Both the position numbers and the translations under genes were made by a program. Shown here one piece after another: positions 1 through 64,000 of a stretch of 64,000 nt of DNA. The notes under the pieces are model-generated. The model saw nothing but the letters and a program-made list of their open reading frames with translations, had not been told where the DNA came from and made no database searches. This DNA comes from Calditrichaceae bacterium. Lineage in GTDB: Bacteria > Calditrichota > Calditrichia > Calditrichales > JBFXGD01. The stretch lies in NCBI GenBank assembly GCA_050173015.1, contig JBFXLE010000017.1, forward strand, positions 30,806 to 94,805, in the 5' to 3' direction. Position 1 is the stretch's first letter; every line of letters starts with the position of its first letter.

Positions 1-806
1 CCTTCGCTCGCTTTGGCGACCACATCAGGATCATTATAGTGTGTTGTTGCGAGAACAATCGCTTTTGCGCGCGCTTCAGGATCATCCGATTTAAAAATAC
101 CGGAGCCGACAAATACGGTTTCCGCGCCAAGCTGCATCATCAATGAGGCATCGGCAGGAGTCGCCACCCCACCCGCAGCAAAATTAGGAACCGGTAATTT
201 ACCGTTTTCTTTTATGTAACGGACCATTTCAACCGAAGCGCCTAAATTTTTGGCGAAAGTCACCAGCTCTGAATCTTCAAGCTGAGTAATTCTTTTTATT
301 TCACTCTGAACCATTCTCATATGCCGGACCGCTTCAACGATATTTCCCGAACCGGCTTCGCCCTTTGTACGAATCATTGCCGCGCCTTCTGAGATACGGC
401 GAAGCGCTTCTCCCAGATTCCGGCAACCACAGACAAACGGCACTTTATAATCATGCTTCCAGATATGATTGGCATCATCAGCGGGAGTGAGAACTTCACT
501 TTCGTCCACAAAATCGACTCCCAGTGACTGCAAAACCTGCGCTTCCGCAAAATGTCCGATACGGCATTTTGCCATGACCGGGATAGAGACGAGCTTCTGG
601 ATTTCTTTTATCATTTTCGGATTTGACATTCGGGCAACGCCGCCGTGCGCGCGGATATCGGCCGGAATGCGTTCCAACGCCATTACCGCCACGGCGCCGG
701 CATCTTCCGCTATTTTGGCTTGTTCGGGTGTCGTCACATCCATGATCACACCGCCTTTAAGCATCTCGGCCAAGCCAACCTTGACCAAAAATTCTTTTTC
801 AAACAT
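1..806 (-). CDS. pdxS: Pyridoxal 5'-phosphate synthase lyase subunit (3' end beyond window)
   Basis: Manual translation from ATG at 806: [61 protein letters not shown], the PdxS/SNZ N-terminus; RBS AGGAG upstream; not in the ORF track because it is truncated. Confidence 0.95.
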
Positions 807-851
807 CTATCATTTCTCCTAAATTTTCAACAAATTTTATATTCAATTTTT

Positions 852-880
852 AATTTATTCAGCTCAATATTAAATGTCAA
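852..880 (-). promoter_or_regulatory. Putative sigma70 promoter for pdxS
   Basis: Minus strand TTGACA-17 nt-TAAATT. Confidence 0.55.
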
Positions 881-884
881 GGGA

Positions 885-1919
885 TTACCGGCGGGTTGAT
901 GAGGTTTTCAGCCTTTCTGCAATCTGATTTACCGTGTAGGGGATCAATTTTACAAAACCGTGTACTACAATACTTGCCGATGTTTGATAAGCCAAAGGAC
1001 CGGCAAAGAACAGACCCGGCTGCTGAATACTCTCTCCGGAATACGCGACCTCAGGAAAATTTTTGCGGTTAAAACGTAAGGGAAAGTTCTGCGCTACCTT
1101 GATATGAGGGTGGTAACCGGTGGCAAAAATAATTTTATCCACTTCCATATCCCAATCTCTGAAATAAACTCTGTTTCCTTCGATTCTCTGAATATTCTGG
1201 TAGGCGCGATACCGGATAATTTCCATACTGATGAGTTCTTTCAGATAACTCTCTGAGATTCCTCTAATATGATACAGTTTTTTTGTATCGGAAAAAAATT
1301 TCAGATCGTCTCGCGAAATCAGATATACCAAAGAATGTCCGCATAAATCAATGGCTATTTCGGCTGCGCTGTTTCCCGTTCCCACAATCAGTACACGTTT
1401 ATTCTTAAACTCTTCGGCAGAACGGTAGTGATGTGAGTGCGTGACAATGGGATTGTTCTTCACCCCCGGTATTTCCGGGATAAACGGATTACCGAATATA
1501 CCTGTTGCCACCGTAATGACCGGCGCGGTGTAAGTTTTGTCGCCAACCCTGACTTCGTACTGAAGACTATCGTGATTAAAGTTTATATTCGTCACGGACG
1601 TATTCAACTCAATATTCAGTTTAAAGTGATCTGTGTAAGCGTCCATGTATTTGACAAACTCAGACGCCTGACAATACGGGCGGCGTACCCCCATCTTCCA
1701 GATCGGGAATTTCCCTGAAAAGCTTGTCCAGTCACGCTGGGGATGACAAGGGGACAATAGAAACATCTCCGGACGCATTTCGCGCCAGGCCTGTCCGACA
1801 TTTCCTTTTTCAAATGCGATGTAATCAATTTTATGATGTCCGGCTTCCTCGGCCGCTTTTAAGCCCGCCGGACCTCCGCCGATGATGATTAACTCTTTTG
1901 AAAAAGTACGGTCCATCAC
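885..1919 (-). CDS. NAD(P)/FAD-dependent oxidoreductase (YpdA/thioredoxin-reductase-like or FMO-like)
   Basis: GGGPAG FAD motif, ATG motifs, VGTGNSA NAD(P) motif; no CxxC. Confidence 0.75.
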   Translation of the reverse strand: MMDRTFSKELIIIGGGPAGLKAAEEAGHHKIDYIAFEKGNVGQAWREMRPEMFLLSPCHPQRDWTSFSGKFPIWKMGVRRPYCQASEFVKYMDAYTDHFKLNIELNTSVTNINFNHDSLQYEVRVGDKTYTAPVITVATGIFGNPFIPEIPGVKNNPIVTHSHHYRSAEEFKNKRVLIVGTGNSAAEIAIDLCGHSLVYLISRDDLKFFSDTKKLYHIRGISESYLKELISMEIIRYRAYQNIQRIEGNRVYFRDWDMEVDKIIFATGYHPHIKVAQNFPLRFNRKNFPEVAYSGESIQQPGLFFAGPLAYQTSASIVVHGFVKLIPYTVNQIAERLKTSSTRR

Positions 1920-1920
1920 A

Positions 1921-2856
1921 TTATTGCCCTGATATAAAAATATAATTTGAACGTAAATGTTCTAAAATCTTATCCACTATCTGTTTTCCCACCCTTTCCT
2001 GGGCTTCAGTTGTTGACGCGCCGATATGCGGGGAGGCAATCACCTTTTTATGTGCGGCGAGATTTTTATCATATCCCGGTTCATTTTCAAAAACATCCAG
2101 GGCCGCCCCGGCCAGTTTGTTGGAATCAAGCGCTTTCAATAACGCGGCTTCTGATACTATTCCGCCCCGGGATGTATTTATCAGATAGGAGCCCGGCTTA
2201 ACTTTCTCAAATTCGGGTTCACCTATTAAATATGCTGTTTCAGGATTTTTAGGCAGATGTACTGAGATAAAATCTGACCTTTTTAAAAGCTTATCCAGAG
2301 GAACCTGCTCAAATTCGATTTCCGGGATCGTAACTTCAGACCGGTTATACACAAGAATTTTCATGCCGAGACGGAAAGCTTTAACAGCCGCCATTTTACC
2401 TATGGTCCCTCCGCCGATGATTCCCAGTGTTTTTCCGTCAATCTCAAAACCCGTGAATTCTTTCTTCGCCCACCGACCGTTTTTCATGCTTACGTCAGCT
2501 TCAGAAATTTTTCTGGCAAGAGAAAAAATAAAACCGATGGTAAGTTCGGCCACCGCTGCAGCATTTGTACCCGGTGTGTTGAATACTTTTATTCCCTTTT
2601 GTGCCGCATGGACCGTATCAATATTATCCAAACCTGATCCCGCACGGCCGATCGCGCGCAGATTTACCCCCGCATCGATCACATTTGAGGTGATAGTCGT
2701 CGCGCTGCGCACAATAACCGCGTTGTATTTTGAAATATTTTTTACCAGTTCGTCTTCTGACTGTCCGTAAATGGTATCATAATTTATATCCTTTGCCTCG
2801 GCAAGATTTGCCATGGCTGTATCATCAAGAGGATCACAAATCAATATCTTATACAT
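1921..2856 (-). CDS. serA: D-3-phosphoglycerate dehydrogenase-like D-2-hydroxyacid dehydrogenase (no ACT domain)
   Basis: GRAGSGLDNID, NTPGTNAAAVAEL, INTSRGG, LDVFENEP, PHIGAST motifs. Confidence 0.7.
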   Translation of the reverse strand: MYKILICDPLDDTAMANLAEAKDINYDTIYGQSEDELVKNISKYNAVIVRSATTITSNVIDAGVNLRAIGRAGSGLDNIDTVHAAQKGIKVFNTPGTNAAAVAELTIGFIFSLARKISEADVSMKNGRWAKKEFTGFEIDGKTLGIIGGGTIGKMAAVKAFRLGMKILVYNRSEVTIPEIEFEQVPLDKLLKRSDFISVHLPKNPETAYLIGEPEFEKVKPGSYLINTSRGGIVSEAALLKALDSNKLAGAALDVFENEPGYDKNLAAHKKVIASPHIGASTTEAQERVGKQIVDKILEHLRSNYIFISGQ

Positions 2857-2880
2857 TTTCCTGTCGTTCCTTCATACCAA

Positions 2881-3612
2881 TTATTCTGTACTATCCTGCC
2901 TGCGCTCATCCATGATCCGGCAAGCTTCCATAATCACATTCATCGTTGAGTTACTTATATTCTGTTTTAGATTGATATCTCGTATGTCAAAACTGAAGGC
3001 TCCCGACATCAGTGAAACCAGATCATAAAATGCATCTTCACCTCTTTTATCTTCTGTCTGGGCAGCAAATAAATGCCCGTCTTTGAGATAAATTTGTCCC
3101 TTGATATCACCTTCAATTTTCAAAACACCGGATTTTTTATTCAGATTGAGCATCTGAACAAGTTCAACTATCGAGAGATCACGCAAATCTCCGGAAAACC
3201 CCTTGCGCTCATCACTGATATTTTCAATACTTTTTAATTTTTGAGTCCTGCTTAATAACTCTTCAACACGTTTAAGCAGATCTTTGCGGTCGATCGGCTT
3301 ATTAAGAAATTCATCCGCTCCGGCTCTGAATCCGCGAATTTCCGTTTCCGCGTCGTCAAATGAAGTCAAAAATATAAACGGCACCAATGGAATTTCCGAA
3401 TTTTCCCGTATCATCCAGCATAATTCAATACCATCCATTTGTGGCATCATGATATCTGATATAATCAGATCCGGCTGATGTTTATTCGCGGCTTCGAAAG
3501 CCATTTCACCATTCTCAGCTTCAATTATTTCATATCCCGCTTTAGAAAGACTAATGTTCAATAATTTCAACACATTTGGATTATCATCAACAATCAATAT
3601 TTTAAACGCCAT
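2881..3612 (-). CDS. Response regulator, REC + DUF4388 domain
   Basis: ILIVDD...PDLIISDIMMPQMDG...KP receiver; C-terminal FSGDLRDLSIVELVQMLNLNKKSGVLKI typical of DUF4388. Confidence 0.85.
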   Translation of the reverse strand: MAFKILIVDDNPNVLKLLNISLSKAGYEIIEAENGEMAFEAANKHQPDLIISDIMMPQMDGIELCWMIRENSEIPLVPFIFLTSFDDAETEIRGFRAGADEFLNKPIDRKDLLKRVEELLSRTQKLKSIENISDERKGFSGDLRDLSIVELVQMLNLNKKSGVLKIEGDIKGQIYLKDGHLFAAQTEDKRGEDAFYDLVSLMSGAFSFDIRDINLKQNISNSTMNVIMEACRIMDERRQDSTE

Positions 3613-3634
3613 GGGCTACTCCATGATGGGAATT

Positions 3635-5086
3635 TCAGCTCTTTTTAAAATAATTAACATCTAAATTCCGCACGGCGCCGGCTTCATCAAGTCTCTTAAC
3701 CGGGGTAATATGCGGTGCATTTAAAAGTAAATCCGGCGTTTCATCAATTTCCTTATCAATGGTCAGCATAACATCAACAAAATGATCAAGCATCTCCTTG
3801 CTTTCTGTTTCAGTCGGTTCGATCATTAATGCTTCCTTAACGATCAGGGGAAAATATACCGTCGGCGGATGTATTCCATAGTCCAGAAGCCTCTTTGCTA
3901 TATCAAGAGCCTTTGCCCCTCTTTTCTTCTGGTTTTCCGCGGAAATCACGAATTCATGCATGGTTGGCGCGGCGTATCCGAGATCATAATTCCCGGAGAG
4001 TCTTTTTCGCAGATAATTGGCATTTACGATGGCGTGATCTGATACTTTTCTGAAACCATACCTGCCAACCATCCGGATATAAACATAAGCGCGGACCAGA
4101 AGCGCGAAATTACCAAAATAACTGTGCACGCTGCCGATTGAATCCGGTAGTTCCTCGTTAAGAAAATAGGTATCGTCCTTTTTTTCAACAACCGGGACTG
4201 GAAGGAAAGCCATCAATTTCTCGTTAACGGCTACGGGACCGGTCCCCGGGCCACCGCCACCGTGAGGGGTTGAAAAACTTTTATGCAGATTTAGGTGCAT
4301 AACATCAAATCCGAGATCGGCGGGCCTTACAATTCCGAATAGCGCGTTCATATTGGCCCCGTCCATATACATGAGGGCGTCGATGGAATCGAGCATCTCC
4401 CTGATCTCACGAATTTGATGTTCAAAAATACCGAGCGTGCTCGGATTTGTCAGCATGATACCTGCCACATCATCATTGAGATTGGATTTAAGATCCGCAA
4501 GATCTACTACCCCCTGCGCGGTCGAGCGTATTGTTTTTATTTTGAATCCAGCGATTCGCGCGCTCGCCGGATTTGTCCCGTGGGCGGAATCCGGTACAAG
4601 AATAGTTTTTCGGTTTCTGTTCTTCATTTGATGATATTTTTTCATCAGAAGGAGGCCAACCAATTCACCTTGCGCTCCGGCCGCGGGCTGCAATGTAATC
4701 CCGCTGAATCCGGTCAAATCCATCAAATATTCCTGTAATTCAAAAAGCAGTTTCAGGCCTCCTTGCACCGTTTCATTCGGCTGATCGGGATGTATATTTC
4801 TAAATCCCGGGAGACCCGCTAATTTTTCATTAATTTTAGGATTATATTTCATCGTACATGAACCGAGTGGATAAAAAGCTTTATCAACATGATGATTTAG
4901 ATTCGAAAGTCCGATGTAATGCCTTACAATCTCATTCTCCGCGACTTCGGGCAATCCGGCGGGTTTTTCGCGCAAATAGTTTTTTGGTATAAGATCATCC
5001 GTTTTCATTTCCGGAACATCCGGTTTCGGTAAAACATGCCCAACCCGGCCTTCTTTACTCATTTCAAAAATTAAATTAGTATACAT
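3635..5086 (-). CDS. gcvPB: Glycine dehydrogenase (decarboxylating) subunit 2
   Basis: YPLGSCTMKYNP, LQPAAGAQGE, HLNLHKSFSTPHGGGGPG PLP-lysine motif. Confidence 0.97.
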   Translation of the reverse strand: MYTNLIFEMSKEGRVGHVLPKPDVPEMKTDDLIPKNYLREKPAGLPEVAENEIVRHYIGLSNLNHHVDKAFYPLGSCTMKYNPKINEKLAGLPGFRNIHPDQPNETVQGGLKLLFELQEYLMDLTGFSGITLQPAAGAQGELVGLLLMKKYHQMKNRNRKTILVPDSAHGTNPASARIAGFKIKTIRSTAQGVVDLADLKSNLNDDVAGIMLTNPSTLGIFEHQIREIREMLDSIDALMYMDGANMNALFGIVRPADLGFDVMHLNLHKSFSTPHGGGGPGTGPVAVNEKLMAFLPVPVVEKKDDTYFLNEELPDSIGSVHSYFGNFALLVRAYVYIRMVGRYGFRKVSDHAIVNANYLRKRLSGNYDLGYAAPTMHEFVISAENQKKRGAKALDIAKRLLDYGIHPPTVYFPLIVKEALMIEPTETESKEMLDHFVDVMLTIDKEIDETPDLLLNAPHITPVKRLDEAGAVRNLDVNYFKKS

Positions 5087-5107
5087 TCTTTATCTCCCTG
5101 AAGACAC

Positions 5108-6142
5108 CTAAGACTTAATCAGCTCCCAATAAGACATCGTCTTATTTAAACCGATCTCCTTAGATGCGCCTAATGCTTTTTTTGCCTTATTTAGCAGATC
5201 GTTCTCATCCGCTACCTCTATATTCTCCATCGGAAATGAGGCGACCCCGAGATTCACAGTTATATTACTTTGTTCAACAAGCTTCTTTTTGGAATTGGAC
5301 ACCGTAGCGATAAATTCGTCATCAAAATAACAGGCGCCGGCAAGCGTCTCCCGAAGCCGTTCGGCTTCCAAAAAGCCTCCCTGATCATCCGTTTGAGGCA
5401 GTATGATGTAAAAATAATCCTCTGTATTCTGTGACAGTATATCTACCGCTCTGGTTTTATTTAAAATCAGATTGGCCATTTTTATTCTAATATAATTGCT
5501 TACCTGATAACCGAGCGTTTCATTCATTCTCTTCACATTGTTGATGCTTACGATTACCAGTGAAATGGCCGTTTTATAACGTAGGGCTCTTAAATATTCC
5601 TCTTTTAAACGTCTTTCAAAAAATGTAAAAGTATAAAGCCCCGTTAGGGGATCAATCAATGTGTCTTTATCTATCTGTTTTGAGCGGCTCAGAAATGACT
5701 CAAGCTCTTTCTGCATGATTTTATTATTGTAAGTCAGTTGTTCGTTTTCGCTCCTCAGCACATACAACATTTTATTGCGGTTCAGTATGGCATTTACCCG
5801 CGCCACCAGTTCCTTGGAGTTGAACGGCTTCAGAAGGTAATCATCCGCGCCCAGTTCAAAACCGGTAATTCGATCTTTGACATCGGTATAATTCGCCGTA
5901 AGGAATACAATTGGAATATCTTTTGTATTCATACTGCTTTTTAGCACTTTACAGGCCTCGAATCCATCCATCACCGGCATCATTCCATCCAGCAGAATCA
6001 AATCCGGCCTGCTGTTTTGCGCGATTTCTATCGCTTCAACACCGTTTGAAGCCTTTTCGACATCAAATTGGTAAAATTTGAAAATCCGCTCAAGCGTATC
6101 AAGCATATCCTCATTATCATCAGCGACAAGAACTCTGGGCAT
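5108..6142 (-). CDS. REC + degenerate GGDEF protein (probable c-di-GMP effector)
   Basis: Intact receiver (LILLDGMMP); DPLTGL GGDEF entry; A-site degenerate (TEDYF) but RAVD I-site present. Confidence 0.8.
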   Translation of the reverse strand: MPRVLVADDNEDMLDTLERIFKFYQFDVEKASNGVEAIEIAQNSRPDLILLDGMMPVMDGFEACKVLKSSMNTKDIPIVFLTANYTDVKDRITGFELGADDYLLKPFNSKELVARVNAILNRNKMLYVLRSENEQLTYNNKIMQKELESFLSRSKQIDKDTLIDPLTGLYTFTFFERRLKEEYLRALRYKTAISLVIVSINNVKRMNETLGYQVSNYIRIKMANLILNKTRAVDILSQNTEDYFYIILPQTDDQGGFLEAERLRETLAGACYFDDEFIATVSNSKKKLVEQSNITVNLGVASFPMENIEVADENDLLNKAKKALGASKEIGLNKTMSYWELIKS

Positions 6143-6154
6143 AAAAACGAATCC

Positions 6155-7483
6155 TTACTTCAAATATTTTTTATAAAATTGAATGTATTTATCCAGTTCC
6201 TCTCTGGTTCGCTGCTCCGTAACCGCAATTAATATTTTGTTCGCGTGACCACTCTTTTTCAAATCAATTCCGGCAAAAATTCCTTCTTTCAACGCGGCTT
6301 TAATTACATCTTCAGCCTTGACCGGCAAACTGAGTGTAAATTCTTTAAAGAACGGGGACTTGGAAGCCATGGATATTCCGGGGATGGCCGTTAACTCTTT
6401 TGCGAGATAATGCGCTTTTTGTAAACACAAACCGGCCACATCTTTTATTCCCTTTTTACCGAGAGTTGACATATAAATCCCTGCCGTAAGCGCCATTAAT
6501 CCGGAATTGGTACAGATATTCGATGTGGCTTTTTCTCTGCGGATGTGCTGTTCCCGTGTTTGCAATGTAAGCACAAACCCCCTTTTTCCGTCTTCATCCT
6601 TGGTGACCCCCGACAATCTTCCAGGAATTTTTCGAACCAGGCTTTCATTTACAGAGAACAATCCCAGAAACGGTCCGCCATAGTTCTGTCCATTCCCCAG
6701 GGACTGTCCCTCCGCAACGGCGATATCGACCCCAAACGCCCCGGGTGTCTTTAATAATCCCAGAGAAGTAGGGTCATAAACCTGAATAATCAGACAATCC
6801 TTTCCGGCCGCGGCATTTTTTATCGCGGCAACATCTTCAAAAAATCCAAAATAATTTGGATGTTGTACAATGACGGCGGCGATCTGATCGTCAATTAGTG
6901 ACTTCAAAGCGGTATGATCGATGGTCAGATCCTTATCCGGTATTACTGTCAATTCGATTTCAGTGTTATTAATATAGGTTTCAATAATCTGTTTGTACCT
7001 GCTGTTGAGAGTGGCAGGTATGAGTATTTTATTCTTACCTGTATGGCCGGCGGCAACCAGGACAGCTTCCGCGAGGGCGGAACCGGCTTCGTACATAGAC
7101 GCGTTTGTGATATCCATTTCAGTGAGTTCGCAGATCATTGATTGAAACTCGTACATCGCCTGAAGATTCCCCTGGCTGACTTCAGGCTGATATGGCGTAT
7201 AAGATGTATAAAATTCGGATCTTGATGTGAGCGCGTCGATGATTGAGGGTATGTAGTGGTCATACGCGCCGCCGCCAAGAAAAGAAACATAAGTCTTGTT
7301 CTTTTCCGCTAACTGCTGTACAATTCTGCTGATACCTAATTCGGATTCGGCTTCCGGAATATTAAAAGTACCTTTGAAGCGCAGATCTTGTGGAATATTC
7401 GACAATAATTCCTCGACATTCTCAAAACCGATCACTTCAAGCATCTCCCTGATATCAGCTTCAGAATTAGAAAGATATGCCAT
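6155..7483 (-). CDS. gcvPA: Glycine dehydrogenase (decarboxylating) subunit 1
   Basis: YTPYQPEVSQGNLQ, LQTREQHIRREKATSNICTN. Confidence 0.97.
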   Translation of the reverse strand: MAYLSNSEADIREMLEVIGFENVEELLSNIPQDLRFKGTFNIPEAESELGISRIVQQLAEKNKTYVSFLGGGAYDHYIPSIIDALTSRSEFYTSYTPYQPEVSQGNLQAMYEFQSMICELTEMDITNASMYEAGSALAEAVLVAAGHTGKNKILIPATLNSRYKQIIETYINNTEIELTVIPDKDLTIDHTALKSLIDDQIAAVIVQHPNYFGFFEDVAAIKNAAAGKDCLIIQVYDPTSLGLLKTPGAFGVDIAVAEGQSLGNGQNYGGPFLGLFSVNESLVRKIPGRLSGVTKDEDGKRGFVLTLQTREQHIRREKATSNICTNSGLMALTAGIYMSTLGKKGIKDVAGLCLQKAHYLAKELTAIPGISMASKSPFFKEFTLSLPVKAEDVIKAALKEGIFAGIDLKKSGHANKILIAVTEQRTREELDKYIQFYKKYLK

Positions 7484-7694
7484 GTGTGTTACCTTTATTT
7501 AATTTAAAACGGTAATTGTATAAAAATCGGATCAAAATCTCTGAATTTCCCCCCAGATTGTGAATCAATTTTGAAATTATGGTTACATTCTGGTTTAATC
7601 CTTAATTTAATATATTAAGCATCAATTAACAAAGGATTTTACCAAAGATTTGAAGGCTGGCGTTCAGGGAAGGGACGAAATCAGGAAATGGGAT

Positions 7695-7730
7695 AAAAAA
7701 AAAGCCCGCGGTTGTTCAATCCGCAGGCTT
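7695..7730 (-). terminator. Intrinsic terminator after gcvH
   Basis: Minus strand AAGCCTGCGG-loop-CCGCGGGC followed by a 9-T tract. Confidence 0.8.
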
Positions 7731-7742
7731 GTTATAAAAATA

Positions 7743-8120
7743 TCAGCCAATATGCTTTGAATAAGCATCCGCATCCATCAGATCTTTTAGTTCGGAAGTA
7801 TCTGAAATTTTGATTTTGACCATCCAGCCTTCCCCGTAAGGATCTTTATTCACCGTCTCCGGCTCATCTTCCAGAGCGCCGTTTATTTCAACGATCTCTC
7901 CTGAAACCGGACTGAACAAATCTGCAACGGCTTTTACAGCTTCAATCGTTCCAAAACTGTCTCCCATACTCACTTTATCGCCAACTTCGGGTAATTCAAC
8001 GAATACAACATCGCCCAATTCACCCTGCGCGTAATCTGTGATTCCAACGACAACAATGTCACCTTCGGTTTTCGTCCATTCATGGTCTTTTGTGTACTTT
8101 AATTCACCCGGGATACTCAT
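7743..8120 (-). CDS. gcvH: Glycine cleavage system H protein
   Basis: KYTKDHEW, GITDYAQGELGD, lipoyl-lysine IEAVKAV; start at ATG 8120 with GGAGG RBS. Confidence 0.97.
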   Translation of the reverse strand: MSIPGELKYTKDHEWTKTEGDIVVVGITDYAQGELGDVVFVELPEVGDKVSMGDSFGTIEAVKAVADLFSPVSGEIVEINGALEDEPETVNKDPYGEGWMVKIKISDTSELKDLMDADAYSKHIG

Positions 8121-8133
8121 ATAAACCTCCAAG

Positions 8134-9480
8134 CTATTCTAATAAGTTGATTCGTTCTAAAAACCCTGTATCAAATTTTCCTTCAATAAATTCCGGTCTT
8201 TTTATTAACTTTTGGTGGAATGGTATAGTGGTCTTAACGCCTTCAATGATAAATTCGTCCAGAGCCCTTCCCAACCTGCTTATGGCTTCCGCGCGGTCCC
8301 TTCCATGAACGATAAGCTTGGCTACCAGCGAATCATAATATGGAGGAATCATATATCTTTGATAGGCATGAGAATCAACCCTTACACCCGGTCCTCCCGG
8401 AATATGAAAGCTTTTAATTTCGCCGGGACTCGGCATGAAATTTTTTTCATAATCTTCCGCGTTAATACGGCACTCTATGGCATGTCCTGAAATTTTAATA
8501 CTTTTTTGAGAATATCCCAGTTTTTCACCCGCGGCAACAAGTATCTGATCTTTTAGAAGATCTTTATCATACACCATTTCTGTAACCGGGTGTTCCACCT
8601 GAATACGAGTATTCATTTCCATAAAATAAAAATTGGAGTCGCTGTCAAGAAGAAATTCGATGGTACCGGCGCCCTCATAGCGGACTTTTTTGGCACCGTT
8701 TACCGCCACATCACCCATCCGTTTTCGCAGATCATCCGTGACTACCACAGATGGAGATTCTTCAATCAGTTTTTGATGACGGCGCTGAATACTGCATTCG
8801 CGCTCCCCAAGATGAACAACATTCCCATACTGATCCGCCATAATCTGAATTTCAATATGTCTGGGATTTTGAATATACTTTTCAAGATAAAGTTCGGGAT
8901 TGCTGAACGCGCCCTGAGCCTCCGCCTGAGCCATCTGATAATTCATCTCGAATTCATTCATATTTCTGACGATCCGCATCCCGCGTCCGCCACCACCGGC
9001 AACTGCTTTTAGAATCACCGGGAATCCGATATCGGCAACCAGTTTCCTGCCGGATTCAATGCTTTTCAAGACACCTTCGCTTCCGGGCACAACCGGGACA
9101 CCTGCTTTTATCATCAGTGATTTAGCTTCAGATTTATTTCCCATTTTACGGATAACATCCGCGCTCGGGCCGATAAATTTTATATTACTGGAATTGCACA
9201 TATCAGCGAATTCCGCGTTTTCGGCAAGAAAACCGTAACCCGGGTGTATTGCCTCAGCGCCTGTTATCTCAGCCGCTGAAATGATTCTTACCGGGTTCAA
9301 ATAACTCTGTCCGCTTTGGGCGGGTCCGATACAAATGGCTTCGTCTGCAAACCGAACATGCAGGGAATCTTCATCTGCCTCGGAATGCACGGCGACGGTA
9401 TGAACGCCCAGTTCCTTACAGGCGCGAATTATCCGCAATGCAATTTCACCACGATTCGCTATAAGAATCTTCTTGAACAA
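8134..9480 (-). CDS. accC: Acetyl-CoA carboxylase biotin carboxylase subunit
   Basis: [39 protein letters not shown]; probable TTG start at 9480. Confidence 0.97.
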
Positions 9481-9494
9481 CGGGCCTCCCTTTC

Positions 9495-10034
9495 TCAACG
9501 TTCCAGCGCCTGCTCCAATTCACTCAGGATTTTGCGCAATTGTTCATTCTCGGTTTTTAATTGTGCAATTTGTTTTTCCAAATCTGAATTTCCGGAACTT
9601 ATAATTCGATCATTGTAACGAATGTTTTTTGTACCGGCATGATATAAATTTAGAATCTTTAACCAATCATTACAAGCAGAAATATAACTGCTGTTCGGGA
9701 ATTTTTTTTTAAAATCATCAAACCGTTCCCGCGCGTCTTGATAATTAAAAAACGGGTTTTCGGATTCAGAATTAACCCTAAGGCGCGCTATTCTGAAAGC
9801 CGCGTCGTCACTGTAAGGCTCATCCGGATATTTATGCAGATATTTTTGCAATAATGATTCCGCTTCTGAATACTTTTTACCGGCGATCAACTTATCCGCT
9901 TTTTCAATAAGCATCGCCTGCAACTGCTGATCCCGTCCGGATGATTCCCTGGAAACAGGTGAACAGTTTACGAAAATTAATCCACAAATGCTAAAAATCC
10001 AAATGTGCTTAATTATTCCTTTTATCAAAAACAT
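9495..10034 (-). CDS. Putative TPR/coiled-coil lipoprotein
   Basis: Hydrophobic leader ending FVNC; TPR-like [16 protein letters not shown] and [11 protein letters not shown]-terminal coiled coil. Confidence 0.65.
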
Positions 10035-10944
10035 ACGTGTTGCCCGTCTTCTTTTTAGCCAGTTTTTTTAGCTCTGTGGCAATGGTTGAAACTTCTGCGA
10101 TTGATTCAATTATTCTGTTTTCATTTGTAACAATGGCAATCGATATACTCACAAACGGGAACTTTTGCATTTTGCCCTGCCGGTTTTTTGAAAGAATAAA
10201 TCCTGTTTCCTTGTCTTCATCCCGGTAAAAATTATGAATTTCACGCTCCATAATATCAGTGATAGATAGACAAATCGATTCAACCATATCCGGCGTCGAT
10301 ACAATAACAAAATCATCTCCGCCCACATGCCCGACAAAATCATCCTGATTGCCAAATCTGTTGATCGCATCCACCAGTAAACGTCCCGTATAAATAAGCA
10401 TTTTATCACCGGCCACAAAACCGTACTTATCATTATAAGCTTTAAAATTATCAAGATCCGCATAGGCCACCGCGAACAATTTTCCGCCTTCGATCCGTTT
10501 CTGGATCACGGTCTGAATGGCGTTATTTCCCGGCAGATACGTCAGCGGATTAGCATCAAGATTTTGCTGATAACGGCGCAGGACGGCTTCGATGCGTTTT
10601 TCGATTTCCTTAGCATCCATCCCTTTTTCCAGATATTCATCAACGCCCTGTTCAAAGCTGGTCAGCTTATCATTCAGGTCGTGGGATGCCGTCAGCATGA
10701 TAATCGGCAAATTCATATATTTGGGAATCTGCCGCAGACGCTTGCAGACCTCGTGACCATCCGGCTCCGGCATACTCAGATCCAATAAAAGAAGCTGTGG
10801 TTGTACCTGATCAATCCTGTCCAGGGCATCTTGTCCGCTTATTCCAAGTTCTACTTTGTATCCGAACCGTTTGATGGTTTCCTCCCACAAGAATCTTTCA
10901 TCATCCCGATCATCAACAAGAAATATTTTGATGTGTTTATTCAC
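10009..10944 (-). CDS. Response regulator diguanylate cyclase (REC-GGDEF)
   Basis: REC with LLLLDLSMP; NPLTYLPGN, DLDNFKAYND, GGDDF. Confidence 0.9.
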   Translation of the reverse strand: MNKHIKIFLVDDRDDERFLWEETIKRFGYKVELGISGQDALDRIDQVQPQLLLLDLSMPEPDGHEVCKRLRQIPKYMNLPIIMLTASHDLNDKLTSFEQGVDEYLEKGMDAKEIEKRIEAVLRRYQQNLDANPLTYLPGNNAIQTVIQKRIEGGKLFAVAYADLDNFKAYNDKYGFVAGDKMLIYTGRLLVDAINRFGNQDDFVGHVGGDDFVIVSTPDMVESICLSITDIMEREIHNFYRDEDKETGFILSKNRQGKMQKFPFVSISIAIVTNENRIIESIAEVSTIATELKKLAKKKTGNTYVFDKRNN

Positions 10945-12518
10945 TATAACCAGCCCCCTTCTTCGGCGATTCGCCTGGTCCGGGGTAGTTCAATTATAAA
11001 TTCCGTGCCCTTATTCAGTTCACTGGAAACGGTGATCTTGCCGCCGTGTGCTCTCACTATCTGAGATGTTATAAACAATCCCAGTCCGGTACCTTTTACC
11101 GATATTTTCTTTGAATTGGACGCGCGGTAGAGTTTTTCAAAGATATAGGGAATTTCCTCCTTTGGTATCCCGATTCCTTCATCCTTGACAATAATCTGAA
11201 CAGATGAAACGGATTCCTTTATGGTAGCGTGGATAGTTTTCCCCTGATGTGAAAATTTAATCGCGTTACCAATCAAATTATGGAACACATCTTTTAATTT
11301 TTCCTCATCCGCGTCCAGGCTGATAGATTTCGAAGAATAGTTAATTTTAATAAACAATGATTTTTCATTGATAATCGGCGAGAGAATAATGAGTTCCTCG
11401 GTCATTAATTTGACGATTTTTACCGGTGAATAATTCAGTTTTATCTTACTTCTTTCATAGGTGGCGCTGTTAAGGATATTTGTGATCAATTTCTGCAAAT
11501 TCTCGTTATTTGCTTTGATAAGGGCAAGAAATCTTCTTTCCTCCGTAGTGACCTTATCACCTAAAGACGATTCCAGCAATTGTGTGGCTTGTTTTATCGA
11601 TCCGATAGGACTTTTCATCTCGTGTGTAAATTGTGATAACATCGCCGCTTTATAGCCCTGTGATTCCTTAAGCCTTCCGGCGAGCTGTTCAAATGCCTCT
11701 CCCAATTCGCCAATTTCATCATTCGGTTTATCCTTAATTTCAAGATTAAAATCAGTAATCGCCATTTGCTCGATGGCATTTTTGAGTGTATCAATCGGTT
11801 TTGTTAAACGGCGGGCAAAAATAATCGCTACAAAGATTGTGGCCAAAAAGATTATAATTTCGGCGGCGATGATCACCCATTGGGTTTTTTGAGCTATCAT
11901 TGACATCTGAGTGGATTTACTGATACCCCGCTCGCCAATCACTTTGTTTAATTCCGCCAGCGACGCGCGAAGATTTTGAACATCCTTTATGACACGCGTA
12001 TCCCTTAGATATCTGGCATCACTCATTCTGTCTTTTTTTACATAATTGATTGACTTCAAAATAGCGTCATTCACACGCGCCCATTTTTTATCCACACTTT
12101 CACCGAGGTCACTGATTTGACCGGAATAATTTGTTTTTTTCTGGTCACCAACAATATTGTACAGGAACGTGTAAATCCCGCTCAGCATCTGATCATACCA
12201 TGCTTTTTCGTATGGTGTAAGCATCCTTACGCGTAATTTGGACCAGTTTGTTTCGAACTCTGTGCGTGAATTTTCTAAATTTCCGATTCGGTATTCGGAT
12301 GATTTTCCCGGGATAAACAGAAGGACATAATCCGCGTATAAATCTTCAAGACTTTGCAATTGCCGGGATACCTGAATGATGCTGTGAACATCCTGCTGAA
12401 CATGTCCGCGGAGGGATGTGGTCAATTCTCTGATTTCAATAATCAACCACAGCAGAGAAAAACTGAAGAGGACGATTAATAAAAAATAACTGGAAAATAA
12501 TTTAGTCTTTAATTTCAT
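10944..12518 (-). CDS. Membrane sensor histidine kinase (periplasmic helical domain, HAMP, HisKA, HATPase)
   Basis: Two TM segments, HAMP (DEIGELGEAF), H-box THEMKSP, NLIGNAIKF, DEGIGI, GTGLGL. Confidence 0.95.
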   Translation of the reverse strand: MKLKTKLFSSYFLLIVLFSFSLLWLIIEIRELTTSLRGHVQQDVHSIIQVSRQLQSLEDLYADYVLLFIPGKSSEYRIGNLENSRTEFETNWSKLRVRMLTPYEKAWYDQMLSGIYTFLYNIVGDQKKTNYSGQISDLGESVDKKWARVNDAILKSINYVKKDRMSDARYLRDTRVIKDVQNLRASLAELNKVIGERGISKSTQMSMIAQKTQWVIIAAEIIIFLATIFVAIIFARRLTKPIDTLKNAIEQMAITDFNLEIKDKPNDEIGELGEAFEQLAGRLKESQGYKAAMLSQFTHEMKSPIGSIKQATQLLESSLGDKVTTEERRFLALIKANNENLQKLITNILNSATYERSKIKLNYSPVKIVKLMTEELIILSPIINEKSLFIKINYSSKSISLDADEEKLKDVFHNLIGNAIKFSHQGKTIHATIKESVSSVQIIVKDEGIGIPKEEIPYIFEKLYRASNSKKISVKGTGLGLFITSQIVRAHGGKITVSSELNKGTEFIIELPRTRRIAEEGGWL

Positions 12519-12570
12519 TTAATAAAGTAATCGCTGAATCCGATTCAGATAAATGATCAGAATCGATTAA

Positions 12571-13071
12571 TCATGATTTTTCTATGATGAATAAGACCTG
12601 GTTGTACTCAACAGGTTGGGCATTTTCGATTAAAATTTTCACTAGTTTACCGGAAACTTCCGATTCAATCTCATTCATTAATTTCATCGCTTCAACAATA
12701 CATAAGACCTGGCCAACCGCTATCTGTTGACCAACACTGACATAAGGTTCCGCATCCGGTGAGGGCGCGCCGTAAAAAGTACCCACCATCGGTGAACGCA
12801 CCTCATAGGTATTGGTCTTTACCGCTTCCACAGGTCGCGCGGCTATTTCGTCCAGAGAAGCTGCTCCGGAAGGAGCTGGGTACTGTTGAACCTGCGTATT
12901 CTGATGAGCCGCGGAAGGGAACATCTGTACATCGGGCTTATAAATCATGCCGGCATTTGAAGAAACGCTTTTAGTAATCCGGACCTTTTTACCGTCTTCT
13001 TCAATTTCCAGTTCCCCGATATTCGAGTTTTCCACCACTTTTATCAGCTGACGTATTTCTTTCAGATCCAT
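12571..13071 (-). CDS. accB: Biotin carboxyl carrier protein
   Basis: SPMVGTFY, EAMKLMN biotinylation motif. Confidence 0.97.
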   Translation of the reverse strand: MDLKEIRQLIKVVENSNIGELEIEEDGKKVRITKSVSSNAGMIYKPDVQMFPSAAHQNTQVQQYPAPSGAASLDEIAARPVEAVKTNTYEVRSPMVGTFYGAPSPDAEPYVSVGQQIAVGQVLCIVEAMKLMNEIESEVSGKLVKILIENAQPVEYNQVLFIIEKS

Positions 13072-13079
13072 TGCTCCTC

Positions 13080-14162
13080 CTATTTATTTTCAGCAGAAAG
13101 ATTGAATAATTTGTCCAGAAGTTCCTTTATTTCAACATGAAGGCGCTTTTTATAAACACAACCATTGATCTCGTGTTTACCAATAAAATTAAAATTTAGG
13201 TTTTTTATCACATCATCGCAATAAATTATTACAGGAATATCCGAATTTGTTCTCTCATCAGGCCAAATCATATCCAAAATCTTTTCGGACGAACCATAAT
13301 CCAGGATTAGAAAATCAGGCGCTGATTTTGCCAAAAAGCGGATGGTAAACTCTTCAGGTGATGTCACTTTGGAATCAATTCCCATGTTTTTTAAGAATCG
13401 GTTCGTCATAAGCCGCGCGATCCGGTTGGGGTCAACGATAAGCGCTTTTAACTGCTCATCCCGGCAACTTTCCTGTTTTTTTATTTCATCTTTCAGCTTT
13501 GAAGCATCCAGCAGGAGATTCGTGATATTCGCGATAAATTTCCCTTTTCCGATATCATCGCGGTCTTCAAAACGGAATGAAAGAGATGAACTACAGGCCA
13601 GTTGAAGAAAAGCATCCTCCTTAATAATACTGCCATAGGTGGCGCCAACAACTTTCCCTGAGGCAATAACAACTTCTCCGACCCGAATCCGGTTCGCGTT
13701 GTAAAAATGAAAAATCCCGCTGCGGCGGCCCTGTTCTTTTTCCTGAGCCTCAGAAAAGAAAAAATCGATGGTCGTAAGCGTATTGCGGAGACCGGCTTCA
13801 TGTATTCTCAGATTGATTCGTAGCGAGGTTTCATACGCATCGGCGGGCAGATGAAGCACATCCGATGCTCCCTGCTTAAAAAAATCTTCCGTCGATTGCA
13901 TGTGATCTTTCTCCGTTGTAATTCCCATTACGGGCGATCCGATCAGTTCCTGAAGGGCGAGCACGGCAGGGACAAGATGTTTCAGAACCTTTTCCTTTAG
14001 ATTATCCGCAACAATAACCGCGTCCGGTTTTGACTGGGCGCACTTTTTTTTGAGTTCAAACAAGCTCGTAACCTGCGAACAATCGAAACTGAATTCTTTT
14101 AAATTGATCAACAGATTATCAATTTCCTTATTTGGACCTGCCAATACATGAATTTTTTTCAT
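13080..14162 (-). CDS. Atypical REC-like / DUF4388 / REC-like protein
   Basis: Degenerate N-terminal receiver (GASDVLHLP), central RSGIFHF...GKVVGATYG...EDAFLQL DUF4388-like segment, C-terminal ALIVD...PDFLILDY receiver-like. Confidence 0.55.
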   Translation of the reverse strand: MKKIHVLAGPNKEIDNLLINLKEFSFDCSQVTSLFELKKKCAQSKPDAVIVADNLKEKVLKHLVPAVLALQELIGSPVMGITTEKDHMQSTEDFFKQGASDVLHLPADAYETSLRINLRIHEAGLRNTLTTIDFFFSEAQEKEQGRRSGIFHFYNANRIRVGEVVIASGKVVGATYGSIIKEDAFLQLACSSSLSFRFEDRDDIGKGKFIANITNLLLDASKLKDEIKKQESCRDEQLKALIVDPNRIARLMTNRFLKNMGIDSKVTSPEEFTIRFLAKSAPDFLILDYGSSEKILDMIWPDERTNSDIPVIIYCDDVIKNLNFNFIGKHEINGCVYKKRLHVEIKELLDKLFNLSAENK

Positions 14163-14167
14163 AATTT

Positions 14168-15037
14168 TTAATATTCTTTATTTTTTTCGTAAATCCTGGA
14201 AAATTCATCAATCAATACCGGCAATTTCTCATCACTCAGAAGCGTGGTATTCAAACGCGCGTGTTTCAGTTTAAGCATATCGATTTCAGTGGTAATCATT
14301 TCTTCTTTAAAGTATGGCGCGTGATTGATCATATTACCATCAGGCGCGATAAGCGCTGAACCGCCCCAGAACACAAGACCGTCTTCCACCCCGACCCTGT
14401 TGGCGAAAGCAACATAAGAAGTACTCGTAATCGCAAGCGCCTGCAGAAGCGTCTCCCATGCGCGCACATTCTCAGGTTTGGGATTTTCATCTATTCCCCT
14501 TGTAAGCGCGGCTGAACTTACCAGTAATACCGACGCGCCGTCTTGAGCGAGGATCACTCCCGAAGTCGGGTGCCAGATATCCTCGCAAATCAACAGACCA
14601 AAACGGCCAAATTTTGAATCAAACGCCCTGAAGCGGTTTCCCGAACTAAAATACCTTTCTTCCTCAAAAACTCCGTATGTCGGAAGATACACTTTGCGGT
14701 GCCGTGTCAGCAGTTCTCCGTTCTCAAAAAAAAGCGCGGTATTGTAAATTTCATACCGGTCATTTAATTCAACCATTCCGGCCATGATCGATATATGCTT
14801 GCTGAGTTTTTTCAGTTCGTTAAATTTCGTGTCATTTACCGGAACCGCCACATCGTAAACGGCGTCCTTCAGGGAATATCCCGTTAAAGACAATTCCGGG
14901 AATACGATGATATCATTTTTTTCTTCAATCGCCTTATTTATTTCTGAATAATGCTTTTCGAGATTTTTATCAATATCGCCAAGCACAGTATTTATTTGCG
15001 TCATGGCGACATGTATTTTTTGTTTATAAAACTTCAT
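14168..15037 (-). CDS. Carbon-nitrogen hydrolase (nitrilase superfamily; similar to glutaminase domain of NAD synthetase)
   Basis: Catalytic triad motifs VFPEL, RKVYLP, LICEDIW; ANRVG. Confidence 0.88.
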   Translation of the reverse strand: MKFYKQKIHVAMTQINTVLGDIDKNLEKHYSEINKAIEEKNDIIVFPELSLTGYSLKDAVYDVAVPVNDTKFNELKKLSKHISIMAGMVELNDRYEIYNTALFFENGELLTRHRKVYLPTYGVFEEERYFSSGNRFRAFDSKFGRFGLLICEDIWHPTSGVILAQDGASVLLVSSAALTRGIDENPKPENVRAWETLLQALAITSTSYVAFANRVGVEDGLVFWGGSALIAPDGNMINHAPYFKEEMITTEIDMLKLKHARLNTTLLSDEKLPVLIDEFSRIYEKNKEY

Positions 15038-15051
15038 AACAGTGTTTATTC

Positions 15052-16413
15052 TTAATTATTGATACCCTTTGAAGGCGCGGGAATACGTCCGCCACGGCCG
15101 ATAAACTTGGAATTATCGAGTTTGGAGATCGGCATAATCGGCGCGATTCCGAGAAGTCCTCCATAATCGGCGGCCTGCCCCACATCCATACCCGGAACAG
15201 GGATTACCCTGACAGCCGTCGTTTTGTTATTTACCATACCGATGGCGCATTCATCCGCTATAAGTCCGGCAATTGTCGCCGCGGGAGTATCTCCGGGAAT
15301 GGCAACCATATCTATACCCACACTACAGACACTTGTCATTGCTTCCAGTTTTTCGATTGTAATATGTCCCATCTGCGCGGCTTTGATCATGCCTTCGTCT
15401 TCAGAAACGGGGATAAAAGCTCCGCTCATTCCGCCCACATAGGAGGATGCCATCAATCCGCCCCTTTTAACTGAATCATTCAGCAGCGCGAGAGCAGCAG
15501 TCGTTCCCGTGGCGCCCACATCTTCGAGCCCCATTGCTTTTAAAATATCCGCGACACTGTCACCCGGCATGGGTGTCGGCGCGAGAGATAAATCAACGAT
15601 ACCAAATGGAATATTCTGCATCGACGCTACTTTTCTACCCACAAACTCACCGGCCCGTGTAATCTTGAATGCCATTCTGCGAATCCGCTCACCGAGTGAA
15701 GCAAAATCCAGATCCGGCGCTTCCTTGACCGCTCTTAAAATAACCCCCGGACCGCTTATGCCGACATTTACTACTATATCCGGCTCGCTCACTCCGTGAA
15801 AAGCACCGGCAATAAACGGATTATCTTCCGGCGCGTTAGCAAATACAACAAGCTTTGCGCAGCCAATGCCCTGTCTGTCAGCGGTCTTTTCAGCCGTTTG
15901 TTTTATAATCTTTCCCATCAGGCTCACGGCATCCATGTTGATTCCGGCTTTTGTTGTCGCCACATTCACCGATGAACAGACATGTTTTGTCCGGGCCAGC
16001 GCTTCGGGAATGGCATGAATCAGATTCAGATCGCCTTTCGAAAACCCTTTCTGGACTAAGGCGGAGAATCCGCCGAGATAATCAACCCCCAGTTCATCAG
16101 CGGCCTTATCAAGAACTTCCGCGATTTCTATAAAGTCTTCCATAAAATATCCGTCGCCAACGATTGCCACGGGAGTGACAGATATTCTTTTGTTGGCGAT
16201 GGAAATTCCATACTCAGATTCAATTTTTTGGGCTGTTTTTACATGCTCCGCCGCGACCCGCATTATTTTTTCATAGATATTACTTTTCAACTGACTGAGA
16301 TTATCACTGGTACAATCTTTTAAATTGATACCCATCGTCACCGTGCGAATATCAAAATGCTCAACCTCTGTCATTCGAATGGTTTCTAATATTTCTTCCA
16401 TTGCTATCGGCAT
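15052..16413 (-). CDS. PFL-like family protein (UPF0210/DUF711)
   Basis: [49 protein letters not shown]. Confidence 0.9.
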
Positions 16414-16416
16414 AAT

Positions 16417-16872
16417 CTACACCCTATGCATTGCATTAAAAATTTCTTCGTGCTGGACAATTACTTTCAAATCAAACTCTTCTCCTGCTCGGATCATCTC
16501 TGATTTTATAAACTCAAAATCAACATCACACTCTGAGATATCCACCAGCAGCATTACGGTAAAAAATTCCTGCAGAATTTTTTGTGATAAATCAATAATA
16601 TTACAAGTATGCTTTGCTAAAATGCCGGTCAATCCTGAAAGAATTCCGGGCCGGTCTTTACCAAACGCGGTAATGATAATCCGGTTTTTGGATCTTTTGG
16701 CACTTTCTTTCTGCAGAGATTTCAAATCCTGTGTTACATTACTCTCTTTATCGATCTTACTAACCGCATTTTTAACGACTGTTTCAATGACTTCGGGATT
16801 TGCGGCTTTTCCCAGCTGTTTAAGTGCTTCTTCAGCAAGTTTACGGATATCGCTTTCAGTTATATTTGCCAT
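16417..16872 (-). CDS. ACT-domain protein (UPF0237) with ~60-aa N-terminal extension
   Basis: IIITAFGKDRPGI...NIIDLSQKI...QHEEIFNAMHRV; normally paired with UPF0210; ATG at 16872. Confidence 0.88.
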   Translation of the reverse strand: MANITESDIRKLAEEALKQLGKAANPEVIETVVKNAVSKIDKESNVTQDLKSLQKESAKRSKNRIIITAFGKDRPGILSGLTGILAKHTCNIIDLSQKILQEFFTVMLLVDISECDVDFEFIKSEMIRAGEEFDLKVIVQHEEIFNAMHRV

Positions 16873-16913
16873 AATCAATTTCCAGACAGTTAATGTAAGT
16901 ATATTTAAATTTA

Positions 16914-17240
16914 TTATTTACCTTTTGAATCATCGAGAGATTTCAGCTTTGGATCTATCAGCGCTGCATCCACATCTACCCTGTCAACGATGGCCACTAC
17001 AGCCGCTTCAATGCTCACAGAAGAAGGATCATCCGGGGAGATTGCCTGCCGCGCTGCATGGCCGTAAGCGCAAATGACCACTTCTCCAACACCGGCCCCC
17101 AATAAGTCTGCTACGACAACCACATCTGTTAGCGGCGCTTTTTTCAGATTTAACGGATTTACAATCAGGAAACGTAAGTTTTTTAAATTATCCGTTTTCT
17201 TTGTCGCCCAAACCGAACCGACTACTTTTCCTAAAAACAA
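16914..17240 (-). CDS. Bacterial microcompartment vertex (pentamer) protein, EutN/CcmL family
   Basis: FLGKVVGSVWATKK...VADLLGAGVGEVV...GHAAR...IEAAVVAIVD; probable TTG start at 17240. Confidence 0.92.
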   Translation of the reverse strand: MFLGKVVGSVWATKKTDNLKNLRFLIVNPLNLKKAPLTDVVVVADLLGAGVGEVVICAYGHAARQAISPDDPSSVSIEAAVVAIVDRVDVDAALIDPKLKSLDDSKGK

Positions 17241-17386
17241 AATGTGTCCCTTCCCGTTATGATTTCTTCGCTCTGTTCCATCTCTGAAATCTTCCAAAAA
17301 TCAGGAATATTAAAGGAATCTAATGTATTTTACATTTATTCGCAACCATTATATCTAAAGAGATTCGGAACATAAGTATATTAAAT

Positions 17387-17986
17387 TTACTGACTTAGAT
17401 ATAGATTGTTATTAATAATAAAATCATAAACGGCATCCGATACAAGACTGCGAAAGGAACTTTTCTTCCTGATGCGATGTCTGATGTGCGTCGATGAAAT
17501 ATCTATGGTCGGGCTGTCAACATATAGAAGATTTTTATGCTGGAAGGGTTCTGTAAATGGAGAAGATGACCGGTTGAATACAACCAGGTAAGCCATGCGA
17601 AGTATCTGATGCGGTTCCTTCCATGAGAGGAATTCCTTGAGATTATCCGCGCCTATGAAATAATACAGGTCCTTGTCCGGGTATTTTTCTTTGAAGTATT
17701 GGACCGTATCTACGGTATATGAGATTCCTTTTCTGTCCAACTCAATGGAACTGATCTCAAATTGCGGATACCTATTTAGAGCAAGGCGAAGCATTTCCAT
17801 TCTTACTTCACCCGGGGTTATATCCTTACGTTTACCAAAGGGATGTCTGTAATTTGGGATAAAAACGGTTTTTTGAAGACCGAGCGAATCGGTCAGCCAC
17901 TCAGCAACCACAAGATGTCCGAGATGAACGGGATCAAAAGTCCCGCCAAAGAGTCCAAGCCCTTTGGCATCTTTCTTATCACTCAT
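17387..17986 (-). CDS. nadD: Nicotinate-nucleotide adenylyltransferase
   Basis: GGTFDPVHLGH, SYTVDT, IGADN, ISSTHIR. Confidence 0.95.
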   Translation of the reverse strand: MSDKKDAKGLGLFGGTFDPVHLGHLVVAEWLTDSLGLQKTVFIPNYRHPFGKRKDITPGEVRMEMLRLALNRYPQFEISSIELDRKGISYTVDTVQYFKEKYPDKDLYYFIGADNLKEFLSWKEPHQILRMAYLVVFNRSSSPFTEPFQHKNLLYVDSPTIDISSTHIRHRIRKKSSFRSLVSDAVYDFIINNNLYLSQ

Positions 17987-18734
17987 TCTCTTCGGCTCTC
18001 ACCACACTGTCAACAAGACCAGCCCCCGCCGGCGTCAATGTGCTCGACGGAAATTGGATTTTGAACTTTTCTATCTCTTTTTTAGCTGATTGTTTGTCCT
18101 TTAATTCGAGATAGGTTTCTATCTTGCCGTTTAGCGCGTCATCAGCCCATTCAGTATCATAATATTTGCCCAGAATCAGATCGTAATAGATTAATGCCGC
18201 GGAATACCGGTGCATTTTTCTGTATATTGACGCATTTTGCAGATCTTTTTTTGCTAATTTTGAACGCAATGCCGCGATCTTTTTTTCAGCATCTTCCTTC
18301 AGCTCGTGCGTGGGAAAATCTTCTATGAATATTTGATACTCGCGGATGGCCTTAAAAGAATATTTTTGGTCGAGGGATGCCCTTGGTGACATTTCATTAT
18401 AGCACTCACCTATCTTGTACTGCGCCTCCGCCAAAAGCGGGCTTTTACTCATGTCACTGACAAGTTTTCCAAATTCCACGGCGGCAACAAGATATTCGCC
18501 CATTTTATAGTGTGAATCCGCAAGATAGAATTGCGCGCTGTCCGCGACCACGCTACCGGCGAATCTTAATACTACAACGGTAAATTCATTAACCGCGTCA
18601 TAATAGTCTTTATCCTGATATTTTTTCATTGCGTATTTAAAATATTCAGTCGCTGTCCAGTCCATACGGTTTTTTTTGGGCGCGCAACTGAATAGAAGTG
18701 CTGCCAGAACTGATAATATGATTATTTTTCGCAA
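17979..18734 (-). CDS. bamD: Outer membrane protein assembly lipoprotein
   Basis: Lipobox LFSC, TPRs, PRASLDQKYS, YRKMHRYSAALIYY. Confidence 0.85.
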   Translation of the reverse strand: MRKIIILSVLAALLFSCAPKKNRMDWTATEYFKYAMKKYQDKDYYDAVNEFTVVVLRFAGSVVADSAQFYLADSHYKMGEYLVAAVEFGKLVSDMSKSPLLAEAQYKIGECYNEMSPRASLDQKYSFKAIREYQIFIEDFPTHELKEDAEKKIAALRSKLAKKDLQNASIYRKMHRYSAALIYYDLILGKYYDTEWADDALNGKIETYLELKDKQSAKKEIEKFKIQFPSSTLTPAGAGLVDSVVRAEENE

Positions 18735-18817
18735 ATTCCATACTCCTGATTTAGGTACTGCATTCGTTTTACTTCCCGAAATGAAAATTTATTCTTCAAT
18801 ATTCAGGTTTTATATAG

Positions 18818-19459
18818 TTAGCTCCGCACGGCAAAAAACAAATAGATGGCAGTCGAAACCGATAAAAAAACGATTATCGGTTCAAATAGTTTCGTCCATC
18901 CTGACGCGGAAGCCAGTTTCCCCTTTAAAAAGGGATAAGTCCCGTCTTCAACTTTTTTTAATTGATCACGATCTATTAAATCAGTGAAAGAATTTGTAAA
19001 TTTGATTGCTTTCACTTGAATATCACTCATCTTTGACTCAGCCCAGCCTTCCATTTCAACACTGCATATTCTGCGAACAGAACTGCTGACGCCAAGAAAT
19101 TGTTTTGTATCCTGAATGTAAACGACATTAATGTTTAATTGTTCAATGAAAATAGCAACGTCTGCCGTATCGACGCTGATACTTATGCCTCTCATGGAAA
19201 AATATTGTATCATCTGGTTTTTAATGAATAGTTCTTTTTCCGCTCCGATCCGGTCAGCCTGAATGGAAAGTCCTCCGCCGTTTACGGGTAATGGCAAATC
19301 TAATGAGTCAAAATACTGTTTGATCAGTCTTCCAACTACATCGCGATTGGATTCCGGTTCGCCGCCCTGTCCGAAACAGGGAAACAGCAGTATCGACATT
19401 AATAAAATTATTCTTAAAAACACGGTGATAAAGTTAGCCACAATATGCATTCCATGCAA
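18818..19459 (-). CDS. Hypothetical exported/membrane protein
   Basis: N-terminal hydrophobic leader and C-terminal TM; start uncertain. Confidence 0.6.
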   Translation of the reverse strand: MHGMHIVANFITVFLRIILLMSILLFPCFGQGGEPESNRDVVGRLIKQYFDSLDLPLPVNGGGLSIQADRIGAEKELFIKNQMIQYFSMRGISISVDTADVAIFIEQLNINVVYIQDTKQFLGVSSSVRRICSVEMEGWAESKMSDIQVKAIKFTNSFTDLIDRDQLKKVEDGTYPFLKGKLASASGWTKLFEPIIVFLSVSTAIYLFFAVRS

Positions 19460-19594
19460 CTATTTATAAGCGGGAAATCAGCAGGATTTTGACCATCAGG
19501 GCCTATAAACCCAAAGGGTTCTCATGAGAACGATAAAACTATTTCTGCCATTTCTGTTCAGGGCTGAATACACCATATAACCCCAGAAATCGGA

Positions 19595-20395
19595 TCATAT
19601 GGAAAAATGATACCCCGCGGCGGCCAATATGACATACACAGCGCCAAAAATAAACTCCTGAATTCCAATCGATTTCGGCAGCTGATTCCGGAAAACCGGC
19701 AAAATTCCTGTCTCTGAACGCGCCGCAAGAAGGACAACACCAATTACAGCTAAGAGCGGTATTCTTTTTATATAATACAAAACGATAAATATAATAATTA
19801 TAGCTGAATGCGCTAAACGCTGAATACCAATACGGGCCTCTTCTTTACGTCTCAGGTTTAACCGGTTTCTCACGTACAGAGTAGTAGTCAATGACCGCCC
19901 CATACTGATGATCCACAGAAACAGAGCGTCAAATATTATCCAGCCGCCGGCCATTGCGATAAGTGAACTCATCATCGCGAACGCGGCTGCGCCCGACAAT
20001 TCCGGCAACAGGCTTTTCGCCTGATTCAATGTGTCATAAATGATGTAAACGATAATCAACGGGAATATCATCACCATCGGTATGAGCAGCATCTGACCCG
20101 CGATCAGCAGGACATATCCAAATCCGATGAGGCCTGACAAAAGATAAAAAATTGAAAAATTACGCGCGTACCGGGCTTTAATTACATTCTTTCCGGATTC
20201 TTTTTCTCTCAGCCATATCTTTAGAGAATTTCTCGACATAAAGGCCGCCATCGCGGCAATACCAAGAATCAACCCGTTAAACGAAAAAACGATTAAAAGA
20301 CCCAAAAAAACGGGTTCAAGTGTATATCCCCAGCTTCCGTGTTCCTGTGGCAGGGCGATTTTTCTTAAATTTATTTCTTGTTTTGCTGTTTTCAT
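19595..20395 (-). CDS. YwiC-like membrane protein
   Basis: ALPQEHGSWG N-terminal motif, multiple TMs, KSIGIQE near C-terminus. Confidence 0.8.
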   Translation of the reverse strand: MKTAKQEINLRKIALPQEHGSWGYTLEPVFLGLLIVFSFNGLILGIAAMAAFMSRNSLKIWLREKESGKNVIKARYARNFSIFYLLSGLIGFGYVLLIAGQMLLIPMVMIFPLIIVYIIYDTLNQAKSLLPELSGAAAFAMMSSLIAMAGGWIIFDALFLWIISMGRSLTTTLYVRNRLNLRRKEEARIGIQRLAHSAIIIIFIVLYYIKRIPLLAVIGVVLLAARSETGILPVFRNQLPKSIGIQEFIFGAVYVILAAAGYHFSI

Positions 20396-20477
20396 CCTAA
20401 TGAAACTCTTTGCCGCCTGTCCCGCATAAATATTAATTCCGGACTATTACTTTTTTTGTGCTCAATGATTGAGATAT

Positions 20478-20505
20478 AAAAAATCCCGGCAAACAGGATT
20501 TTTTT
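20478..20505 (-). terminator. Probable intrinsic terminator after M28 peptidase
   Basis: AAAAAATCCTG-loop-CGGGATTTTTT hairpin. Confidence 0.6.
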
Positions 20506-20515
20506 CAGACACTAT

Positions 20516-22303
20516 CTATAGTTCCGCTATCAAAATGAGCTGTTTTCCATCTCTCATAATATCCACACTGACCCTTTGACCGGATTTAAATTCAGCTAAC
20601 CGGTACATATAGTCATAGATATTTTTAACCTTTTTCCCTTCCATCGCGATAATTACATCTCCTTTTTCCATCCCGGCCTGGTCGGCGGGTCCGTCTTTTC
20701 TTACGCCATCAATTCTGAGTCCGTTCTCTTCGGTTGAAGAATAATCGGGCACAATACCGAGCGTCACCTTAAATCTTCTCCCCATCGAAGGTGTTGATTT
20801 TGGTCCCGACTCCTGGTAAACCAAATGAGTTTCAAGATTTGCCATTTTTTCGGCAAGAGCATACGCGAGTTCAGCAATGTCCTTTTCACCGGCATAATTT
20901 ATCTTTTCCGCGTCATCCGCCGGAGTATGATAGTCATCATGCACACCGGTAAAAAAGAAGAGCACCGGTATGTTTTCTATATAAAATGAAGCATGATCGG
21001 AGGGTCCATACCCTTCGGGAGACATCTTTAGTTCAAATTTCTTACCCTTTGCCGCTTCATCAATTAGTTTATCAAGACCTATGGCGGTACCGGTTCCTCC
21101 CAGAGTCAGAGATTTTGTTTCGGGATCAAGCCGCCCCACCATATCGAGATTGAACATAATATTTACATTTTTTAAATCAACCAGCGGATTTTTTGTAAAG
21201 AATTTTGAGCCTAACGTTCCCATTTCTTCAGCCCCAAAGGCCATAAATAAGACACTGCGTTTGATTTTTTTTCTCTCCGCGCTCATTTTTTCAGCCAATT
21301 CCAGTACCGCGGCCACTCCGGATGCGTTATCGTCGGCGCCGTTATGGATAGCCGAAGTATCGGGTGTTCTGGAACCGGATCCCGAGCCTCCCATTCCAAG
21401 GTGATCATAGTGGGCGCCAATGATGATAAACTCATTTTTTAAGGAAGGATCATTCCCGGGTAAAAGCGCGACAATATTTTGGGTTCTGGATTTATCCTGT
21501 ATGGTCGATGAAGTCGCTGAAAGTTCAACACCCAATTGAAAAGCGACGGGCGTCATACTTTCAATCATCTCCTTTTCAAGACCGATGATTGTCTTTCCTG
21601 TTCCGTCCAGCAGCATATCCGCGACCGAACGTTTGACATGAAAAACCGGAAGCCCGGCGTCCGACTGGCTCTGATCATATACAAGAGGCATCAGTTCATC
21701 TTTCTCATCAACTTCTTTACCGGATACCACCAGCACACCGGCGGCACCCTTATCTCTGGCGACCATCGTCTTGTTTCTTAATGAACTGTACCGGATGAAC
21801 TCGCTATGAGGATTATTAATATCCGGGTCTTCTCTCAATATCATGACCCACTTACCGGAAACATCCACATCGGTGTAATCATGCCAACTCACTGAATCAG
21901 CGTTGAAATCGATTCCGTATCCGGCAAAAACAACATCCGCTGAAACCGAGGCGTTTTCGGAAAACGCAAGCGGAGTGAAATCCTCCCCCAATTTTCCTTC
22001 AAACTCTCCAAACGAGAAACGATTTTTATCATCCGCGCTGACGGATTTCACAACATCAAAATATTGAAATCCTTTTTCCCCGAAAAGCGTCAAGCCAAAT
22101 CCGGCAAACTGATTTCTGATATATTCTGCCGCCGTGTCTCCTCCCGGTGTTCCCGGTTTTCGTCCGGCAAGTGAATCAGACGCCAGAAATTCTATTCTTG
22201 ATTTAAGATCAGAAATTGTAATAGCGGTCTGGGTTTTTTCTCCGGCAACAACAGACTGTGATAAAAAAATCATTAAGAGAAATAATCCGGTGAACTTTTT
22301 CAT
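20516..22303 (-). CDS. Secreted M28 family peptidase with PA and PDZ domains
   Basis: Signal peptide, GAHYDHLG, GADDNASG, AEEMG, NLDMVG, SDH, DYHTP; C-terminal LGIVPD PDZ. Confidence 0.92.
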   Translation of the reverse strand: MKKFTGLFLLMIFLSQSVVAGEKTQTAITISDLKSRIEFLASDSLAGRKPGTPGGDTAAEYIRNQFAGFGLTLFGEKGFQYFDVVKSVSADDKNRFSFGEFEGKLGEDFTPLAFSENASVSADVVFAGYGIDFNADSVSWHDYTDVDVSGKWVMILREDPDINNPHSEFIRYSSLRNKTMVARDKGAAGVLVVSGKEVDEKDELMPLVYDQSQSDAGLPVFHVKRSVADMLLDGTGKTIIGLEKEMIESMTPVAFQLGVELSATSSTIQDKSRTQNIVALLPGNDPSLKNEFIIIGAHYDHLGMGGSGSGSRTPDTSAIHNGADDNASGVAAVLELAEKMSAERKKIKRSVLFMAFGAEEMGTLGSKFFTKNPLVDLKNVNIMFNLDMVGRLDPETKSLTLGGTGTAIGLDKLIDEAAKGKKFELKMSPEGYGPSDHASFYIENIPVLFFFTGVHDDYHTPADDAEKINYAGEKDIAELAYALAEKMANLETHLVYQESGPKSTPSMGRRFKVTLGIVPDYSSTEENGLRIDGVRKDGPADQAGMEKGDVIIAMEGKKVKNIYDYMYRLAEFKSGQRVSVDIMRDGKQLILIAEL

Positions 22304-22444
22304 TTCGTCTCCTTAAGTCAATTTTCGCTACATGATGTTTAGATAATTTTCATACGATTATAATTTCTAAAAACGCTGATAAATTCCACAAAATCCGTAA
22401 AATATGTTTTTTGGTTTTGCATTCGATGTTTACAACACATCAAA

Positions 22445-23209
22445 TCAGCCGAAAAAGGTTCTCAGATGACCGCAAAATTCATCCGGAGCATCAGAATGAA
22501 TCCAATGTGTGGCGTCATCAATCGTTACAATTTCGGAATTAGGAAAAATCCTTCTTATCAGAGGAAAATCTGCAGGGAGAATATATTCCGAACGACCGCC
22601 TTTTATAAACAAAGTTGGATTTTCAAAGGTGAATGTTTCATTGCTGCCCTGCAATATTTCATCTATATTTTGATAAATGCTCGGCAGGTTCGCTTTCCAT
22701 GAAAATGTACCATCCCTGTTTCTGCGCAGATTTTTTAGCAGAAACTGACGAATTGGTTTTTGTTTGATTTTAACGGAAAGCCGCGTATCCGCTTCTTCTC
22801 TGCTCATTAGGGAGTCAAGATTTATGGCTGACAAAGTTTCCAGAAACATCTTGAAATAAGTATTATAGTAATTCTTGGGAGCGATATCGACAACAACCAG
22901 TTTTTCCACTTTTTGCGGGTACTTCAGGGCGTATTGCATAGCTACTTTTCCGCCCATGGAGTGTCCTATCAGGCGGATTTCATTCAGGTTATGTTCAGCC
23001 GCGAATTCCGCGAGATCATTTACAAGAAGGTCATAACTAAATTCGACACTATGAGTCGAACGACCATGATTTCGCTGATCCGGAATATAAACGGTGTGAC
23101 GTTCGGCGATTTTTTTACCGATCGTCATCCAGTTGTCTGACATTCCAAATAAACCGTGCAGTATAATGACCGGTTTGCCTTTTCCAAACTTTCTGTAAAA
23201 AAGCTTCAT
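22445..23209 (-). CDS. Alpha/beta hydrolase (YbfF-like esterase)
   Basis: HGLFG, DQRNHG, GHSMGG nucleophile, HWIH. Confidence 0.9.
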   Translation of the reverse strand: MKLFYRKFGKGKPVIILHGLFGMSDNWMTIGKKIAERHTVYIPDQRNHGRSTHSVEFSYDLLVNDLAEFAAEHNLNEIRLIGHSMGGKVAMQYALKYPQKVEKLVVVDIAPKNYYNTYFKMFLETLSAINLDSLMSREEADTRLSVKIKQKPIRQFLLKNLRRNRDGTFSWKANLPSIYQNIDEILQGSNETFTFENPTLFIKGGRSEYILPADFPLIRRIFPNSEIVTIDDATHWIHSDAPDEFCGHLRTFFG

Positions 23210-23309
23210 ATCCCAGTATCTGATCTAAATTTTATAAAACATTTTATAAAACAATTTTTTTGATTTCAATATGTGATCTCAAATTACACTTCTGAGAATT
23301 TCTGAAATC

Positions 23310-23339
23310 AAAAAAAAGGCGGCAATACTTGCCGCCTTT
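23310..23339 (-). terminator. Intrinsic terminator after secA
   Basis: AAAGGCGGCAA-loop-TTGCCGCC followed by T8. Confidence 0.85.
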
Positions 23340-23353
23340 CACTCATTGATTTT

Positions 23354-26335
23354 TCAGACAACTGCACCGTGACACTTTTTATATTTTTTACCGCTTCCGC
23401 AGGGACAGGGATCGTTTGGCCCCACTTTCTGTTCAACTTTTATGGGCTGTCTTTTATTGGATCGATCCTTTGATGCTCGCTGGATATCCGATTCTTCCCC
23501 GGGCGATCCTTCATATCCCATATTTGTCGATGATTCATGAACCAATTGGTGCCGTTCTCTCTCCCGGACCTGAGCCCGGTTGACAGGCTCGGTCTGAATC
23601 TGAAATTTCCATAACCAGTTAAGGGTTTTTTCATTAATGCGGTTAATAAGTTCCTCAAACATAATATAAGAATCACGCTTATACTCGGTAAGCGGGTTTT
23701 TCTGGCCGTATGCCCTAAGGTGGATACCTTCCTTTAGCATATCCATCTCATAAAGATGATCTTTCCATTCTTCATCAATTACCCGCAAAACAAAATATCT
23801 CTCGAGGACCGACATCCTTTCACGACCGATCCGCTGTTCCTTAATATTGTAAATAGCGAGCGCTTCATTTTTTATATACTCTTTAAGGTCATCGAAAGAA
23901 TACTTGCCAATCTCATCTCTAATCCTGTTGAAACTGACAAGAACGGTACCGCCCAACTCCTGCTCCAGAGAATCGAGATCCCATTCTTCCGAGTGAGATC
24001 TTGGATCGATATATTTCTCGGTAACCACATCAATATATTCTTCCAGGATATTGATGACCTCGGTATGCATATTTTCTTCCATTAGAGCTGTCCGGCGACG
24101 ATTGTAAATCACTTCTCTCTGCTGATTCATAACATCATCATATTCCAGTAGTCTTTTTCTGATGGAGAAATTGCGCATTTCCACTTTTTTCTGGGCTTTT
24201 TCAATGGATCTTGTAATCATTTTATGCGTGATCACTTCGCCTTCCTGTGCTCCAAGCCGATCCATAATTCCGGCAATACGCTCACTACCGAATAATCGCA
24301 TCAAATCATCTTCAAGAGAGAGGAAGAAAATACTGCTTCCCGGATCTCCCTGACGACCGCAACGGCCTCGCAACTGCCGGTCAATACGCCTTGATTCGTG
24401 GCGTTCTGTTCCCAGTACATGCAGTCCGCCGGGGATGCCCTGACTCGGGTCGCCCGCTTCCGCCACACCAGCTCCCAGCTTAATATCCGTACCACGGCCC
24501 GCCATATTTGTCGCGATGGTCACCGCGCCGGGCTCTCCCGCGTGCGCAACGATTTCGGCTTCACGTTTATTCTGTTTTGCGTTTAAAACATTATGCGGTA
24601 TGCCTCGCCTTTTTAACATCCGGCTTAATGTTTCAGAAACATCCACCGTAATCGTGCCAACCAGCACCGGACGTCCGAGTTTATTCATCCGTTCGATTTC
24701 ATCGATCACGGCATTATACTTCTCTCGAGTTGATCTGTAAATAAGGTCGTTATGATCAACCCGCGCGATCGGCCTGTTCGTAGGTATTACAACCACATCA
24801 AGTTTGTATATTTCCCAGAGTTCCGCCGCTTCCGTTTCTGCCGTACCGGTCATTCCGGCCAGTTTATCATACATTCTGAAATAGTTCTGCAGTGTAATGG
24901 TGGCCAGGGTCTGGGTTTCTCTCTCGATTTTTACATTTTCCTTTGCCTCAATCGCCTGATGCAATCCGTCACTGTAACGGCGGCCGGCCAATACACGGCC
25001 CGTAAATTCATCAACGATCAAAACCTTACCGTCAGAGACCACATATTCCTGATCCCGCTCGAACAGGGTATAAGCCCGCAGTAATTGAGAGATATTTTGC
25101 AGTTTTTCACTTCGTTCATTATATAATTGATGCAGTTCTTCCTTTTTTATTAGTTTTTCTTCATAGGAAAGAGTATCATCATCTTCAATTTTAGCGATTT
25201 CATCGCCTAAATCGGGCAATAAGAACATATCCGGATCACTGGGATTCATGTTCTCACGACCTTTTTCTGTAATATCAATCGTATTGTTTTTTTCTTCAAC
25301 GACAAAGAACAAATCACCAAAATATTGTTCATCAGAAGCTTTTGTCTGACCTTTGTCCCGGAAATAGTCGTTTTCAACACTTTGAACCAGTTTTTTCATA
25401 CCGGTGTCCTGATACAATTTGCGAAGACGCGGATTTTTGGGCATTCCCCTATCGGCAATAAGCAGCTTCATGCCGCCTTCACGGGTATTACCGGCATTCA
25501 CAAGCTCTTCACCCTCTTTTATAAGACGGTTGACGAGCCGGTTTTGATTAACGACAAGACGTTCGACGAGTGGCTTCATTTCTTTGTATTTATGTGTTGA
25601 TTCACTCACCGGCCCACTGATGATTAATGGCGTTCTGGCCTCATCGACAAGTACGCTGTCCACCTCATCAACAATCGCGTAATGATGCCCTTTCTCCTGA
25701 ACAATATCTTCTTTTGTACCGGCCATATTATCACGCAGGTAATCGAAGCCGAATTCATTATTGGTACCATAGGTAATATCGTAGTTATAAACTTCTTTAC
25801 GCTGTGCCGGATTCATATCATTCAGGATGACACCAACAGTTAATCCAAGGTATTTATAAATTTCACCCATCCATTCAGAGTCACGCAGCGCAAGATAGTC
25901 ATTGACTGTAATTAAATGCGCGCCTTTTCCATCGAGGGCATTTAAGTAAAGCGGAAGTGTCGCCACCAGTGTTTTACCTTCTCCCGTGGCCATTTCGGCT
26001 ATTTTGCCCTGATGAAGTACAATCCCGCCGATCAGCTGGACATCATACGGGACCATATCCCATGTAATCTCATTTCCCGCGACTTTCCATTTATGACCAA
26101 GTAATCTTTTACAGGCCATTTTTACCGCTGCAAATGCCTCGGGGAGAATGTCGTCCAGAGTTTCGCCCCGCGCCAGACGCTCCTTAAATTCCGGAGTTTT
26201 GGCTTTTAATTCTTCTTCAGTCAGTGACTCATACTGATTAAAGTACTCATTGATTTGCTCAACTATGGGTTGAATTTTTTTTACATCCCGTTCGTGTTTC
26301 GATCCAAAAACAGATTTCACCAGTTTCGATATCAT
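23354..26335 (-). CDS. secA: Preprotein translocase subunit SecA
   Basis: MATGEGKT, DEVDSVLVDEARTP, TNMAGRGTDI, C-terminal CPCGSGKKYKKCH. Confidence 0.98.
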   Translation of the reverse strand: MISKLVKSVFGSKHERDVKKIQPIVEQINEYFNQYESLTEEELKAKTPEFKERLARGETLDDILPEAFAAVKMACKRLLGHKWKVAGNEITWDMVPYDVQLIGGIVLHQGKIAEMATGEGKTLVATLPLYLNALDGKGAHLITVNDYLALRDSEWMGEIYKYLGLTVGVILNDMNPAQRKEVYNYDITYGTNNEFGFDYLRDNMAGTKEDIVQEKGHHYAIVDEVDSVLVDEARTPLIISGPVSESTHKYKEMKPLVERLVVNQNRLVNRLIKEGEELVNAGNTREGGMKLLIADRGMPKNPRLRKLYQDTGMKKLVQSVENDYFRDKGQTKASDEQYFGDLFFVVEEKNNTIDITEKGRENMNPSDPDMFLLPDLGDEIAKIEDDDTLSYEEKLIKKEELHQLYNERSEKLQNISQLLRAYTLFERDQEYVVSDGKVLIVDEFTGRVLAGRRYSDGLHQAIEAKENVKIERETQTLATITLQNYFRMYDKLAGMTGTAETEAAELWEIYKLDVVVIPTNRPIARVDHNDLIYRSTREKYNAVIDEIERMNKLGRPVLVGTITVDVSETLSRMLKRRGIPHNVLNAKQNKREAEIVAHAGEPGAVTIATNMAGRGTDIKLGAGVAEAGDPSQGIPGGLHVLGTERHESRRIDRQLRGRCGRQGDPGSSIFFLSLEDDLMRLFGSERIAGIMDRLGAQEGEVITHKMITRSIEKAQKKVEMRNFSIRKRLLEYDDVMNQQREVIYNRRRTALMEENMHTEVINILEEYIDVVTEKYIDPRSHSEEWDLDSLEQELGGTVLVSFNRIRDEIGKYSFDDLKEYIKNEALAIYNIKEQRIGRERMSVLERYFVLRVIDEEWKDHLYEMDMLKEGIHLRAYGQKNPLTEYKRDSYIMFEELINRINEKTLNWLWKFQIQTEPVNRAQVRERERHQLVHESSTNMGYEGSPGEESDIQRASKDRSNKRQPIKVEQKVGPNDPCPCGSGKKYKKCHGAVV

Positions 26336-26344
26336 AATTTCCTC

Positions 26345-27058
26345 TTAATATCCTTTCAATAATCGTTCCGCTAAAAATACCGGCAGGCCGGCACGGATAA
26401 TCTTTTTGTACGTTTTTTCAACATCATATTCAAGACGGACATGTTCCAGTTCTCCGGCGGATTGATCAAAAACCACAAAGCAGGCTTTTGGATTTCCGTC
26501 TCTCGGCTGCCCGACGCTGCCTACGTTAACGATATATTTTTGATTTTGTTCGATCCTGAAGGGCGACTGTTTATAGGCCCTGTTGTTTGAAAATATTACC
26601 GGTACATGCGAATGGCCGATAAAACAAATTGATTCATTAAAGGCTTTCAATTCGTTTTTTGCTTCCTCGAAAGAAAGAATATAATGCCAGTATGGCGGAT
26701 TGGCTGGTGAAGCATGAACAAGGATAATTCCATCGCTTTGATGAGAAAACGGTAATTTTCTTAAAAATTCCTCATTCTCTTTTTCCAGATTACTGATCGT
26801 CCAATGCGTGGACATTTTGGCGTATTCATTAAAATATTCAATATTGGCGAGACCGAGAGCCGCATAATCATGATTACCCATAAGAGTAATATCCGATCTT
26901 TTGCGGATCAGCTCGACGCACTCGTTTGGATTCGGTCCGTAACCGACAATATCGCCAAGACAATAGATCTTATCGACAGGATTCTCATCAATATAGCGGA
27001 AGACGGTTTCAAGGGCTTCCAAATTGCCGTGTATATCGGAAAGAACAGCGATAACCAT
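26345..27058 (-). CDS. Metallophosphoesterase
   Basis: SDIHGN, GDIVGYG, GNHD, GHSH, NVGSVGQPRD. Confidence 0.92.
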   Translation of the reverse strand: MVIAVLSDIHGNLEALETVFRYIDENPVDKIYCLGDIVGYGPNPNECVELIRKRSDITLMGNHDYAALGLANIEYFNEYAKMSTHWTISNLEKENEEFLRKLPFSHQSDGIILVHASPANPPYWHYILSFEEAKNELKAFNESICFIGHSHVPVIFSNNRAYKQSPFRIEQNQKYIVNVGSVGQPRDGNPKACFVVFDQSAGELEHVRLEYDVEKTYKKIIRAGLPVFLAERLLKGY

Positions 27059-27069
27059 AAGCCAATATT

Positions 27070-27516
27070 CTACATTAAATTAGAGATAAGTCCGCGACCA
27101 GATTTATTTAACCGGTTTTCTTCGCGTAATTGTTTTAATAGTGCATCAAGAACGCCATTAATAAATTTTCCGCTTCGTTCCGTGCTGTATATTTTACTGA
27201 TTTCTATAACTTCATCCAGGGAGACTTCCGGCGGTATTTCCTCAAAGTACAGAAACTCTACCATGGCCATTCGCAACAAAATTCTATCGATAACCGCCAC
27301 CCGCGCGTAATCCCAGTTTTGCAACTTTGATACAATCGCCTTGTCCAGATCATCCTTCTGCTCGGTGCACAATTTGACGATACCGATTGCAAAATCAGTA
27401 GCATACTGTTTTTGCTCTTCATCCATCCGTTCAATTAATGAATAATAAGGATCCGAATTATATTCACACGCGTAAAGAATCCCCAGAGCAAACTCTCGTT
27501 CTTTTCTTCTTTTCAT
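27070..27516 (-). CDS. nusB: Transcription antitermination factor NusB
   Basis: RRKERE, IDRILLR, FINGVLD. Confidence 0.95.
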   Translation of the reverse strand: MKRRKEREFALGILYACEYNSDPYYSLIERMDEEQKQYATDFAIGIVKLCTEQKDDLDKAIVSKLQNWDYARVAVIDRILLRMAMVEFLYFEEIPPEVSLDEVIEISKIYSTERSGKFINGVLDALLKQLREENRLNKSGRGLISNLM

Positions 27517-27521
27517 TTATC

Positions 27522-28373
27522 CTATTCGTATTTATAAAAACCGATTTTCGTTTTTCTGCCCAAATGACCGGCAGCAACCATTTTCTTCAGTAATGGGCAT
27601 GGACGATATTTGGGATCGCCCAATCCTTCATATAATACATCCATGATATTTAGACACACATCCAATCCAATGAAATCAGCTAATGTTAACGGTCCCATCG
27701 GGTGATTCATTCCCAGTTTCATTACCGTATCGATGGCTTCTTTTTCCGAAACTCCCTCCATCAAACAATAGATCGCTTCATTGATCATTGGCATTAAGAT
27801 CCGGTTAGAAACAAATCCCGGGAAATCATTTACCTCCACAGGCACTTTACCCAGGCCCTTTGAAATTTCCTCAACTGTTTTATAGGTTTCATCGCTGGTC
27901 GATAGCCCGCGAATGATTTCAATTAACTGCATGACCGGCACAGGATTCATAAAATGCATCCCGATTACTTTTTCAGGACGGTCTGTTACCGCGGCAATTT
28001 CAGTGATAGAAATGGATGATGTGTTGCTCGCGAGTATGGTTTCCGGCCCGCAAATTTGATCCAGTTTCCTGAATATTTCTTTTTTAACATCCGGATTTTC
28101 GGTGGCCGCCTCGATAACGATCATCGATCCCGCGGCCGACGACAAATCTGTGGATATTTTTATCCTGCTCTGAATATTTTTTGCATCATCCCCGGTGATG
28201 ATTTCCTTCTTTACCTGCCGATTCAGATTTTTATCAATGACAGCAAGGGCTTTTTCTAGCAGCTCATGATTCAGATCAATTAGATCAACTCCGTATCCGT
28301 TCTGAGCAAAAACATGGGCTATTCCGTTTCCCATTGTCCCGCACCCGATAACACTGACTTTTTTATCCGGCAT
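27522..28373 (-). CDS. hbd: 3-hydroxybutyryl-CoA dehydrogenase
   Basis: [28 protein letters not shown]. Confidence 0.92.
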
Positions 28374-28382
28374 AACAATCTC

Positions 28383-29570
28383 CTAAAGAGTTTCGACAAT
28401 GATACTTGAGGCTTCGCCGCCACCGATACACAATGAGGCCAGGCCGCGTTTAACTTTTCTGTCTTTCATCGCGTGCAACAATGTCACCAGAATTCTGGTT
28501 CCGCTCGCGCCAATGGGATGTCCAAGCGCCACAGCTCCGCCATTTACATTAACTTTCTCGGCGGGAAGATCAAGCAGACGATTGTTTATCAATGAGACAA
28601 CCGCAAACGCTTCGTTAATTTCGTATAAATCTATGTCATTGGTTGTAAGATTTGCTTTTTTTAACACTTTTTTGACTGAATCCGCGGGCGCTGTTGTAAA
28701 ATATTCCGGTTCTTTGGCGGCTGAGGCCTGGGCGACAATTTTAACCATTGGCTTCAGACCCAATTCGTTCGCTTTTTCCATCGACATCACAAGAACTGCC
28801 GCGGCGCCGTCATTTATCGATGAAGCATTTGCTGCTGTTACAGAACCGTCTTTTTTAAACGGTGATCTTAAAGCGGGAATCTTGTCAAATTTTACACGGG
28901 TCGGTTCCTCATCTTTATCGAAGATAATCGGATCTCCCTTTCTTTGAGGAATCTGCACAGGGATAATCTCATCGTCAAATAGTCCCTTCTCCTGAGCGGA
29001 ATGAGCTCTTTTATAACTCATGACCGTAAATTCATCCTGGGCTTCACGGGAAATATTGCACTCCGCCGCGCAAAGTTCTGCAGCGTTACCCATGTGGTAA
29101 TTATTATAGACATCCCATAATCCGTCCTTTACCATGCCGTCCACCACAGCTCCGTCTCCCATTTTCATACCATTTCTGGCTCCCGGAAGATAATAGGGCA
29201 CCTGGGTCATGTTTTCCATTCCACCGGCAACTACGACGTCAGCATCACCGACCATAACCGCCTGGGCAGCCAGCATGACTGCTTTCAATCCTGAACCGCA
29301 AACTTTATTGATGGTAAGACATTCAACCGATTTTGGAAGTCCCGCGCCCAATGCAGCCTGACGCGCTGGTGCCTGTCCCTCGTTTGCCGGCAGGACATTC
29401 CCCATAATCACTTCATCAACCAGTTTTTTATCAACATTTGCGCGCTTTAATACTTCTTCAATGACGATACTGCCTAATTTCGTTGCAGGAATATCCTTTA
29501 ACGCCCCGTTAAAACTGCCAATCGGGGTTCGTGCCGCGCTGACAATCACAACATCTCTCATACTTGACAT
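28383..29570 (-). CDS. Acetyl-CoA C-acetyltransferase (thiolase)
   Basis: NKVCGSG, NEAF, GHPIGASG, LCIGGG. Confidence 0.95.
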   Translation of the reverse strand: MSSMRDVVIVSAARTPIGSFNGALKDIPATKLGSIVIEEVLKRANVDKKLVDEVIMGNVLPANEGQAPARQAALGAGLPKSVECLTINKVCGSGLKAVMLAAQAVMVGDADVVVAGGMENMTQVPYYLPGARNGMKMGDGAVVDGMVKDGLWDVYNNYHMGNAAELCAAECNISREAQDEFTVMSYKRAHSAQEKGLFDDEIIPVQIPQRKGDPIIFDKDEEPTRVKFDKIPALRSPFKKDGSVTAANASSINDGAAAVLVMSMEKANELGLKPMVKIVAQASAAKEPEYFTTAPADSVKKVLKKANLTTNDIDLYEINEAFAVVSLINNRLLDLPAEKVNVNGGAVALGHPIGASGTRILVTLLHAMKDRKVKRGLASLCIGGGEASSIIVETL

Positions 29571-29703
29571 AACATCATCCTCATCTATTAGTAGGAAAAA
29601 TTAATGTACTTATTTTTTTATGTTTTTTCAAGGTTACAAAGATTTCCGTTTAACAAAGAAGAAGGGTAACCCGAGCCATGATACTTAATAATTAATACCG
29701 GCT

Positions 29704-30693
29704 TTATTTCGGTTTGTATTTATCAAATTTATCATATGCTTCAATGATATCTTTGACGAGACTGTGCCGCACCACATCACTTTTGGACAATTTCACAAAC
29801 GAAATCCCTTTGATCCCCTGTAATACTTTCAGACTGCTTATCAATCCGGAATCTTTGGATGAAGGAAGATCAATTTGGGTTATATCCCCGGTAATAACAG
29901 CCTTGGAATTGATACCCATTCTGGTAAGAAACATTTTCATTTGAGTGAATGTGCTGTTTTGAGCTTCATCGAGTATAACAAAAGCATTGTTTAGCGTTCG
30001 GCCTCTCATATATGCAAGAGGCAGGATTTCAATAACTTCCTGATCCAGATATTTTTTTAACACATCTTTCGGAAACATATCATCAAGTGAGTCGTAAAGC
30101 GGTTTTAAGTACGGATCTATTTTTTCTTTAAAATCCCCCGGCAGAAATCCAAGGCTTTCTCCTGCTTCCACGGCAGGTCTGGCCAATACTATTTTTTTGA
30201 CCATTCCGTTTTTTAGATAAGAGGAAGCCATAGCGACCGCAAGGTATGTTTTCCCTGTTCCCGCGGGGCCGATTGCAAAAACAATATCATTGTTTCCCAT
30301 TTCCTTCAGTAATCTGCTTTGTCCGTCTGATTTAGGTTTAATATACCCGTCATTGGATGTCAGAGCGATGTCTGATGATATATATTTGTTTTCTGTTTCC
30401 GCGCCATTCGGTTTTGTTTCGTTCGCTTTTACGATCTGCAATATAACCTGAACATCTTTGACCGATAAAATTTGTTTTTTTTCAGTCAGTAAACTGATTT
30501 CATCAAAAATCTTTTTTACAATAGCTACATCCTGGTTTTCACCTATAATCTTTACATCATGCCCGCGGGCAATTAATCTTACAGGGAACTGATCTTCGAT
30601 CAGCTTCATATTTATATCCTGATGTCCGTAGAACAGAACAGGATCAAGATTTTCTTTTAAACTGTATATAGTTTCGATCAACTTTTGCCGCAC
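29704..30693 (-). CDS. phoH: PhoH-like ATPase (YbeZ type)
   Basis: GPAGTGKT, RPAVEAGE, AYMRGRTL, DEAQN; start may be TTG at 30681. Confidence 0.93.
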   Translation of the reverse strand: MRQKLIETIYSLKENLDPVLFYGHQDINMKLIEDQFPVRLIARGHDVKIIGENQDVAIVKKIFDEISLLTEKKQILSVKDVQVILQIVKANETKPNGAETENKYISSDIALTSNDGYIKPKSDGQSRLLKEMGNNDIVFAIGPAGTGKTYLAVAMASSYLKNGMVKKIVLARPAVEAGESLGFLPGDFKEKIDPYLKPLYDSLDDMFPKDVLKKYLDQEVIEILPLAYMRGRTLNNAFVILDEAQNSTFTQMKMFLTRMGINSKAVITGDITQIDLPSSKDSGLISSLKVLQGIKGISFVKLSKSDVVRHSLVKDIIEAYDKFDKYKPK

Positions 30694-30703
30694 TCCTTAA
30701 AAC

Positions 30704-30741
30704 AAAAAAAGCTTCCGGTATAAAACCACCAGAAGCTTTTT
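30704..30741 (-). terminator. Intrinsic terminator after LysM gene
   Basis: AAAAGCTTCTGGT-loop-ACCGGAAGC followed by T7. Confidence 0.75.
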
Positions 30742-30778
30742 AAATTTTTACTTAATTACACATTTTGTTCAAAACTTA

Positions 30779-31636
30779 TTATCGGGCAATCTTGAGCACC
30801 TGATACGGATAGATCATATTCGGGTCATTGATTGTGCTCTTGTTGGCTTCATATAATTGCTGCCATTTAAACGAACTGCCGTACACATTTGAGTAGCCGG
30901 CGATTTTTGACAGATGCTCACCCTTTGCAACCAGGTGCTCATTCGGTCCCACAACTCTGGGAATCATAAAGACCTGATTCACATAAATCAAATCGGGATC
31001 TTTAATCTGATCACGGTTTGAAGTATAAATTCTCATCCATGCATAAGCATCGGCATAAATATCGGGTTTGGCAGCTATCTTCCAAAGATAATCACCTTTT
31101 TGCACGGTATATGACGGAGGTACCGCAGCCTTGCTCTTTTCTTCGGCCTGCGCAATTAAACTTTCGATTGAATTCAGCAACGCGGCATTTTCGCTTAATA
31201 ATGACAAATTATTTTTCTTTAATTCCGCGACTCGCGCCTTAAAAGCATTGAGTTCATTTGATTTTGAGTAAATTTCTTCCGGAGACATACTCAGGAATGC
31301 ATTTACATCAGTTTTTAATTTATTCACTTCACTAACATAGGCCTGATTACCGGCCTTATCCGATCCCGCTAAAGCGTAAATTTCATCCCAGGTATTATCG
31401 ATACCGGTCTGAGTATCGGTCAATTCCTGAGAAAGAGAGGCAATTTTAGTATCTTCCTCGGTAATACCGGTCTGTGCTGTCTGCAGTCTTTGCTGCCATT
31501 CTGCCAGATAAGCGTTATATTGTTCCTGAGTCATTTCCTCATAATTATAGGAAACCTGAGCAAATGCTGTATTAAAAGTTACTAACGCTACGAGCAAAAT
31601 TGACGCAAAATATAATTTTGTCAATTTCATCATCAC
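30779..31636 (-). CDS. Exported coiled-coil protein with two LysM domains
   Basis: Signal peptide (AFA-Q), coiled coil, YTVQKGDYLWKIA and HLVAKGEHLSKIA LysM repeats. Confidence 0.88.
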   Translation of the reverse strand: MMMKLTKLYFASILLVALVTFNTAFAQVSYNYEEMTQEQYNAYLAEWQQRLQTAQTGITEEDTKIASLSQELTDTQTGIDNTWDEIYALAGSDKAGNQAYVSEVNKLKTDVNAFLSMSPEEIYSKSNELNAFKARVAELKKNNLSLLSENAALLNSIESLIAQAEEKSKAAVPPSYTVQKGDYLWKIAAKPDIYADAYAWMRIYTSNRDQIKDPDLIYVNQVFMIPRVVGPNEHLVAKGEHLSKIAGYSNVYGSSFKWQQLYEANKSTINDPNMIYPYQVLKIAR

Positions 31637-31661
31637 AGTTCTCCTGTCTTATAATAAATAT

Positions 31662-31955
31662 TTATTTACCTGTACTCATTGCTGCGCGCTCTTCGACAGC
31701 TTTGGCAACTTTTTCTTTTTCAGCTTTAACTTTTTCAAGTTCAGCCTTTTTCGCACTTACTTTCGCTTCTAATTCCTGACGTTCGCCTTTTTTGTCAGCG
31801 AGTGTTTTTTCTGCAGCGAGGGCCGCTGATTTCGTCTCTTCCAATTGCTTAATTTCTTCTTCGCTCGGCTTCCATCCGCAACTCGTTACGGATAATACAG
31901 AGACAGTGAACAGCAATATCATGAAGAGATTAAACGACTTCTTTACTTTTCTCAT
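31662..31955 (-). CDS. Small coiled-coil lipoprotein
   Basis: Basic N-terminus, hydrophobic core, VTSC lipobox, Ala/Glu/Lys helix; GGAGG RBS. Confidence 0.8.
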   Translation of the reverse strand: MRKVKKSFNLFMILLFTVSVLSVTSCGWKPSEEEIKQLEETKSAALAAEKTLADKKGERQELEAKVSAKKAELEKVKAEKEKVAKAVEERAAMSTGK

Positions 31956-32003
31956 GAATCGAGCCTCCTAATGGTGACAGTTCTGGGATTTCATTTAATG
32001 ATG

Positions 32004-32032
32004 AAAGTAACAAATTAACTAATTTTTGTCAA
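32004..32032 (-). promoter_or_regulatory. Putative sigma70 promoter for lipoprotein-LysM pair
   Basis: Minus strand TTGACA-17 nt-TACTTT. Confidence 0.5.
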
Positions 32033-32068
32033 GATATATTTATTCCTAAAGCTAAGTGTTTCTTATCT

Positions 32069-33823
32069 TTATACAATTTTTAAGCCTAACTCTTTTAATT
32101 GATCCGCCGATACATCCGAAGGCGCTCCATCCATCAATGAAAGCGCGGAACTCGTTTTCGGGAAAGCAATCACATCGCGAATTGACTCGGACCTTGTTAA
32201 TAACATCACAAGACGGTCGAGTCCAAATGCGATTCCTCCATGAGGTGGAGCCCCATATTCAAAGGCTTTCATCAGAAATCCGAATTTTGCCTCCGCCTCT
32301 TCGTGACTCATTTTAAGAACATTGAACATTTTCTGCTGTAGATCTTTTGTATGTATTCTTATGCTGCCACCGGCAATTTCATTCCCGTTCAAAACCAGAT
32401 CGTATGCTCTGGCAAGCACTTTTTCCGGCTCTTTATCCAGCTTATCAATATCTTCCTTCTTAGGACTGGTAAACGGATGATGTCTGGCAACATATCTGTT
32501 TTCATCTTCACTAAATTCCAGCAAAGGAAAATCCATAATCCATAGAAAAGAAAACACATCTTTATTTATAAGGTTTAGCATCTCTGCTAAATAAGTGCGA
32601 AGCTGACCAAGGACAGAATAAGTGGTCTCATATTTATCCGCTACAATTAAAATTAAATCATTTTCTTCAATATTCAAAGCATTTATTAATTTTCTTTTTT
32701 CATCTTCTCTCAAAAACTTAGATATTCCCCCGGCGAATTCGCCATTTTCATACTTAACATATGCTAAACCTTTGGCGCCGAGTTTTTTTGAATCTTCTAC
32801 CAAATGATCGATTTTTTTTCTGCTTAGACCGGCTCCTGCTGGTAAACGAAATCCGGCAACCACACCTTCATCAGCCAATATTTTATTAAACGCGACAAAA
32901 TCTGTCGTTGCAAATATATCGTTTAAAGTATGAATACGAAGCCCAAATCGAAGATCGGGCTTATCGGATCCGTACGATTCAAATGCCACTTTATAGGTCA
33001 TTTTTTGAATTGGCTCACTAATTTCATAGCCGATTGTTTCTCTAAATACCTTTTTTACAAGCCTTCCTGCCATCTCCATGATATCTTCTTCGTCAATAAA
33101 TGACATTTCTATATCAATTTGTGTAAATTCCGGCTGCCGGTCTTTGCGGAGGTCTTCATCTCTGAAGCATTTTACAATCTGAAAATATTTATCAAATCCG
33201 GCAACCATCAGCAGCTGTTTATAAGTTTGCGGAGACTGTGGTAATGCGTAGAAATTGCCCGGATAGTTGCGGCTCGGTACGAGAAAATCTCTGGCGCCCT
33301 CCGGTGTACTCTTCATTAAAATCGGAGTTTCGACTTCAACAAAACCATCATCATTCAGAGAATCCCTTACAATTTTATAAACCTTGCTGCGGGTGATCAG
33401 ATTTTGCTGCAGCGAACTCCGTCTTAAATCCAGATAGCGATATTTAAGTCTGAGCTCTTCGTTGACTTCCAAATTGTCAATGATTTCGAATGGCGTCGTT
33501 TTGGAAATGTTTAGTATTTCCAGCTCACTGATAAGAATTTCGACATCACCCGTATTCATTTTTTTATTGACAGAGTCCGGTGGTCTTTTTTCAACAATAC
33601 CTTTCACGGCGATCACGTATTCTGTCCGTAATTTTTTCGCGCTTTCATAAACAGATTTATTTAATTCGGGATTAAAAACCACTTGAGTAAGTCCGTATCG
33701 ATCCCGAACATCGATAAAAATCAATCCTCCGTGATCACGCCATTTATTCACCCATCCATTCAATACAACTGTTTGACCAAGGTGCTCCAGGTTCAACTCA
33801 GCGCAGTTATGCGTTCTCTTCAT
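32069..33823 (-). CDS. aspS: Aspartate--tRNA ligase
   Basis: RDHGGLIF, STPEGARD, LPQSPQ, RDEDLRKDRQPEF, PPHGGIAFGLDR. Confidence 0.98.
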   Translation of the reverse strand: MKRTHNCAELNLEHLGQTVVLNGWVNKWRDHGGLIFIDVRDRYGLTQVVFNPELNKSVYESAKKLRTEYVIAVKGIVEKRPPDSVNKKMNTGDVEILISELEILNISKTTPFEIIDNLEVNEELRLKYRYLDLRRSSLQQNLITRSKVYKIVRDSLNDDGFVEVETPILMKSTPEGARDFLVPSRNYPGNFYALPQSPQTYKQLLMVAGFDKYFQIVKCFRDEDLRKDRQPEFTQIDIEMSFIDEEDIMEMAGRLVKKVFRETIGYEISEPIQKMTYKVAFESYGSDKPDLRFGLRIHTLNDIFATTDFVAFNKILADEGVVAGFRLPAGAGLSRKKIDHLVEDSKKLGAKGLAYVKYENGEFAGGISKFLREDEKRKLINALNIEENDLILIVADKYETTYSVLGQLRTYLAEMLNLINKDVFSFLWIMDFPLLEFSEDENRYVARHHPFTSPKKEDIDKLDKEPEKVLARAYDLVLNGNEIAGGSIRIHTKDLQQKMFNVLKMSHEEAEAKFGFLMKAFEYGAPPHGGIAFGLDRLVMLLTRSESIRDVIAFPKTSSALSLMDGAPSDVSADQLKELGLKIV

Positions 33824-33893
33824 CTAACTTTAACTCCTTTTAAAAAATGGCGATTAATTTACGCAATAAACGCAAAGTTAACAAATTTGTCAT

Positions 33894-33920
33894 AAAAAAA
33901 AGCCGCTGAGAAGCGGCTTT
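33894..33920 (-). terminator. Intrinsic terminator closing the Agl/Glt-like cluster
   Basis: AAAGCCGCT-loop-AGCGGC followed by T8. Confidence 0.85.
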
Positions 33921-33947
33921 GGAGTTCCATATTTTTTAATTGAGTTA

Positions 33948-35033
33948 TTAACTGCTGAAAATATATTTTTGTCTGAAGGAAACATCTCCTTCACTTTCAT
34001 CAATTTTATCAAACCGCCATCTTCTGATTCTTGAGATGACACAATTTTCAACATTTTTATTCCGAATTGTCGAATCGATTATCCGGACATTTTCAACCCT
34101 GCCGTCGGCCTGGATTGAGAACTGAACAGTGATACTGCCTTTGAGATTGGGATTAATCCTTGATTCTTTTTTATAGCAGTTCTCGATCGCGTCCGCGTGT
34201 TTGGCAATAATTCTGCTGATCGCGTCTGCTGAACGGTTAGCTGATTTTGATCCTCTTCCCGAAACAGTTCCTTCTTCCATCTTAATGGCAAAGGAACCCT
34301 GACGCTTTATTGAAACAGAACCGCTTTGACCGACACCGCTCTGTACGAGATCATCAATTCCGGCGCCACCGGAACGATTTCCACCTGAGGACCGTGCTCC
34401 CAGCACAGATCTGCTCGCGCCCGAAGATGCCGTCTGCAATCCGCCTACGCTGCCCAGAACCTGTTCCAGGTCACCTACGCCGCCGCCGCCGCCGGAACCC
34501 AAAACATCGTAAACAGCATCACCTGAACCACCGCCGCCACCGGCCGAGAGTTCAGCCAAAATTCCGGAACCTGCCACTGCCTGCTCCATGGCCGCGCGCT
34601 GCGCTCCTCTTCTGGCCGCCGCTTCACGCCGCATATTTCTTCTTTCAGAGGCTGATGTACCTGTCGCTTCCGCGCGTTTTCCTTCGTCACGTTTTGCGCG
34701 CTCATCAACTTTTTCCTCAGGCTTTTCTTCTTCTCCCAAACCTGCTCCCAGATCCTCGGTTGTATCCTGTACAGGTTCTTCAAACTCTGCGGCATAAAAT
34801 TTTTGTATATATTTTCTTTTTATTTCTTTATCGATCAAGTCCTGCGGATACTCATGATTGGCTAAATATATAACCAGACCATAGATCAGTGCTAATGAGG
34901 CCAGAAGAATTGTGTAAAATCTTCTGTCGATACTTTCCCACACATTCCTTTCGAATTCTTTCGGGAAAGACACGAGTCGATAGCCACCTGCACCTGCCGG
35001 TCTTGATGCGCCCTGCACATTTGGTGTTTTCAT
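33948..35033 (-). CDS. TonB/TolA-like energy transducer with AgmX/PglI-type C-terminal domain (GltG-like)
   Basis: One N-proximal TM, charged helix, Gly-rich linker, C-terminal IENCYKKESRINPNLKGSITVQFSIQADGRV...VENCVISRIRRWRF. Confidence 0.82.
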   Translation of the reverse strand: MKTPNVQGASRPAGAGGYRLVSFPKEFERNVWESIDRRFYTILLASLALIYGLVIYLANHEYPQDLIDKEIKRKYIQKFYAAEFEEPVQDTTEDLGAGLGEEEKPEEKVDERAKRDEGKRAEATGTSASERRNMRREAAARRGAQRAAMEQAVAGSGILAELSAGGGGGSGDAVYDVLGSGGGGGVGDLEQVLGSVGGLQTASSGASRSVLGARSSGGNRSGGAGIDDLVQSGVGQSGSVSIKRQGSFAIKMEEGTVSGRGSKSANRSADAISRIIAKHADAIENCYKKESRINPNLKGSITVQFSIQADGRVENVRIIDSTIRNKNVENCVISRIRRWRFDKIDESEGDVSFRQKYIFSS

Positions 35034-35066
35034 TAACTCACCTTCTTGTAGTTTGATACAAATCTA

Positions 35067-35552
35067 TTAGCCTGCTTTAATCGTCAAGAGACGCATTTTA
35101 TAAAAATCTGATCTACTGCACGTAAACATCACCTTAAAAAGCAATTCGAAGGGAATTTTTTCATCCCCCTGGATAATCACCTCATGGGTGAATTCCTTAC
35201 CGATATCTATTTCGAGATCCCGTTCCTTCTGAGCATATTCAGCCAGCTTACTGAACAATGATGCTATGATCATCTGATCTTCCGGAATATCTGCAATCGT
35301 CGCGATTACATTATCGTTAACGAGAATTTCATCTTTCGATATCGAAACGCTTAATTCCTTTTTTGGCTTTTCACCCTGAACTGAAGTCGGTAATCTCAAA
35401 ACTTCCGATGGTGTAACCAGCGCCCCTTCTGTGGAAAACGATTTTAAAAGAAACAGAAGGATAATGGTCATCATGTCCATCATCGAGTTCATATTGAGAG
35501 TACCTTTTTCCTCTGCAAGGTGTTTCTTTGATTTTGACGGTTGGTAAGCCAT
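35067..35552 (-). CDS. ExbD/TolR family protein (AglS-like)
   Basis: LNMNSMMDMMTIILLFLLKSFS TM with conserved Asp26; IIQGDEKIPFELLFKVMFT. Confidence 0.88.
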   Translation of the reverse strand: MAYQPSKSKKHLAEEKGTLNMNSMMDMMTIILLFLLKSFSTEGALVTPSEVLRLPTSVQGEKPKKELSVSISKDEILVNDNVIATIADIPEDQMIIASLFSKLAEYAQKERDLEIDIGKEFTHEVIIQGDEKIPFELLFKVMFTCSRSDFYKMRLLTIKAG

Positions 35553-35577
35553 ATAATGAACGCTCCGTTATTGTCTT

Positions 35578-36129
35578 CTATAAAATACTGCCAAAATTTA
35601 TTTCGGGGAATAAGGGCAATATCGCATTTTCGTCTTCATAGGTTTGTGAGGTATCCATAATTTTGATGATAACCTGGTATTCGATTTCCCGGGAAGCCGT
35701 TATCACCGCGCGATTTTCGTCCTTGAAACCTTTTCCCTTTACTTTCTTTTTTATTTCGATAAGCTTTTCTTTTAGCTTATCATAGTCATACGTTCCGTCT
35801 TCTTTCACGGCAACTGTCGGACCGTCTCCTTCATCTCCGGCGAGTAAAGTCTGGGCATTGCCAATGGTTATACCATCTTTGGTAATCGCAATCTTTAACC
35901 CCAGCTTGAGTTCCTTCTCTTTTACTTCATTCTGTTCACCTTCACCGGCGCCAGCGTCTCCGACAGATTTACTTGGAGGCACATTTATTTCGATCACTCC
36001 AAGCTTTACCCATTCGGCGCTCGCGATAAGCAACGGAATCAGCACAACCATCAGATTCATGACAGGTCTGATATCCAGCTCCATGTCTACTTCTTCGCCT
36101 TTACGGCGAAGTGAAGGTTTATATGCCAT
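35578..36129 (-). CDS. ExbD/TolR family protein (AglQ-like), Asp-to-Asn variant
   Basis: ELDIRPVMNLMVVLIPLL TM; ITASREIEYQVIIKIMD. Confidence 0.85.
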   Translation of the reverse strand: MAYKPSLRRKGEEVDMELDIRPVMNLMVVLIPLLIASAEWVKLGVIEINVPPSKSVGDAGAGEGEQNEVKEKELKLGLKIAITKDGITIGNAQTLLAGDEGDGPTVAVKEDGTYDYDKLKEKLIEIKKKVKGKGFKDENRAVITASREIEYQVIIKIMDTSQTYEDENAILPLFPEINFGSIL

Positions 36130-36149
36130 TTTTTATTTTCCTTCGTCTC

Positions 36150-36809
36150 TTATCTGTTGCCGGTTATCAAGTTGATCAGTTTTACCAGATGTTCATCTAA
36201 TTCATCGATGATGGTACTTGTTTTGCTTGTGATATAAGTATAGACCATCAGAGTCGGGATCGCCACCATCAAACCAAATATGGTTGTATTCATAGCGGTT
36301 GAAATACCTTTGGCCAGAAGTTTACTTTTTTCTGATTCAGGAACACCCTCGCTACCCACGGCCGCGAATGAAAGAATAAGTCCATAAATCGTGCCCATCA
36401 AACCTGTCAGTGTCGCGACGTTTGCAAGCATTGAAAGATATCCGGTCCGTTCTCTCAATTTTGGAATAACTTCAAGAGTACCTTCGTCAACAGCATTCTG
36501 GATGGCTCTGAAATCAAGCGTTTCACTTTCATTGGCCCGTTTTAATCCACGCAGCACAACAAACGGCAGAGCTTTTTGCTTACCTTTTTCACATAATTCT
36601 ATTGCCCGTTCAATATTGCCTCCCGCAACCAGCTTTCTTACTTCAGTCATGAATTTATCAGCATTGACGTTTGAACGAACGACAATATAATATATTCTCT
36701 CAATCGAAATTGCAGCCGCTATAGCAGCAAACAAGGCGATCGCATACATGTAAAATGATCCTTCAGCACTAAGTGCGAATGCATCACCAAATTGAGTTAA
36801 GAATAACAT
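36150..36809 (-). CDS. MotA/TolQ/ExbB proton channel protein (AglR-like)
   Basis: Three TMs; ATLTGLMGTIYGLI and GISTAMNTTIFGLMVAIP. Confidence 0.92.
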   Translation of the reverse strand: MLFLTQFGDAFALSAEGSFYMYAIALFAAIAAAISIERIYYIVVRSNVNADKFMTEVRKLVAGGNIERAIELCEKGKQKALPFVVLRGLKRANESETLDFRAIQNAVDEGTLEVIPKLRERTGYLSMLANVATLTGLMGTIYGLILSFAAVGSEGVPESEKSKLLAKGISTAMNTTIFGLMVAIPTLMVYTYITSKTSTIIDELDEHLVKLINLITGNR

Positions 36810-36854
36810 AAACTAATCCCTCCTTAAAATCATTTTCAGCCTATCTAATGGTAT

Positions 36855-37187
36855 TTATTTATGCACATTTAATAATTGCTTGATGTTAATCTGATCTACC
36901 GGTTCTTTACTGTTTTTAAAATCGAATACAAATTTTTCACCTTCGCCGACAATCTCGCGGTAAAAGGATTTTTCGAGGTTTGTATCATCGAACTCTGGTT
37001 TTATTCGGTCGGAAAACAGGGTAACTTGAGGTTTTTCTATAGTTATTTTTATTTCGCTTACTTCCAGCTCAATCACATCATCGGTCGTCTGGTTTTGCGT
37101 TCTTACCTGCGGATTGTTCGTATCCTGCGCGAGGAGACCGCCCGCGAGCAAAAAACTCAAAATAATTACCAAAAAAACAACTCTCAT
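36855..37187 (-). CDS. Small exported protein, GltF/CglF-like
   Basis: Signal peptide; IKITIEKPQVTLFSDRIKPEFDDTNLEKSFYREIV resembles the KP...R...F...L...SF..I pattern recalled for GltF-family proteins; position between TPR and exbB genes. Confidence 0.55.
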   Translation of the reverse strand: MRVVFLVIILSFLLAGGLLAQDTNNPQVRTQNQTTDDVIELEVSEIKITIEKPQVTLFSDRIKPEFDDTNLEKSFYREIVGEGEKFVFDFKNSKEPVDQINIKQLLNVHK

Positions 37188-37199
37188 AAACCTATTCCT

Positions 37200-40100
37200 T
37201 TATTGATTGACAGAAATTCGGTTTTTATTCAATATATTAATATTTCTAAGTATCGAAACATCGACATCATATGTTTTTACTTTAGCTTTTTCTTGTGCCG
37301 CGGCGGTAATATCTGCAGGCAGGATATCGAAGGTTCCGTAGAATTTTAAACCGCCTGCCGTCAGATCTTTGTCTTCAACATCAATGGCGATTTGGTTTTC
37401 ACCGGGCTTCAGAAAAATATCGAAAGTATAGTAATCCAGCGTATCAAGTTTCGCGAATGAATTATCGCGGTCATCAATGATATATTCTCCATTCAGGTAA
37501 AACCTGAAATCATCATCGGCGGTAACATAGATTTCCCCGGACACGGGCGTTCCGTCCAGTTTGAATTCCTTTCTGAAAAATGCGACCGTATCCGCCGATA
37601 CTAACGCTGATGTGTCAACCACAACCAGGGTTGCGGATGTGTCCGGCTGCAGGGGAATCAAGTTTAAGGAATCGGCTGCGGCAAGAGTATCCGCGGTTTG
37701 CGTTGATGTGAGCGGAATCTGACGGACCCAGATTGCTTTGGGATTAATCCCAAGGGCCGCGAATTGATTATTATAATCCACCACTGTTTGAGGTTTAAAC
37801 CAGGTGGAATCATTAAACTCTGACCGTGTCCATTGATCCCCATAGTATTTCGTTGTATACATCCAGGATTCATCTGAGACAACAACAATTTTCTCTTTTT
37901 CAATGCTGGCCGAATAAGTAACCGGATCAAGCTTTATCAGCTTATAAAGAAGCTTATTCGCCCAAAGATTCTTAATATCATAATCCTGTCGAACCTTATA
38001 GGCATTTTCAAGTATGGACAATGAATTATCGTTAAATGAATAGTAGTAAGTTTCAAACATTACTTTCGCGTCATCAAAATTGTAATTTTCTGTTGAATCA
38101 AATTTCGTGGTGTAATTTTCACTGATCGTATTGGCGGAGTCCGCGAGCCCGCTCATGCGATCTGTTATTTCAACAGCGTAACGGAGAAGGCGGTCCTGCG
38201 TATTACGGACGATATCATTTTGAATCCCGTTTTCTTCTGCAAGCACTAAAGTTTTTGTGTATGATTCAATTATTTTTTCAGATAGAATTCGTGTAAAATC
38301 GATCATCTGGCTTGCGCTGTTGTCCAGCGCGTAATAGTCTTGTCCCTTTGCATTTAAGGTTCCAAATTCCTTCTCCACGAGATCCATCGTCTGGCGGGTG
38401 ATGGAATTATATTCACCCAATGCAACATCAACCAGTGACTCAAATTCCTCGGCAAGTATATTGGATGTTAACAGCACCTGACGCTTGGATTCTTCCACAT
38501 ATTTATTGGATAGACCCATCGCTTCCGCTTCTTTTATATTGCTCAGATGCGATTCAATTGTTTGCGCGATGGCTGGACTGACGGCCTGCTGGAACAACTG
38601 AACTTCGAATATAATTTTTGTCAAAGGTTCATCATTCGGCGGTTTTACGTCGAGCGCATAATATATATTTTCTGATGTAAGCGATGCCATTGTATACTGG
38701 AGTTCAGAAATTTTATCCCTGGCTTTTTCCTGAAATTTTACTCCCAACTCTCTGGTAGAGTCTCGTTCCGCCGCTCTTGTGATCGCTCCGGAAGTGTCAC
38801 CGACCGCCGGCTCGGTATCCATCGTTGAATCTGCCGAGGCGTAGAGATCTACTCCCAATTTTTCCGCGATAACAGGGATATTTGATACTACATTCTTATA
38901 TTCATCAACTGATTTTTGAAACAGAGCTGCTGATTGTTCGTTTATTCTCTTCTTTTCGATGAAAAACTTGTTTACATCCAGAGTCGGATCAATTTCCTGA
39001 GAAGCATAAATATGGGCGAATTCCTCATAACTTCTGGCCGTATTAAAAGTGGCTTCAAAACTACGGGGTGAACCGAAGGTCAGGACTTTTGAATAAGTTT
39101 TATTTAATTCAGTCAACAGTCCGCGCAAACGCTCCTGCTGATAGTCTATATTGCTTTTTGGCTGTGTAAGCTTGATAGATGTAAATTCGTTATGAAGGAT
39201 CCCGGCCAGCTTATTGACAGCTTCCCCGGCTATATAGGCGTTCGGGTCCTTCCCGCTATTTCTGAATAATTCACTTTTCTGGATGGCTTTATTGAACTCG
39301 ACTTTAGCAGCTGTTTCCTGCCCATTGTCAAGATAGTAGTTACCGCGTTCATAAAACGCAGTGACCGTTCTGGGATCATCCGGGTAGCGGGTTGCAAATT
39401 CTTCATATATACGGTTTGCTTCCGTGATATTGTCAGAATTCAGATATAGCTGCGCGTTTTTGAAATATAAATCAACCGAGTACGGTTGCGTCGGATACGC
39501 GGCGATATACATATTATTGACTCGGATAGCATCTAGCCATTCTTTGCCTTTTTCAAAATAGTAACTCGCGTTATACAATGCTATTTCAGCATTCTTGGAA
39601 TCTGTGTAATTCGTGTAAATTCTCTCATAAGTCTGCCCGGCATTCAAATATTGCTCAAGCTCTTTATAATCATCCGCCATATTTTCAAGAGCGTCGATAG
39701 CGAATTTTGACTCCGGATGCTGATTTGCCAGGATATCAAATGTTTCAATGGCTCTGACCCAGTCTTTGGCTTTCTGATAATTTAAACCGCCATTATAAAG
39801 GGCGCTCTCCACAAGCAGGGGATCATTTGCAACTTCATTATTTATACGTACAAATTCACCCGCCGCCGCGAAATAATCTCCTTGTTCGGAGAGAAATTCA
39901 GCATTCTTAAAAATGGCTTGTCCCAGACGCTTTTCGGCAAATACCCTCTGTTCATCCGGAATTCTGTCATCACTCATAATACGTTTAGCTATAATTTCGC
40001 TATCCTTGAATTTTCCGAGCGCGAAATACGAATCCATAATTGAGCGCAATGCCAGACTTTTCTCTTTTGCTCCGGGAAAACGCTTGACAAGGGTCTGAAA

Positions 40101-41957
40101 ATATACCTTTGCTTCGGCGAATTTTTTATGATTATAATAGATACCTCCCGATGCCGCGAGGAAATTCGGTGTAAATGAACCGGTTGGGAATAGTCTGATA
40201 TAGTTATCGTATGCTTCGATTAACCTTGTTTCTTCCGGTGTCAGGGATTCAGGACTGAGCTGCGCTATATCCGCGAAGTTAAACCGGACGGTATCCCCTT
40301 TTCCGTATTTAAGAACAACAAGTGTATCTGCTGCCTTTACCGCATTTAAGGCCGCCGCTTCCTGGTGGGAAGTTTCAAGATAATCGTTGCTGACTCTCAT
40401 ATATTCTTCAAAAGCTTCATCAAAACGCCCGAGTCTGCTGTCGAGCATAAACGCGTACGACCAGTTGATGTCATAGGCATTGGAATCTGTCGGGAACGCA
40501 TTTAGATAATCTTTACAATTTCCCGCGAAAACTTCATACTGCTCCGTACTGGCAAGTCCCTCTGAATTAAGTTGTTCAGCCTTCTCCAAATCAAGCAGAA
40601 TATTCGTCCGGAACGCGGCTTCAGCGATATCGTAAGCGGAATCAATATATTTAAGCTTGTCGGTTTTATCTGAAGTCTCTAATTTAGTGTACCATTCGGA
40701 ATCAGGATTATACATCCTGAATAATTTATCCCGTTCCTGGTAAGCATCGGTATCCCTGCCAAGTGAATAAAGCGCATTCACTATATTTTGCCTCATAAGC
40801 GGAGCTTCTTCGTAAAACGGATACATATCAAGCAGATTATTGAACGCGTACATGGCTTTATCCTGCTCGTCGATCTTTTGATAAGTCTGACCGACGGCGC
40901 GCATGATTTCAACACCATACTCCTTATCACCGAGACGTTCAAGCAGTTTTCTTGCCTTATCCACGCCATTCATCGTGTATGCTTCATCGGTAAAACTGAT
41001 ACCGATATACTCGATCGCTTCATCTCTTACATTGGGATTCGAGATTTTATCCGCGGGGTCCAGTTTTTTGGCGAGCGTAATATCATCGGCGACGGCCATA
41101 AAGTATGTAATCGCGTCATTATAGTATAACGGATCCCGCGCCGCCAGTTTATAATAACTCCATCCCAGCTTGTAAAGAGCTTCATCATAACGCTTGGAAT
41201 CGCTGTATTTTAAAACTTTTTTGTAAAGCTGAATGGCTTTTTTAAGCTCAACGATACCCTGTTCTTCATCATCTTTGTCATCACGGGGTGAGAAGTAATA
41301 CTCGGCCAGCTGGATATATGATTCCGGCGCGAACGGACTATCCGGGTACTTATCGATAACCTCCTGATACAGCCTGCGGCTCTCGTTGCCCCTCCGCATG
41401 CGTTCAAGCAGCCAGGCTTTACTGTAAAGAGCATCATCCGCGTAATCACTGGCCGGATACTCATCAAGTAAACGATCATACACTTCTATGCCTTTAGTGT
41501 AGTCGTGAACCGGGAAGGATGGCATCACAGGTTCTTCCTGAATCTCACCGGCATCAAAAAGAGCCAGTTTTTTCTCGTATTCCAGGATAGTATCATCATA
41601 TTTTTCAACCTGCTCATCGTAATTTCTATCGGCGTCCTCTATATAGTATTCAGCAATTCTTATGTATATATGATCTCTGTTTTCAACTTTGGCAGCTTTA
41701 TTGGTCAGAAAATCCTCGCCAACTTTCATCCCTTCGCTTCTGGACTTTTCTTCTTCTGACCGTAGTTTATTGACGTTTTGCTCATAATATTTTTTAATTT
41801 TAATCAATTCATCAAGATTAACTTTGTCAAATAGGCTGTCTCTTTTAGCATCGGTTTGATCTGCCTGTCCATAAACCGTTTGCATGGACATAAATCCGTA
41901 CAACAGCATAAGGATAAACAAACGGGTCAAAGACATTTTATTCATCATAGATTTCAT
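37200..41957 (-). CDS. Giant exported TPR protein (GltD/AgmU-like) with C-terminal jelly-roll sugar-binding-like domain
   Basis: Signal peptide, many TPRs (e.g. YPASDYADDALYSKAW, DEALYKLGWSYY); C-terminal FRKEF...TADDDFRFYLNG...LKPGENQIAI. Confidence 0.8.
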   Translation of the reverse strand: MKSMMNKMSLTRLFILMLLYGFMSMQTVYGQADQTDAKRDSLFDKVNLDELIKIKKYYEQNVNKLRSEEEKSRSEGMKVGEDFLTNKAAKVENRDHIYIRIAEYYIEDADRNYDEQVEKYDDTILEYEKKLALFDAGEIQEEPVMPSFPVHDYTKGIEVYDRLLDEYPASDYADDALYSKAWLLERMRRGNESRRLYQEVIDKYPDSPFAPESYIQLAEYYFSPRDDKDDEEQGIVELKKAIQLYKKVLKYSDSKRYDEALYKLGWSYYKLAARDPLYYNDAITYFMAVADDITLAKKLDPADKISNPNVRDEAIEYIGISFTDEAYTMNGVDKARKLLERLGDKEYGVEIMRAVGQTYQKIDEQDKAMYAFNNLLDMYPFYEEAPLMRQNIVNALYSLGRDTDAYQERDKLFRMYNPDSEWYTKLETSDKTDKLKYIDSAYDIAEAAFRTNILLDLEKAEQLNSEGLASTEQYEVFAGNCKDYLNAFPTDSNAYDINWSYAFMLDSRLGRFDEAFEEYMRVSNDYLETSHQEAAALNAVKAADTLVVLKYGKGDTVRFNFADIAQLSPESLTPEETRLIEAYDNYIRLFPTGSFTPNFLAASGGIYYNHKKFAEAKVYFQTLVKRFPGAKEKSLALRSIMDSYFALGKFKDSEIIAKRIMSDDRIPDEQRVFAEKRLGQAIFKNAEFLSEQGDYFAAAGEFVRINNEVANDPLLVESALYNGGLNYQKAKDWVRAIETFDILANQHPESKFAIDALENMADDYKELEQYLNAGQTYERIYTNYTDSKNAEIALYNASYYFEKGKEWLDAIRVNNMYIAAYPTQPYSVDLYFKNAQLYLNSDNITEANRIYEEFATRYPDDPRTVTAFYERGNYYLDNGQETAAKVEFNKAIQKSELFRNSGKDPNAYIAGEAVNKLAGILHNEFTSIKLTQPKSNIDYQQERLRGLLTELNKTYSKVLTFGSPRSFEATFNTARSYEEFAHIYASQEIDPTLDVNKFFIEKKRINEQSAALFQKSVDEYKNVVSNIPVIAEKLGVDLYASADSTMDTEPAVGDTSGAITRAAERDSTRELGVKFQEKARDKISELQYTMASLTSENIYYALDVKPPNDEPLTKIIFEVQLFQQAVSPAIAQTIESHLSNIKEAEAMGLSNKYVEESKRQVLLTSNILAEEFESLVDVALGEYNSITRQTMDLVEKEFGTLNAKGQDYYALDNSASQMIDFTRILSEKIIESYTKTLVLAEENGIQNDIVRNTQDRLLRYAVEITDRMSGLADSANTISENYTTKFDSTENYNFDDAKVMFETYYYSFNDNSLSILENAYKVRQDYDIKNLWANKLLYKLIKLDPVTYSASIEKEKIVVVSDESWMYTTKYYGDQWTRSEFNDSTWFKPQTVVDYNNQFAALGINPKAIWVRQIPLTSTQTADTLAAADSLNLIPLQPDTSATLVVVDTSALVSADTVAFFRKEFKLDGTPVSGEIYVTADDDFRFYLNGEYIIDDRDNSFAKLDTLDYYTFDIFLKPGENQIAIDVEDKDLTAGGLKFYGTFDILPADITAAAQEKAKVKTYDVDVSILRNINILNKNRISVNQ

Positions 41958-42001
41958 AATATTTTTTCCAAAATTGACAGTGTTTTTATGAATCGATCAA
42001 A

Positions 42002-44614
42002 TTATTCCTCAGAATCCCTTCTGATCACCGGTGGTACGGTCGTATTTTGTGTGCCTCTTGCTTCCGTCTCGTGAGTATCGAAATAAGATTCTTCAAACTG
42101 TCTGTTCAGCTCTTCTCTCTCACGAAGTCGTTCCTGCCGTCTCACCCTTCTGGTCATCAAAGTAATTTCACTCTCAATTAAACCAATCTTATGTTCAAGA
42201 TATTCTTTCCTTTCCATCAGGAAATCATTAATCTGTTCAATCTGTTTCTGCATATCGGAAATATCCTGCTCTTTGCTGTTTTTTATGGAAAAATTAACGT
42301 TTGCCACGCCAAATGCCCCATAATCACTCCAGCGACCCAGATTAATGTTGGAATGCATCATATCAAGGTTGTATGCCCATGATTCCAGATAGTCAAATTT
42401 ATTTAGCAACTCCGTAAATCTTTCTTTCTGGAGCTCCAGTTCCACTTCACGTTTATAATTTCGCGATCCTTTTGCCTTCTGAATATCCACATCGAGTTGA
42501 GAGATTCGCTTCATTATATTTTCATGCTCTAATCTCGACTCATCACGAAGCGATTGAATTTTCGCGTTCTCGCTTTCGATCACGCTTTCCTTTCTGGCAA
42601 GCGGATGTTCGTCAAAGTAATTAATGCCGAGAGGAGAATTTTCCTTCCCGGGAAAAGCATTTATCGAGCGATAGATCTTTAATTGTAAATCTTCAATTCG
42701 ATTCTTTATTTTCTTTTCGCCTTTTTCCTCGGCGATGACCTTCAGGCGGTCAAGTTCTTCGATCTGCTCATTCAACCGTTTTATTTCATTTTTCGCGGCA
42801 ATACCTTCCGAGCTGACATCAGAATAGGATAGTTCGATCAATGGTTTTTCAATTTTATCCTTCATCTCTCTGGCCTGGTAATACCCTGATAAGTTATTTG
42901 TCGCGAGCGATTTTTTCTCAAGATTATCCGCGACTCTGTAAGACGCGCGCATACGTTCCCGCTCTTCATTCATTCGGTCAGACAGTTCTTTTACATCCTT
43001 TGTACCGTAGGCGTATTCAAAATTATCAAGCGCTCCTCTGACATCTTCTTCGAGCTGGTTAATATATCCCAGCAGAGTGCGCGCTTCGAGATAATAATCC
43101 GATCCGTTAAAAGATTCTATAATCGCGTTCAGATAGAGTTTGGCCGTTGTAAAATCTTTTACTTCATCCGGTAATTTTTTGAGTTCAAGTTTATAATAGC
43201 TCCAGCCGTAGCCGATCAGAACACGGTCATACTTACTAAACTGTGAGCTTATCAGATCAAAATATCGGATGGCTTCATCAGCATTTCCTGTTTCATAACT
43301 CAGGTAACCCAGTTTTAACAATACGGCAAAACGAAACTCCGGATGCAGGCCGGAAATTGAAAGAAGATTTGTAAATTGCAGGATCGCTTCTTCGTAATTA
43401 TTGGCGCCGGCATAGGCCTCCGCAAGCAGGAATTTTGCCTGACGGGAATATTCCGATGCCTCGGAAATTTCATAAGCGTACTTTACCGCATTTTCATAAT
43501 CACCGCTTTTCAACCCTGCCATGGTCGCCAGAAGCAGCGTTTCATCATAATACGATTCACTTGGTGAAGAAATCACTTTCATTTTTTCAAAATATGTGAG
43601 TACATTTGAGTAATTATTAAAATGATAGGATAAGTAAATCAATCTTCTGTAAGCTTGCGCGGTATAAACGGAAGAAGGATATTTTTCAACCAGATTTTTA
43701 AATCCTTCGGCGGACTGACTATAACGCCCAAGCGCAAAATTGGATTCGCTTTGATAATAAAGGCAGTCATCAAGATTTCCAAATGTGCTGTATCTGTTTA
43801 ATATTTCTTCGAATGCTTTTTCCGCCAAATTATAAAATCCAAAATTATAAGCGTAAGCGGCCTGCCTTAGTTCATTCCTGAACATTCTCTTTTTTTGATC
43901 CGCGGTGGCATTCTTAATCAATCTGTTTTTTATGATCTGAATGTCTGTCCATCTCAGATGATATTTAAGCCTTTCGGTATGTCTCCACTCTTCATAAACA
44001 TCAAAAATAGTGGCGGATCCATCGCCGGCGGTACCGGTGGACATTCCCATTTCACCTGTCTCACCAAAAGACTGCACAAAACTGCTTTTTGTACGGTTAA
44101 GGCCTTTCACAAAACTGGGATTTTCCTCCAGACGGGCGCCGGTATCAAGTTTGGTCATTTCCTCGGCAAGGTACAGAAGCTGAATGGCATCTTCGATCAC
44201 CTTCTGCTTTTTGAAATCAATCGTGCCCGCCCGGATAGTCTCCTTGATCCTTCTCTGCAATTCATCAATAAACTGATTGAGCTTGGCGGAACTACCAGAA
44301 TTAAGTCTCTGTTTTAACGCCTGAATTTCAACAAGATGCTCCTGTAATCCTTCGAAATACTGATCGCGTATTTTTGAGGCATTCGTTACCCGGAATTTGA
44401 TTTCATTATTGATCAGACGAATCTGCTCTATAAGAAATCTTTCATTATGGATGCTCTCCTTACTCAGGTCCCCAATCATGCTATTTACATAAACCTGGAG
44501 GGCCTGATTAAATTCCAGATCAGTCTGTGCAGCATCCTGCGCGGCTGCGGGAAAGAATGAAATCAGTAAACAAAAGAAAATACCGGAAGCCAGAGAAAGG
44601 GTCTTTGAAATCAT
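42002..44614 (-). CDS. Exported TPR and coiled-coil protein (GltC-like position)
   Basis: Signal peptide (AAA-Q), central TPRs, long C-terminal coiled coil. Confidence 0.75.
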   Translation of the reverse strand: MISKTLSLASGIFFCLLISFFPAAAQDAAQTDLEFNQALQVYVNSMIGDLSKESIHNERFLIEQIRLINNEIKFRVTNASKIRDQYFEGLQEHLVEIQALKQRLNSGSSAKLNQFIDELQRRIKETIRAGTIDFKKQKVIEDAIQLLYLAEEMTKLDTGARLEENPSFVKGLNRTKSSFVQSFGETGEMGMSTGTAGDGSATIFDVYEEWRHTERLKYHLRWTDIQIIKNRLIKNATADQKKRMFRNELRQAAYAYNFGFYNLAEKAFEEILNRYSTFGNLDDCLYYQSESNFALGRYSQSAEGFKNLVEKYPSSVYTAQAYRRLIYLSYHFNNYSNVLTYFEKMKVISSPSESYYDETLLLATMAGLKSGDYENAVKYAYEISEASEYSRQAKFLLAEAYAGANNYEEAILQFTNLLSISGLHPEFRFAVLLKLGYLSYETGNADEAIRYFDLISSQFSKYDRVLIGYGWSYYKLELKKLPDEVKDFTTAKLYLNAIIESFNGSDYYLEARTLLGYINQLEEDVRGALDNFEYAYGTKDVKELSDRMNEERERMRASYRVADNLEKKSLATNNLSGYYQAREMKDKIEKPLIELSYSDVSSEGIAAKNEIKRLNEQIEELDRLKVIAEEKGEKKIKNRIEDLQLKIYRSINAFPGKENSPLGINYFDEHPLARKESVIESENAKIQSLRDESRLEHENIMKRISQLDVDIQKAKGSRNYKREVELELQKERFTELLNKFDYLESWAYNLDMMHSNINLGRWSDYGAFGVANVNFSIKNSKEQDISDMQKQIEQINDFLMERKEYLEHKIGLIESEITLMTRRVRRQERLREREELNRQFEESYFDTHETEARGTQNTTVPPVIRRDSEE

Positions 44615-44661
44615 ATTTTTGACCTACTTTTTATGAACCCTTTTGACAAATCTTTGGGCCT

Positions 44662-44689
44662 AATTTAATATTATTTTATACCCAGTCAA
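44662..44689 (-). promoter_or_regulatory. Putative promoter for TPR/ExbBD cluster
   Basis: Minus strand TTGACT-16 nt-TAAATT in AT-rich intergenic region. Confidence 0.4.
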
Positions 44690-44754
44690 GGATTATAAAC
44701 AAATAGCATATTCTAAATTATCAAATAAGATCGGTAAATATTAACGAATAAACG

Positions 44755-45162
44755 TTATCGCAATTCAGATACTTTAAGCCTGTTTATAGCTCTTTCGAGA
44801 GCGAGACGCGCTCTATCAAAATCGGAATCGGTGGAGTGAGAAGCCAATCGTTCAGCGGCTCTTTTTTTAGCATTTTCAGCCCGGGCCACATCTATAGAAT
44901 CGGCTAATTCCGCGGATTCAACAATCACTTTTATCAAGTTGTTCTTAACCTCGCAAAATCCGCCGTTTGTCGCCAGATAGAGTATTTTACCATCCTGTTT
45001 CTCAATCTTTATGACTCCGATTTTGACAACAGAAACCAGAGGAGCATGATTATTTAATATCTGGAACTGTCCCATTTCTCCCGGAACCACACAGCTGTTA
45101 ACCTTTTCTGAATAAGTAACACCGAATGGAGTAACAATTTCTAATTCCAACTCCGATGTCAT
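44755..45162 (-). CDS. atpC: ATP synthase F1 epsilon
   Basis: LEIVTP, GQFQILNNHAP, GGFCEV, IDVARA. Confidence 0.95.
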   Translation of the reverse strand: MTSELELEIVTPFGVTYSEKVNSCVVPGEMGQFQILNNHAPLVSVVKIGVIKIEKQDGKILYLATNGGFCEVKNNLIKVIVESAELADSIDVARAENAKKRAAERLASHSTDSDFDRARLALERAINRLKVSELR

Positions 45163-45207
45163 ATGATATCTCCCTATAGGTTCGACTGTTCCTGATAAAA
45201 CTTAAAT

Positions 45208-45237
45208 AAAAAGATGACGACATGAGTCATCATCTTT
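45208..45237 (-). terminator. Terminator-like hairpin between atpD and atpC
   Basis: AAAGATGATGAC-TCAT-GTCGTCATCTTT then TTATTT on minus strand. Confidence 0.55.
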
Positions 45238-45277
45238 CCATGATTTTTATTGAAATATATTGTACTGTATTCTATAC

Positions 45278-47567
<2,290 letters not shown>

Positions 47568-47568
<1 letters not shown>

Positions 47569-49091
47569 TAAACTTCCTCAACCTTAAAATTAGCGACAAA
47601 CGATTCGACTACCTTTTTCAATTTCTCTCTAAGTTCATCTGATAATGTCTTTTGCTCGCTGATTAACTTCAGCACATCCTGATGTTTCATATCGATATAA
47701 TCCAGCAATTCTTTTTCGAAACGGCCGATTACACCTACCGGAAGCTTATCAAGATATCCGTTGGTCGCCGCAAATATCACCGCTATCTGTTTGTCGAATT
47801 CCATCGGAACATACTGGCCCTGTTTTAAAACTTCAACCAGGCGCTCACCGCGTCTTAACTGCTGCTGAGTCGCGGCATCAAGATCAGAACCAAACTTTGC
47901 AAACGCTTCCATTTCACGATACTGGGCAAGTTCGAGACGCAGACGTCCGGCAACCTGCTTCATCGCCTTAATCTGGGCGCTTCCCCCTACGCGGGATACC
48001 GAAATACCCACGTTAATCGCGGGACGAACCCCCGAGAAGAACAAATTTGATTCAAGAAATATCTGCCCGTCAGTAATCGAGATCACATTGGTCGGAATAT
48101 ATGCTGAAACGTCACCGGCCTGAGTTTCGATAATTGGAAGAGCTGTCAATGATCCGCCTCCCAGTTCATCGCTCAATTTCGCGGCGCGTTCAAGCAACCT
48201 TGAATGCAAATAAAATACATCACCGGGATATGCTTCACGGCCGGGAGGACGACGCAACAGCAGCGATACCTGACGATAAGCCCAGGCATGCTTTGTAAGA
48301 TCATCATAAACTACTAGCGCATGACGACCGCTGTCTCTGAAGTATTCACCCATTGCCGCACCCGAGTAAGGAGCTATAAACTGCAGCGGCGCCGGCTCAC
48401 TCGCGCTTGCCGATACTACGATGGTATATTCCATCGCGCCGTACTCTTCAAGCGTCCTTACCACTTTTGCCACGGTTGAAGCTTTCTGACCGATCGCCAC
48501 ATAGACACAAACCACATCTTTACCTTTTTGGTTGATGATGGTATCAAGAGCGACGGCTGTTTTACCTGTCTGACGATCGCCAATTATCAATTCACGCTGA
48601 CCGCGTCCAATAGGAATCATCGAATCTATGGCCTTAATTCCGGTCGCCAGGGGTTCTTTAACCGGTTGCCTTTGGACTACCCCAAGAGCCTTTCTTTCCA
48701 CAAGCACAAATTGTTTCGCATCGATATTTCCTTTGCCGTCAATCGGCTGCCCGAGAGGATTAACAACCCTGCCCAACAACTCTTCACCGGCCGGAACTTC
48801 GACAACACGCTTTGTTCTTTTAACAATATCGCCTTCTTTAATCAGCGTATCTTCGCCGAAAAGAATAACACCGACGTTATCTTCTTCCAGGTTGAATACC
48901 ATCCCCATAACCTCATGCGGGAATTCAACCAGTTCGCCGGCCATAACTTTTTCAAGACCGTGTATACGAGCAATTCCATCACCAACCTGAAGCACAGTCC
49001 CTACTTCATATACATCCGCCTCTTTCTGGAAGTCTTTTAATTGCTTCTTTAAGATTGCAGAGACTTCATCTGGTCTCACTGCATTACTCAT
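47568..49091 (-). CDS. atpA: ATP synthase F1 alpha
   Basis: [20 protein letters not shown]. Confidence 0.99.
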
Positions 49092-49118
49092 TAATTACTA
49101 CCTCTTTTTTTAAAATCA

Positions 49119-49649
49119 TCAAGCCAGGAGTTTTTCACGTAACTTAGACAACTGATACCGAACACTATTATCAATAATAATATCCTGAACCTTTACAACA
49201 AAACCGCCCAATACATCCGCATCAAGACGCTGTTTGAGAATCACTGTTTTTCCGATAAGATCTTCGATATTTTTCTGAATACTTCCGATCTGCAAACCGG
49301 ACAACTCCACCGCGCTGACCACTTCACCTTCAACCTGATTGCGGTGACTCAGCAGCAACGAATTGAAACGTTCAATCATCTCCGCTAAAAGGGAAATACG
49401 GTTTTTTTCATTGATCAGGAGCAAAAATCTGTATGTCAGGTCATCAAACTTAGCTTCAAACATTTGCTTTACAGCCTGATATCTCATGGATTTGGAGATT
49501 AAAGGATTGGTGATAAAATTATTGAATCCATCATGCGTATCAACCAGTTTTTTAAGCTCCAGGAAATCCGAATCGATTTTGTCCAGTTTATTTTGTTCTT
49601 TTGCCAGCTCAAACAAAGCCTTGGCATAACGCTTCGAAACCCGATTCAA
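49119..49649 (-). CDS. atpH: ATP synthase F1 delta
   Basis: RYAKALF, LGGFVVK...IDNSV. Confidence 0.95.
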   Translation of the reverse strand: MNRVSKRYAKALFELAKEQNKLDKIDSDFLELKKLVDTHDGFNNFITNPLISKSMRYQAVKQMFEAKFDDLTYRFLLLINEKNRISLLAEMIERFNSLLLSHRNQVEGEVVSAVELSGLQIGSIQKNIEDLIGKTVILKQRLDADVLGGFVVKVQDIIIDNSVRYQLSKLREKLLA

Positions 49650-49664
49650 CAGTTCTTTTCCTTA

Positions 49665-50159
49665 TTAATTTTTAGACGATTTTGGCATCGACTCAATATA
49701 ATCGTCGACGAGCTTTTTCTGTTTATCCTTATCCAAAGACTGGACAAGAATTTTTTCCGCCGCGCCGATTGCCATATCAGCAACTTCCGCCTTCAGCGAA
49801 GCGATGGCGCTCTCTTTTTGCTGATCGATTTCTTTTTTTGCTTTTTCGATAAGCTGAGCCGAATTCGCCCGCGCGCTCTCAAGAATTTCCTGTTTTGATT
49901 TTTCAGCAAGTTCCTGATTTAACTTCAGAATCTTTTGAGCTTCCGTTTCCGCGTCAGCCATCATTTTCTTATGCTCTGCCAGCAACTTTTCAGCATCTTC
50001 ACGCTGACTCGCGGCCTTCTGCAAATCATCATGAATCGCTTTTTCCCGATTCTGAATTGCCGCAAGCATTGGTTTTAACGCCACCTTATAAAGGATGGTG
50101 ATGACAATGAAAAAGGTGATCCATGTCCAGATCATCATCCCGGGATCTAATTCAAGCAT
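49665..50159 (-). CDS. atpF: ATP synthase Fo b
   Basis: N-terminal TM then long coiled coil; operon position. Confidence 0.95.
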   Translation of the reverse strand: MLELDPGMMIWTWITFFIVITILYKVALKPMLAAIQNREKAIHDDLQKAASQREDAEKLLAEHKKMMADAETEAQKILKLNQELAEKSKQEILESARANSAQLIEKAKKEIDQQKESAIASLKAEVADMAIGAAEKILVQSLDKDKQKKLVDDYIESMPKSSKN

Positions 50160-50180
50160 TTTTATTTCCTCTTAGCTCGG

Positions 50181-50414
50181 TTACTTGCTGGCCAGAAGGA
50201 AGCAGACGACTGCACCAAACAGCGCCACACCTTCAATCATCGCCGCGGCGATAATCATTGTGATACGAATTGCACCGCCGGCTTCCGGCTGCCTTGCTGT
50301 ACCGTCCATTGCAGAAGCGGCAATCTTACCAATACCTAAACCCGCGCCGAACGTAACAAAACCGGCACCCAGACCTGCTGCAAGATACGCTAAAGCTAAT
50401 GACCATTCACTCAT
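50181..50414 (-). CDS. atpE: ATP synthase Fo c (H+-type; lacks Na+ Q...E(S/T) signature)
   Basis: GAGLGIG, ARQPE, IEGVALF. Confidence 0.97.
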   Translation of the reverse strand: MSEWSLALAYLAAGLGAGFVTFGAGLGIGKIAASAMDGTARQPEAGGAIRITMIIAAAMIEGVALFGAVVCFLLASK

Positions 50415-50477
50415 TATTAGATTCCTCCAAAATATGTAGTTTATTGTTTACCATAGTGTCAATTATTATAATTCCGG

Positions 50478-51332
50478 CTAATGTTCCGGATTAACACTCA
50501 TGCCTATGAACAACGCCGATAAAACCGTAAAAATATACGCCTGAATGAACGCGACCAGCAATTCAAGAAAATATACAAAAATCGCGAATCCAATCGAGAC
50601 GGGTGAAACAAAATATGACTTAAATATCATAATGAGTCCGAGAAAGGCAAACAGAACGATATGACCGGCCGTCATATTAGCAAATAGACGGATGGTGAGC
50701 GCCACATGCTTCGCCACGAGACCCATAATTTCGATTACAAACATCAGCGGCCAGAGCAGTACCGGCACCCCATGTGGAACCAGCGATTTATAATACCCGA
50801 TCAGTCCGCTCTCTTTAATCCCAAAATATTGTGTAGAGCCGAAGGTGATTAATGCCAGAGCCGCGGTAACATTGATATTGCTGGTCGATGTACTGAAAAG
50901 GGGAATTAATCCCATCAGATTGCTGATGAGAATAAAAAAGAAAAAAGTGATCAGAAGCGGCGTGAATCTTCGCCCTTCTTTCTCTCCCATATTGGAGATC
51001 GCCACTTCATCCCTTATAAATACAACCAGCAGTTCGAGCAACGCGCCCGCTCCGCGAGGCACTTTTCGCGCCGGCTTGAATGAGAGTTTAAACATAAGAA
51101 TCAGAAATATGGCTGCAATCCAGATCATCACCACATGATTAGTGATGGACAAATCCAGCGTCACGCCAAGTATCTGAATGGGTTCAAAGTGCGGCAGGTG
51201 AATATGCAAGCCGGGTATATGCCATTGATTACTGTTTTGAAGATGATGTTCTATCCATTTTCCGATATTTTCGCCCTGGGCAGCAACGGTATCCGCAGAA
51301 GCAGTATTCGCGGCAACACTTAGTAAAGACAT
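50478..51332 (-). CDS. atpB: ATP synthase Fo a
   Basis: NLMGLIP, IRLFANMTAGH, IQAYIF. Confidence 0.97.
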   Translation of the reverse strand: MSLLSVAANTASADTVAAQGENIGKWIEHHLQNSNQWHIPGLHIHLPHFEPIQILGVTLDLSITNHVVMIWIAAIFLILMFKLSFKPARKVPRGAGALLELLVVFIRDEVAISNMGEKEGRRFTPLLITFFFFILISNLMGLIPLFSTSTSNINVTAALALITFGSTQYFGIKESGLIGYYKSLVPHGVPVLLWPLMFVIEIMGLVAKHVALTIRLFANMTAGHIVLFAFLGLIMIFKSYFVSPVSIGFAIFVYFLELLVAFIQAYIFTVLSALFIGMSVNPEH

Positions 51333-51336
51333 ACAA

Positions 51337-51720
51337 TCAATACCCTTTTTTAAGAGTCCTGTTGAGGATTAAGATTTCCCATATTTGATAAATAAAATAT
51401 AATATAAACAAGCCGGATAAAAAAACAAAATCTTCTACCTGACTATAGCTAATAATTATGAAAATTATTAACAATAAAATTAAAATCCTGACCACCATAC
51501 CCGTCAAAAATATTTTTGCAAACTCTTTTTGATCTTTTTTTAGTGAATACATTATGATAAAATAGGCAGCAACGATATTCAACGTTGCAAATATTCCCGC
51601 GAGGAATAATCCAAAGTCCTGTTGTTCATTAAAATTGAAAGTTCTTGAAATCCCCCATGATAAAGACGTGTAAAATATCAGGATAATACAAAGACCTAAA
51701 AAGAAATTTTTAACCTTCAA
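51337..51720 (-). CDS. ATP synthase protein I-like membrane protein
   Basis: Four TMs directly upstream of atpB. Confidence 0.7.
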   Translation of the reverse strand: MKVKNFFLGLCIILIFYTSLSWGISRTFNFNEQQDFGLFLAGIFATLNIVAAYFIIMYSLKKDQKEFAKIFLTGMVVRILILLLIIFIIISYSQVEDFVFLSGLFILYFIYQIWEILILNRTLKKGY

Positions 51721-51722
51721 AC

Positions 51723-51962
51723 CTATTTTCGCTCCAATTCCTGAATCACTTTTATCATATTATAAAATCCCAGTATCAGCCCCACAAAAACGCCTATAAT
51801 TAAAAACAAAGGCTGGTAATCAAATTTTTTATCAAACCAGTTCCCGGCGACTGCGAAAAAAACCACGCTTCCTATCAGGACATATCCGATATTGAGATAA
51901 GGCGCCGCTTTATGAAACGCGTTATTCAGGTCACTTTTGCCTGATTTTTTAAAATTTACCAT
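51723..51962 (-). CDS. AtpZ/AtpI family protein
   Basis: GNWFDKKF...PLFLIIGVFVGL two-TM pattern. Confidence 0.8.
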   Translation of the reverse strand: MVNFKKSGKSDLNNAFHKAAPYLNIGYVLIGSVVFFAVAGNWFDKKFDYQPLFLIIGVFVGLILGFYNMIKVIQELERK

Positions 51963-51976
51963 TTAACTCCGGGAAC

Positions 51977-52360
51977 TTATTTTCCCGACGCGGCTTCCGC
52001 GGGGGTAATTTTGATTCCCATATCAGACACGCCGTCGAAAATCGCGCCCTCATCGATAATCAGTTTTTTAGCCTTCAGTTCGCCGACCAGGCTGGATCTG
52101 GCTTCCAGAACTAATTTTTCCTTTATAGTAACCTTGCCTTTGATCTTGCCTCCGACAATGGCGTTGCTGGCATCGATATCACCCTCAATCTCGCCGCTTT
52201 CACCAATGGTCAGGGTATTTTTACAGCTCAAGGATCCTTTTATTTTACCATCGATTCGAATACTGCTGTCGGTGCGGATGTGTCCTTCGATCACTGTGCC
52301 CTTCCCGATAAAATTAAGCTCAGTCGAACCCGCTTCTGAATTTGTTCCTTTAAAAGCCAC
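51977..52360 (-). CDS. Bactofilin (polymer-forming cytoskeletal protein)
   Basis: IGKGTVIEG, IRIDG, IGESGEIEGDI, IDEGAIFDG beta-helix repeats. Confidence 0.92.
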   Translation of the reverse strand: MAFKGTNSEAGSTELNFIGKGTVIEGHIRTDSSIRIDGKIKGSLSCKNTLTIGESGEIEGDIDASNAIVGGKIKGKVTIKEKLVLEARSSLVGELKAKKLIIDEGAIFDGVSDMGIKITPAEAASGK

Positions 52361-52371
52361 TATATCTCCTT

Positions 52372-53181
52372 TTAACTCTTATCTTTAACGATTTCACCAA
52401 TATAAAATACCGGATCTACCGGGTTACCGTTTTTCCATACTTCGAAATGCAGATGCGCGCCTGAACTGATCTTTCCGGTATCCCCCAAAAGCGCGATCAC
52501 CTGCCCTTTACTCACTTTTTCCATAACACCCACCATATTTCTTTCATTATGCTTATAGAGCGAAGAAAATCCGAATCCATGCTCTACAATCAGCACATAA
52601 CCGGCGTCATCCGTCCAGCCCGCAAAAGTTACAACACCGTCAGCGGTGGCCCGGATGGGAGAACCCATGGGCGCCGCGATATCAATACCCAGATGAGGAT
52701 CCGTAAGCAGAGAATTGACATCCAGACCGCGCGTCATAAATCCTTCAACCGGTCGGACGCTCGGGATTGAATTAAAGATTGTCTTTCTCTGATCAAGACT
52801 CATTTGCTCAAAATTTAATTTTGATAACACGAGTGTGTCGGCATCGCTTACTTTTTCCACGGAAACATAACCACTCAATGACGAACGGATCTGTTTTTCA
52901 AATTGCTGAACCTTGTTCAGATCCGCTTTTAACTGCTCCATCTGATTCAGACTTTTATGAAGTTTAAAATTCTCCTCCTCCAGTCTGTTGTAATCCAGCG
53001 CCACCTCCGCGACTTTCCAGTAACTCGCGGCGCCTGCCACAATAAGGACCACAATAGCGATGCCCGCTCCGATAAGAAGACTCAATATGCTTGTACGCAA
53101 CTTGAATGATCTCGGCGCGTCTTTGTTGTCCGGAACAATCAGAAATGAAAAATATTTTACTTTACGCTTTTTATGTCCCAT
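52372..53181 (-). CDS. M23 family metallopeptidase
   Basis: TM + coiled coil, HLGIDI, HLHFEV. Confidence 0.92.
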   Translation of the reverse strand: MGHKKRKVKYFSFLIVPDNKDAPRSFKLRTSILSLLIGAGIAIVVLIVAGAASYWKVAEVALDYNRLEEENFKLHKSLNQMEQLKADLNKVQQFEKQIRSSLSGYVSVEKVSDADTLVLSKLNFEQMSLDQRKTIFNSIPSVRPVEGFMTRGLDVNSLLTDPHLGIDIAAPMGSPIRATADGVVTFAGWTDDAGYVLIVEHGFGFSSLYKHNERNMVGVMEKVSKGQVIALLGDTGKISSGAHLHFEVWKNGNPVDPVFYIGEIVKDKS

Positions 53182-53191
53182 GAGAATATTC

Positions 53192-54061
53192 TCAACTTAT
53201 CTGTATTTTTTCCAAAATCTCAACAATACGATTTAGATCTTCCGGCGAATAAAAATCGATTTCTATCGATCCGCCTTCTTTGCGTGATCGTATACTTACT
53301 TTAGTACCGAACAGTTCCCGTAAATCTTCCTCAACTTTCTGAACAAATACCGAACGCCGGGCGCCGGAAGGCTGATTATTATCCGGTCTTTTGCCGAGAT
53401 CTTTTATCATTTTCTCGACTTTTCTCACCGAAAGATTATTTTTTACTATTTTTCTGAATATTTGATTTTGAACATCCTGCTCATCGATAGCCAGAAGAGC
53501 GCGCGCGTGACCCATCGAAATCTCATTTTTTTTGACGCTGGCCTGGATATTTTGCGGTAATTTCAAAAGACGGATGATATTGGCGATTGTCGTGCGATCC
53601 TTACCGATTTTTTGAGCGACGTCATCCTGTGTCAGATTACATTCATCTATAAGACGGTTGTAGGCGGTAGCCTGTTCAATGGGATTTAGTTTCTCTCTCT
53701 GAACATTTTCGATAATCGCGAGCTCCAGCATCTCCTCTTTTGTATCAACCACAATGATATATGCCGGGATTTTTGGCAAGCCAAGCTCCGTGACTGCCCG
53801 TAAACGACGCTCGCCCGCAATCAGCTCATAGTGATTATCCACTTCACGAACGGTGATCGGCTGAATGATACCTTTTTCCTGTATGGATGCCTTTAGTTCC
53901 CCGAGGGCAATCGGGTCAAAACCCAATCGGGGCTGATATGGATTGGCTTTCACCGCCGCCACGTCAATTTCAATCAGTTTTTTATTATCTGTGGAATCAG
54001 AGCCATCTGTTTCCGGTATAAGCGCGCTTAACCCGCGGCCCAGCCTATTTGTTTTTTTCAC
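53192..54061 (-). CDS. parB: Chromosome partitioning protein ParB
   Basis: [31 protein letters not shown]. Confidence 0.96.
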
Positions 54062-54812
54062 CTATTACTTCCTCAGCGAGACTGATATAATTTTGACTTC
54101 CGATGCAAACCGCATCGTACATAATTATCGGCTTTCCGAAACTAGGCGCTTCACCAAGACGTACATTTCGGTTGACGACCGTATTATAGACTTTTTCTTT
54201 AAAATATTCTCTGACTTCCGCGGCAACCTGATTACATAAATTCAGCCTGTTATCATACATCGTGAGTAAAACTCCTTCAATAACCAGATTTTTGTTCAGA
54301 TTTTTCTGCACAAGGTGAATCGTATTCAGAAGCTGAGAGAGACCTTCAAGAGCATAATATTCGCACTGGATCGGTATCAAAACCGAATCCGCCGCGCTCA
54401 GGGCGTTTAATGTCAACAAACCAAGAGATGGAGGACAATCGATGATCACATAGTCATACTGTTCTTTTAATTTTGACAGACTGCCCGATAACCGGTGTTC
54501 CCGGCTACTGACTTCGACAAGTTCAATTTCGGCTCCGACCAACCTGATATGTGAAGGCAAAAGATCAAGATACGGGACATGAGTTTTTATCAAAGCGTCT
54601 GAAATATTCACATCCTCCAGCAATACCTCGTAAGTTGAGTATTTTTGACCATCGGGATCCATTCCGAGGCCGCTCGTGGCATTTGCCTGTGGATCGATAT
54701 CAACCAACAGAACCTGCTTTTCGGCAATAGCAATACAACTCGCCAGATTAATAGCCGTCGTTGTCTTGCCTACGCCGCCCTTCTGATTCGCAATCGCAAT
54801 AATCCTGCCCAT
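54045..54812 (-). CDS. parA: Chromosome partitioning ATPase ParA/Soj
   Basis: [33 protein letters not shown]. Confidence 0.96.
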
Positions 54813-54936
54813 AAACTCCCATTCGCGTTTATAATATATCCTGGGTAAACGAAATTCAGCAATAAAAAACTGATTTAAATTAAGTTTTCAATTTAAATTT
54901 ATAATCACCTCAAATCAAGGCAATTTCGGAAGGCAT

Positions 54937-55989
54937 TTATTCTGAATTTGATTTGACCGCTTTTTTCCGGCTTTTTTCCATAAGCTCCCGCGCCTGTTTT
55001 AATCGCTTCTCATCTTTTTTTGAGAGATTTTCACCGTAATGGCGGTCCAGCGCGAGCTGACTATGTCTGAAACAAGCGGCCTCATCGCCAAGACGATGAT
55101 ATATTTCAGCGAGCCGCACCTGACAGTCAAGATAATGCATCGGATTGGACTCGGGATTTTTTTCCATCAAAGATAATATCTTCCGGTATGAGATGATTGC
55201 CTGCCGGTATTTTTTTGATTTGAAATAAGTATGCGCGTTTGCCCACCACATGAACTGACTTTCAGGATAGGCCTTAACTACTTTCTCAGCTAAAACTTCG
55301 GCTTCTTTATAGTCCTTATAATCCAGTAACACATAGATCAGCTGATGCATCGCCATGTATTTACTGTATGAATCATTGCGGACCGTTTTTTTTATATAAT
55401 CGATCCCCTGCTCACGATTATCGGAAATAAACGGGAGCCAAAGCGCATGTTTCACCCTGGAACTGACCCAGTAGTTATATGTTCCGACACCAAGATACGC
55501 GTCATACAACGCGCTGTCGAGTTCAACGGCGCGTTCCAGATATTTTTTGGCTTTAATTCCATTGGACAGAGCCGGATACCATTTCCCACACTGTCCTTCA
55601 TAATAAGCAAGATACCCATACGCGCTGCCCGCATAAAACGCTATTTTTGCAAGCGATGTTGAATCCATGTCAGGATTAGAATCAATTAATCTATCTGTTT
55701 TTCTGATCACTTTGTTTAACGCGTTGATAAACTCTTCTTCACCTTTTTGATTTTCAAAATGAGTCATTTTCGAATTCAGCACGGAAGCGTAGTAAAAATT
55801 AACATCGATGCCCGAATCACCGGCGGCCATTTTTTTAACCAGAAGAGATTCCGCTTCTGAAAAATGAGTATTGATGGTCAGATCAATGCTTTGCCTGATC
55901 CAATCGTCTTCCCCCGCCCGCAAGTTATACTGAACAAGGAGTAGAATAATGGGGATAACGCGCGCTGCTTTTATGGCTACAAATTTCAT
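54937..55989 (-). CDS. Exported TPR protein
   Basis: Leader peptide; KYLERAVELD...YDAYLGVG and further TPR-like helices. Confidence 0.7.
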   Translation of the reverse strand: MKFVAIKAARVIPIILLLVQYNLRAGEDDWIRQSIDLTINTHFSEAESLLVKKMAAGDSGIDVNFYYASVLNSKMTHFENQKGEEEFINALNKVIRKTDRLIDSNPDMDSTSLAKIAFYAGSAYGYLAYYEGQCGKWYPALSNGIKAKKYLERAVELDSALYDAYLGVGTYNYWVSSRVKHALWLPFISDNREQGIDYIKKTVRNDSYSKYMAMHQLIYVLLDYKDYKEAEVLAEKVVKAYPESQFMWWANAHTYFKSKKYRQAIISYRKILSLMEKNPESNPMHYLDCQVRLAEIYHRLGDEAACFRHSQLALDRHYGENLSKKDEKRLKQARELMEKSRKKAVKSNSE

Positions 55990-57626
55990 TTTTTTCTAAT
56001 AACCGCGAATTTTCCAATTTTTTCAAAACCATACGCTTCTATGACGTAAATATAAATACCGCTGGCAAGTCTTGTATTATTATGATCCCGTAAATCCCAC
56101 GCCAACCTGTTGGTCTGCTCATCGCCGGAATTTAGTGTCTTCAGATGTCGGCCGTTTAAATTATATATGTTAATGCTGCTGTTTGTCGGCACATTATAAA
56201 AATTTAATCCATCGTCACCGCTCCGGACCAAAACCGGATTTGGTCCTGTCTGAACAAGAGTTGTATCGGCAAAAAGGGCATATTCAAAATCCGCGTCAAC
56301 TTCTACGGGGTTGGATACAACCACAGCCAAATCACCGGATACAGACAGATTAACGGACTGGCTCCGGTTAAAGGAAACCGGATTGTATGCAGCGCCGGAT
56401 GATTCCACGTGGGTGTAAAGCGGTTCATTGCTCTCACTCCCGGTCATTGAGACATAACGTATCTCACCCACATCCTTAAGCAGCAGGTGCTTCATCGCGA
56501 GAGCTTTAACGGTCTCATTAAACTCCGCGCCGCTCGTAACCGTATAAATTTCGGAATCGCTAAAGCTGATCTCAGGATATTCGGAGGCCTCATCAAAAAA
56601 CATCCCCGGGATGGCTCGTCCACCTGTAAAATAAAGCCACACCCCGTATTCGTTCTGGCTGCGCGCCCAATCTGAATTATACCCTGAAAGAATTGTATTA
56701 ATCGCTTTGAAAGAGTCTTCCCTTAATATACGATCCCAGATCCGCGTGACAATCTGAACGCCATACTTCTGTTCGATCATATGGAGATACAACGCGTTTG
56801 CATACGGAAATAAACCGGAGTCACTTGTGAACGCCTCTGTATCGAGGCTATTGTATAGGGCGGGCAAATAGAGGTAATAATCGTTTATATAATCATAAAC
56901 AATATCCTCCATCCACGTGGAGGTCATTTCCAAAAAGTATAAGTCCTTAAAACCGCCGTACTCATCAGTCCAGACCCGGTATCCAAGCTGGATCGCGTGA
57001 TTAAATTCATGCGCGGCCGTAACCCGCAGACCATCGAGCCCCTGCGTATATAAGGCGGGATCATCGTAGTTATTTCTCAGCTCTATATAGCTCGTATAAT
57101 TCAGACCGGCCAGTGATGGAATATCAGCCATATTTACAATGGTCTGGCCATAAAAAGACGAACCAAGATTTTTGAAATAGACAGAATAAGTATCCACCGG
57201 TTTTCCGTCCATACCGGGCGGCGGCTGGAATCCCATTTCAGCCACTTCAACCTGCCAGACCTGATCGAGGATAACCGCGGCGGAGTCAATATAATCCGGC
57301 ACGCCGTTTCCTGAAATATCTTCGGTCGATACGGCATGAATGCCGTCGATATCAAAATAGAGCGTGAAATGCCCCGAAGGACTGACATAGGTTTCCTGCA
57401 TTTGCGGCGCGGCGGTCAGCATTTGTTTCGCCAACGCCTGATATTCGGGCGTCAGCTCGTTGAAATGTTGAATGACGCCGAACTGATATCTGAAACCACA
57501 ATGATCGGAGCCTTCGAATTCAATATTGCTGACACGGGAATCAATGTACGCTTCAAGCTCCTGTTGGACATCAGCAAATAGAATCACAGGGATGGTCAGA
57601 ACGAACAGAATTAATAATTTTTTCAT
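55986..57626 (-). CDS. Secreted zinc metalloprotease (MXAN_6640-like) with T9SS/FlgD-Ig-type C-terminal domain
   Basis: Signal peptide, TAAHEFNHAIQ HExxH, LEMTSTWME; C-terminal GPNP...IYNLNG...WDLRD...ASGIYIY...GKFAVIR. Confidence 0.8.
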   Translation of the reverse strand: MKKLLILFVLTIPVILFADVQQELEAYIDSRVSNIEFEGSDHCGFRYQFGVIQHFNELTPEYQALAKQMLTAAPQMQETYVSPSGHFTLYFDIDGIHAVSTEDISGNGVPDYIDSAAVILDQVWQVEVAEMGFQPPPGMDGKPVDTYSVYFKNLGSSFYGQTIVNMADIPSLAGLNYTSYIELRNNYDDPALYTQGLDGLRVTAAHEFNHAIQLGYRVWTDEYGGFKDLYFLEMTSTWMEDIVYDYINDYYLYLPALYNSLDTEAFTSDSGLFPYANALYLHMIEQKYGVQIVTRIWDRILREDSFKAINTILSGYNSDWARSQNEYGVWLYFTGGRAIPGMFFDEASEYPEISFSDSEIYTVTSGAEFNETVKALAMKHLLLKDVGEIRYVSMTGSESNEPLYTHVESSGAAYNPVSFNRSQSVNLSVSGDLAVVVSNPVEVDADFEYALFADTTLVQTGPNPVLVRSGDDGLNFYNVPTNSSINIYNLNGRHLKTLNSGDEQTNRLAWDLRDHNNTRLASGIYIYVIEAYGFEKIGKFAVIRKK

Positions 57627-57657
57627 TCAGATTTCCGTTGATAAACCATGCGCTCAA

Positions 57658-58968
57658 TTATTTTTTTCTGAATACCAGATTGATGGGAACACCCTTGTAT
57701 CCATACTGTTCACGTAATTTATTTTCTAAAAACCGTTTGTAACTTTCGCCAATCAGATTGGGAAAATTAGAGAAAAAAACAAACATCGGCGGATTGTCCA
57801 TAATCTGAGTGATATAGTTGATCTTAATCTCTTTTCCTTTTACCGCCGGCGGAGAGTGTTTCTGGATTAATGGTCTAAAATATTCATTAAGACCGGACGT
57901 ATCGATCCGTTTTTTGCGTTCTTCATAAACTTCCGTGGCAAGATCGAGAACTTTAAAAAGTCGCTGCTTTTCGAGCACTGAAACAAAGATTTGCGGGATA
58001 TAACGCAGCACGCCCATCCTCTCCTCATGATCCCGGCGGTAAGTTTCCATCGTTTTATCATCTTTCGAGATCAGATCCCATTTATTGAGAACCAGAACCA
58101 CGCCCTTCCGATTCGCTGCCGCTTCCCCCAGGACACTTATATCCTGCCGGCTGATGCCGTCATTCACATCCACCATATAGATGACCACATCCGCCCGTTG
58201 AATGCTTCTAAACGTTCGAAGATTACTGTAAAACAGTATATTTTCTTTGATTTTTGCTTTCTTTTTGAGTCCGGCAGTATCAATTAGAATATAGTCGCGC
58301 CCGTAATACGTCAATTTTGAATCGATTGAATCACGGGTGGTACCCGGGATGTTTGTGACAATCGACCGATTTTGCTCGAGAAAAGTATTCACAAGAGAAG
58401 ATTTCCCCACATTTTCTTTTCCGATAATAGCCAGCTTTATGTCAGCGGTATTCACTTCTTTCACATCATACTGTTTCAGCTTTTTTATCAGCACATCAAG
58501 AAAGTCACCGGTCTGCCGACCGATCATGGCTGAAACCGGCTGCGGGTCGCCCAGACCCAGCCTATAAAATTGTCCGACTTCAACATCTTCCCTCGCGTCA
58601 TCAACCTTATTAACGACAACCATCGTATCTTTATTTGATCGAAGCAGCATGCCGGCAATGCGTTCATCGGTGTCTGTGATTCCGGTTTTAGCGTCCACCA
58701 CAAAAAGCACCACATCCGATTCATCGATCGCGATATCCACCTGTTCGCGGATGGCGGCATCGATCATACTGTCCCCTTCCGGAAGATATCCGCCGGTATC
58801 GATGAGCGCGAACTGACGCCCGTTCCAGTTCACATGACCATAATTACGATCTCGGGTCACGCCGGGCTTATCATCTACAATCGCCTCACGGCTGCCAATT
58901 AAACGGTTAAATAGTGTGGATTTCCCGACATTGGGTCTTCCCACAATCGCAACAATCGGTTCACTCAT
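57658..58968 (-). CDS. der: Ribosome biogenesis GTPase Der
   Basis: Two G domains (GRPNVGKS, DTGG; GKENVGKS, DTAG) and KH-like tail. Confidence 0.98.
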   Translation of the reverse strand: MSEPIVAIVGRPNVGKSTLFNRLIGSREAIVDDKPGVTRDRNYGHVNWNGRQFALIDTGGYLPEGDSMIDAAIREQVDIAIDESDVVLFVVDAKTGITDTDERIAGMLLRSNKDTMVVVNKVDDAREDVEVGQFYRLGLGDPQPVSAMIGRQTGDFLDVLIKKLKQYDVKEVNTADIKLAIIGKENVGKSSLVNTFLEQNRSIVTNIPGTTRDSIDSKLTYYGRDYILIDTAGLKKKAKIKENILFYSNLRTFRSIQRADVVIYMVDVNDGISRQDISVLGEAAANRKGVVLVLNKWDLISKDDKTMETYRRDHEERMGVLRYIPQIFVSVLEKQRLFKVLDLATEVYEERKKRIDTSGLNEYFRPLIQKHSPPAVKGKEIKINYITQIMDNPPMFVFFSNFPNLIGESYKRFLENKLREQYGYKGVPINLVFRKK

Positions 58969-59050
58969 TCTGATTCCTTCTCAGCATCTAAAATCCTGGC
59001 AGGATACTGTACTGTCACTAATTTTCATGGTTGTTGATAACAAAAACTGT

Positions 59051-60394
59051 TTATGAAATCTCAGCTCTGTTTTTTATAATTTTCTCTGAAAGAAGCATAT
59101 CCGCCACATCTTCCAGTTCCCCAAGTGTTTCTTTATAAACATGACACGGCACGCCCAGTTTTTGCTGCAGATCATCCACAGTCCAGTCATCAAGAAACAA
59201 CCCGTCCTCATTCAGAACCCGCGGAGGAAGCAGGACAAAATCGCCAAGATCCTCATCTTTCAGACGGGCATAGATATCCTGAGCCACAAGTAGTCCCGAA
59301 ATTTGGATGGTCGGTCCATAAAATTTATTGACCACCGGAACAAGATTGATTTCAAGATTCTCAATTTTCCTCAGCGGATCGATGATAAATTTATTAAATG
59401 GTTCGCTCGCGAGAACACCGGTCACCCATGTAACACGGGTTTTCCTCGGCCATTTTTTCGCCATTCGCGGCCATTCTTTTTCAAAGGTATCAATCATATC
59501 CCGGAATTCACCGACACCGTTCTCGATCTGATAAAATTCATCATAATAATCCGCATCTGGCATCGGCTGATGGGCCTTGATGAAAAATTCATCCGACAGA
59601 TATACATAATTGATTCCGATTTCTTTTTTGATTTTTATGCGCATATCATCAACAATGTTGATCATATCCTGCAATTCCGCGGGCGTGTGGATGCGAAGCT
59701 GCATCAGCTTTTCCCTGAATTGCGTCAAACCAAGGGGCACTACGGCAATCGACTTGACCCAGGGATAATATTTTTGAAGATCATTCACCGTTTTTTCAAA
59801 AACCTTACCGTCGTTGATTCCCGGACATAGTACAATTTGCGTATGCAGTTCAATATGATGACGCGTGAGGAATTCAATTTTATCCAGCAGCTTATCATCA
59901 CGCTTGATGCCCAAAAGCAGTTTTCTCGCTTCCGCATCTGTCGCGTGAACCGAGATGTACAAAGGACTTAACCTTTGTTCGACAATTCTGTCAAGATCCC
60001 TCTGTTTTGTCGTCGTCATAGTCACATAATGACCATACATAAAAGAATAGCGGTAATCTTCGTCTTTAAAATAAAGGGATTTGCGCATACCCTTCGGATT
60101 CTGATACACAAAACAAAATACGCAGTTATTGCCACAGGCCATCAGATCCATTTCTTCCAGAACCAGACCAATATCCTCACCGGCATCCTTTTCTATCTCA
60201 TAAATGATTTCCTCGTCCCCGCGTCTGATGAGCACATCCACCAGTTCATCATCTATATAAAACCGGTAATCCAGACGATCCCGTATTTCGTTTCCGTTAA
60301 TTCGCACAAGATGATCTCCGGCCTGAACTCCGAGCTCACTGCCAATGCTGTCTTGTTCGATATCTATAATTTTGACCATGATTTTTACTTTCAT
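59051..60394 (-). CDS. DUF512 family radical-SAM-like protein with N-terminal PDZ
   Basis: CGNNCVFC motif, LYFKDEDYR, PLYISVHAT, QIENGVG; start may be ATG at 60379. Confidence 0.88.
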   Translation of the reverse strand: MKVKIMVKIIDIEQDSIGSELGVQAGDHLVRINGNEIRDRLDYRFYIDDELVDVLIRRGDEEIIYEIEKDAGEDIGLVLEEMDLMACGNNCVFCFVYQNPKGMRKSLYFKDEDYRYSFMYGHYVTMTTTKQRDLDRIVEQRLSPLYISVHATDAEARKLLLGIKRDDKLLDKIEFLTRHHIELHTQIVLCPGINDGKVFEKTVNDLQKYYPWVKSIAVVPLGLTQFREKLMQLRIHTPAELQDMINIVDDMRIKIKKEIGINYVYLSDEFFIKAHQPMPDADYYDEFYQIENGVGEFRDMIDTFEKEWPRMAKKWPRKTRVTWVTGVLASEPFNKFIIDPLRKIENLEINLVPVVNKFYGPTIQISGLLVAQDIYARLKDEDLGDFVLLPPRVLNEDGLFLDDWTVDDLQQKLGVPCHVYKETLGELEDVADMLLSEKIIKNRAEIS

Positions 60395-60478
60395 TTAAAC
60401 TATATCAGGCAAAGGCGAATTTAAAGATTGCCCTGCCTAAATGCAAGGTATGTCCCGGAGGGGCTCTACGTCACTGTG

Positions 60479-61349
60479 AGAAAAAAGATAAAAGATAAAG
60501 GATAAGAAGTTGTGCTGCTGTATTGAATCAGTTGGAAATGGACTTCCTGCTCTTTACTCATACACGCTTAACTCTTAACGTTCTTAAATTCTTGCTTCCT
60601 ACTTTCTATCCCTACTCTTAACTCTTTTCTCTTAACGCTCTTAATCTTTTTTCTTTTTTCTTTTTTCTTTTTTCTTAATTCCACCTGCCGCCGGAGGTGG
60701 CGCGGCTTTGTAGAGCATGGAATCCCGATGTCATTGTTCGACCCCGACGGGGTCGCGGGATGTCGCGGGGTCCGTTTTTCTACAAAAATGTCATCCCTTC
60801 GGGATTGAGATTGATGGATGCATTGAAAACTCCCGAAATAATGATAAATATTGCTAATTTGATAAAAACCTGATAGTGCCGCGGGGTTTTAGGGTAGCCG
60901 TTTTTCTACAAAAATGTCATCCCTTCGGGATTGGGGAATCAATTTTTCGCGGTTAAGTGCATTCGGTCCGTCCCTACTCTTAACTCTTAACCCTTTTAAA
61001 TTCTTGCTTCTTACTTCTTACTTTTCTTCTCATCCCAAGTAAGCAGAAGATCCCTGCGGGATGACGTGTACGGTGGCGTGTCGCGTAATTCCAAGGCGCC
61101 CTGACACTTACACTCTTAACTCTTAACTCTTTTCTCTTAACGCTCTTAAAATTCTTACTTCCTACTTCCTACTTCTTACTTTTTTGTTCTCAGCATTTTC
61201 CCAAGCAAGCAGAAGATCCCTGCGGGATGACACATCTGTGTTGATCGTCGGGCGCGAGTTCCCCTGCTCTTTTTTCTTTTATCTTTTTTCTTTTTTCTTA
61301 TCCTTCTTACTTCCCACTTCCTACTTCTTACTTCTTACTTATCCTCCTC
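60479..61349. repeat. Mosaic intergenic repeat region: REP-like hairpins plus pyrimidine-rich heptamer tracts
   Basis: ccgtttttctacaaaaatgtcatcccttcgggattg at 60772 and 60898; tcccaagYaagcagaagatccctgcgggatgac at 61033 and 61199; (ctcttaa)n, (cttcYta)n, (ttttttc)n tracts. Confidence 0.85.
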
Positions 61350-62225
61350 CTACTTCAAATACTCAAACCTCCGGTTCAGCATGATAATATAAATCATGCT
61401 GAATATGAAAATGATCAAAAACGTCGCGATGGAAACCATGGAACCGTACCCGAACTGAAGTGTCTGAAACAGTAATTTATAGGCGTAAATACTCAGGGTT
61501 TCAGTCAGATTGGCTGGACCTCCGCCGGTCATCACATAAATCAGATCAAAGACTCTGAGCGCGTCCATTGTCCTGAATATGGCTGTAATTAAGATGATTG
61601 GCATCATTAGCGGTAATGTGATATAACGAATCTGTCTGAACGCGCCCGCCCCTTCCATCTTAGCCGACTCATACAGCTCACCGGGTATGGTCTGAAGTCC
61701 GGCGTACAGTAACAGAGCCGCAAATGGGGTGGTTTTCCAGACATCCGCGAAAATAATACTCATCATCGCCCAACTGCGGTCGCCGAGCCAGTTTACCGGC
61801 GCGTCAACCATACCTGTTTGCAATAGAATAAAATTCAGTATTCCAAAATCGCCATTGTAAATCCACTCCCACATTTTGGCAGAGACCACGGTCGGAATCG
61901 CCCAGGGTATTAAAATCAATACTTTCAGAATCCTGCTGGCAAACAGGGGCAGATTCATAAGGAGAGCAATAATGAAACCAAGAAATATTTCAAGCGAAAC
62001 GGATATAAAAGTGAAAAATGCCGTGTTTATCAGACTTTGAAGGAAACGGATATCACTGAACAAAAACCTAATATTTTCCATACCGACAAATTCTGAAACG
62101 CCAAATACGGGCATTTTTCGGTAAAAGCTGAGAATAATCCCGTAACTCAACGGGAAGAACGCCACCAGGCCAATAACGATCAGAGATGGAAATAAAAATT
62201 TTCTGTACTCGTTCTTTATAATCAT
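61350..62225 (-). CDS. Carbohydrate ABC transporter permease (MalF-like)
   Basis: ADVWKTTPF, LYESAKMEGA EAA loop, TGGGP. Confidence 0.93.
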   Translation of the reverse strand: MIIKNEYRKFLFPSLIVIGLVAFFPLSYGIILSFYRKMPVFGVSEFVGMENIRFLFSDIRFLQSLINTAFFTFISVSLEIFLGFIIALLMNLPLFASRILKVLILIPWAIPTVVSAKMWEWIYNGDFGILNFILLQTGMVDAPVNWLGDRSWAMMSIIFADVWKTTPFAALLLYAGLQTIPGELYESAKMEGAGAFRQIRYITLPLMMPIILITAIFRTMDALRVFDLIYVMTGGGPANLTETLSIYAYKLLFQTLQFGYGSMVSIATFLIIFIFSMIYIIMLNRRFEYLK

Positions 62226-63538
62226 GGTTTTTGCATCCGTTTTTTCAACGCGCTTTTTTCCAGTGCGAGAATATGCTCGATTTGCAAAGTCGCGGACCGC
62301 ATGGCTTCATCCACCGGGCGTATATCTCCAAGCACCGCGGAAAACTCAATCTGCAAAATCTGTGAAATCTGCTGATAAAAGGGGGAAACCGGTCTGGGCC
62401 GGGTCATTTCAAGAATCCCATACAATTCGGTGATGAACGGCTGATCCTTCATAATCTGAGCATCACTGTATAATGCCTTTCTGGCCGGTTTTATGCCAAC
62501 ATTCAGCGCGAATTCCTTCAGAATTTCCGGCGTTGTCATATAGCGGACAAACTTTTTTGCCGCTTCTTTGTTTTTGGAAAATCTGTTCACCGCAATCTGC
62601 CAGCCACCCAGGGTGCTTAAACTGCTTTCGCCGTCAAGTGATAACATGGGACTCACACCCACCTTCCCTTTCACCGGCGAATCTTCAAGTTGGAAAAATG
62701 TCCAGCAGTAGGGCCAGTTTCTCAAAAAAATACAATTACCGTTAAAAAAACTTAGTCTTGTGGTTTCTTCATCAGAGGTGGTCACCCATCCGGGACTTAT
62801 TTTATAGAGATGGATCGTGTCCCTCATCCATTGCAGGGCATTTTTTGTTTCCGCGTCTTCCAGATGCAGGCGGTTGTCTCCGTCAAGGATCCTTCCCCCG
62901 AAACCGCCGATAATTTCATTCGCGGCGCAAATCAATCCTTCATACTGTTTACCTTGCCATAAAAATCCATAGAGATCTTTTCTGTTTTCACCGGCAAGAA
63001 TCGTCTGTGCCTGATATACCATCTCATCAAATGTTGCAGGAGGCTGAAAACCGTATTTTCCCAGAAGATCTTTACGGTAGTAAAAAAGACCGCCGTCAAC
63101 ATACCAGGGCACCGCGTAAAGACTTCCTTTATAGGTGTCGGCCTGAATGGGCCCGCTAAAAAACTCATTCCGCTCTTCGGGTGGAATCAATTCGGAAAGA
63201 TCTTCGAGCCAACCCGCCAGACTGAATTCGGGCGTCCAGATCACATCTATGAGAAAAACATCAAACTCGTCTGAACGCGCCTCCAGACTGGTGGCATAAT
63301 ATTGATGCTGTATATCGGTATTCGCGGGTAGAATTTCTTCTTTGACTGTAATATTTGGATTTAAATTTTGGAAAGACCTGATTGTTTTTTCGAATTGTTC
63401 GGACGAATTGGCGAGTTTGAAGTGTTTAAAAATGATTGTTTGATCCGAGTCGCGCGGTTCACCGGAGTTTTCATTTTTCCCGCAGGATATGCAAAATATC
63501 AAAATGATCGAAAAAATGCAGGGGATAATTTTCATCAT
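62222..63538 (-). CDS. Carbohydrate ABC substrate-binding lipoprotein (trehalose/maltose type)
   Basis: Lipobox CISC, DVIWTPEF, WQGKQYEGL, RNWPY, TLGGW. Confidence 0.9.
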   Translation of the reverse strand: MMKIIPCIFSIILIFCISCGKNENSGEPRDSDQTIIFKHFKLANSSEQFEKTIRSFQNLNPNITVKEEILPANTDIQHQYYATSLEARSDEFDVFLIDVIWTPEFSLAGWLEDLSELIPPEERNEFFSGPIQADTYKGSLYAVPWYVDGGLFYYRKDLLGKYGFQPPATFDEMVYQAQTILAGENRKDLYGFLWQGKQYEGLICAANEIIGGFGGRILDGDNRLHLEDAETKNALQWMRDTIHLYKISPGWVTTSDEETTRLSFFNGNCIFLRNWPYCWTFFQLEDSPVKGKVGVSPMLSLDGESSLSTLGGWQIAVNRFSKNKEAAKKFVRYMTTPEILKEFALNVGIKPARKALYSDAQIMKDQPFITELYGILEMTRPRPVSPFYQQISQILQIEFSAVLGDIRPVDEAMRSATLQIEHILALEKSALKKRMQKP

Positions 63539-63770
63539 TTATTTACTAAACTCCAAATCAGCAGCCAATTAATGGATTTGGCAAATTTAGCGAATAGTCA
63601 TGCTGGCCGCCGAAAAATAAATCTTTCCGCGGGGCATCTTATTTTCACACATTTGAAACACGAAGCATTTCCCGATCATTCCTGATGATTTATTTGTCTC
63701 CGCGTGTTTTATTCAAGGCAGAAAAATATCTCTTCTATAAAAACGTCTCTGTCGGGCGCAGACCGGTAAG

Positions 63771-64000
63771 TCCCTACTCTTAACTCTTTTCTCTTAACGC
63801 TCTTAAATTCTTACTTCTTAACCCACCCCGGGCCTGATAAATCATGCCCTTCCCATCCCTTATGCATAAGGGTGGGGATCGAGGGGAGGGTCAGTCGCGG
63901 GGTCCGTTTTCCTACAAAAATGTCATCCCTTCGGGATTGGGGAATCAATTTTCCGCGGTTAACTGTATTCGGTCCGTCCCTACTCTTAACTCTTTTCTCT
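63771..64000. repeat. Second copy of the mosaic repeat family (runs off window)
   Basis: 63904-63994 is a near-identical 91-bp direct repeat of 60898-60988; tccctactcttaactcttttctcttaacgctcttaa also at 60609; palindrome cccttatgcataaggg at 63857-63872. Confidence 0.85.

Follow-up and report, generated by a model that had tools for sequence, protein, structure and literature searches.

The 64 kb stretch of Calditrichaceae DNA analysed here (the window) raises the question of why a gene for a vertex pentamer of bacterial microcompartments (BMC-P, EutN/CcmL family) should stand directly before the genes for an ACT/UPF0237 protein and a DUF711/UPF0210 enzyme, and whether this protein pair might be the cargo of a microcompartment. 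The genes form a four-gene run on the minus strand, in which EutN/CcmL is followed by ACT/UPF0237, DUF711/UPF0210 and a C-N hydrolase (Table 1), with intergenic gaps of 41, 3 and 14 nt. This is the closely spaced, EutN-led run that a sequence-only reading of the window had described. That reading had also reported the absence of BMC-H, BMC-T and aldehyde dehydrogenase genes, and this too was borne out: of the 57 minus-strand window ORFs analysed with Pfam, none has PF00936 or an aldehyde dehydrogenase domain, and a local search of the window with a BMC-domain query returned no match. Spacing and co-direction alone say little here, since every gene annotated in the 64 kb has the same orientation and close packing continues past the hydrolase, which is followed after 5 nt by a gene at 13080-14162 and then, after 8 nt, by BCCP (12571-13071).

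Table 1 Features of the EutN-ACT-DUF711-hydrolase run, in window coordinates
Feature	Position	Strand	Evidence and remarks
Promoter-like element TTGCGA-N17-TAGATT	17317-17345	(-)	76 nt upstream of EutN start; read in sequence
BMC-P, EutN/CcmL family vertex pentamer protein	16914-17240	(-)	PF03319; 108 aa, TTG start
ACT/UPF0237 protein	16417-16872	(-)	ACT_6 PF13740 on residues 64-139 only; 151 aa
ACT residues 1-42, two predicted amphipathic helices (6-23, 26-42), conserved part of extension	16747-16872	(-)	AlphaFold2
ACT residues 43-62, variable linker, predicted disordered	16687-16746	(-)	AlphaFold2, alignment
ACT domain (UPF0237 type), residues 63-151 and stop codon	16417-16686	(-)	NF001220, PF13740, 1zpv
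DUF711/UPF0210 protein	15052-16413	(-)	PF05167, E 1.2e-183; 453 aa, without terminal extension
Stand-alone nitrilase-superfamily (C-N hydrolase) protein	14168-15037	(-)	CN_hydrolase PF00795, E 2.5e-45; 289 aa

The four genes, EutN, ACT, DUF711 and hydrolase, are probably co-transcribed. A terminator scan revealed no convincing terminator inside the gene run, and 21 of 34 sequences (the window and 33 loci) have the pattern TTGnnA-N16-18-TA[G/C]ATT at a distance of 31-76 nt upstream of EutN, compared with a mean of 0.08 and a maximum of 2 in 500 shuffles, although this count describes rather than tests the pattern, which was derived from the same related sequences. The element seen in the window was not listed by a generic sigma-70 scan, and generic scans for promoters and terminators yielded numbers not above those of shuffled sequence (20 vs 14.7±4.1 and 10 vs 6.9±2.4, respectively). 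When Rfam was run over 13900-17600 with E values up to 1, no riboswitch or other RNA family was detected.

Against PF03319, the EutN/CcmL protein scored 86.1 bits (cutoff 25), with residues 1-86 aligned to profile positions 1-83 of 83. Its solved homologues are shell pentamers, namely 4i7a (E 4.2e-14), the nearest of them and presumably GrpN of a GRM locus, 5v74 (E 5.3e-13) and 2qw7 (E 8.9e-12). In an alignment of 30 homologues, whose N-termini coincide at the TTG start, mean column identity was 68%, as against 54% for ACT. EutN is under purifying selection, and in view of conservation this strong both a chance adjacency and a decaying EutN gene were rejected.

The sequence-only reading had proposed a BMC satellite locus and had named conservation of the BMC-P/ACT/UPF0210 adjacency in relatives as a check on that proposal. 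The order proved to be conserved. Among 34 Calditrichota loci, which are all related and so do not represent independent events, 33 have EutN ahead of ACT; DUF711 starts 4-6 nt after ACT in each of the 33 loci that continue, and the C-N hydrolase follows DUF711 in all 29 with room for it. In nine loci with at least 1 kb of sequence upstream of EutN, no NadD or BamD match is present there, and in eight of the nine the upstream genes differ by Pfam (including Por_Secre_tail proteins, AhpC, a citrate transporter and HicA). In all nine the breakpoint lies upstream of EutN and never at the EutN/ACT junction; the EutN-ACT-DUF711 block moves as a unit. The 57 window ORFs include one PF03319 gene and no PF00936 gene, the single shell class by which satellite loci are defined (Axen et al. 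2014; Sutter et al. 2021), and of the 33 relatives' loci that have EutN, 32 show the same state. The exception, L025, has two genes between EutN and ACT, one PduS-like (Complex1_51K, RnfC_N, Fer4) and the other coding for a two-domain BMC-T (PF00936). Moreover, in Caldithrix abyssi, where the ACT gene is Cabys_2140, Supplementary Data 1 of Sutter et al. 2021 assigns the adjoining gene Cabys_2141 to BMC-P (subclade waterBlue2, 'fragmented (sat)'), while the other shell genes of this species are given as BMC-H Cabys_340 and Cabys_345, BMC-T Cabys_349 and the contiguous BMC-P genes Cabys_2350-2352. Thus, the status of the C. abyssi orthologue as a satellite BMC-P is already known, as is the presence of ACT in FRAG4 (Sutter et al. 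2021). The adjacency of EutN and ACT, the annotation of Cabys_2141 and the BMC genes in L025 support the assignment of the locus as a satellite of a 'fragmented'-type BMC, in agreement with the earlier proposal.

Synteny reaches accB downstream and often nadD and bamD on the other side, so that part of the conserved order may have been inherited within one phylum. This would suit a reading in which an ordinary satellite BMC-P sits in a housekeeping operon, ACT-DUF711 is cytosolic and the N-terminal extension of ACT described below serves oligomerisation, contact with DUF711 or some other partner. We regard this as possible, though less likely than not. Satellite loci with shell genes only are common (Axen et al. 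2014; Sutter et al. 2021). In addition, extended ACT adjoins DUF711 in nine of nine Ignavibacteria/Melioribacter loci, in none of which is there an EutN or BMC-domain gene within 10 kb, and one Calditrichota locus, L029, keeps the extended ACT without EutN. A housekeeping operon of this kind sits less well with breakpoints that never separate EutN from ACT, or with the insertion of BMC accessory genes exactly at the EutN/ACT junction in L025. It is likewise at odds with the FRAG4 loci, which have a waterBlue2 BMC-P and in which an ACT protein whose N-terminal domain is novel was independently flagged as the only BMC-typical non-shell protein, and with the naming of an ACT HMM, act_1_acimic3, which ties it to ACI and MIC3 loci (Sutter et al. 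2021). Finally, both cultured species that carry the extension, C. abyssi and Melioribacter roseus (L043), have shell genes according to the literature, the latter with seven BMC-P genes (Axen et al. 2014).

It is also conceivable, if highly improbable, that EutN is a BMC-P paralogue that no longer caps a shell and was recruited, independently of any BMC, as a pentameric partner or scaffold of ACT-DUF711. The very strong conservation of EutN and its constant first place in the operon would fit such a role, as would the position of the fourth BMC-P of C. abyssi outside the contiguous three, and surplus BMC-P paralogues have been taken to hint at another role (Sutter et al. 2021). Yet waterBlue2 proteins also sit in the main loci of ACI, MIC3 and FRAG8 microcompartments (Sutter et al. 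2021), in L025 EutN is the neighbour of PduS-like and BMC-T genes, the Ignavibacteria loci do without a nearby EutN copy, and on comparison with solved shell pentamers we saw no sequence feature that sets EutN apart.

Turning to the ACT subunit, the sequence-only reading had taken its gene to be an ordinary UPF0237 ACT gene. While the domain is indeed of UPF0237 type, that reading overlooked a 62-residue N-terminal extension before it, which brings the protein to 151 aa as compared with the usual ~90. Residues 63-151 scored 100.5 bits against NF001220 (NCBIfam, 90 positions; cutoff 74), and the solved homologue 1zpv (91 aa) matched residues 64-150 (E 6.6e-15); the extension is missing from both. 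In an AlphaFold2 model built from 38 sequences, pLDDT was 65-72 for residues 1-42, below 50 for residues 43-60 and 88-97 for the ACT domain. The hydrophobic moments of the two predicted helices were 0.46 and 0.45 (z about 1.7 against shuffles), with z>1.64 in 24 of the 38 sequences for each helix. In contrast, the linker is not amphipathic (z 0.14) and its alignment columns are without consensus. Across Calditrichota and Ignavibacteria, A24 never varies, and E6, I9, L20 and G21 are each conserved to 90% or more. The extension was present in all 44 related loci, among them 34 from Calditrichota (33 with EutN), and a profile of it, run over every ORF in the window and these loci, matched only the 45 ACT genes.

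What the extension resembles was less clear-cut. A phmmer search with its 62 residues against 1.8 billion representatives returned 25 matches, of which three were ACT-extension proteins or fragments; nine of the 12 matches examined were HEAT-repeat proteins, residues 1-42 resembling single HEAT or PBS-lyase-HEAT repeats, and no BMC cargo was recognisable among the matches. Matches in the PDB were weak and confined to designed helical repeats and PP2A-A. When the 38-sequence ACT alignment was used for a profile search, only Calditrichota-type proteins appeared among the matches listed (at least 120). Separately, the Atlas suggests that Acidobacteriota, Spirochaetota and Myxococcota may have ACT clusters near 150 aa in length. 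From its sequence and predicted structure, it is plausible that the extension is laid out like an encapsulation tag, yet it looks HEAT-like in sequence searches, and this likeness would also be compatible with the cytosolic, housekeeping role considered above.

The resemblance to known targeting elements lies in this layout. Like encapsulation peptides and the BUF3 extensions, helical N-terminal segments of 70-80 aa on a flexible linker that have been proposed as targeting signals (Sutter et al. 2021), the extension has predicted terminal helices of amphipathic character and a poorly conserved flexible linker, and it is found on the BMC-linked form of the protein while being missing from the ordinary homologues compared, the UPF0237 model and 1zpv; it also occurs, however, in the nine Ignavibacteria loci with no shell gene within 10 kb. 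It differs from encapsulation peptides in having two predicted helices, each 17-18 residues long and together HEAT-like, rather than one of 15-20 residues, and in being carried by a regulatory ACT subunit instead of an enzyme. A complex prediction with four copies of EutN, not the full pentamer, and ACT residues 1-62 gave a score of 0.00, which speaks neither for nor against contact between the two.

The putative catalyst of the pair is the DUF711 protein, which scored 704.3 bits against NF003700 (cutoff 440), with residues 4-453 aligned to model positions 3-452. A solved UPF0210 structure has been available since 2006, and the window's protein matched the solved Streptococcus homologue 2ha9 with E 2.8e-158. 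Being nearly unchanged from the Streptococcus protein, it looks as would be expected of a cytosolic housekeeping enzyme, a point in favour of the ordinary-operon reading. As in the ordinary UPF0237/UPF0210 pair represented by 1zpv and 2ha9, the two families are adjacent (gap 3 nt), in the same order and both above NCBIfam cutoffs; the differences here are the length of ACT, the BMC-P gene before the pair and the C-N hydrolase after it. The family shares a ten-stranded barrel with PFL-type glycyl radical enzymes (Lundin et al. 2015), a likeness that links this candidate cargo to GRM microcompartments. Membership in the GRM group was nevertheless rejected, as no radical-SAM activase was found by Pfam in the 12.5-19.5 kb part of the window, and as the solved member of the family, SP0239, has no candidate radical glycine and was judged most likely not to be a glycyl radical enzyme (Lundin et al. 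2015). In the literature searched by titles and abstract openings, no paper addressed the function of DUF711/UPF0210/UPF0237, a Blastocystis preprint has dropped DUF711 from its current version, and a link between DUF711 and BMCs was not found in the literature searched.

The reading we tentatively prefer, at somewhat less than even confidence, is that the locus is a satellite in which a spare BMC-P with its own promoter accompanies the ACT-DUF711 pair, together with the hydrolase in Calditrichota, and that the pair is tethered or encapsulated via the ACT module. The spare vertex pentamer gene would be transcribed from its own promoter along with ACT-DUF711 and, in Calditrichota, the C-N hydrolase. 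By gaining two amphipathic helices carried on a flexible linker, the ACT subunit would have acquired the means to tether the ACT-DUF711 complex to the shell or to drive it into the lumen; DUF711, without a tag of its own, would ride in on the ACT subunit. The catalyst inside the shell would then be DUF711, whose family has a ten-stranded beta/alpha barrel, belongs to the RNR/PFL structural group and, judged by its solved member, lacks a radical glycine; its small-molecule sensor would be the ACT domain. This presumes that ACT binds DUF711 and that the extension contacts the shell. It is plausible that ACT-DUF711 is BMC cargo in this sense, and encapsulation of the UPF0210 enzyme is best argued from the N-terminal extension of ACT, which looks like a tag. 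Against the cargo reading we counted the Ignavibacteria loci that are free of shell genes within 10 kb, L029, and L035, a Bacteroidota locus with extended ACT but no DUF711; the HEAT-like character of the extension, the restriction of its motif to ACT in the window and the 44 loci, and the reported lack of any match to encapsulation-peptide HMMs in FRAG genomes (Sutter et al. 2021); and, finally, the closeness of DUF711 to its Streptococcus homologue, the synteny into accB and the relatedness of the Calditrichota loci.

Where such a cargo would belong is suggested by comparison with the FRAG BMC loci, especially FRAG3 (Calditrichaeota) and FRAG4 (Marinimicrobia), which resemble the situation here in that the genome has its shell genes dispersed among several places, BMC-P is in surplus and neither a signature enzyme nor an encapsulation peptide has been recognised (Sutter et al. 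2021). There are differences too. DUF711/PF05167 is absent from the text of the supplement to that study, whose locus diagrams are images and so lie outside a text search; the FRAG3 description places a DeoC/LacD aldolase, not ACT-DUF711, beside BMC-P; the typed FRAG set leaves out the C. abyssi loci; and the FRAG4 ACT N-terminus was described without homologues, whereas the one here has homologues in two phyla. A more far-reaching version of the cargo reading, which we consider unlikely, is that ACT-DUF711 is the missing cargo, and possibly the signature enzyme, of 'fragmented' BMCs in Calditrichota, Ignavibacteria and allied phyla, having been recruited by a new type of targeting module, a HEAT-like helical hairpin and flexible linker on a regulatory ACT subunit, whose docking site in Calditrichota may be a dedicated fourth vertex pentamer. 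FRAG BMCs occur in many little-studied phyla, with no cargo or targeting signal recognised (Sutter et al. 2021), and the UPF0210/DUF711 enzymes, which share an RNR/PFL-like barrel, are widespread. A conserved operon that joins a vertex protein to ACT-DUF711, together with a tag-like extension confined to this lineage group, merges these two questions into one hypothesis that is testable in harmless organisms already in culture, C. abyssi and M. roseus: if it holds, UPF0210 would gain its first cellular context and FRAG microcompartments their first candidate enzyme. Were the genes only co-expressed, the locus would still be a well-documented satellite with a newly described, extended form of ACT.

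The last gene of the run bears on a different explanation, namely that the cluster serves NAD metabolism, with ACT-DUF711 and EutN as passengers or with DUF711 using ammonia released by the hydrolase. NadD precedes EutN in 19 of 33 loci, the hydrolase has a constant place after DUF711 in Calditrichota, and among NCBIfam models it best fits that of the NAD+ synthase PRK13981, in its N-terminal half (E 3.9e-47). We nonetheless consider this explanation very unlikely. The match to PRK13981, which covers model positions 3-249 of 546, scored 160.8 bits, far below the cutoff of 479, and the protein ends at residue 289 without a synthetase domain; for these reasons its identification as a glutamine-dependent NAD+ synthase (NadE) was rejected. 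Besides the nine loci that lack NadD upstream, Ignavibacteria have ACT-DUF711 with no hydrolase nearby, so that linkage of the hydrolase to the pair is limited to Calditrichota, and a role in NAD metabolism leaves both EutN and the ACT extension unexplained. As for the hydrolase itself, an invariant Glu-Lys-Cys set (E48, K115 and C151) was found in all 30 sequences and, judged by its sequence matches, the protein most resembles the glutaminase portion of NAD+ synthase.

In the window, a gene for a EutN/CcmL (BMC-P) vertex pentamer heads a run with genes for an ACT/UPF0237 protein, a DUF711/UPF0210 enzyme and a C-N hydrolase, with gaps of 41, 3 and 14 nt, as the sequence-only reading had described. 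Its remark that the window lacks BMC-H and aldehyde dehydrogenase genes also held: neither domain was present in the 57 window ORFs submitted to Pfam, and a local BMC-domain search of the window likewise gave no match. Spacing and strand carry little weight here, since the 64-kb window has all 57 of its annotated ORFs on the minus strand, and the close packing runs past the hydrolase (next two gaps, 5 and 8 nt). Every 2-kb bin of positions 1-64000 has a negative GC skew. The run is flanked by housekeeping genes: upstream are bamD and nadD, downstream is accB, and at a greater distance come secA, the ATP synthase operon, parAB and aspS. A plus-strand 250-aa ORF (16325-17077) across EutN and ACT is a shadow frame and was not counted as a gene.

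Features of the vertex-gene locus (window positions)
Feature	Position	Strand	Description
Promoter-like element	17345-17317	minus	ahead of EutN
EutN/CcmL	16914-17240	minus	108 aa, TTG start, PF03319 86.1 bits
ACT protein	16417-16872	minus	151 aa, PF13740
DUF711/UPF0210	15052-16413	minus	453 aa, E 1.2e-183 (Pfam)
C-N hydrolase	14168-15037	minus	289 aa, E 2.5e-45 (Pfam)

By the source names of near-identical and related proteins, the window belongs to Calditrichaceae (phylum Calditrichota). An alignment of 25 ACT homologues was used to scan species-representative genomes. This matched 77 stretches, 44 of them encoding a relative: 34 loci of Calditrichota type (L001-L034, including L018, labelled Caldisericaceae, with the same gene order), one Bacteroidota MAG (L035) and nine Ignavibacteria/Melioribacter loci (L036-L044). 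Scored by tblastn of window proteins and a EutN profile, the EutN-ACT-UPF0210 adjacency was found to be kept. EutN lies upstream of ACT on the same strand in 33/34 Calditrichota loci, within about 370 nt in 32 and at 2.1 kb in L025; in the remaining locus, L029, the end of nadD lies 80 nt ahead of ACT. DUF711 starts 4-6 nt past ACT in all 33 loci that continue (L032 terminates inside ACT), and the hydrolase comes next in 29/29 loci with room, five contigs stopping earlier. NadD stands ahead of EutN in 19 of 33 loci; five have less than 600 nt of upstream sequence, and nine show no NadD or BamD match despite at least 1 kb, the upstream neighbours being unrelated genes in the eight of these checked by Pfam. 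In rearranged neighbourhoods every break falls ahead of EutN, and none separates EutN from ACT; since these loci share kinship, the breaks may not all be independent events. Gene order is shared onward into accB, so inheritance rather than selection may account for part of the synteny. In 21 of 34 sequences, with both types of upstream neighbour, a promoter-like pattern (TTGnnA, 16-18 nt, TA[G/C]ATT) stands 31-76 nt ahead of EutN; shuffles gave a mean of 0.08, a descriptive comparison, as the pattern was derived from the sequences in which it was counted.

The hydrolase's linkage to the ACT-DUF711 pair is limited to Calditrichota. Among curated models the hydrolase best matches the glutaminase half of NAD+ synthase, with a score far under the family cutoff (160.8 bits against 479), and NCBIfam comparison found no synthetase domain in it. 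E48, K115 and C151, at the positions of the nitrilase-superfamily Glu-Lys-Cys triad, do not vary across 30 sequences. That the run is an NAD-metabolism cluster seems improbable, more so than either the favoured reading or the main rival discussed below. Five nt past the hydrolase lies a 360-aa gene (13080-14162, minus) with no Pfam family above threshold, found in just 6 of the 29 loci extending that far; the Atlas sets it close to PatA_N/DUF4388 response-regulator clusters (score 0.95), which serves only as a lead.

L025, a Calditrichota MAG, alone among the 44 loci has a BMC-domain (PF00936) gene. Its order is nadD, EutN, a 436-aa protein, a 181-aa protein, extended ACT and DUF711, the stretch concerned being L025:7581-10465. 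The 181-aa protein contains two PF00936 domains, making it a BMC-T, and the 436-aa protein contains Complex1_51K, Fer4 and RnfC_N, which we take to be the PduS architecture. Exaptation of the pentamer is unlikely, again behind the favoured reading and the main rival.

In Supplementary Data 1 of Sutter et al. 2021, all shell genes of C. abyssi are marked 'fragmented (sat) (omitted)': BMC-P Cabys_2141 (subclade waterBlue2), Cabys_2350, 2351 and 2352, BMC-H Cabys_345 and Cabys_340, and BMC-T Cabys_349. The extended ACT homologue P0091 is Cabys_2140, so the EutN-ACT adjacency is also true of this type species. Taken together with the L025 insert, the 'fragmented (sat)' status of Cabys_2141 supports the proposal of a satellite locus: the most plausible reading is a satellite of a fragmented-type microcompartment, with the vertex gene heading an operon with ACT-DUF711. 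Among the fragmented (FRAG) types of Sutter et al. 2021, that of Calditrichaeota is FRAG3. FRAG4 (Marinimicrobia) has a waterBlue2 BMC-P and, as its sole BMC-typical non-shell protein, an ACT protein whose N-terminal domain was described as novel; waterBlue2 also occurs in the main loci of ACI and MIC3, and the HMM table includes an ACT model, act_1_acimic3. Axen et al. 2014 describe an incomplete core in the C. abyssi metabolosome locus (aldehyde dehydrogenase, pta-type phosphotransacylase, PduS) and seven BMC-P genes over five loci in M. roseus. The 2021 catalogue already contains both the BMC-P and an ACT association. Searchable text yielded no mention of the conserved DUF711 operon, of an extension homologous between two phyla, or of the PduS-like/BMC-T insertion; '05167' and 'DUF711' are absent from the supplement text of Sutter et al. 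2021, whose locus diagrams (images) may show a DUF711 gene.

The sequence-only reading placed the ACT protein in the right family but overlooked its 62-residue N-terminal extension. The ACT domain is confined to residues 63-151 of 151; the NCBIfam UPF0237 model (90 positions) and the solved homologue 1zpv (91 aa) match nothing else in the protein. Extension residues 1-42 are conserved, Ignavibacteria included (E6, I9, L20 and G21 at least 90%, A24 invariant, in 38 sequences), and residues 43-62 are variable. From the 38-sequence alignment, AlphaFold2 predicts helices at 6-23 and 26-42 (pLDDT 65-72), disorder at 43-60 (pLDDT < 50) and a confident ACT fold (pLDDT 88-97). The helices are amphipathic (mean hydrophobic moments 0.46 and 0.45; z ~1.7 against shuffles; z > 1.64 in 24/38 sequences for each helix); the same comparison found no amphipathicity in the linker. 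This layout of helices and linker resembles that of encapsulation peptides, and also matches the 70-80-aa helical extensions of BUF3 loci proposed as targeting signals (Sutter et al. 2021); encapsulation-peptide HMMs had no matches in FRAG genomes (Supplementary Data 2 of the same study). We tentatively favour a reading in which the extension would tether the ACT-DUF711 pair to the shell or bring it inside. The main rival, plain co-expression with a role for the extension independent of microcompartments, is a serious possibility.

The extension also resembles single HEAT or PBS-lyase-HEAT repeats. Searched by phmmer against 1.8 billion representatives, it gave 25 matches, three of them ACT-extension proteins or fragments; nine of 12 inspected were multi-repeat HEAT proteins, matched repeatedly at query residues ~3-36. 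Judging from these sequence matches, the extension may be a helical hairpin instead of a canonical encapsulation tag. DUF711, for its part, has no extension (residues 4-453 on NCBIfam model positions 3-452). Three HEAT-repeat matches (P0243, P0245, P0246) also carry a NACHT NTPase domain; their similarity to the ACT extension lies in the repeat motif and probably stems from a common hairpin pattern, not from shared descent.

Several observations count against the proposed role of the UPF0210 enzyme as encapsulated cargo. DUF711 is almost the same as the Streptococcus protein (2ha9, E 2.8e-158), and the synteny continues to accB. All nine Ignavibacteria/Melioribacter loci have extended ACT then DUF711, with no EutN, BMC-domain or hydrolase gene next to the pair; the surrounding genes encode acyl-CoA dehydrogenase, YidD, two weakly TPR-like proteins, LemA and a TPM-domain protein. 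L035 has extended ACT next to enoyl-CoA hydratase, without DUF711, and L029 is without EutN. As to the family itself, Lundin et al. 2015 assign DUF711 to the ten-stranded beta/alpha-barrel group, to which ribonucleotide reductases and glycyl radical enzymes belong, and found no candidate radical glycine; the titles and abstract openings of nine papers that mention DUF711, UPF0210 or UPF0237 revealed none on family function.

Elsewhere in the window, at 35067-44614 (minus), genes for two very long TPR proteins, of 1585 and 870 aa, are directly followed by an ExbB/ExbD/ExbD set and by 110-aa and 361-aa ORFs, these last two without a Pfam family. Between accB (BCCP, 12571-13071) and accC (biotin carboxylase, 8134-9498), both minus, lie a HAMP histidine kinase, a response-regulator/GGDEF protein and a TPR lipoprotein. 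The glycine-cleavage genes (gcvH 7743-8132; P-protein subunits 6155-7483 and 3635-5086; all minus) are split by a response-regulator/GGDEF gene (5108-6142, minus); after them comes a Response_reg+DUF4388 gene (2881-3612, minus).

Follow-up and report, generated by a model that had tools for sequence, protein, structure and literature searches.

A probable GltE-less Agl-Glt core complex encoded beside the ATP synthase operon in Calditrichota

Seven genes on the minus strand of the window (the whole 64,000-nucleotide stretch of DNA that was analyzed) almost certainly constitute, judging from sequence comparisons, a variant of the Agl-Glt core complex that lacks GltE. Read in order, the genes correspond by homology to gltC-gltD-gltF-aglR-aglQ-aglS-gltG. 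An earlier note on this DNA had assigned them to the Agl-Glt core rather than to a plain TonB-ExbBD or Tol-Pal system, and both profile searches and a phylogenetic tree uphold this. The note's description of gltC/D/F/G plus aglR/Q/S as the ancestral core is right about the genes, but the published core comprises gltC, gltD, gltE, gltG, aglR, aglQ, aglS and one unassigned extra gene (Luciano 2011, PMC3169522), and so includes gltE. Most likely the operon is vertically inherited and encodes a housekeeping envelope motor. We lean, by a little, towards the view that in Calditrichota and KSB1 this motor acts on an outer-membrane partner encoded elsewhere.

Locus organization and conservation

The open reading frames (870, 1585, 110, 219, 183, 161 and 361 aa in gene order) form one gene cluster with a single small extra gene. 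As described in the earlier note, they are tightly spaced and co-oriented, with intergenic gaps of 12-45 bp. The locus is flanked by the ATP synthase operon and aspS. Neither flanks nor open reading frames include tolB, pal or a TonB-dependent receptor, again as claimed; tolB and pal are present on contig C22 with the genome's own Tol-Pal system, where TolB and Pal both score over cut-off. Two further ExbB loci elsewhere in the genome are ordinary ExbBD-TonB loci.

A candidate sigma70-like promoter (TTGACT-16-TAAATT; 44662..44689, minus strand) and a candidate intrinsic terminator (33894..33920, stem 33899-33920, minus strand), both proposed earlier, were recovered by scanning. Scan counts alone are weak evidence for either, with 51 promoter-like sites versus 31 in shuffles and 11 terminator-like sites versus 12.6. 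Both candidates gain support because they are conserved: TTGxxx-16-TAAATT, with spacing and -10 box kept, occurs in the matching gap of 5/15 relatives, and in 12/15 the region 3' of gltG has a hairpin (at most -8.9 kcal/mol) and a T run.

Orthologue-level gltG was found in 82 of 86 Calditrichota genomes and in all 53 of the high-quality ones. The full seven-gene order between atpC and aspS is conserved in 18/18 loci from families f2-f8, which answers the synteny survey suggested in the note. Orthologous AglR is present in 49 of 61 KSB1 genomes, and 15 of 17 KSB1 loci have the full layout. Flagellin is patchy by comparison (27/34 genomes; none found in the source genome). A barrel-linked KSB1 operon (L100, L122) was considered as an orthologue and proved to be a paralogue, which weakens the barrel link.

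Motor subunits and transducer

The ExbB and both ExbD proteins score above Pfam cut-offs. The AglR-like proton-channel subunit (MotA/TolQ/ExbB; 219 aa, 36150..36809, minus strand) has Thr171 at the site of TolQ's Glu, and Glu occurs at this site in 0/18 Calditrichota and 0/17 KSB1 rows. In a quick tree having a small outgroup, an ingroup picked by similarity and four non-AglR rows on long branches, it belongs to an AglR-like group of 93 rows (SH-aLRT 97) from which TolQ and the ExbB proteins of the same genome are separate; it thus groups with AglR-like rather than canonical proteins. PDB sequence searches returned only generic TolQ/ExbB/TonB matches.

The operon encodes two unlike ExbD subunits, whose positions were assigned following Luciano Table S3 (PMC3169522). 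In the AglQ-position protein (183 aa, 35578..36129, minus strand) Asn25 replaces the transmembrane channel Asp, which the AglS-position protein (161 aa, 35067..35552, minus strand) retains as Asp26. This Asn/Asp pair is found in 18/18 Calditrichota loci, and an Asn at the channel site of the first ExbD is also usual among operon-linked cores. Among other loci in which both ExbDs were detected, gltG lies directly behind them in 27 of the 29 whose first ExbD lacks the Asp and in 1 of the 23 with an Asp/Asp pair; note that these counts include kin and are not independent. Stand-alone motors sampled from myxobacteria and Bdellovibrionota have Asp in both axle subunits. Asn at the channel site is taken as inactive, by analogy with ExbD, TolR and MotB mutants; an AglQ Asp mutant was reportedly described by Sun et al. 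in 2011.

The last gene product, a GltG-like transducer (361 aa, 33948..35033, minus strand), carries the two-Cys AgmX/PglI-type C-terminal domain named in the note (NF033768, 97 bits versus a cut-off of 40), with Cys286 and Cys331 invariant in 16/16 aligned relatives. Because the GltG model NF033760 (650 positions) matches only over positions 322-631 (E 1.4e-27, below the equivalog cut-off), the FHA part is judged absent, as had been suspected. The cytoplasmic part is short and has no FHA; a single membrane helix follows, then a linker rich in acidic residues, Arg and Gly, and finally the two-Cys TonB-like domain. A complex prediction pairing this C-terminal domain with the GltF-like protein scored 0.01.

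Periplasmic proteins

The Glt comparison sets came from five genomes, one of them Anaeromyxobacter terrae; GltC and CglF exceeded their cut-offs in three. The profile comparisons suggested in the note were made against these sets, and similarity to all three of GltF, GltD and GltC was found.

The GltC-like exported TPR protein (870 aa, 42002..44614, minus strand) is modeled as all-helical (pLDDT 80.5), with a GltC-like block at ~236-565, a lineage-specific helical N-terminal part and long C-terminal helices. Alignment by hhalign favors GltC over GltD and GltE, giving 98.9% for myxobacterial GltC, 99.8% for the core GltC slot and 84.5-97.1% for the GltE sets. The 870-aa protein has no direct match to NF033756; the top NCBIfam match of its KSB1 orthologue is gliding_GltC (E 8.6e-16, below cut-off). 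The GltC assignment, made by profile, covers the central TPR block only. On whole-sequence E-values with GltC profiles, the operon protein is beaten by a generic 1217-aa TPR protein on contig C2. Although the latter also scores well with the profiles of GltC and GltD, it was not accepted as another Glt system, its repeat matches being scattered and no motor genes lying nearby.

Residues 77-1025 of the GltD-like exported TPR scaffold (1585 aa, 37200..41957, minus strand) correspond to GltD (hhalign 100%, E 1.2e-82, 912 columns), and the protein is the best match of the GltD profile in the genome (E 1.4e-101). An extra helical bundle at ~1055-1345 has no match among the Glt sets; a GltD-GltE fusion was discarded, the GltE probability for the tail being <3%. 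Residues ~1355-1547 form a jelly-roll domain (37317..37895, minus strand) for which Foldseek ranks GH2 glycosidases first (E 2e-4, probability 1.0, 10-15% identity), and PA14 and rhamnosidase-N each match weakly in 1/13 members. The end of GltD is thus predicted to have a GH2-type sugar-binding fold, although sugar binding does not follow from the fold alone.

The small exported protein (110 aa, 36855..37187, minus strand) aligns with the GltF/CglF set at 95.2% (E 2.8e-8) over only 49 columns. It ranks first among 11,175 open reading frames of the genome with the GltF profile (E 0.003) and with the core-slot profile (E 1.9e-8). The CglF model matches only 2/15 members of its family (E 0.024), and an atlas search with the protein gave just unnamed clusters below 0.9. 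On this sequence similarity, the small "extra gene" of the core complex is GltF-like.

Missing parts

The operon contains neither GltE nor an outer-membrane GltA/B/H-like gene, in agreement with the earlier note. Searching the genome for GltE gave generic TPR matches only, none above cut-off. For a GltA/B/H-type barrel, neither TIGR04565 nor BLAST with myxobacterial barrels gave a match in the genome. The genome likewise showed no FHA-bearing GltG or GltJ having cytoplasmic domains; its second protein with an AgmX tail is encoded by a short gene standing on its own. No lipobox cysteine was seen in the three exported operon proteins, and a profile search detected no GldL or GldM similarity among all seven, so that a part for them in type IX secretion could be argued by analogy only. 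The operon had been called self-contained; this is too strong, given that it has no outer-membrane protein and no lipobox cysteine and that the gap to atpC falls to 6-71 bp in families f6-f8.

Proposed function and alternatives

In the M. xanthus structural model, one helix each from AglQ and AglS lies within five AglR subunits (PMC11761067). Following that model, the GltG membrane helix would sit on AglR, its linker would span the periplasm and wrap the GltD scaffold, and its TonB-like domain would take a GltF strand by beta-sheet extension, GltF joining GltG to GltC. With a protonatable Asp only on AglS there would be one proton path, so TonB/Tol-like pull-and-release strokes seem likelier than processive travel, an argument that rests on the Asn being inactive. 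The GH2-type domain may brace the scaffold against periplasmic glycan. GltC would hand the stroke on to a complex in the outer membrane whose genes lie elsewhere, and the task would be assembly of outer-membrane or surface proteins rather than locomotion; a non-gliding envelope role is probable.

The best candidate for the outer-membrane partner is a barrel encoded behind porU-like and porV-family genes. Members of its family were found in 83 of 86 genomes and follow porU-porV in 16 of 17 loci; the family is homologous to the barrel heading the paralogous KSB1 Glt operon (E 3e-16). No barrel occurs in the orthologous core loci (0/17 KSB1, 0/18 Calditrichota). That this phylum-wide barrel is the partner is tentative, and we judge it somewhat improbable.

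The note had proposed surface motility, envelope polymer transport or energized secretion; motility proved the weakest, and secretion gains circumstantial support. Under the latter the core would replace GldLM/PorLM and power a reduced type IX secretion system (T9SS), pulling substrates from SprA or handing them to PorV/PorU. SprA was found in 85/86 Calditrichota genomes (82 above cut-off), whereas, in searches run without a positive control, GldM_1st exceeded cut-off in 0/86 Calditrichota and 0/31 KSB1 genomes and GldL was found in 0/23. Where SprA is present but GldLM is not detectable, the translocon must draw its energy from elsewhere, and the core is a candidate source. The source genome also has PorU-like, PorV-family and PorW/SprE-like genes and CTD-bearing proteins, the candidate barrel sits in the porU-porV locus, both KSB1 genomes with GltE-less cores carry SprA, three genomes with other cores do not, and F. 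succinogenes combines T9SS signals with an induced core (PMC6851124). Any phylum-fixed gene, however, co-occurs with SprA, as MglA does (23/23); cores also occur in SprA-less genomes, no T9SS gene lies inside the operon, and a separate ExbB-ExbD-ExbD-TonB locus ~30 kb from sprA (contig C3) could serve instead. We therefore consider this role unlikely, and equally so its extension, that the GltE-less one-aspartate core powers a second kind of type IX secretion through the barrels behind porU/porV in Calditrichota and KSB1. If true, the core would gain a function, and the myxobacterial gliding motor would be linked in ancestry to the Bacteroidota secretion/gliding system.

Gliding or surface motility by a minimal motor of the Myxococcus type is less probable still. 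The seven-part homology to Agl-Glt speaks for it, as does an MglA-like GTPase (83-93% identical across 23/23 genomes) accompanied by a roadblock protein in a source genome where no flagellin was found. On the other side, the operon offers no FHA, GltJ, GltI or GltE and hence no evident link to the cytoskeleton; the lack of a GltA/B/H-type barrel, the short second AgmX-tail gene and the Asp kept in both axle subunits of sampled motors also count against it. The core is insufficient for motility (Luciano 2011, PMC3169522), the C. abyssi genome paper mentions tumbling and genes for flagella and type IV pili, and PilT, found in the source genome, could explain MglA.

The most doubtful is a dedicated TonB-like system that would bind or import products of polysaccharide breakdown. 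The GH2-type fold, the similarity of GltG to TonB_C and the 1.2-1.7-fold induction on cellulose (PMC6851124) of the F. succinogenes core genes, which have been read as a cellodextrin importer, can be cited for it. Against it, 35 mapped Calditrichota and KSB1 loci have no linked receptor or glycosidase, the site next to atp and aspS is fixed, the genome already has two ordinary ExbBD-TonB loci, and the Fibrobacter changes are small, came with no receptor found by the authors and concern a cluster likened here by published description.

To return to the housekeeping motor, that the core has been retained almost universally in Calditrichota and KSB1, next to the genes for ATP synthase, points to a basic task in the envelope. 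An ExbB-type motor found in nature with only one acidic residue in its axle would bear on how ion flow is coupled to work in 5:2 motors, and biochemistry could be done on C. abyssi, a cultured member of the phylum.

Comparison with known systems

In literature searched by title and start of abstract, largely outside subscription journals, we found no report of a Calditrichota Agl-Glt core, of the Asn/Asp pair or of a core energizing T9SS. New here are the GltF identity, the Asn in place of the channel Asp and the GH2-type end of GltD. The earlier note took the host to be non-myxobacterial and FCB-like; such a host is not new for the core, as a GltE-less FCB core was already known in Fibrobacter succinogenes (Fisuc_1892-1897, no GltE listed; PMC3169522).

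The closest relative is the Agl-Glt core complex (Group B, PMC3169522), with which the operon shares gltC, gltD, the extra gene, aglR/Q/S, a short gltG and non-gliding hosts. The Calditrichota version differs in having no gltE, a longer GltC and a longer GltD with added domains, and it is phylum-wide at one chromosomal site where the published complex is patchy. The F. succinogenes cluster (Fisuc_1892-1897/FSU_2397-2403) shares, by description, the FCB host, ExbB, two ExbDs and the lack of GltE; its GltC is 746 aa, GltD 1292 aa and TonB-like GltG 308 aa (PMC3169522). The cluster is cellulose-induced and preceded by FSU_2396, a gene of the OmpA family (PMC6851124, PMC4619616), whereas the Calditrichota operon has no outer-membrane gene. 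The M. xanthus Agl-Glt gliding and Agl-Nfs spore-coat machines have homologous AglRQS, GltC, GltD, GltF and GltG (PMC11761067, PMC3858216); in contrast to these, no GltA/B/H/E over cut-off and no FHA part were found here, the motor genes are within the operon and the first ExbD has Asn. Tol-Pal and TonB-ExbB-ExbD share the motor superfamily and the TonB-like C-terminal domain, but the Calditrichota operon has no TolB, Pal or receptor and instead encodes two unlike ExbDs and TPR scaffolds.

Operon layout and distribution

Seven minus-strand ORFs at window 33948..44614 (gltC-gltD-gltF-aglR-aglQ-aglS-gltG) have the sizes and tight spacing given in the earlier note. MotA/ExbB, two ExbD and TPR repeats were recognised among the products by family scans, as was an above-cut-off AgmX/PglI domain in the last gene, whose match to the GltG model is confined to model positions 322-631. 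The promoter and terminator proposed for the operon were weak from the scan alone and gained support from their recurrence in relatives: 5 of 15 share the -35/-10 spacing and the TAAATT box, and 12 of 15 have a strong hairpin plus T run. Calditrichota families f6-f8 have 6-71 bp between atpC and the core, so that in them the core could be transcribed jointly with the ATP synthase genes. Note that a long hairpin between atpD and atpC (window 45206-45241, minus strand) could uncouple atpC from the remaining atp operon.

Of 20 Calditrichota regions taken, 18 had the main copy at their centre and two a stand-alone second gltG copy. All 18 main-copy loci keep the order of the seven genes, with atpC and aspS on either side; three of them have frame-split genes. 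GltG was matched in 85/86 genomes of the phylum (three weakly, best E 1e-16 to 1e-11), and at orthologue level in 82/86, including all 53 that are at least 90% complete. In the phylum KSB1, orthologous AglR was found in 49 of 61 sampled genomes; the full long layout is present in 15 of 17 orthologous loci and a reduced layout in two, with aspS labelled downstream in 12. Since an orthologous core occurs in both phyla, the system looks older than their split.

Some Calditrichota carry extra gltG copies, tandem or stand-alone (L052:14860-17206, L051:3179-4234, L053:14500-16478). A second AgmX/PglI-tail (GltG) match is present in most Calditrichota genomes; that of the source genome is a stand-alone TonB-like gene, above cut-off and with variable neighbourhoods (L055:9050-10066, contig C19). 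After aspS, genes for a 97-aa coiled-coil lipoprotein and a 285-aa coiled-coil/LysM protein (window 30779-31955, minus strand), found at nearly all Calditrichota loci and several KSB1 loci, look like an outer-membrane-to-peptidoglycan tether pair.

Identity of the core proteins

Reference sets for GltC, D, E and F were built from five genomes, three of which have GltC and CglF above the NCBIfam cut-off. Residues 77-1025 of the 1585-residue TPR protein correspond to GltD (100%, E 1e-82). The 870-residue TPR protein matched, over a central block only, the GltC sets (98.9-99.8%) better than GltD (98.0%) or GltE (84.5-97.1%); the best NCBIfam match of its KSB1 orthologue is gliding_GltC. The 110-aa protein, whose named relatives are mostly Calditrichota (two carry other labels), matched GltF at 95.2% over 49 columns. 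The small gene in the same slot of most other cores also matches GltF (97.8%), the gammaproteobacterial set connecting only indirectly. By profile comparison the additional gene of the core is homologous to GltF, a new result of the present analysis. In the source genome, GltD and GltF profiles ranked the 1585- and 110-residue proteins, respectively, first; GltC profiles ranked a generic TPR protein first and the 870-residue protein second. GltE and GltA/B/H were looked for there by profile or BLAST and not found. In a quick tree, whose outgroup was small and long-branched, ExbB groups with AglR-like proteins (SH-aLRT 97) and separately from the TolQ and two ExbBs of the same genome. The Agl-Glt assignment made earlier was correct.

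Motor residues

At all 18 Calditrichota loci the first ExbD has Asn25, the second Asp26. By analogy with ExbD, TolR and MotB mutants, the first-ExbD Asn is presumed inactive. The ExbB site equivalent to the TolQ Glu is also non-acidic. Of the other loci in which both ExbDs were detected, 29 carry Asn, Ser, Cys or Ala in the first subunit and 23 carry Asp; gltG lies directly behind in 27 of the 29 versus one of the 23. In these residues the Calditrichota motor is asymmetric between its two ExbD subunits, which is new here. On a Vibrio alginolyticus plasmid, a reduced core-like cluster that includes barrel and Ig-like genes (L152:7178-14364) has Ser in the first ExbD.

Outer-membrane partner candidates

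Many other cores have a linked outer-membrane gene, whereas the Calditrichota core has none, also a new finding. New too is the conserved GltD tail, in which a helical bundle is followed by a jelly-roll that has the GH2 sugar-binding domain fold. Nitrospirota and gammaproteobacterial cores (L134, L137, L147) have upstream thioredoxin, DUF3570 barrel and ApbE genes.

Homologues of the barrel whose gene comes first in one KSB1 Glt operon occur in 83/86 Calditrichota genomes; the source genome has two tandem genes for them on contig C6. At L190:6877-16704 on that contig, porU-like, porV-family, lipoprotein and SLBB genes come before one barrel gene or two; the barrels are uncharacterised and have coiled coils at their C-termini. 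This order was found at 16 of 17 loci. Language-model features liken the barrel to Phenol_MetA_deg barrels, which, at 10% of the members of one cluster, should be considered no more than a lead. The link from barrel to core is indirect because the barrel-linked KSB1 operon is a paralogue. An OmpA-family protein with a barrel similar to that of the KSB1 Glt operon is also encoded upstream of the Tol-Pal cluster (L058:10431-12056, contig C22).

Function

We lean towards a pull-type housekeeping envelope motor that works on an outer-membrane complex whose genes lie elsewhere. That the core energises type IX secretion is unlikely: SprA is present in 85/86 genomes, and GldM and GldL were searched for (with no positive control) and not found, but any gene fixed in the phylum, MglA included, co-occurs with SprA, some cores are in genomes without SprA, and a separate ExbB-ExbD-ExbD-TonB locus lies near sprA. 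In the source genome, the genes after sprA encode two exported proteins and two PorV-like ones (L191:7967-14167, contig C3). A gliding motor would fit the highly conserved MglA, 83-93% identical across 23/23 genomes, yet seems improbable, as the cytoplasmic and surface modules are missing and a type IV pilus offers an alternative. An MglA-like GTPase, a roadblock protein and a HAMP protein are encoded at L057:17381-18912 (contig C3). Polysaccharide uptake appears about equally improbable.

Comparison with published core systems

Subunit contacts were taken from an AlphaFold model in PMC11761067. In Luciano 2011 (PMC3169522) the core comprises gltC, D, E, G, aglR, Q, S and one gene for which the authors identified no myxobacterial homologue, and is judged unlikely to drive motility; a passage of PMC3858216 regards it as a possible basal transport machine. 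FSU genes matching Fisuc_1892-1897 are mildly induced on cellulose in the data used from PMC6851124 and PMC4619616. The core of Luciano 2011 includes GltE, whereas the Calditrichota core is without it and in this resembles F. succinogenes Fisuc_1892-1897, for which Table S3 of that paper likewise has no GltE among its entries.
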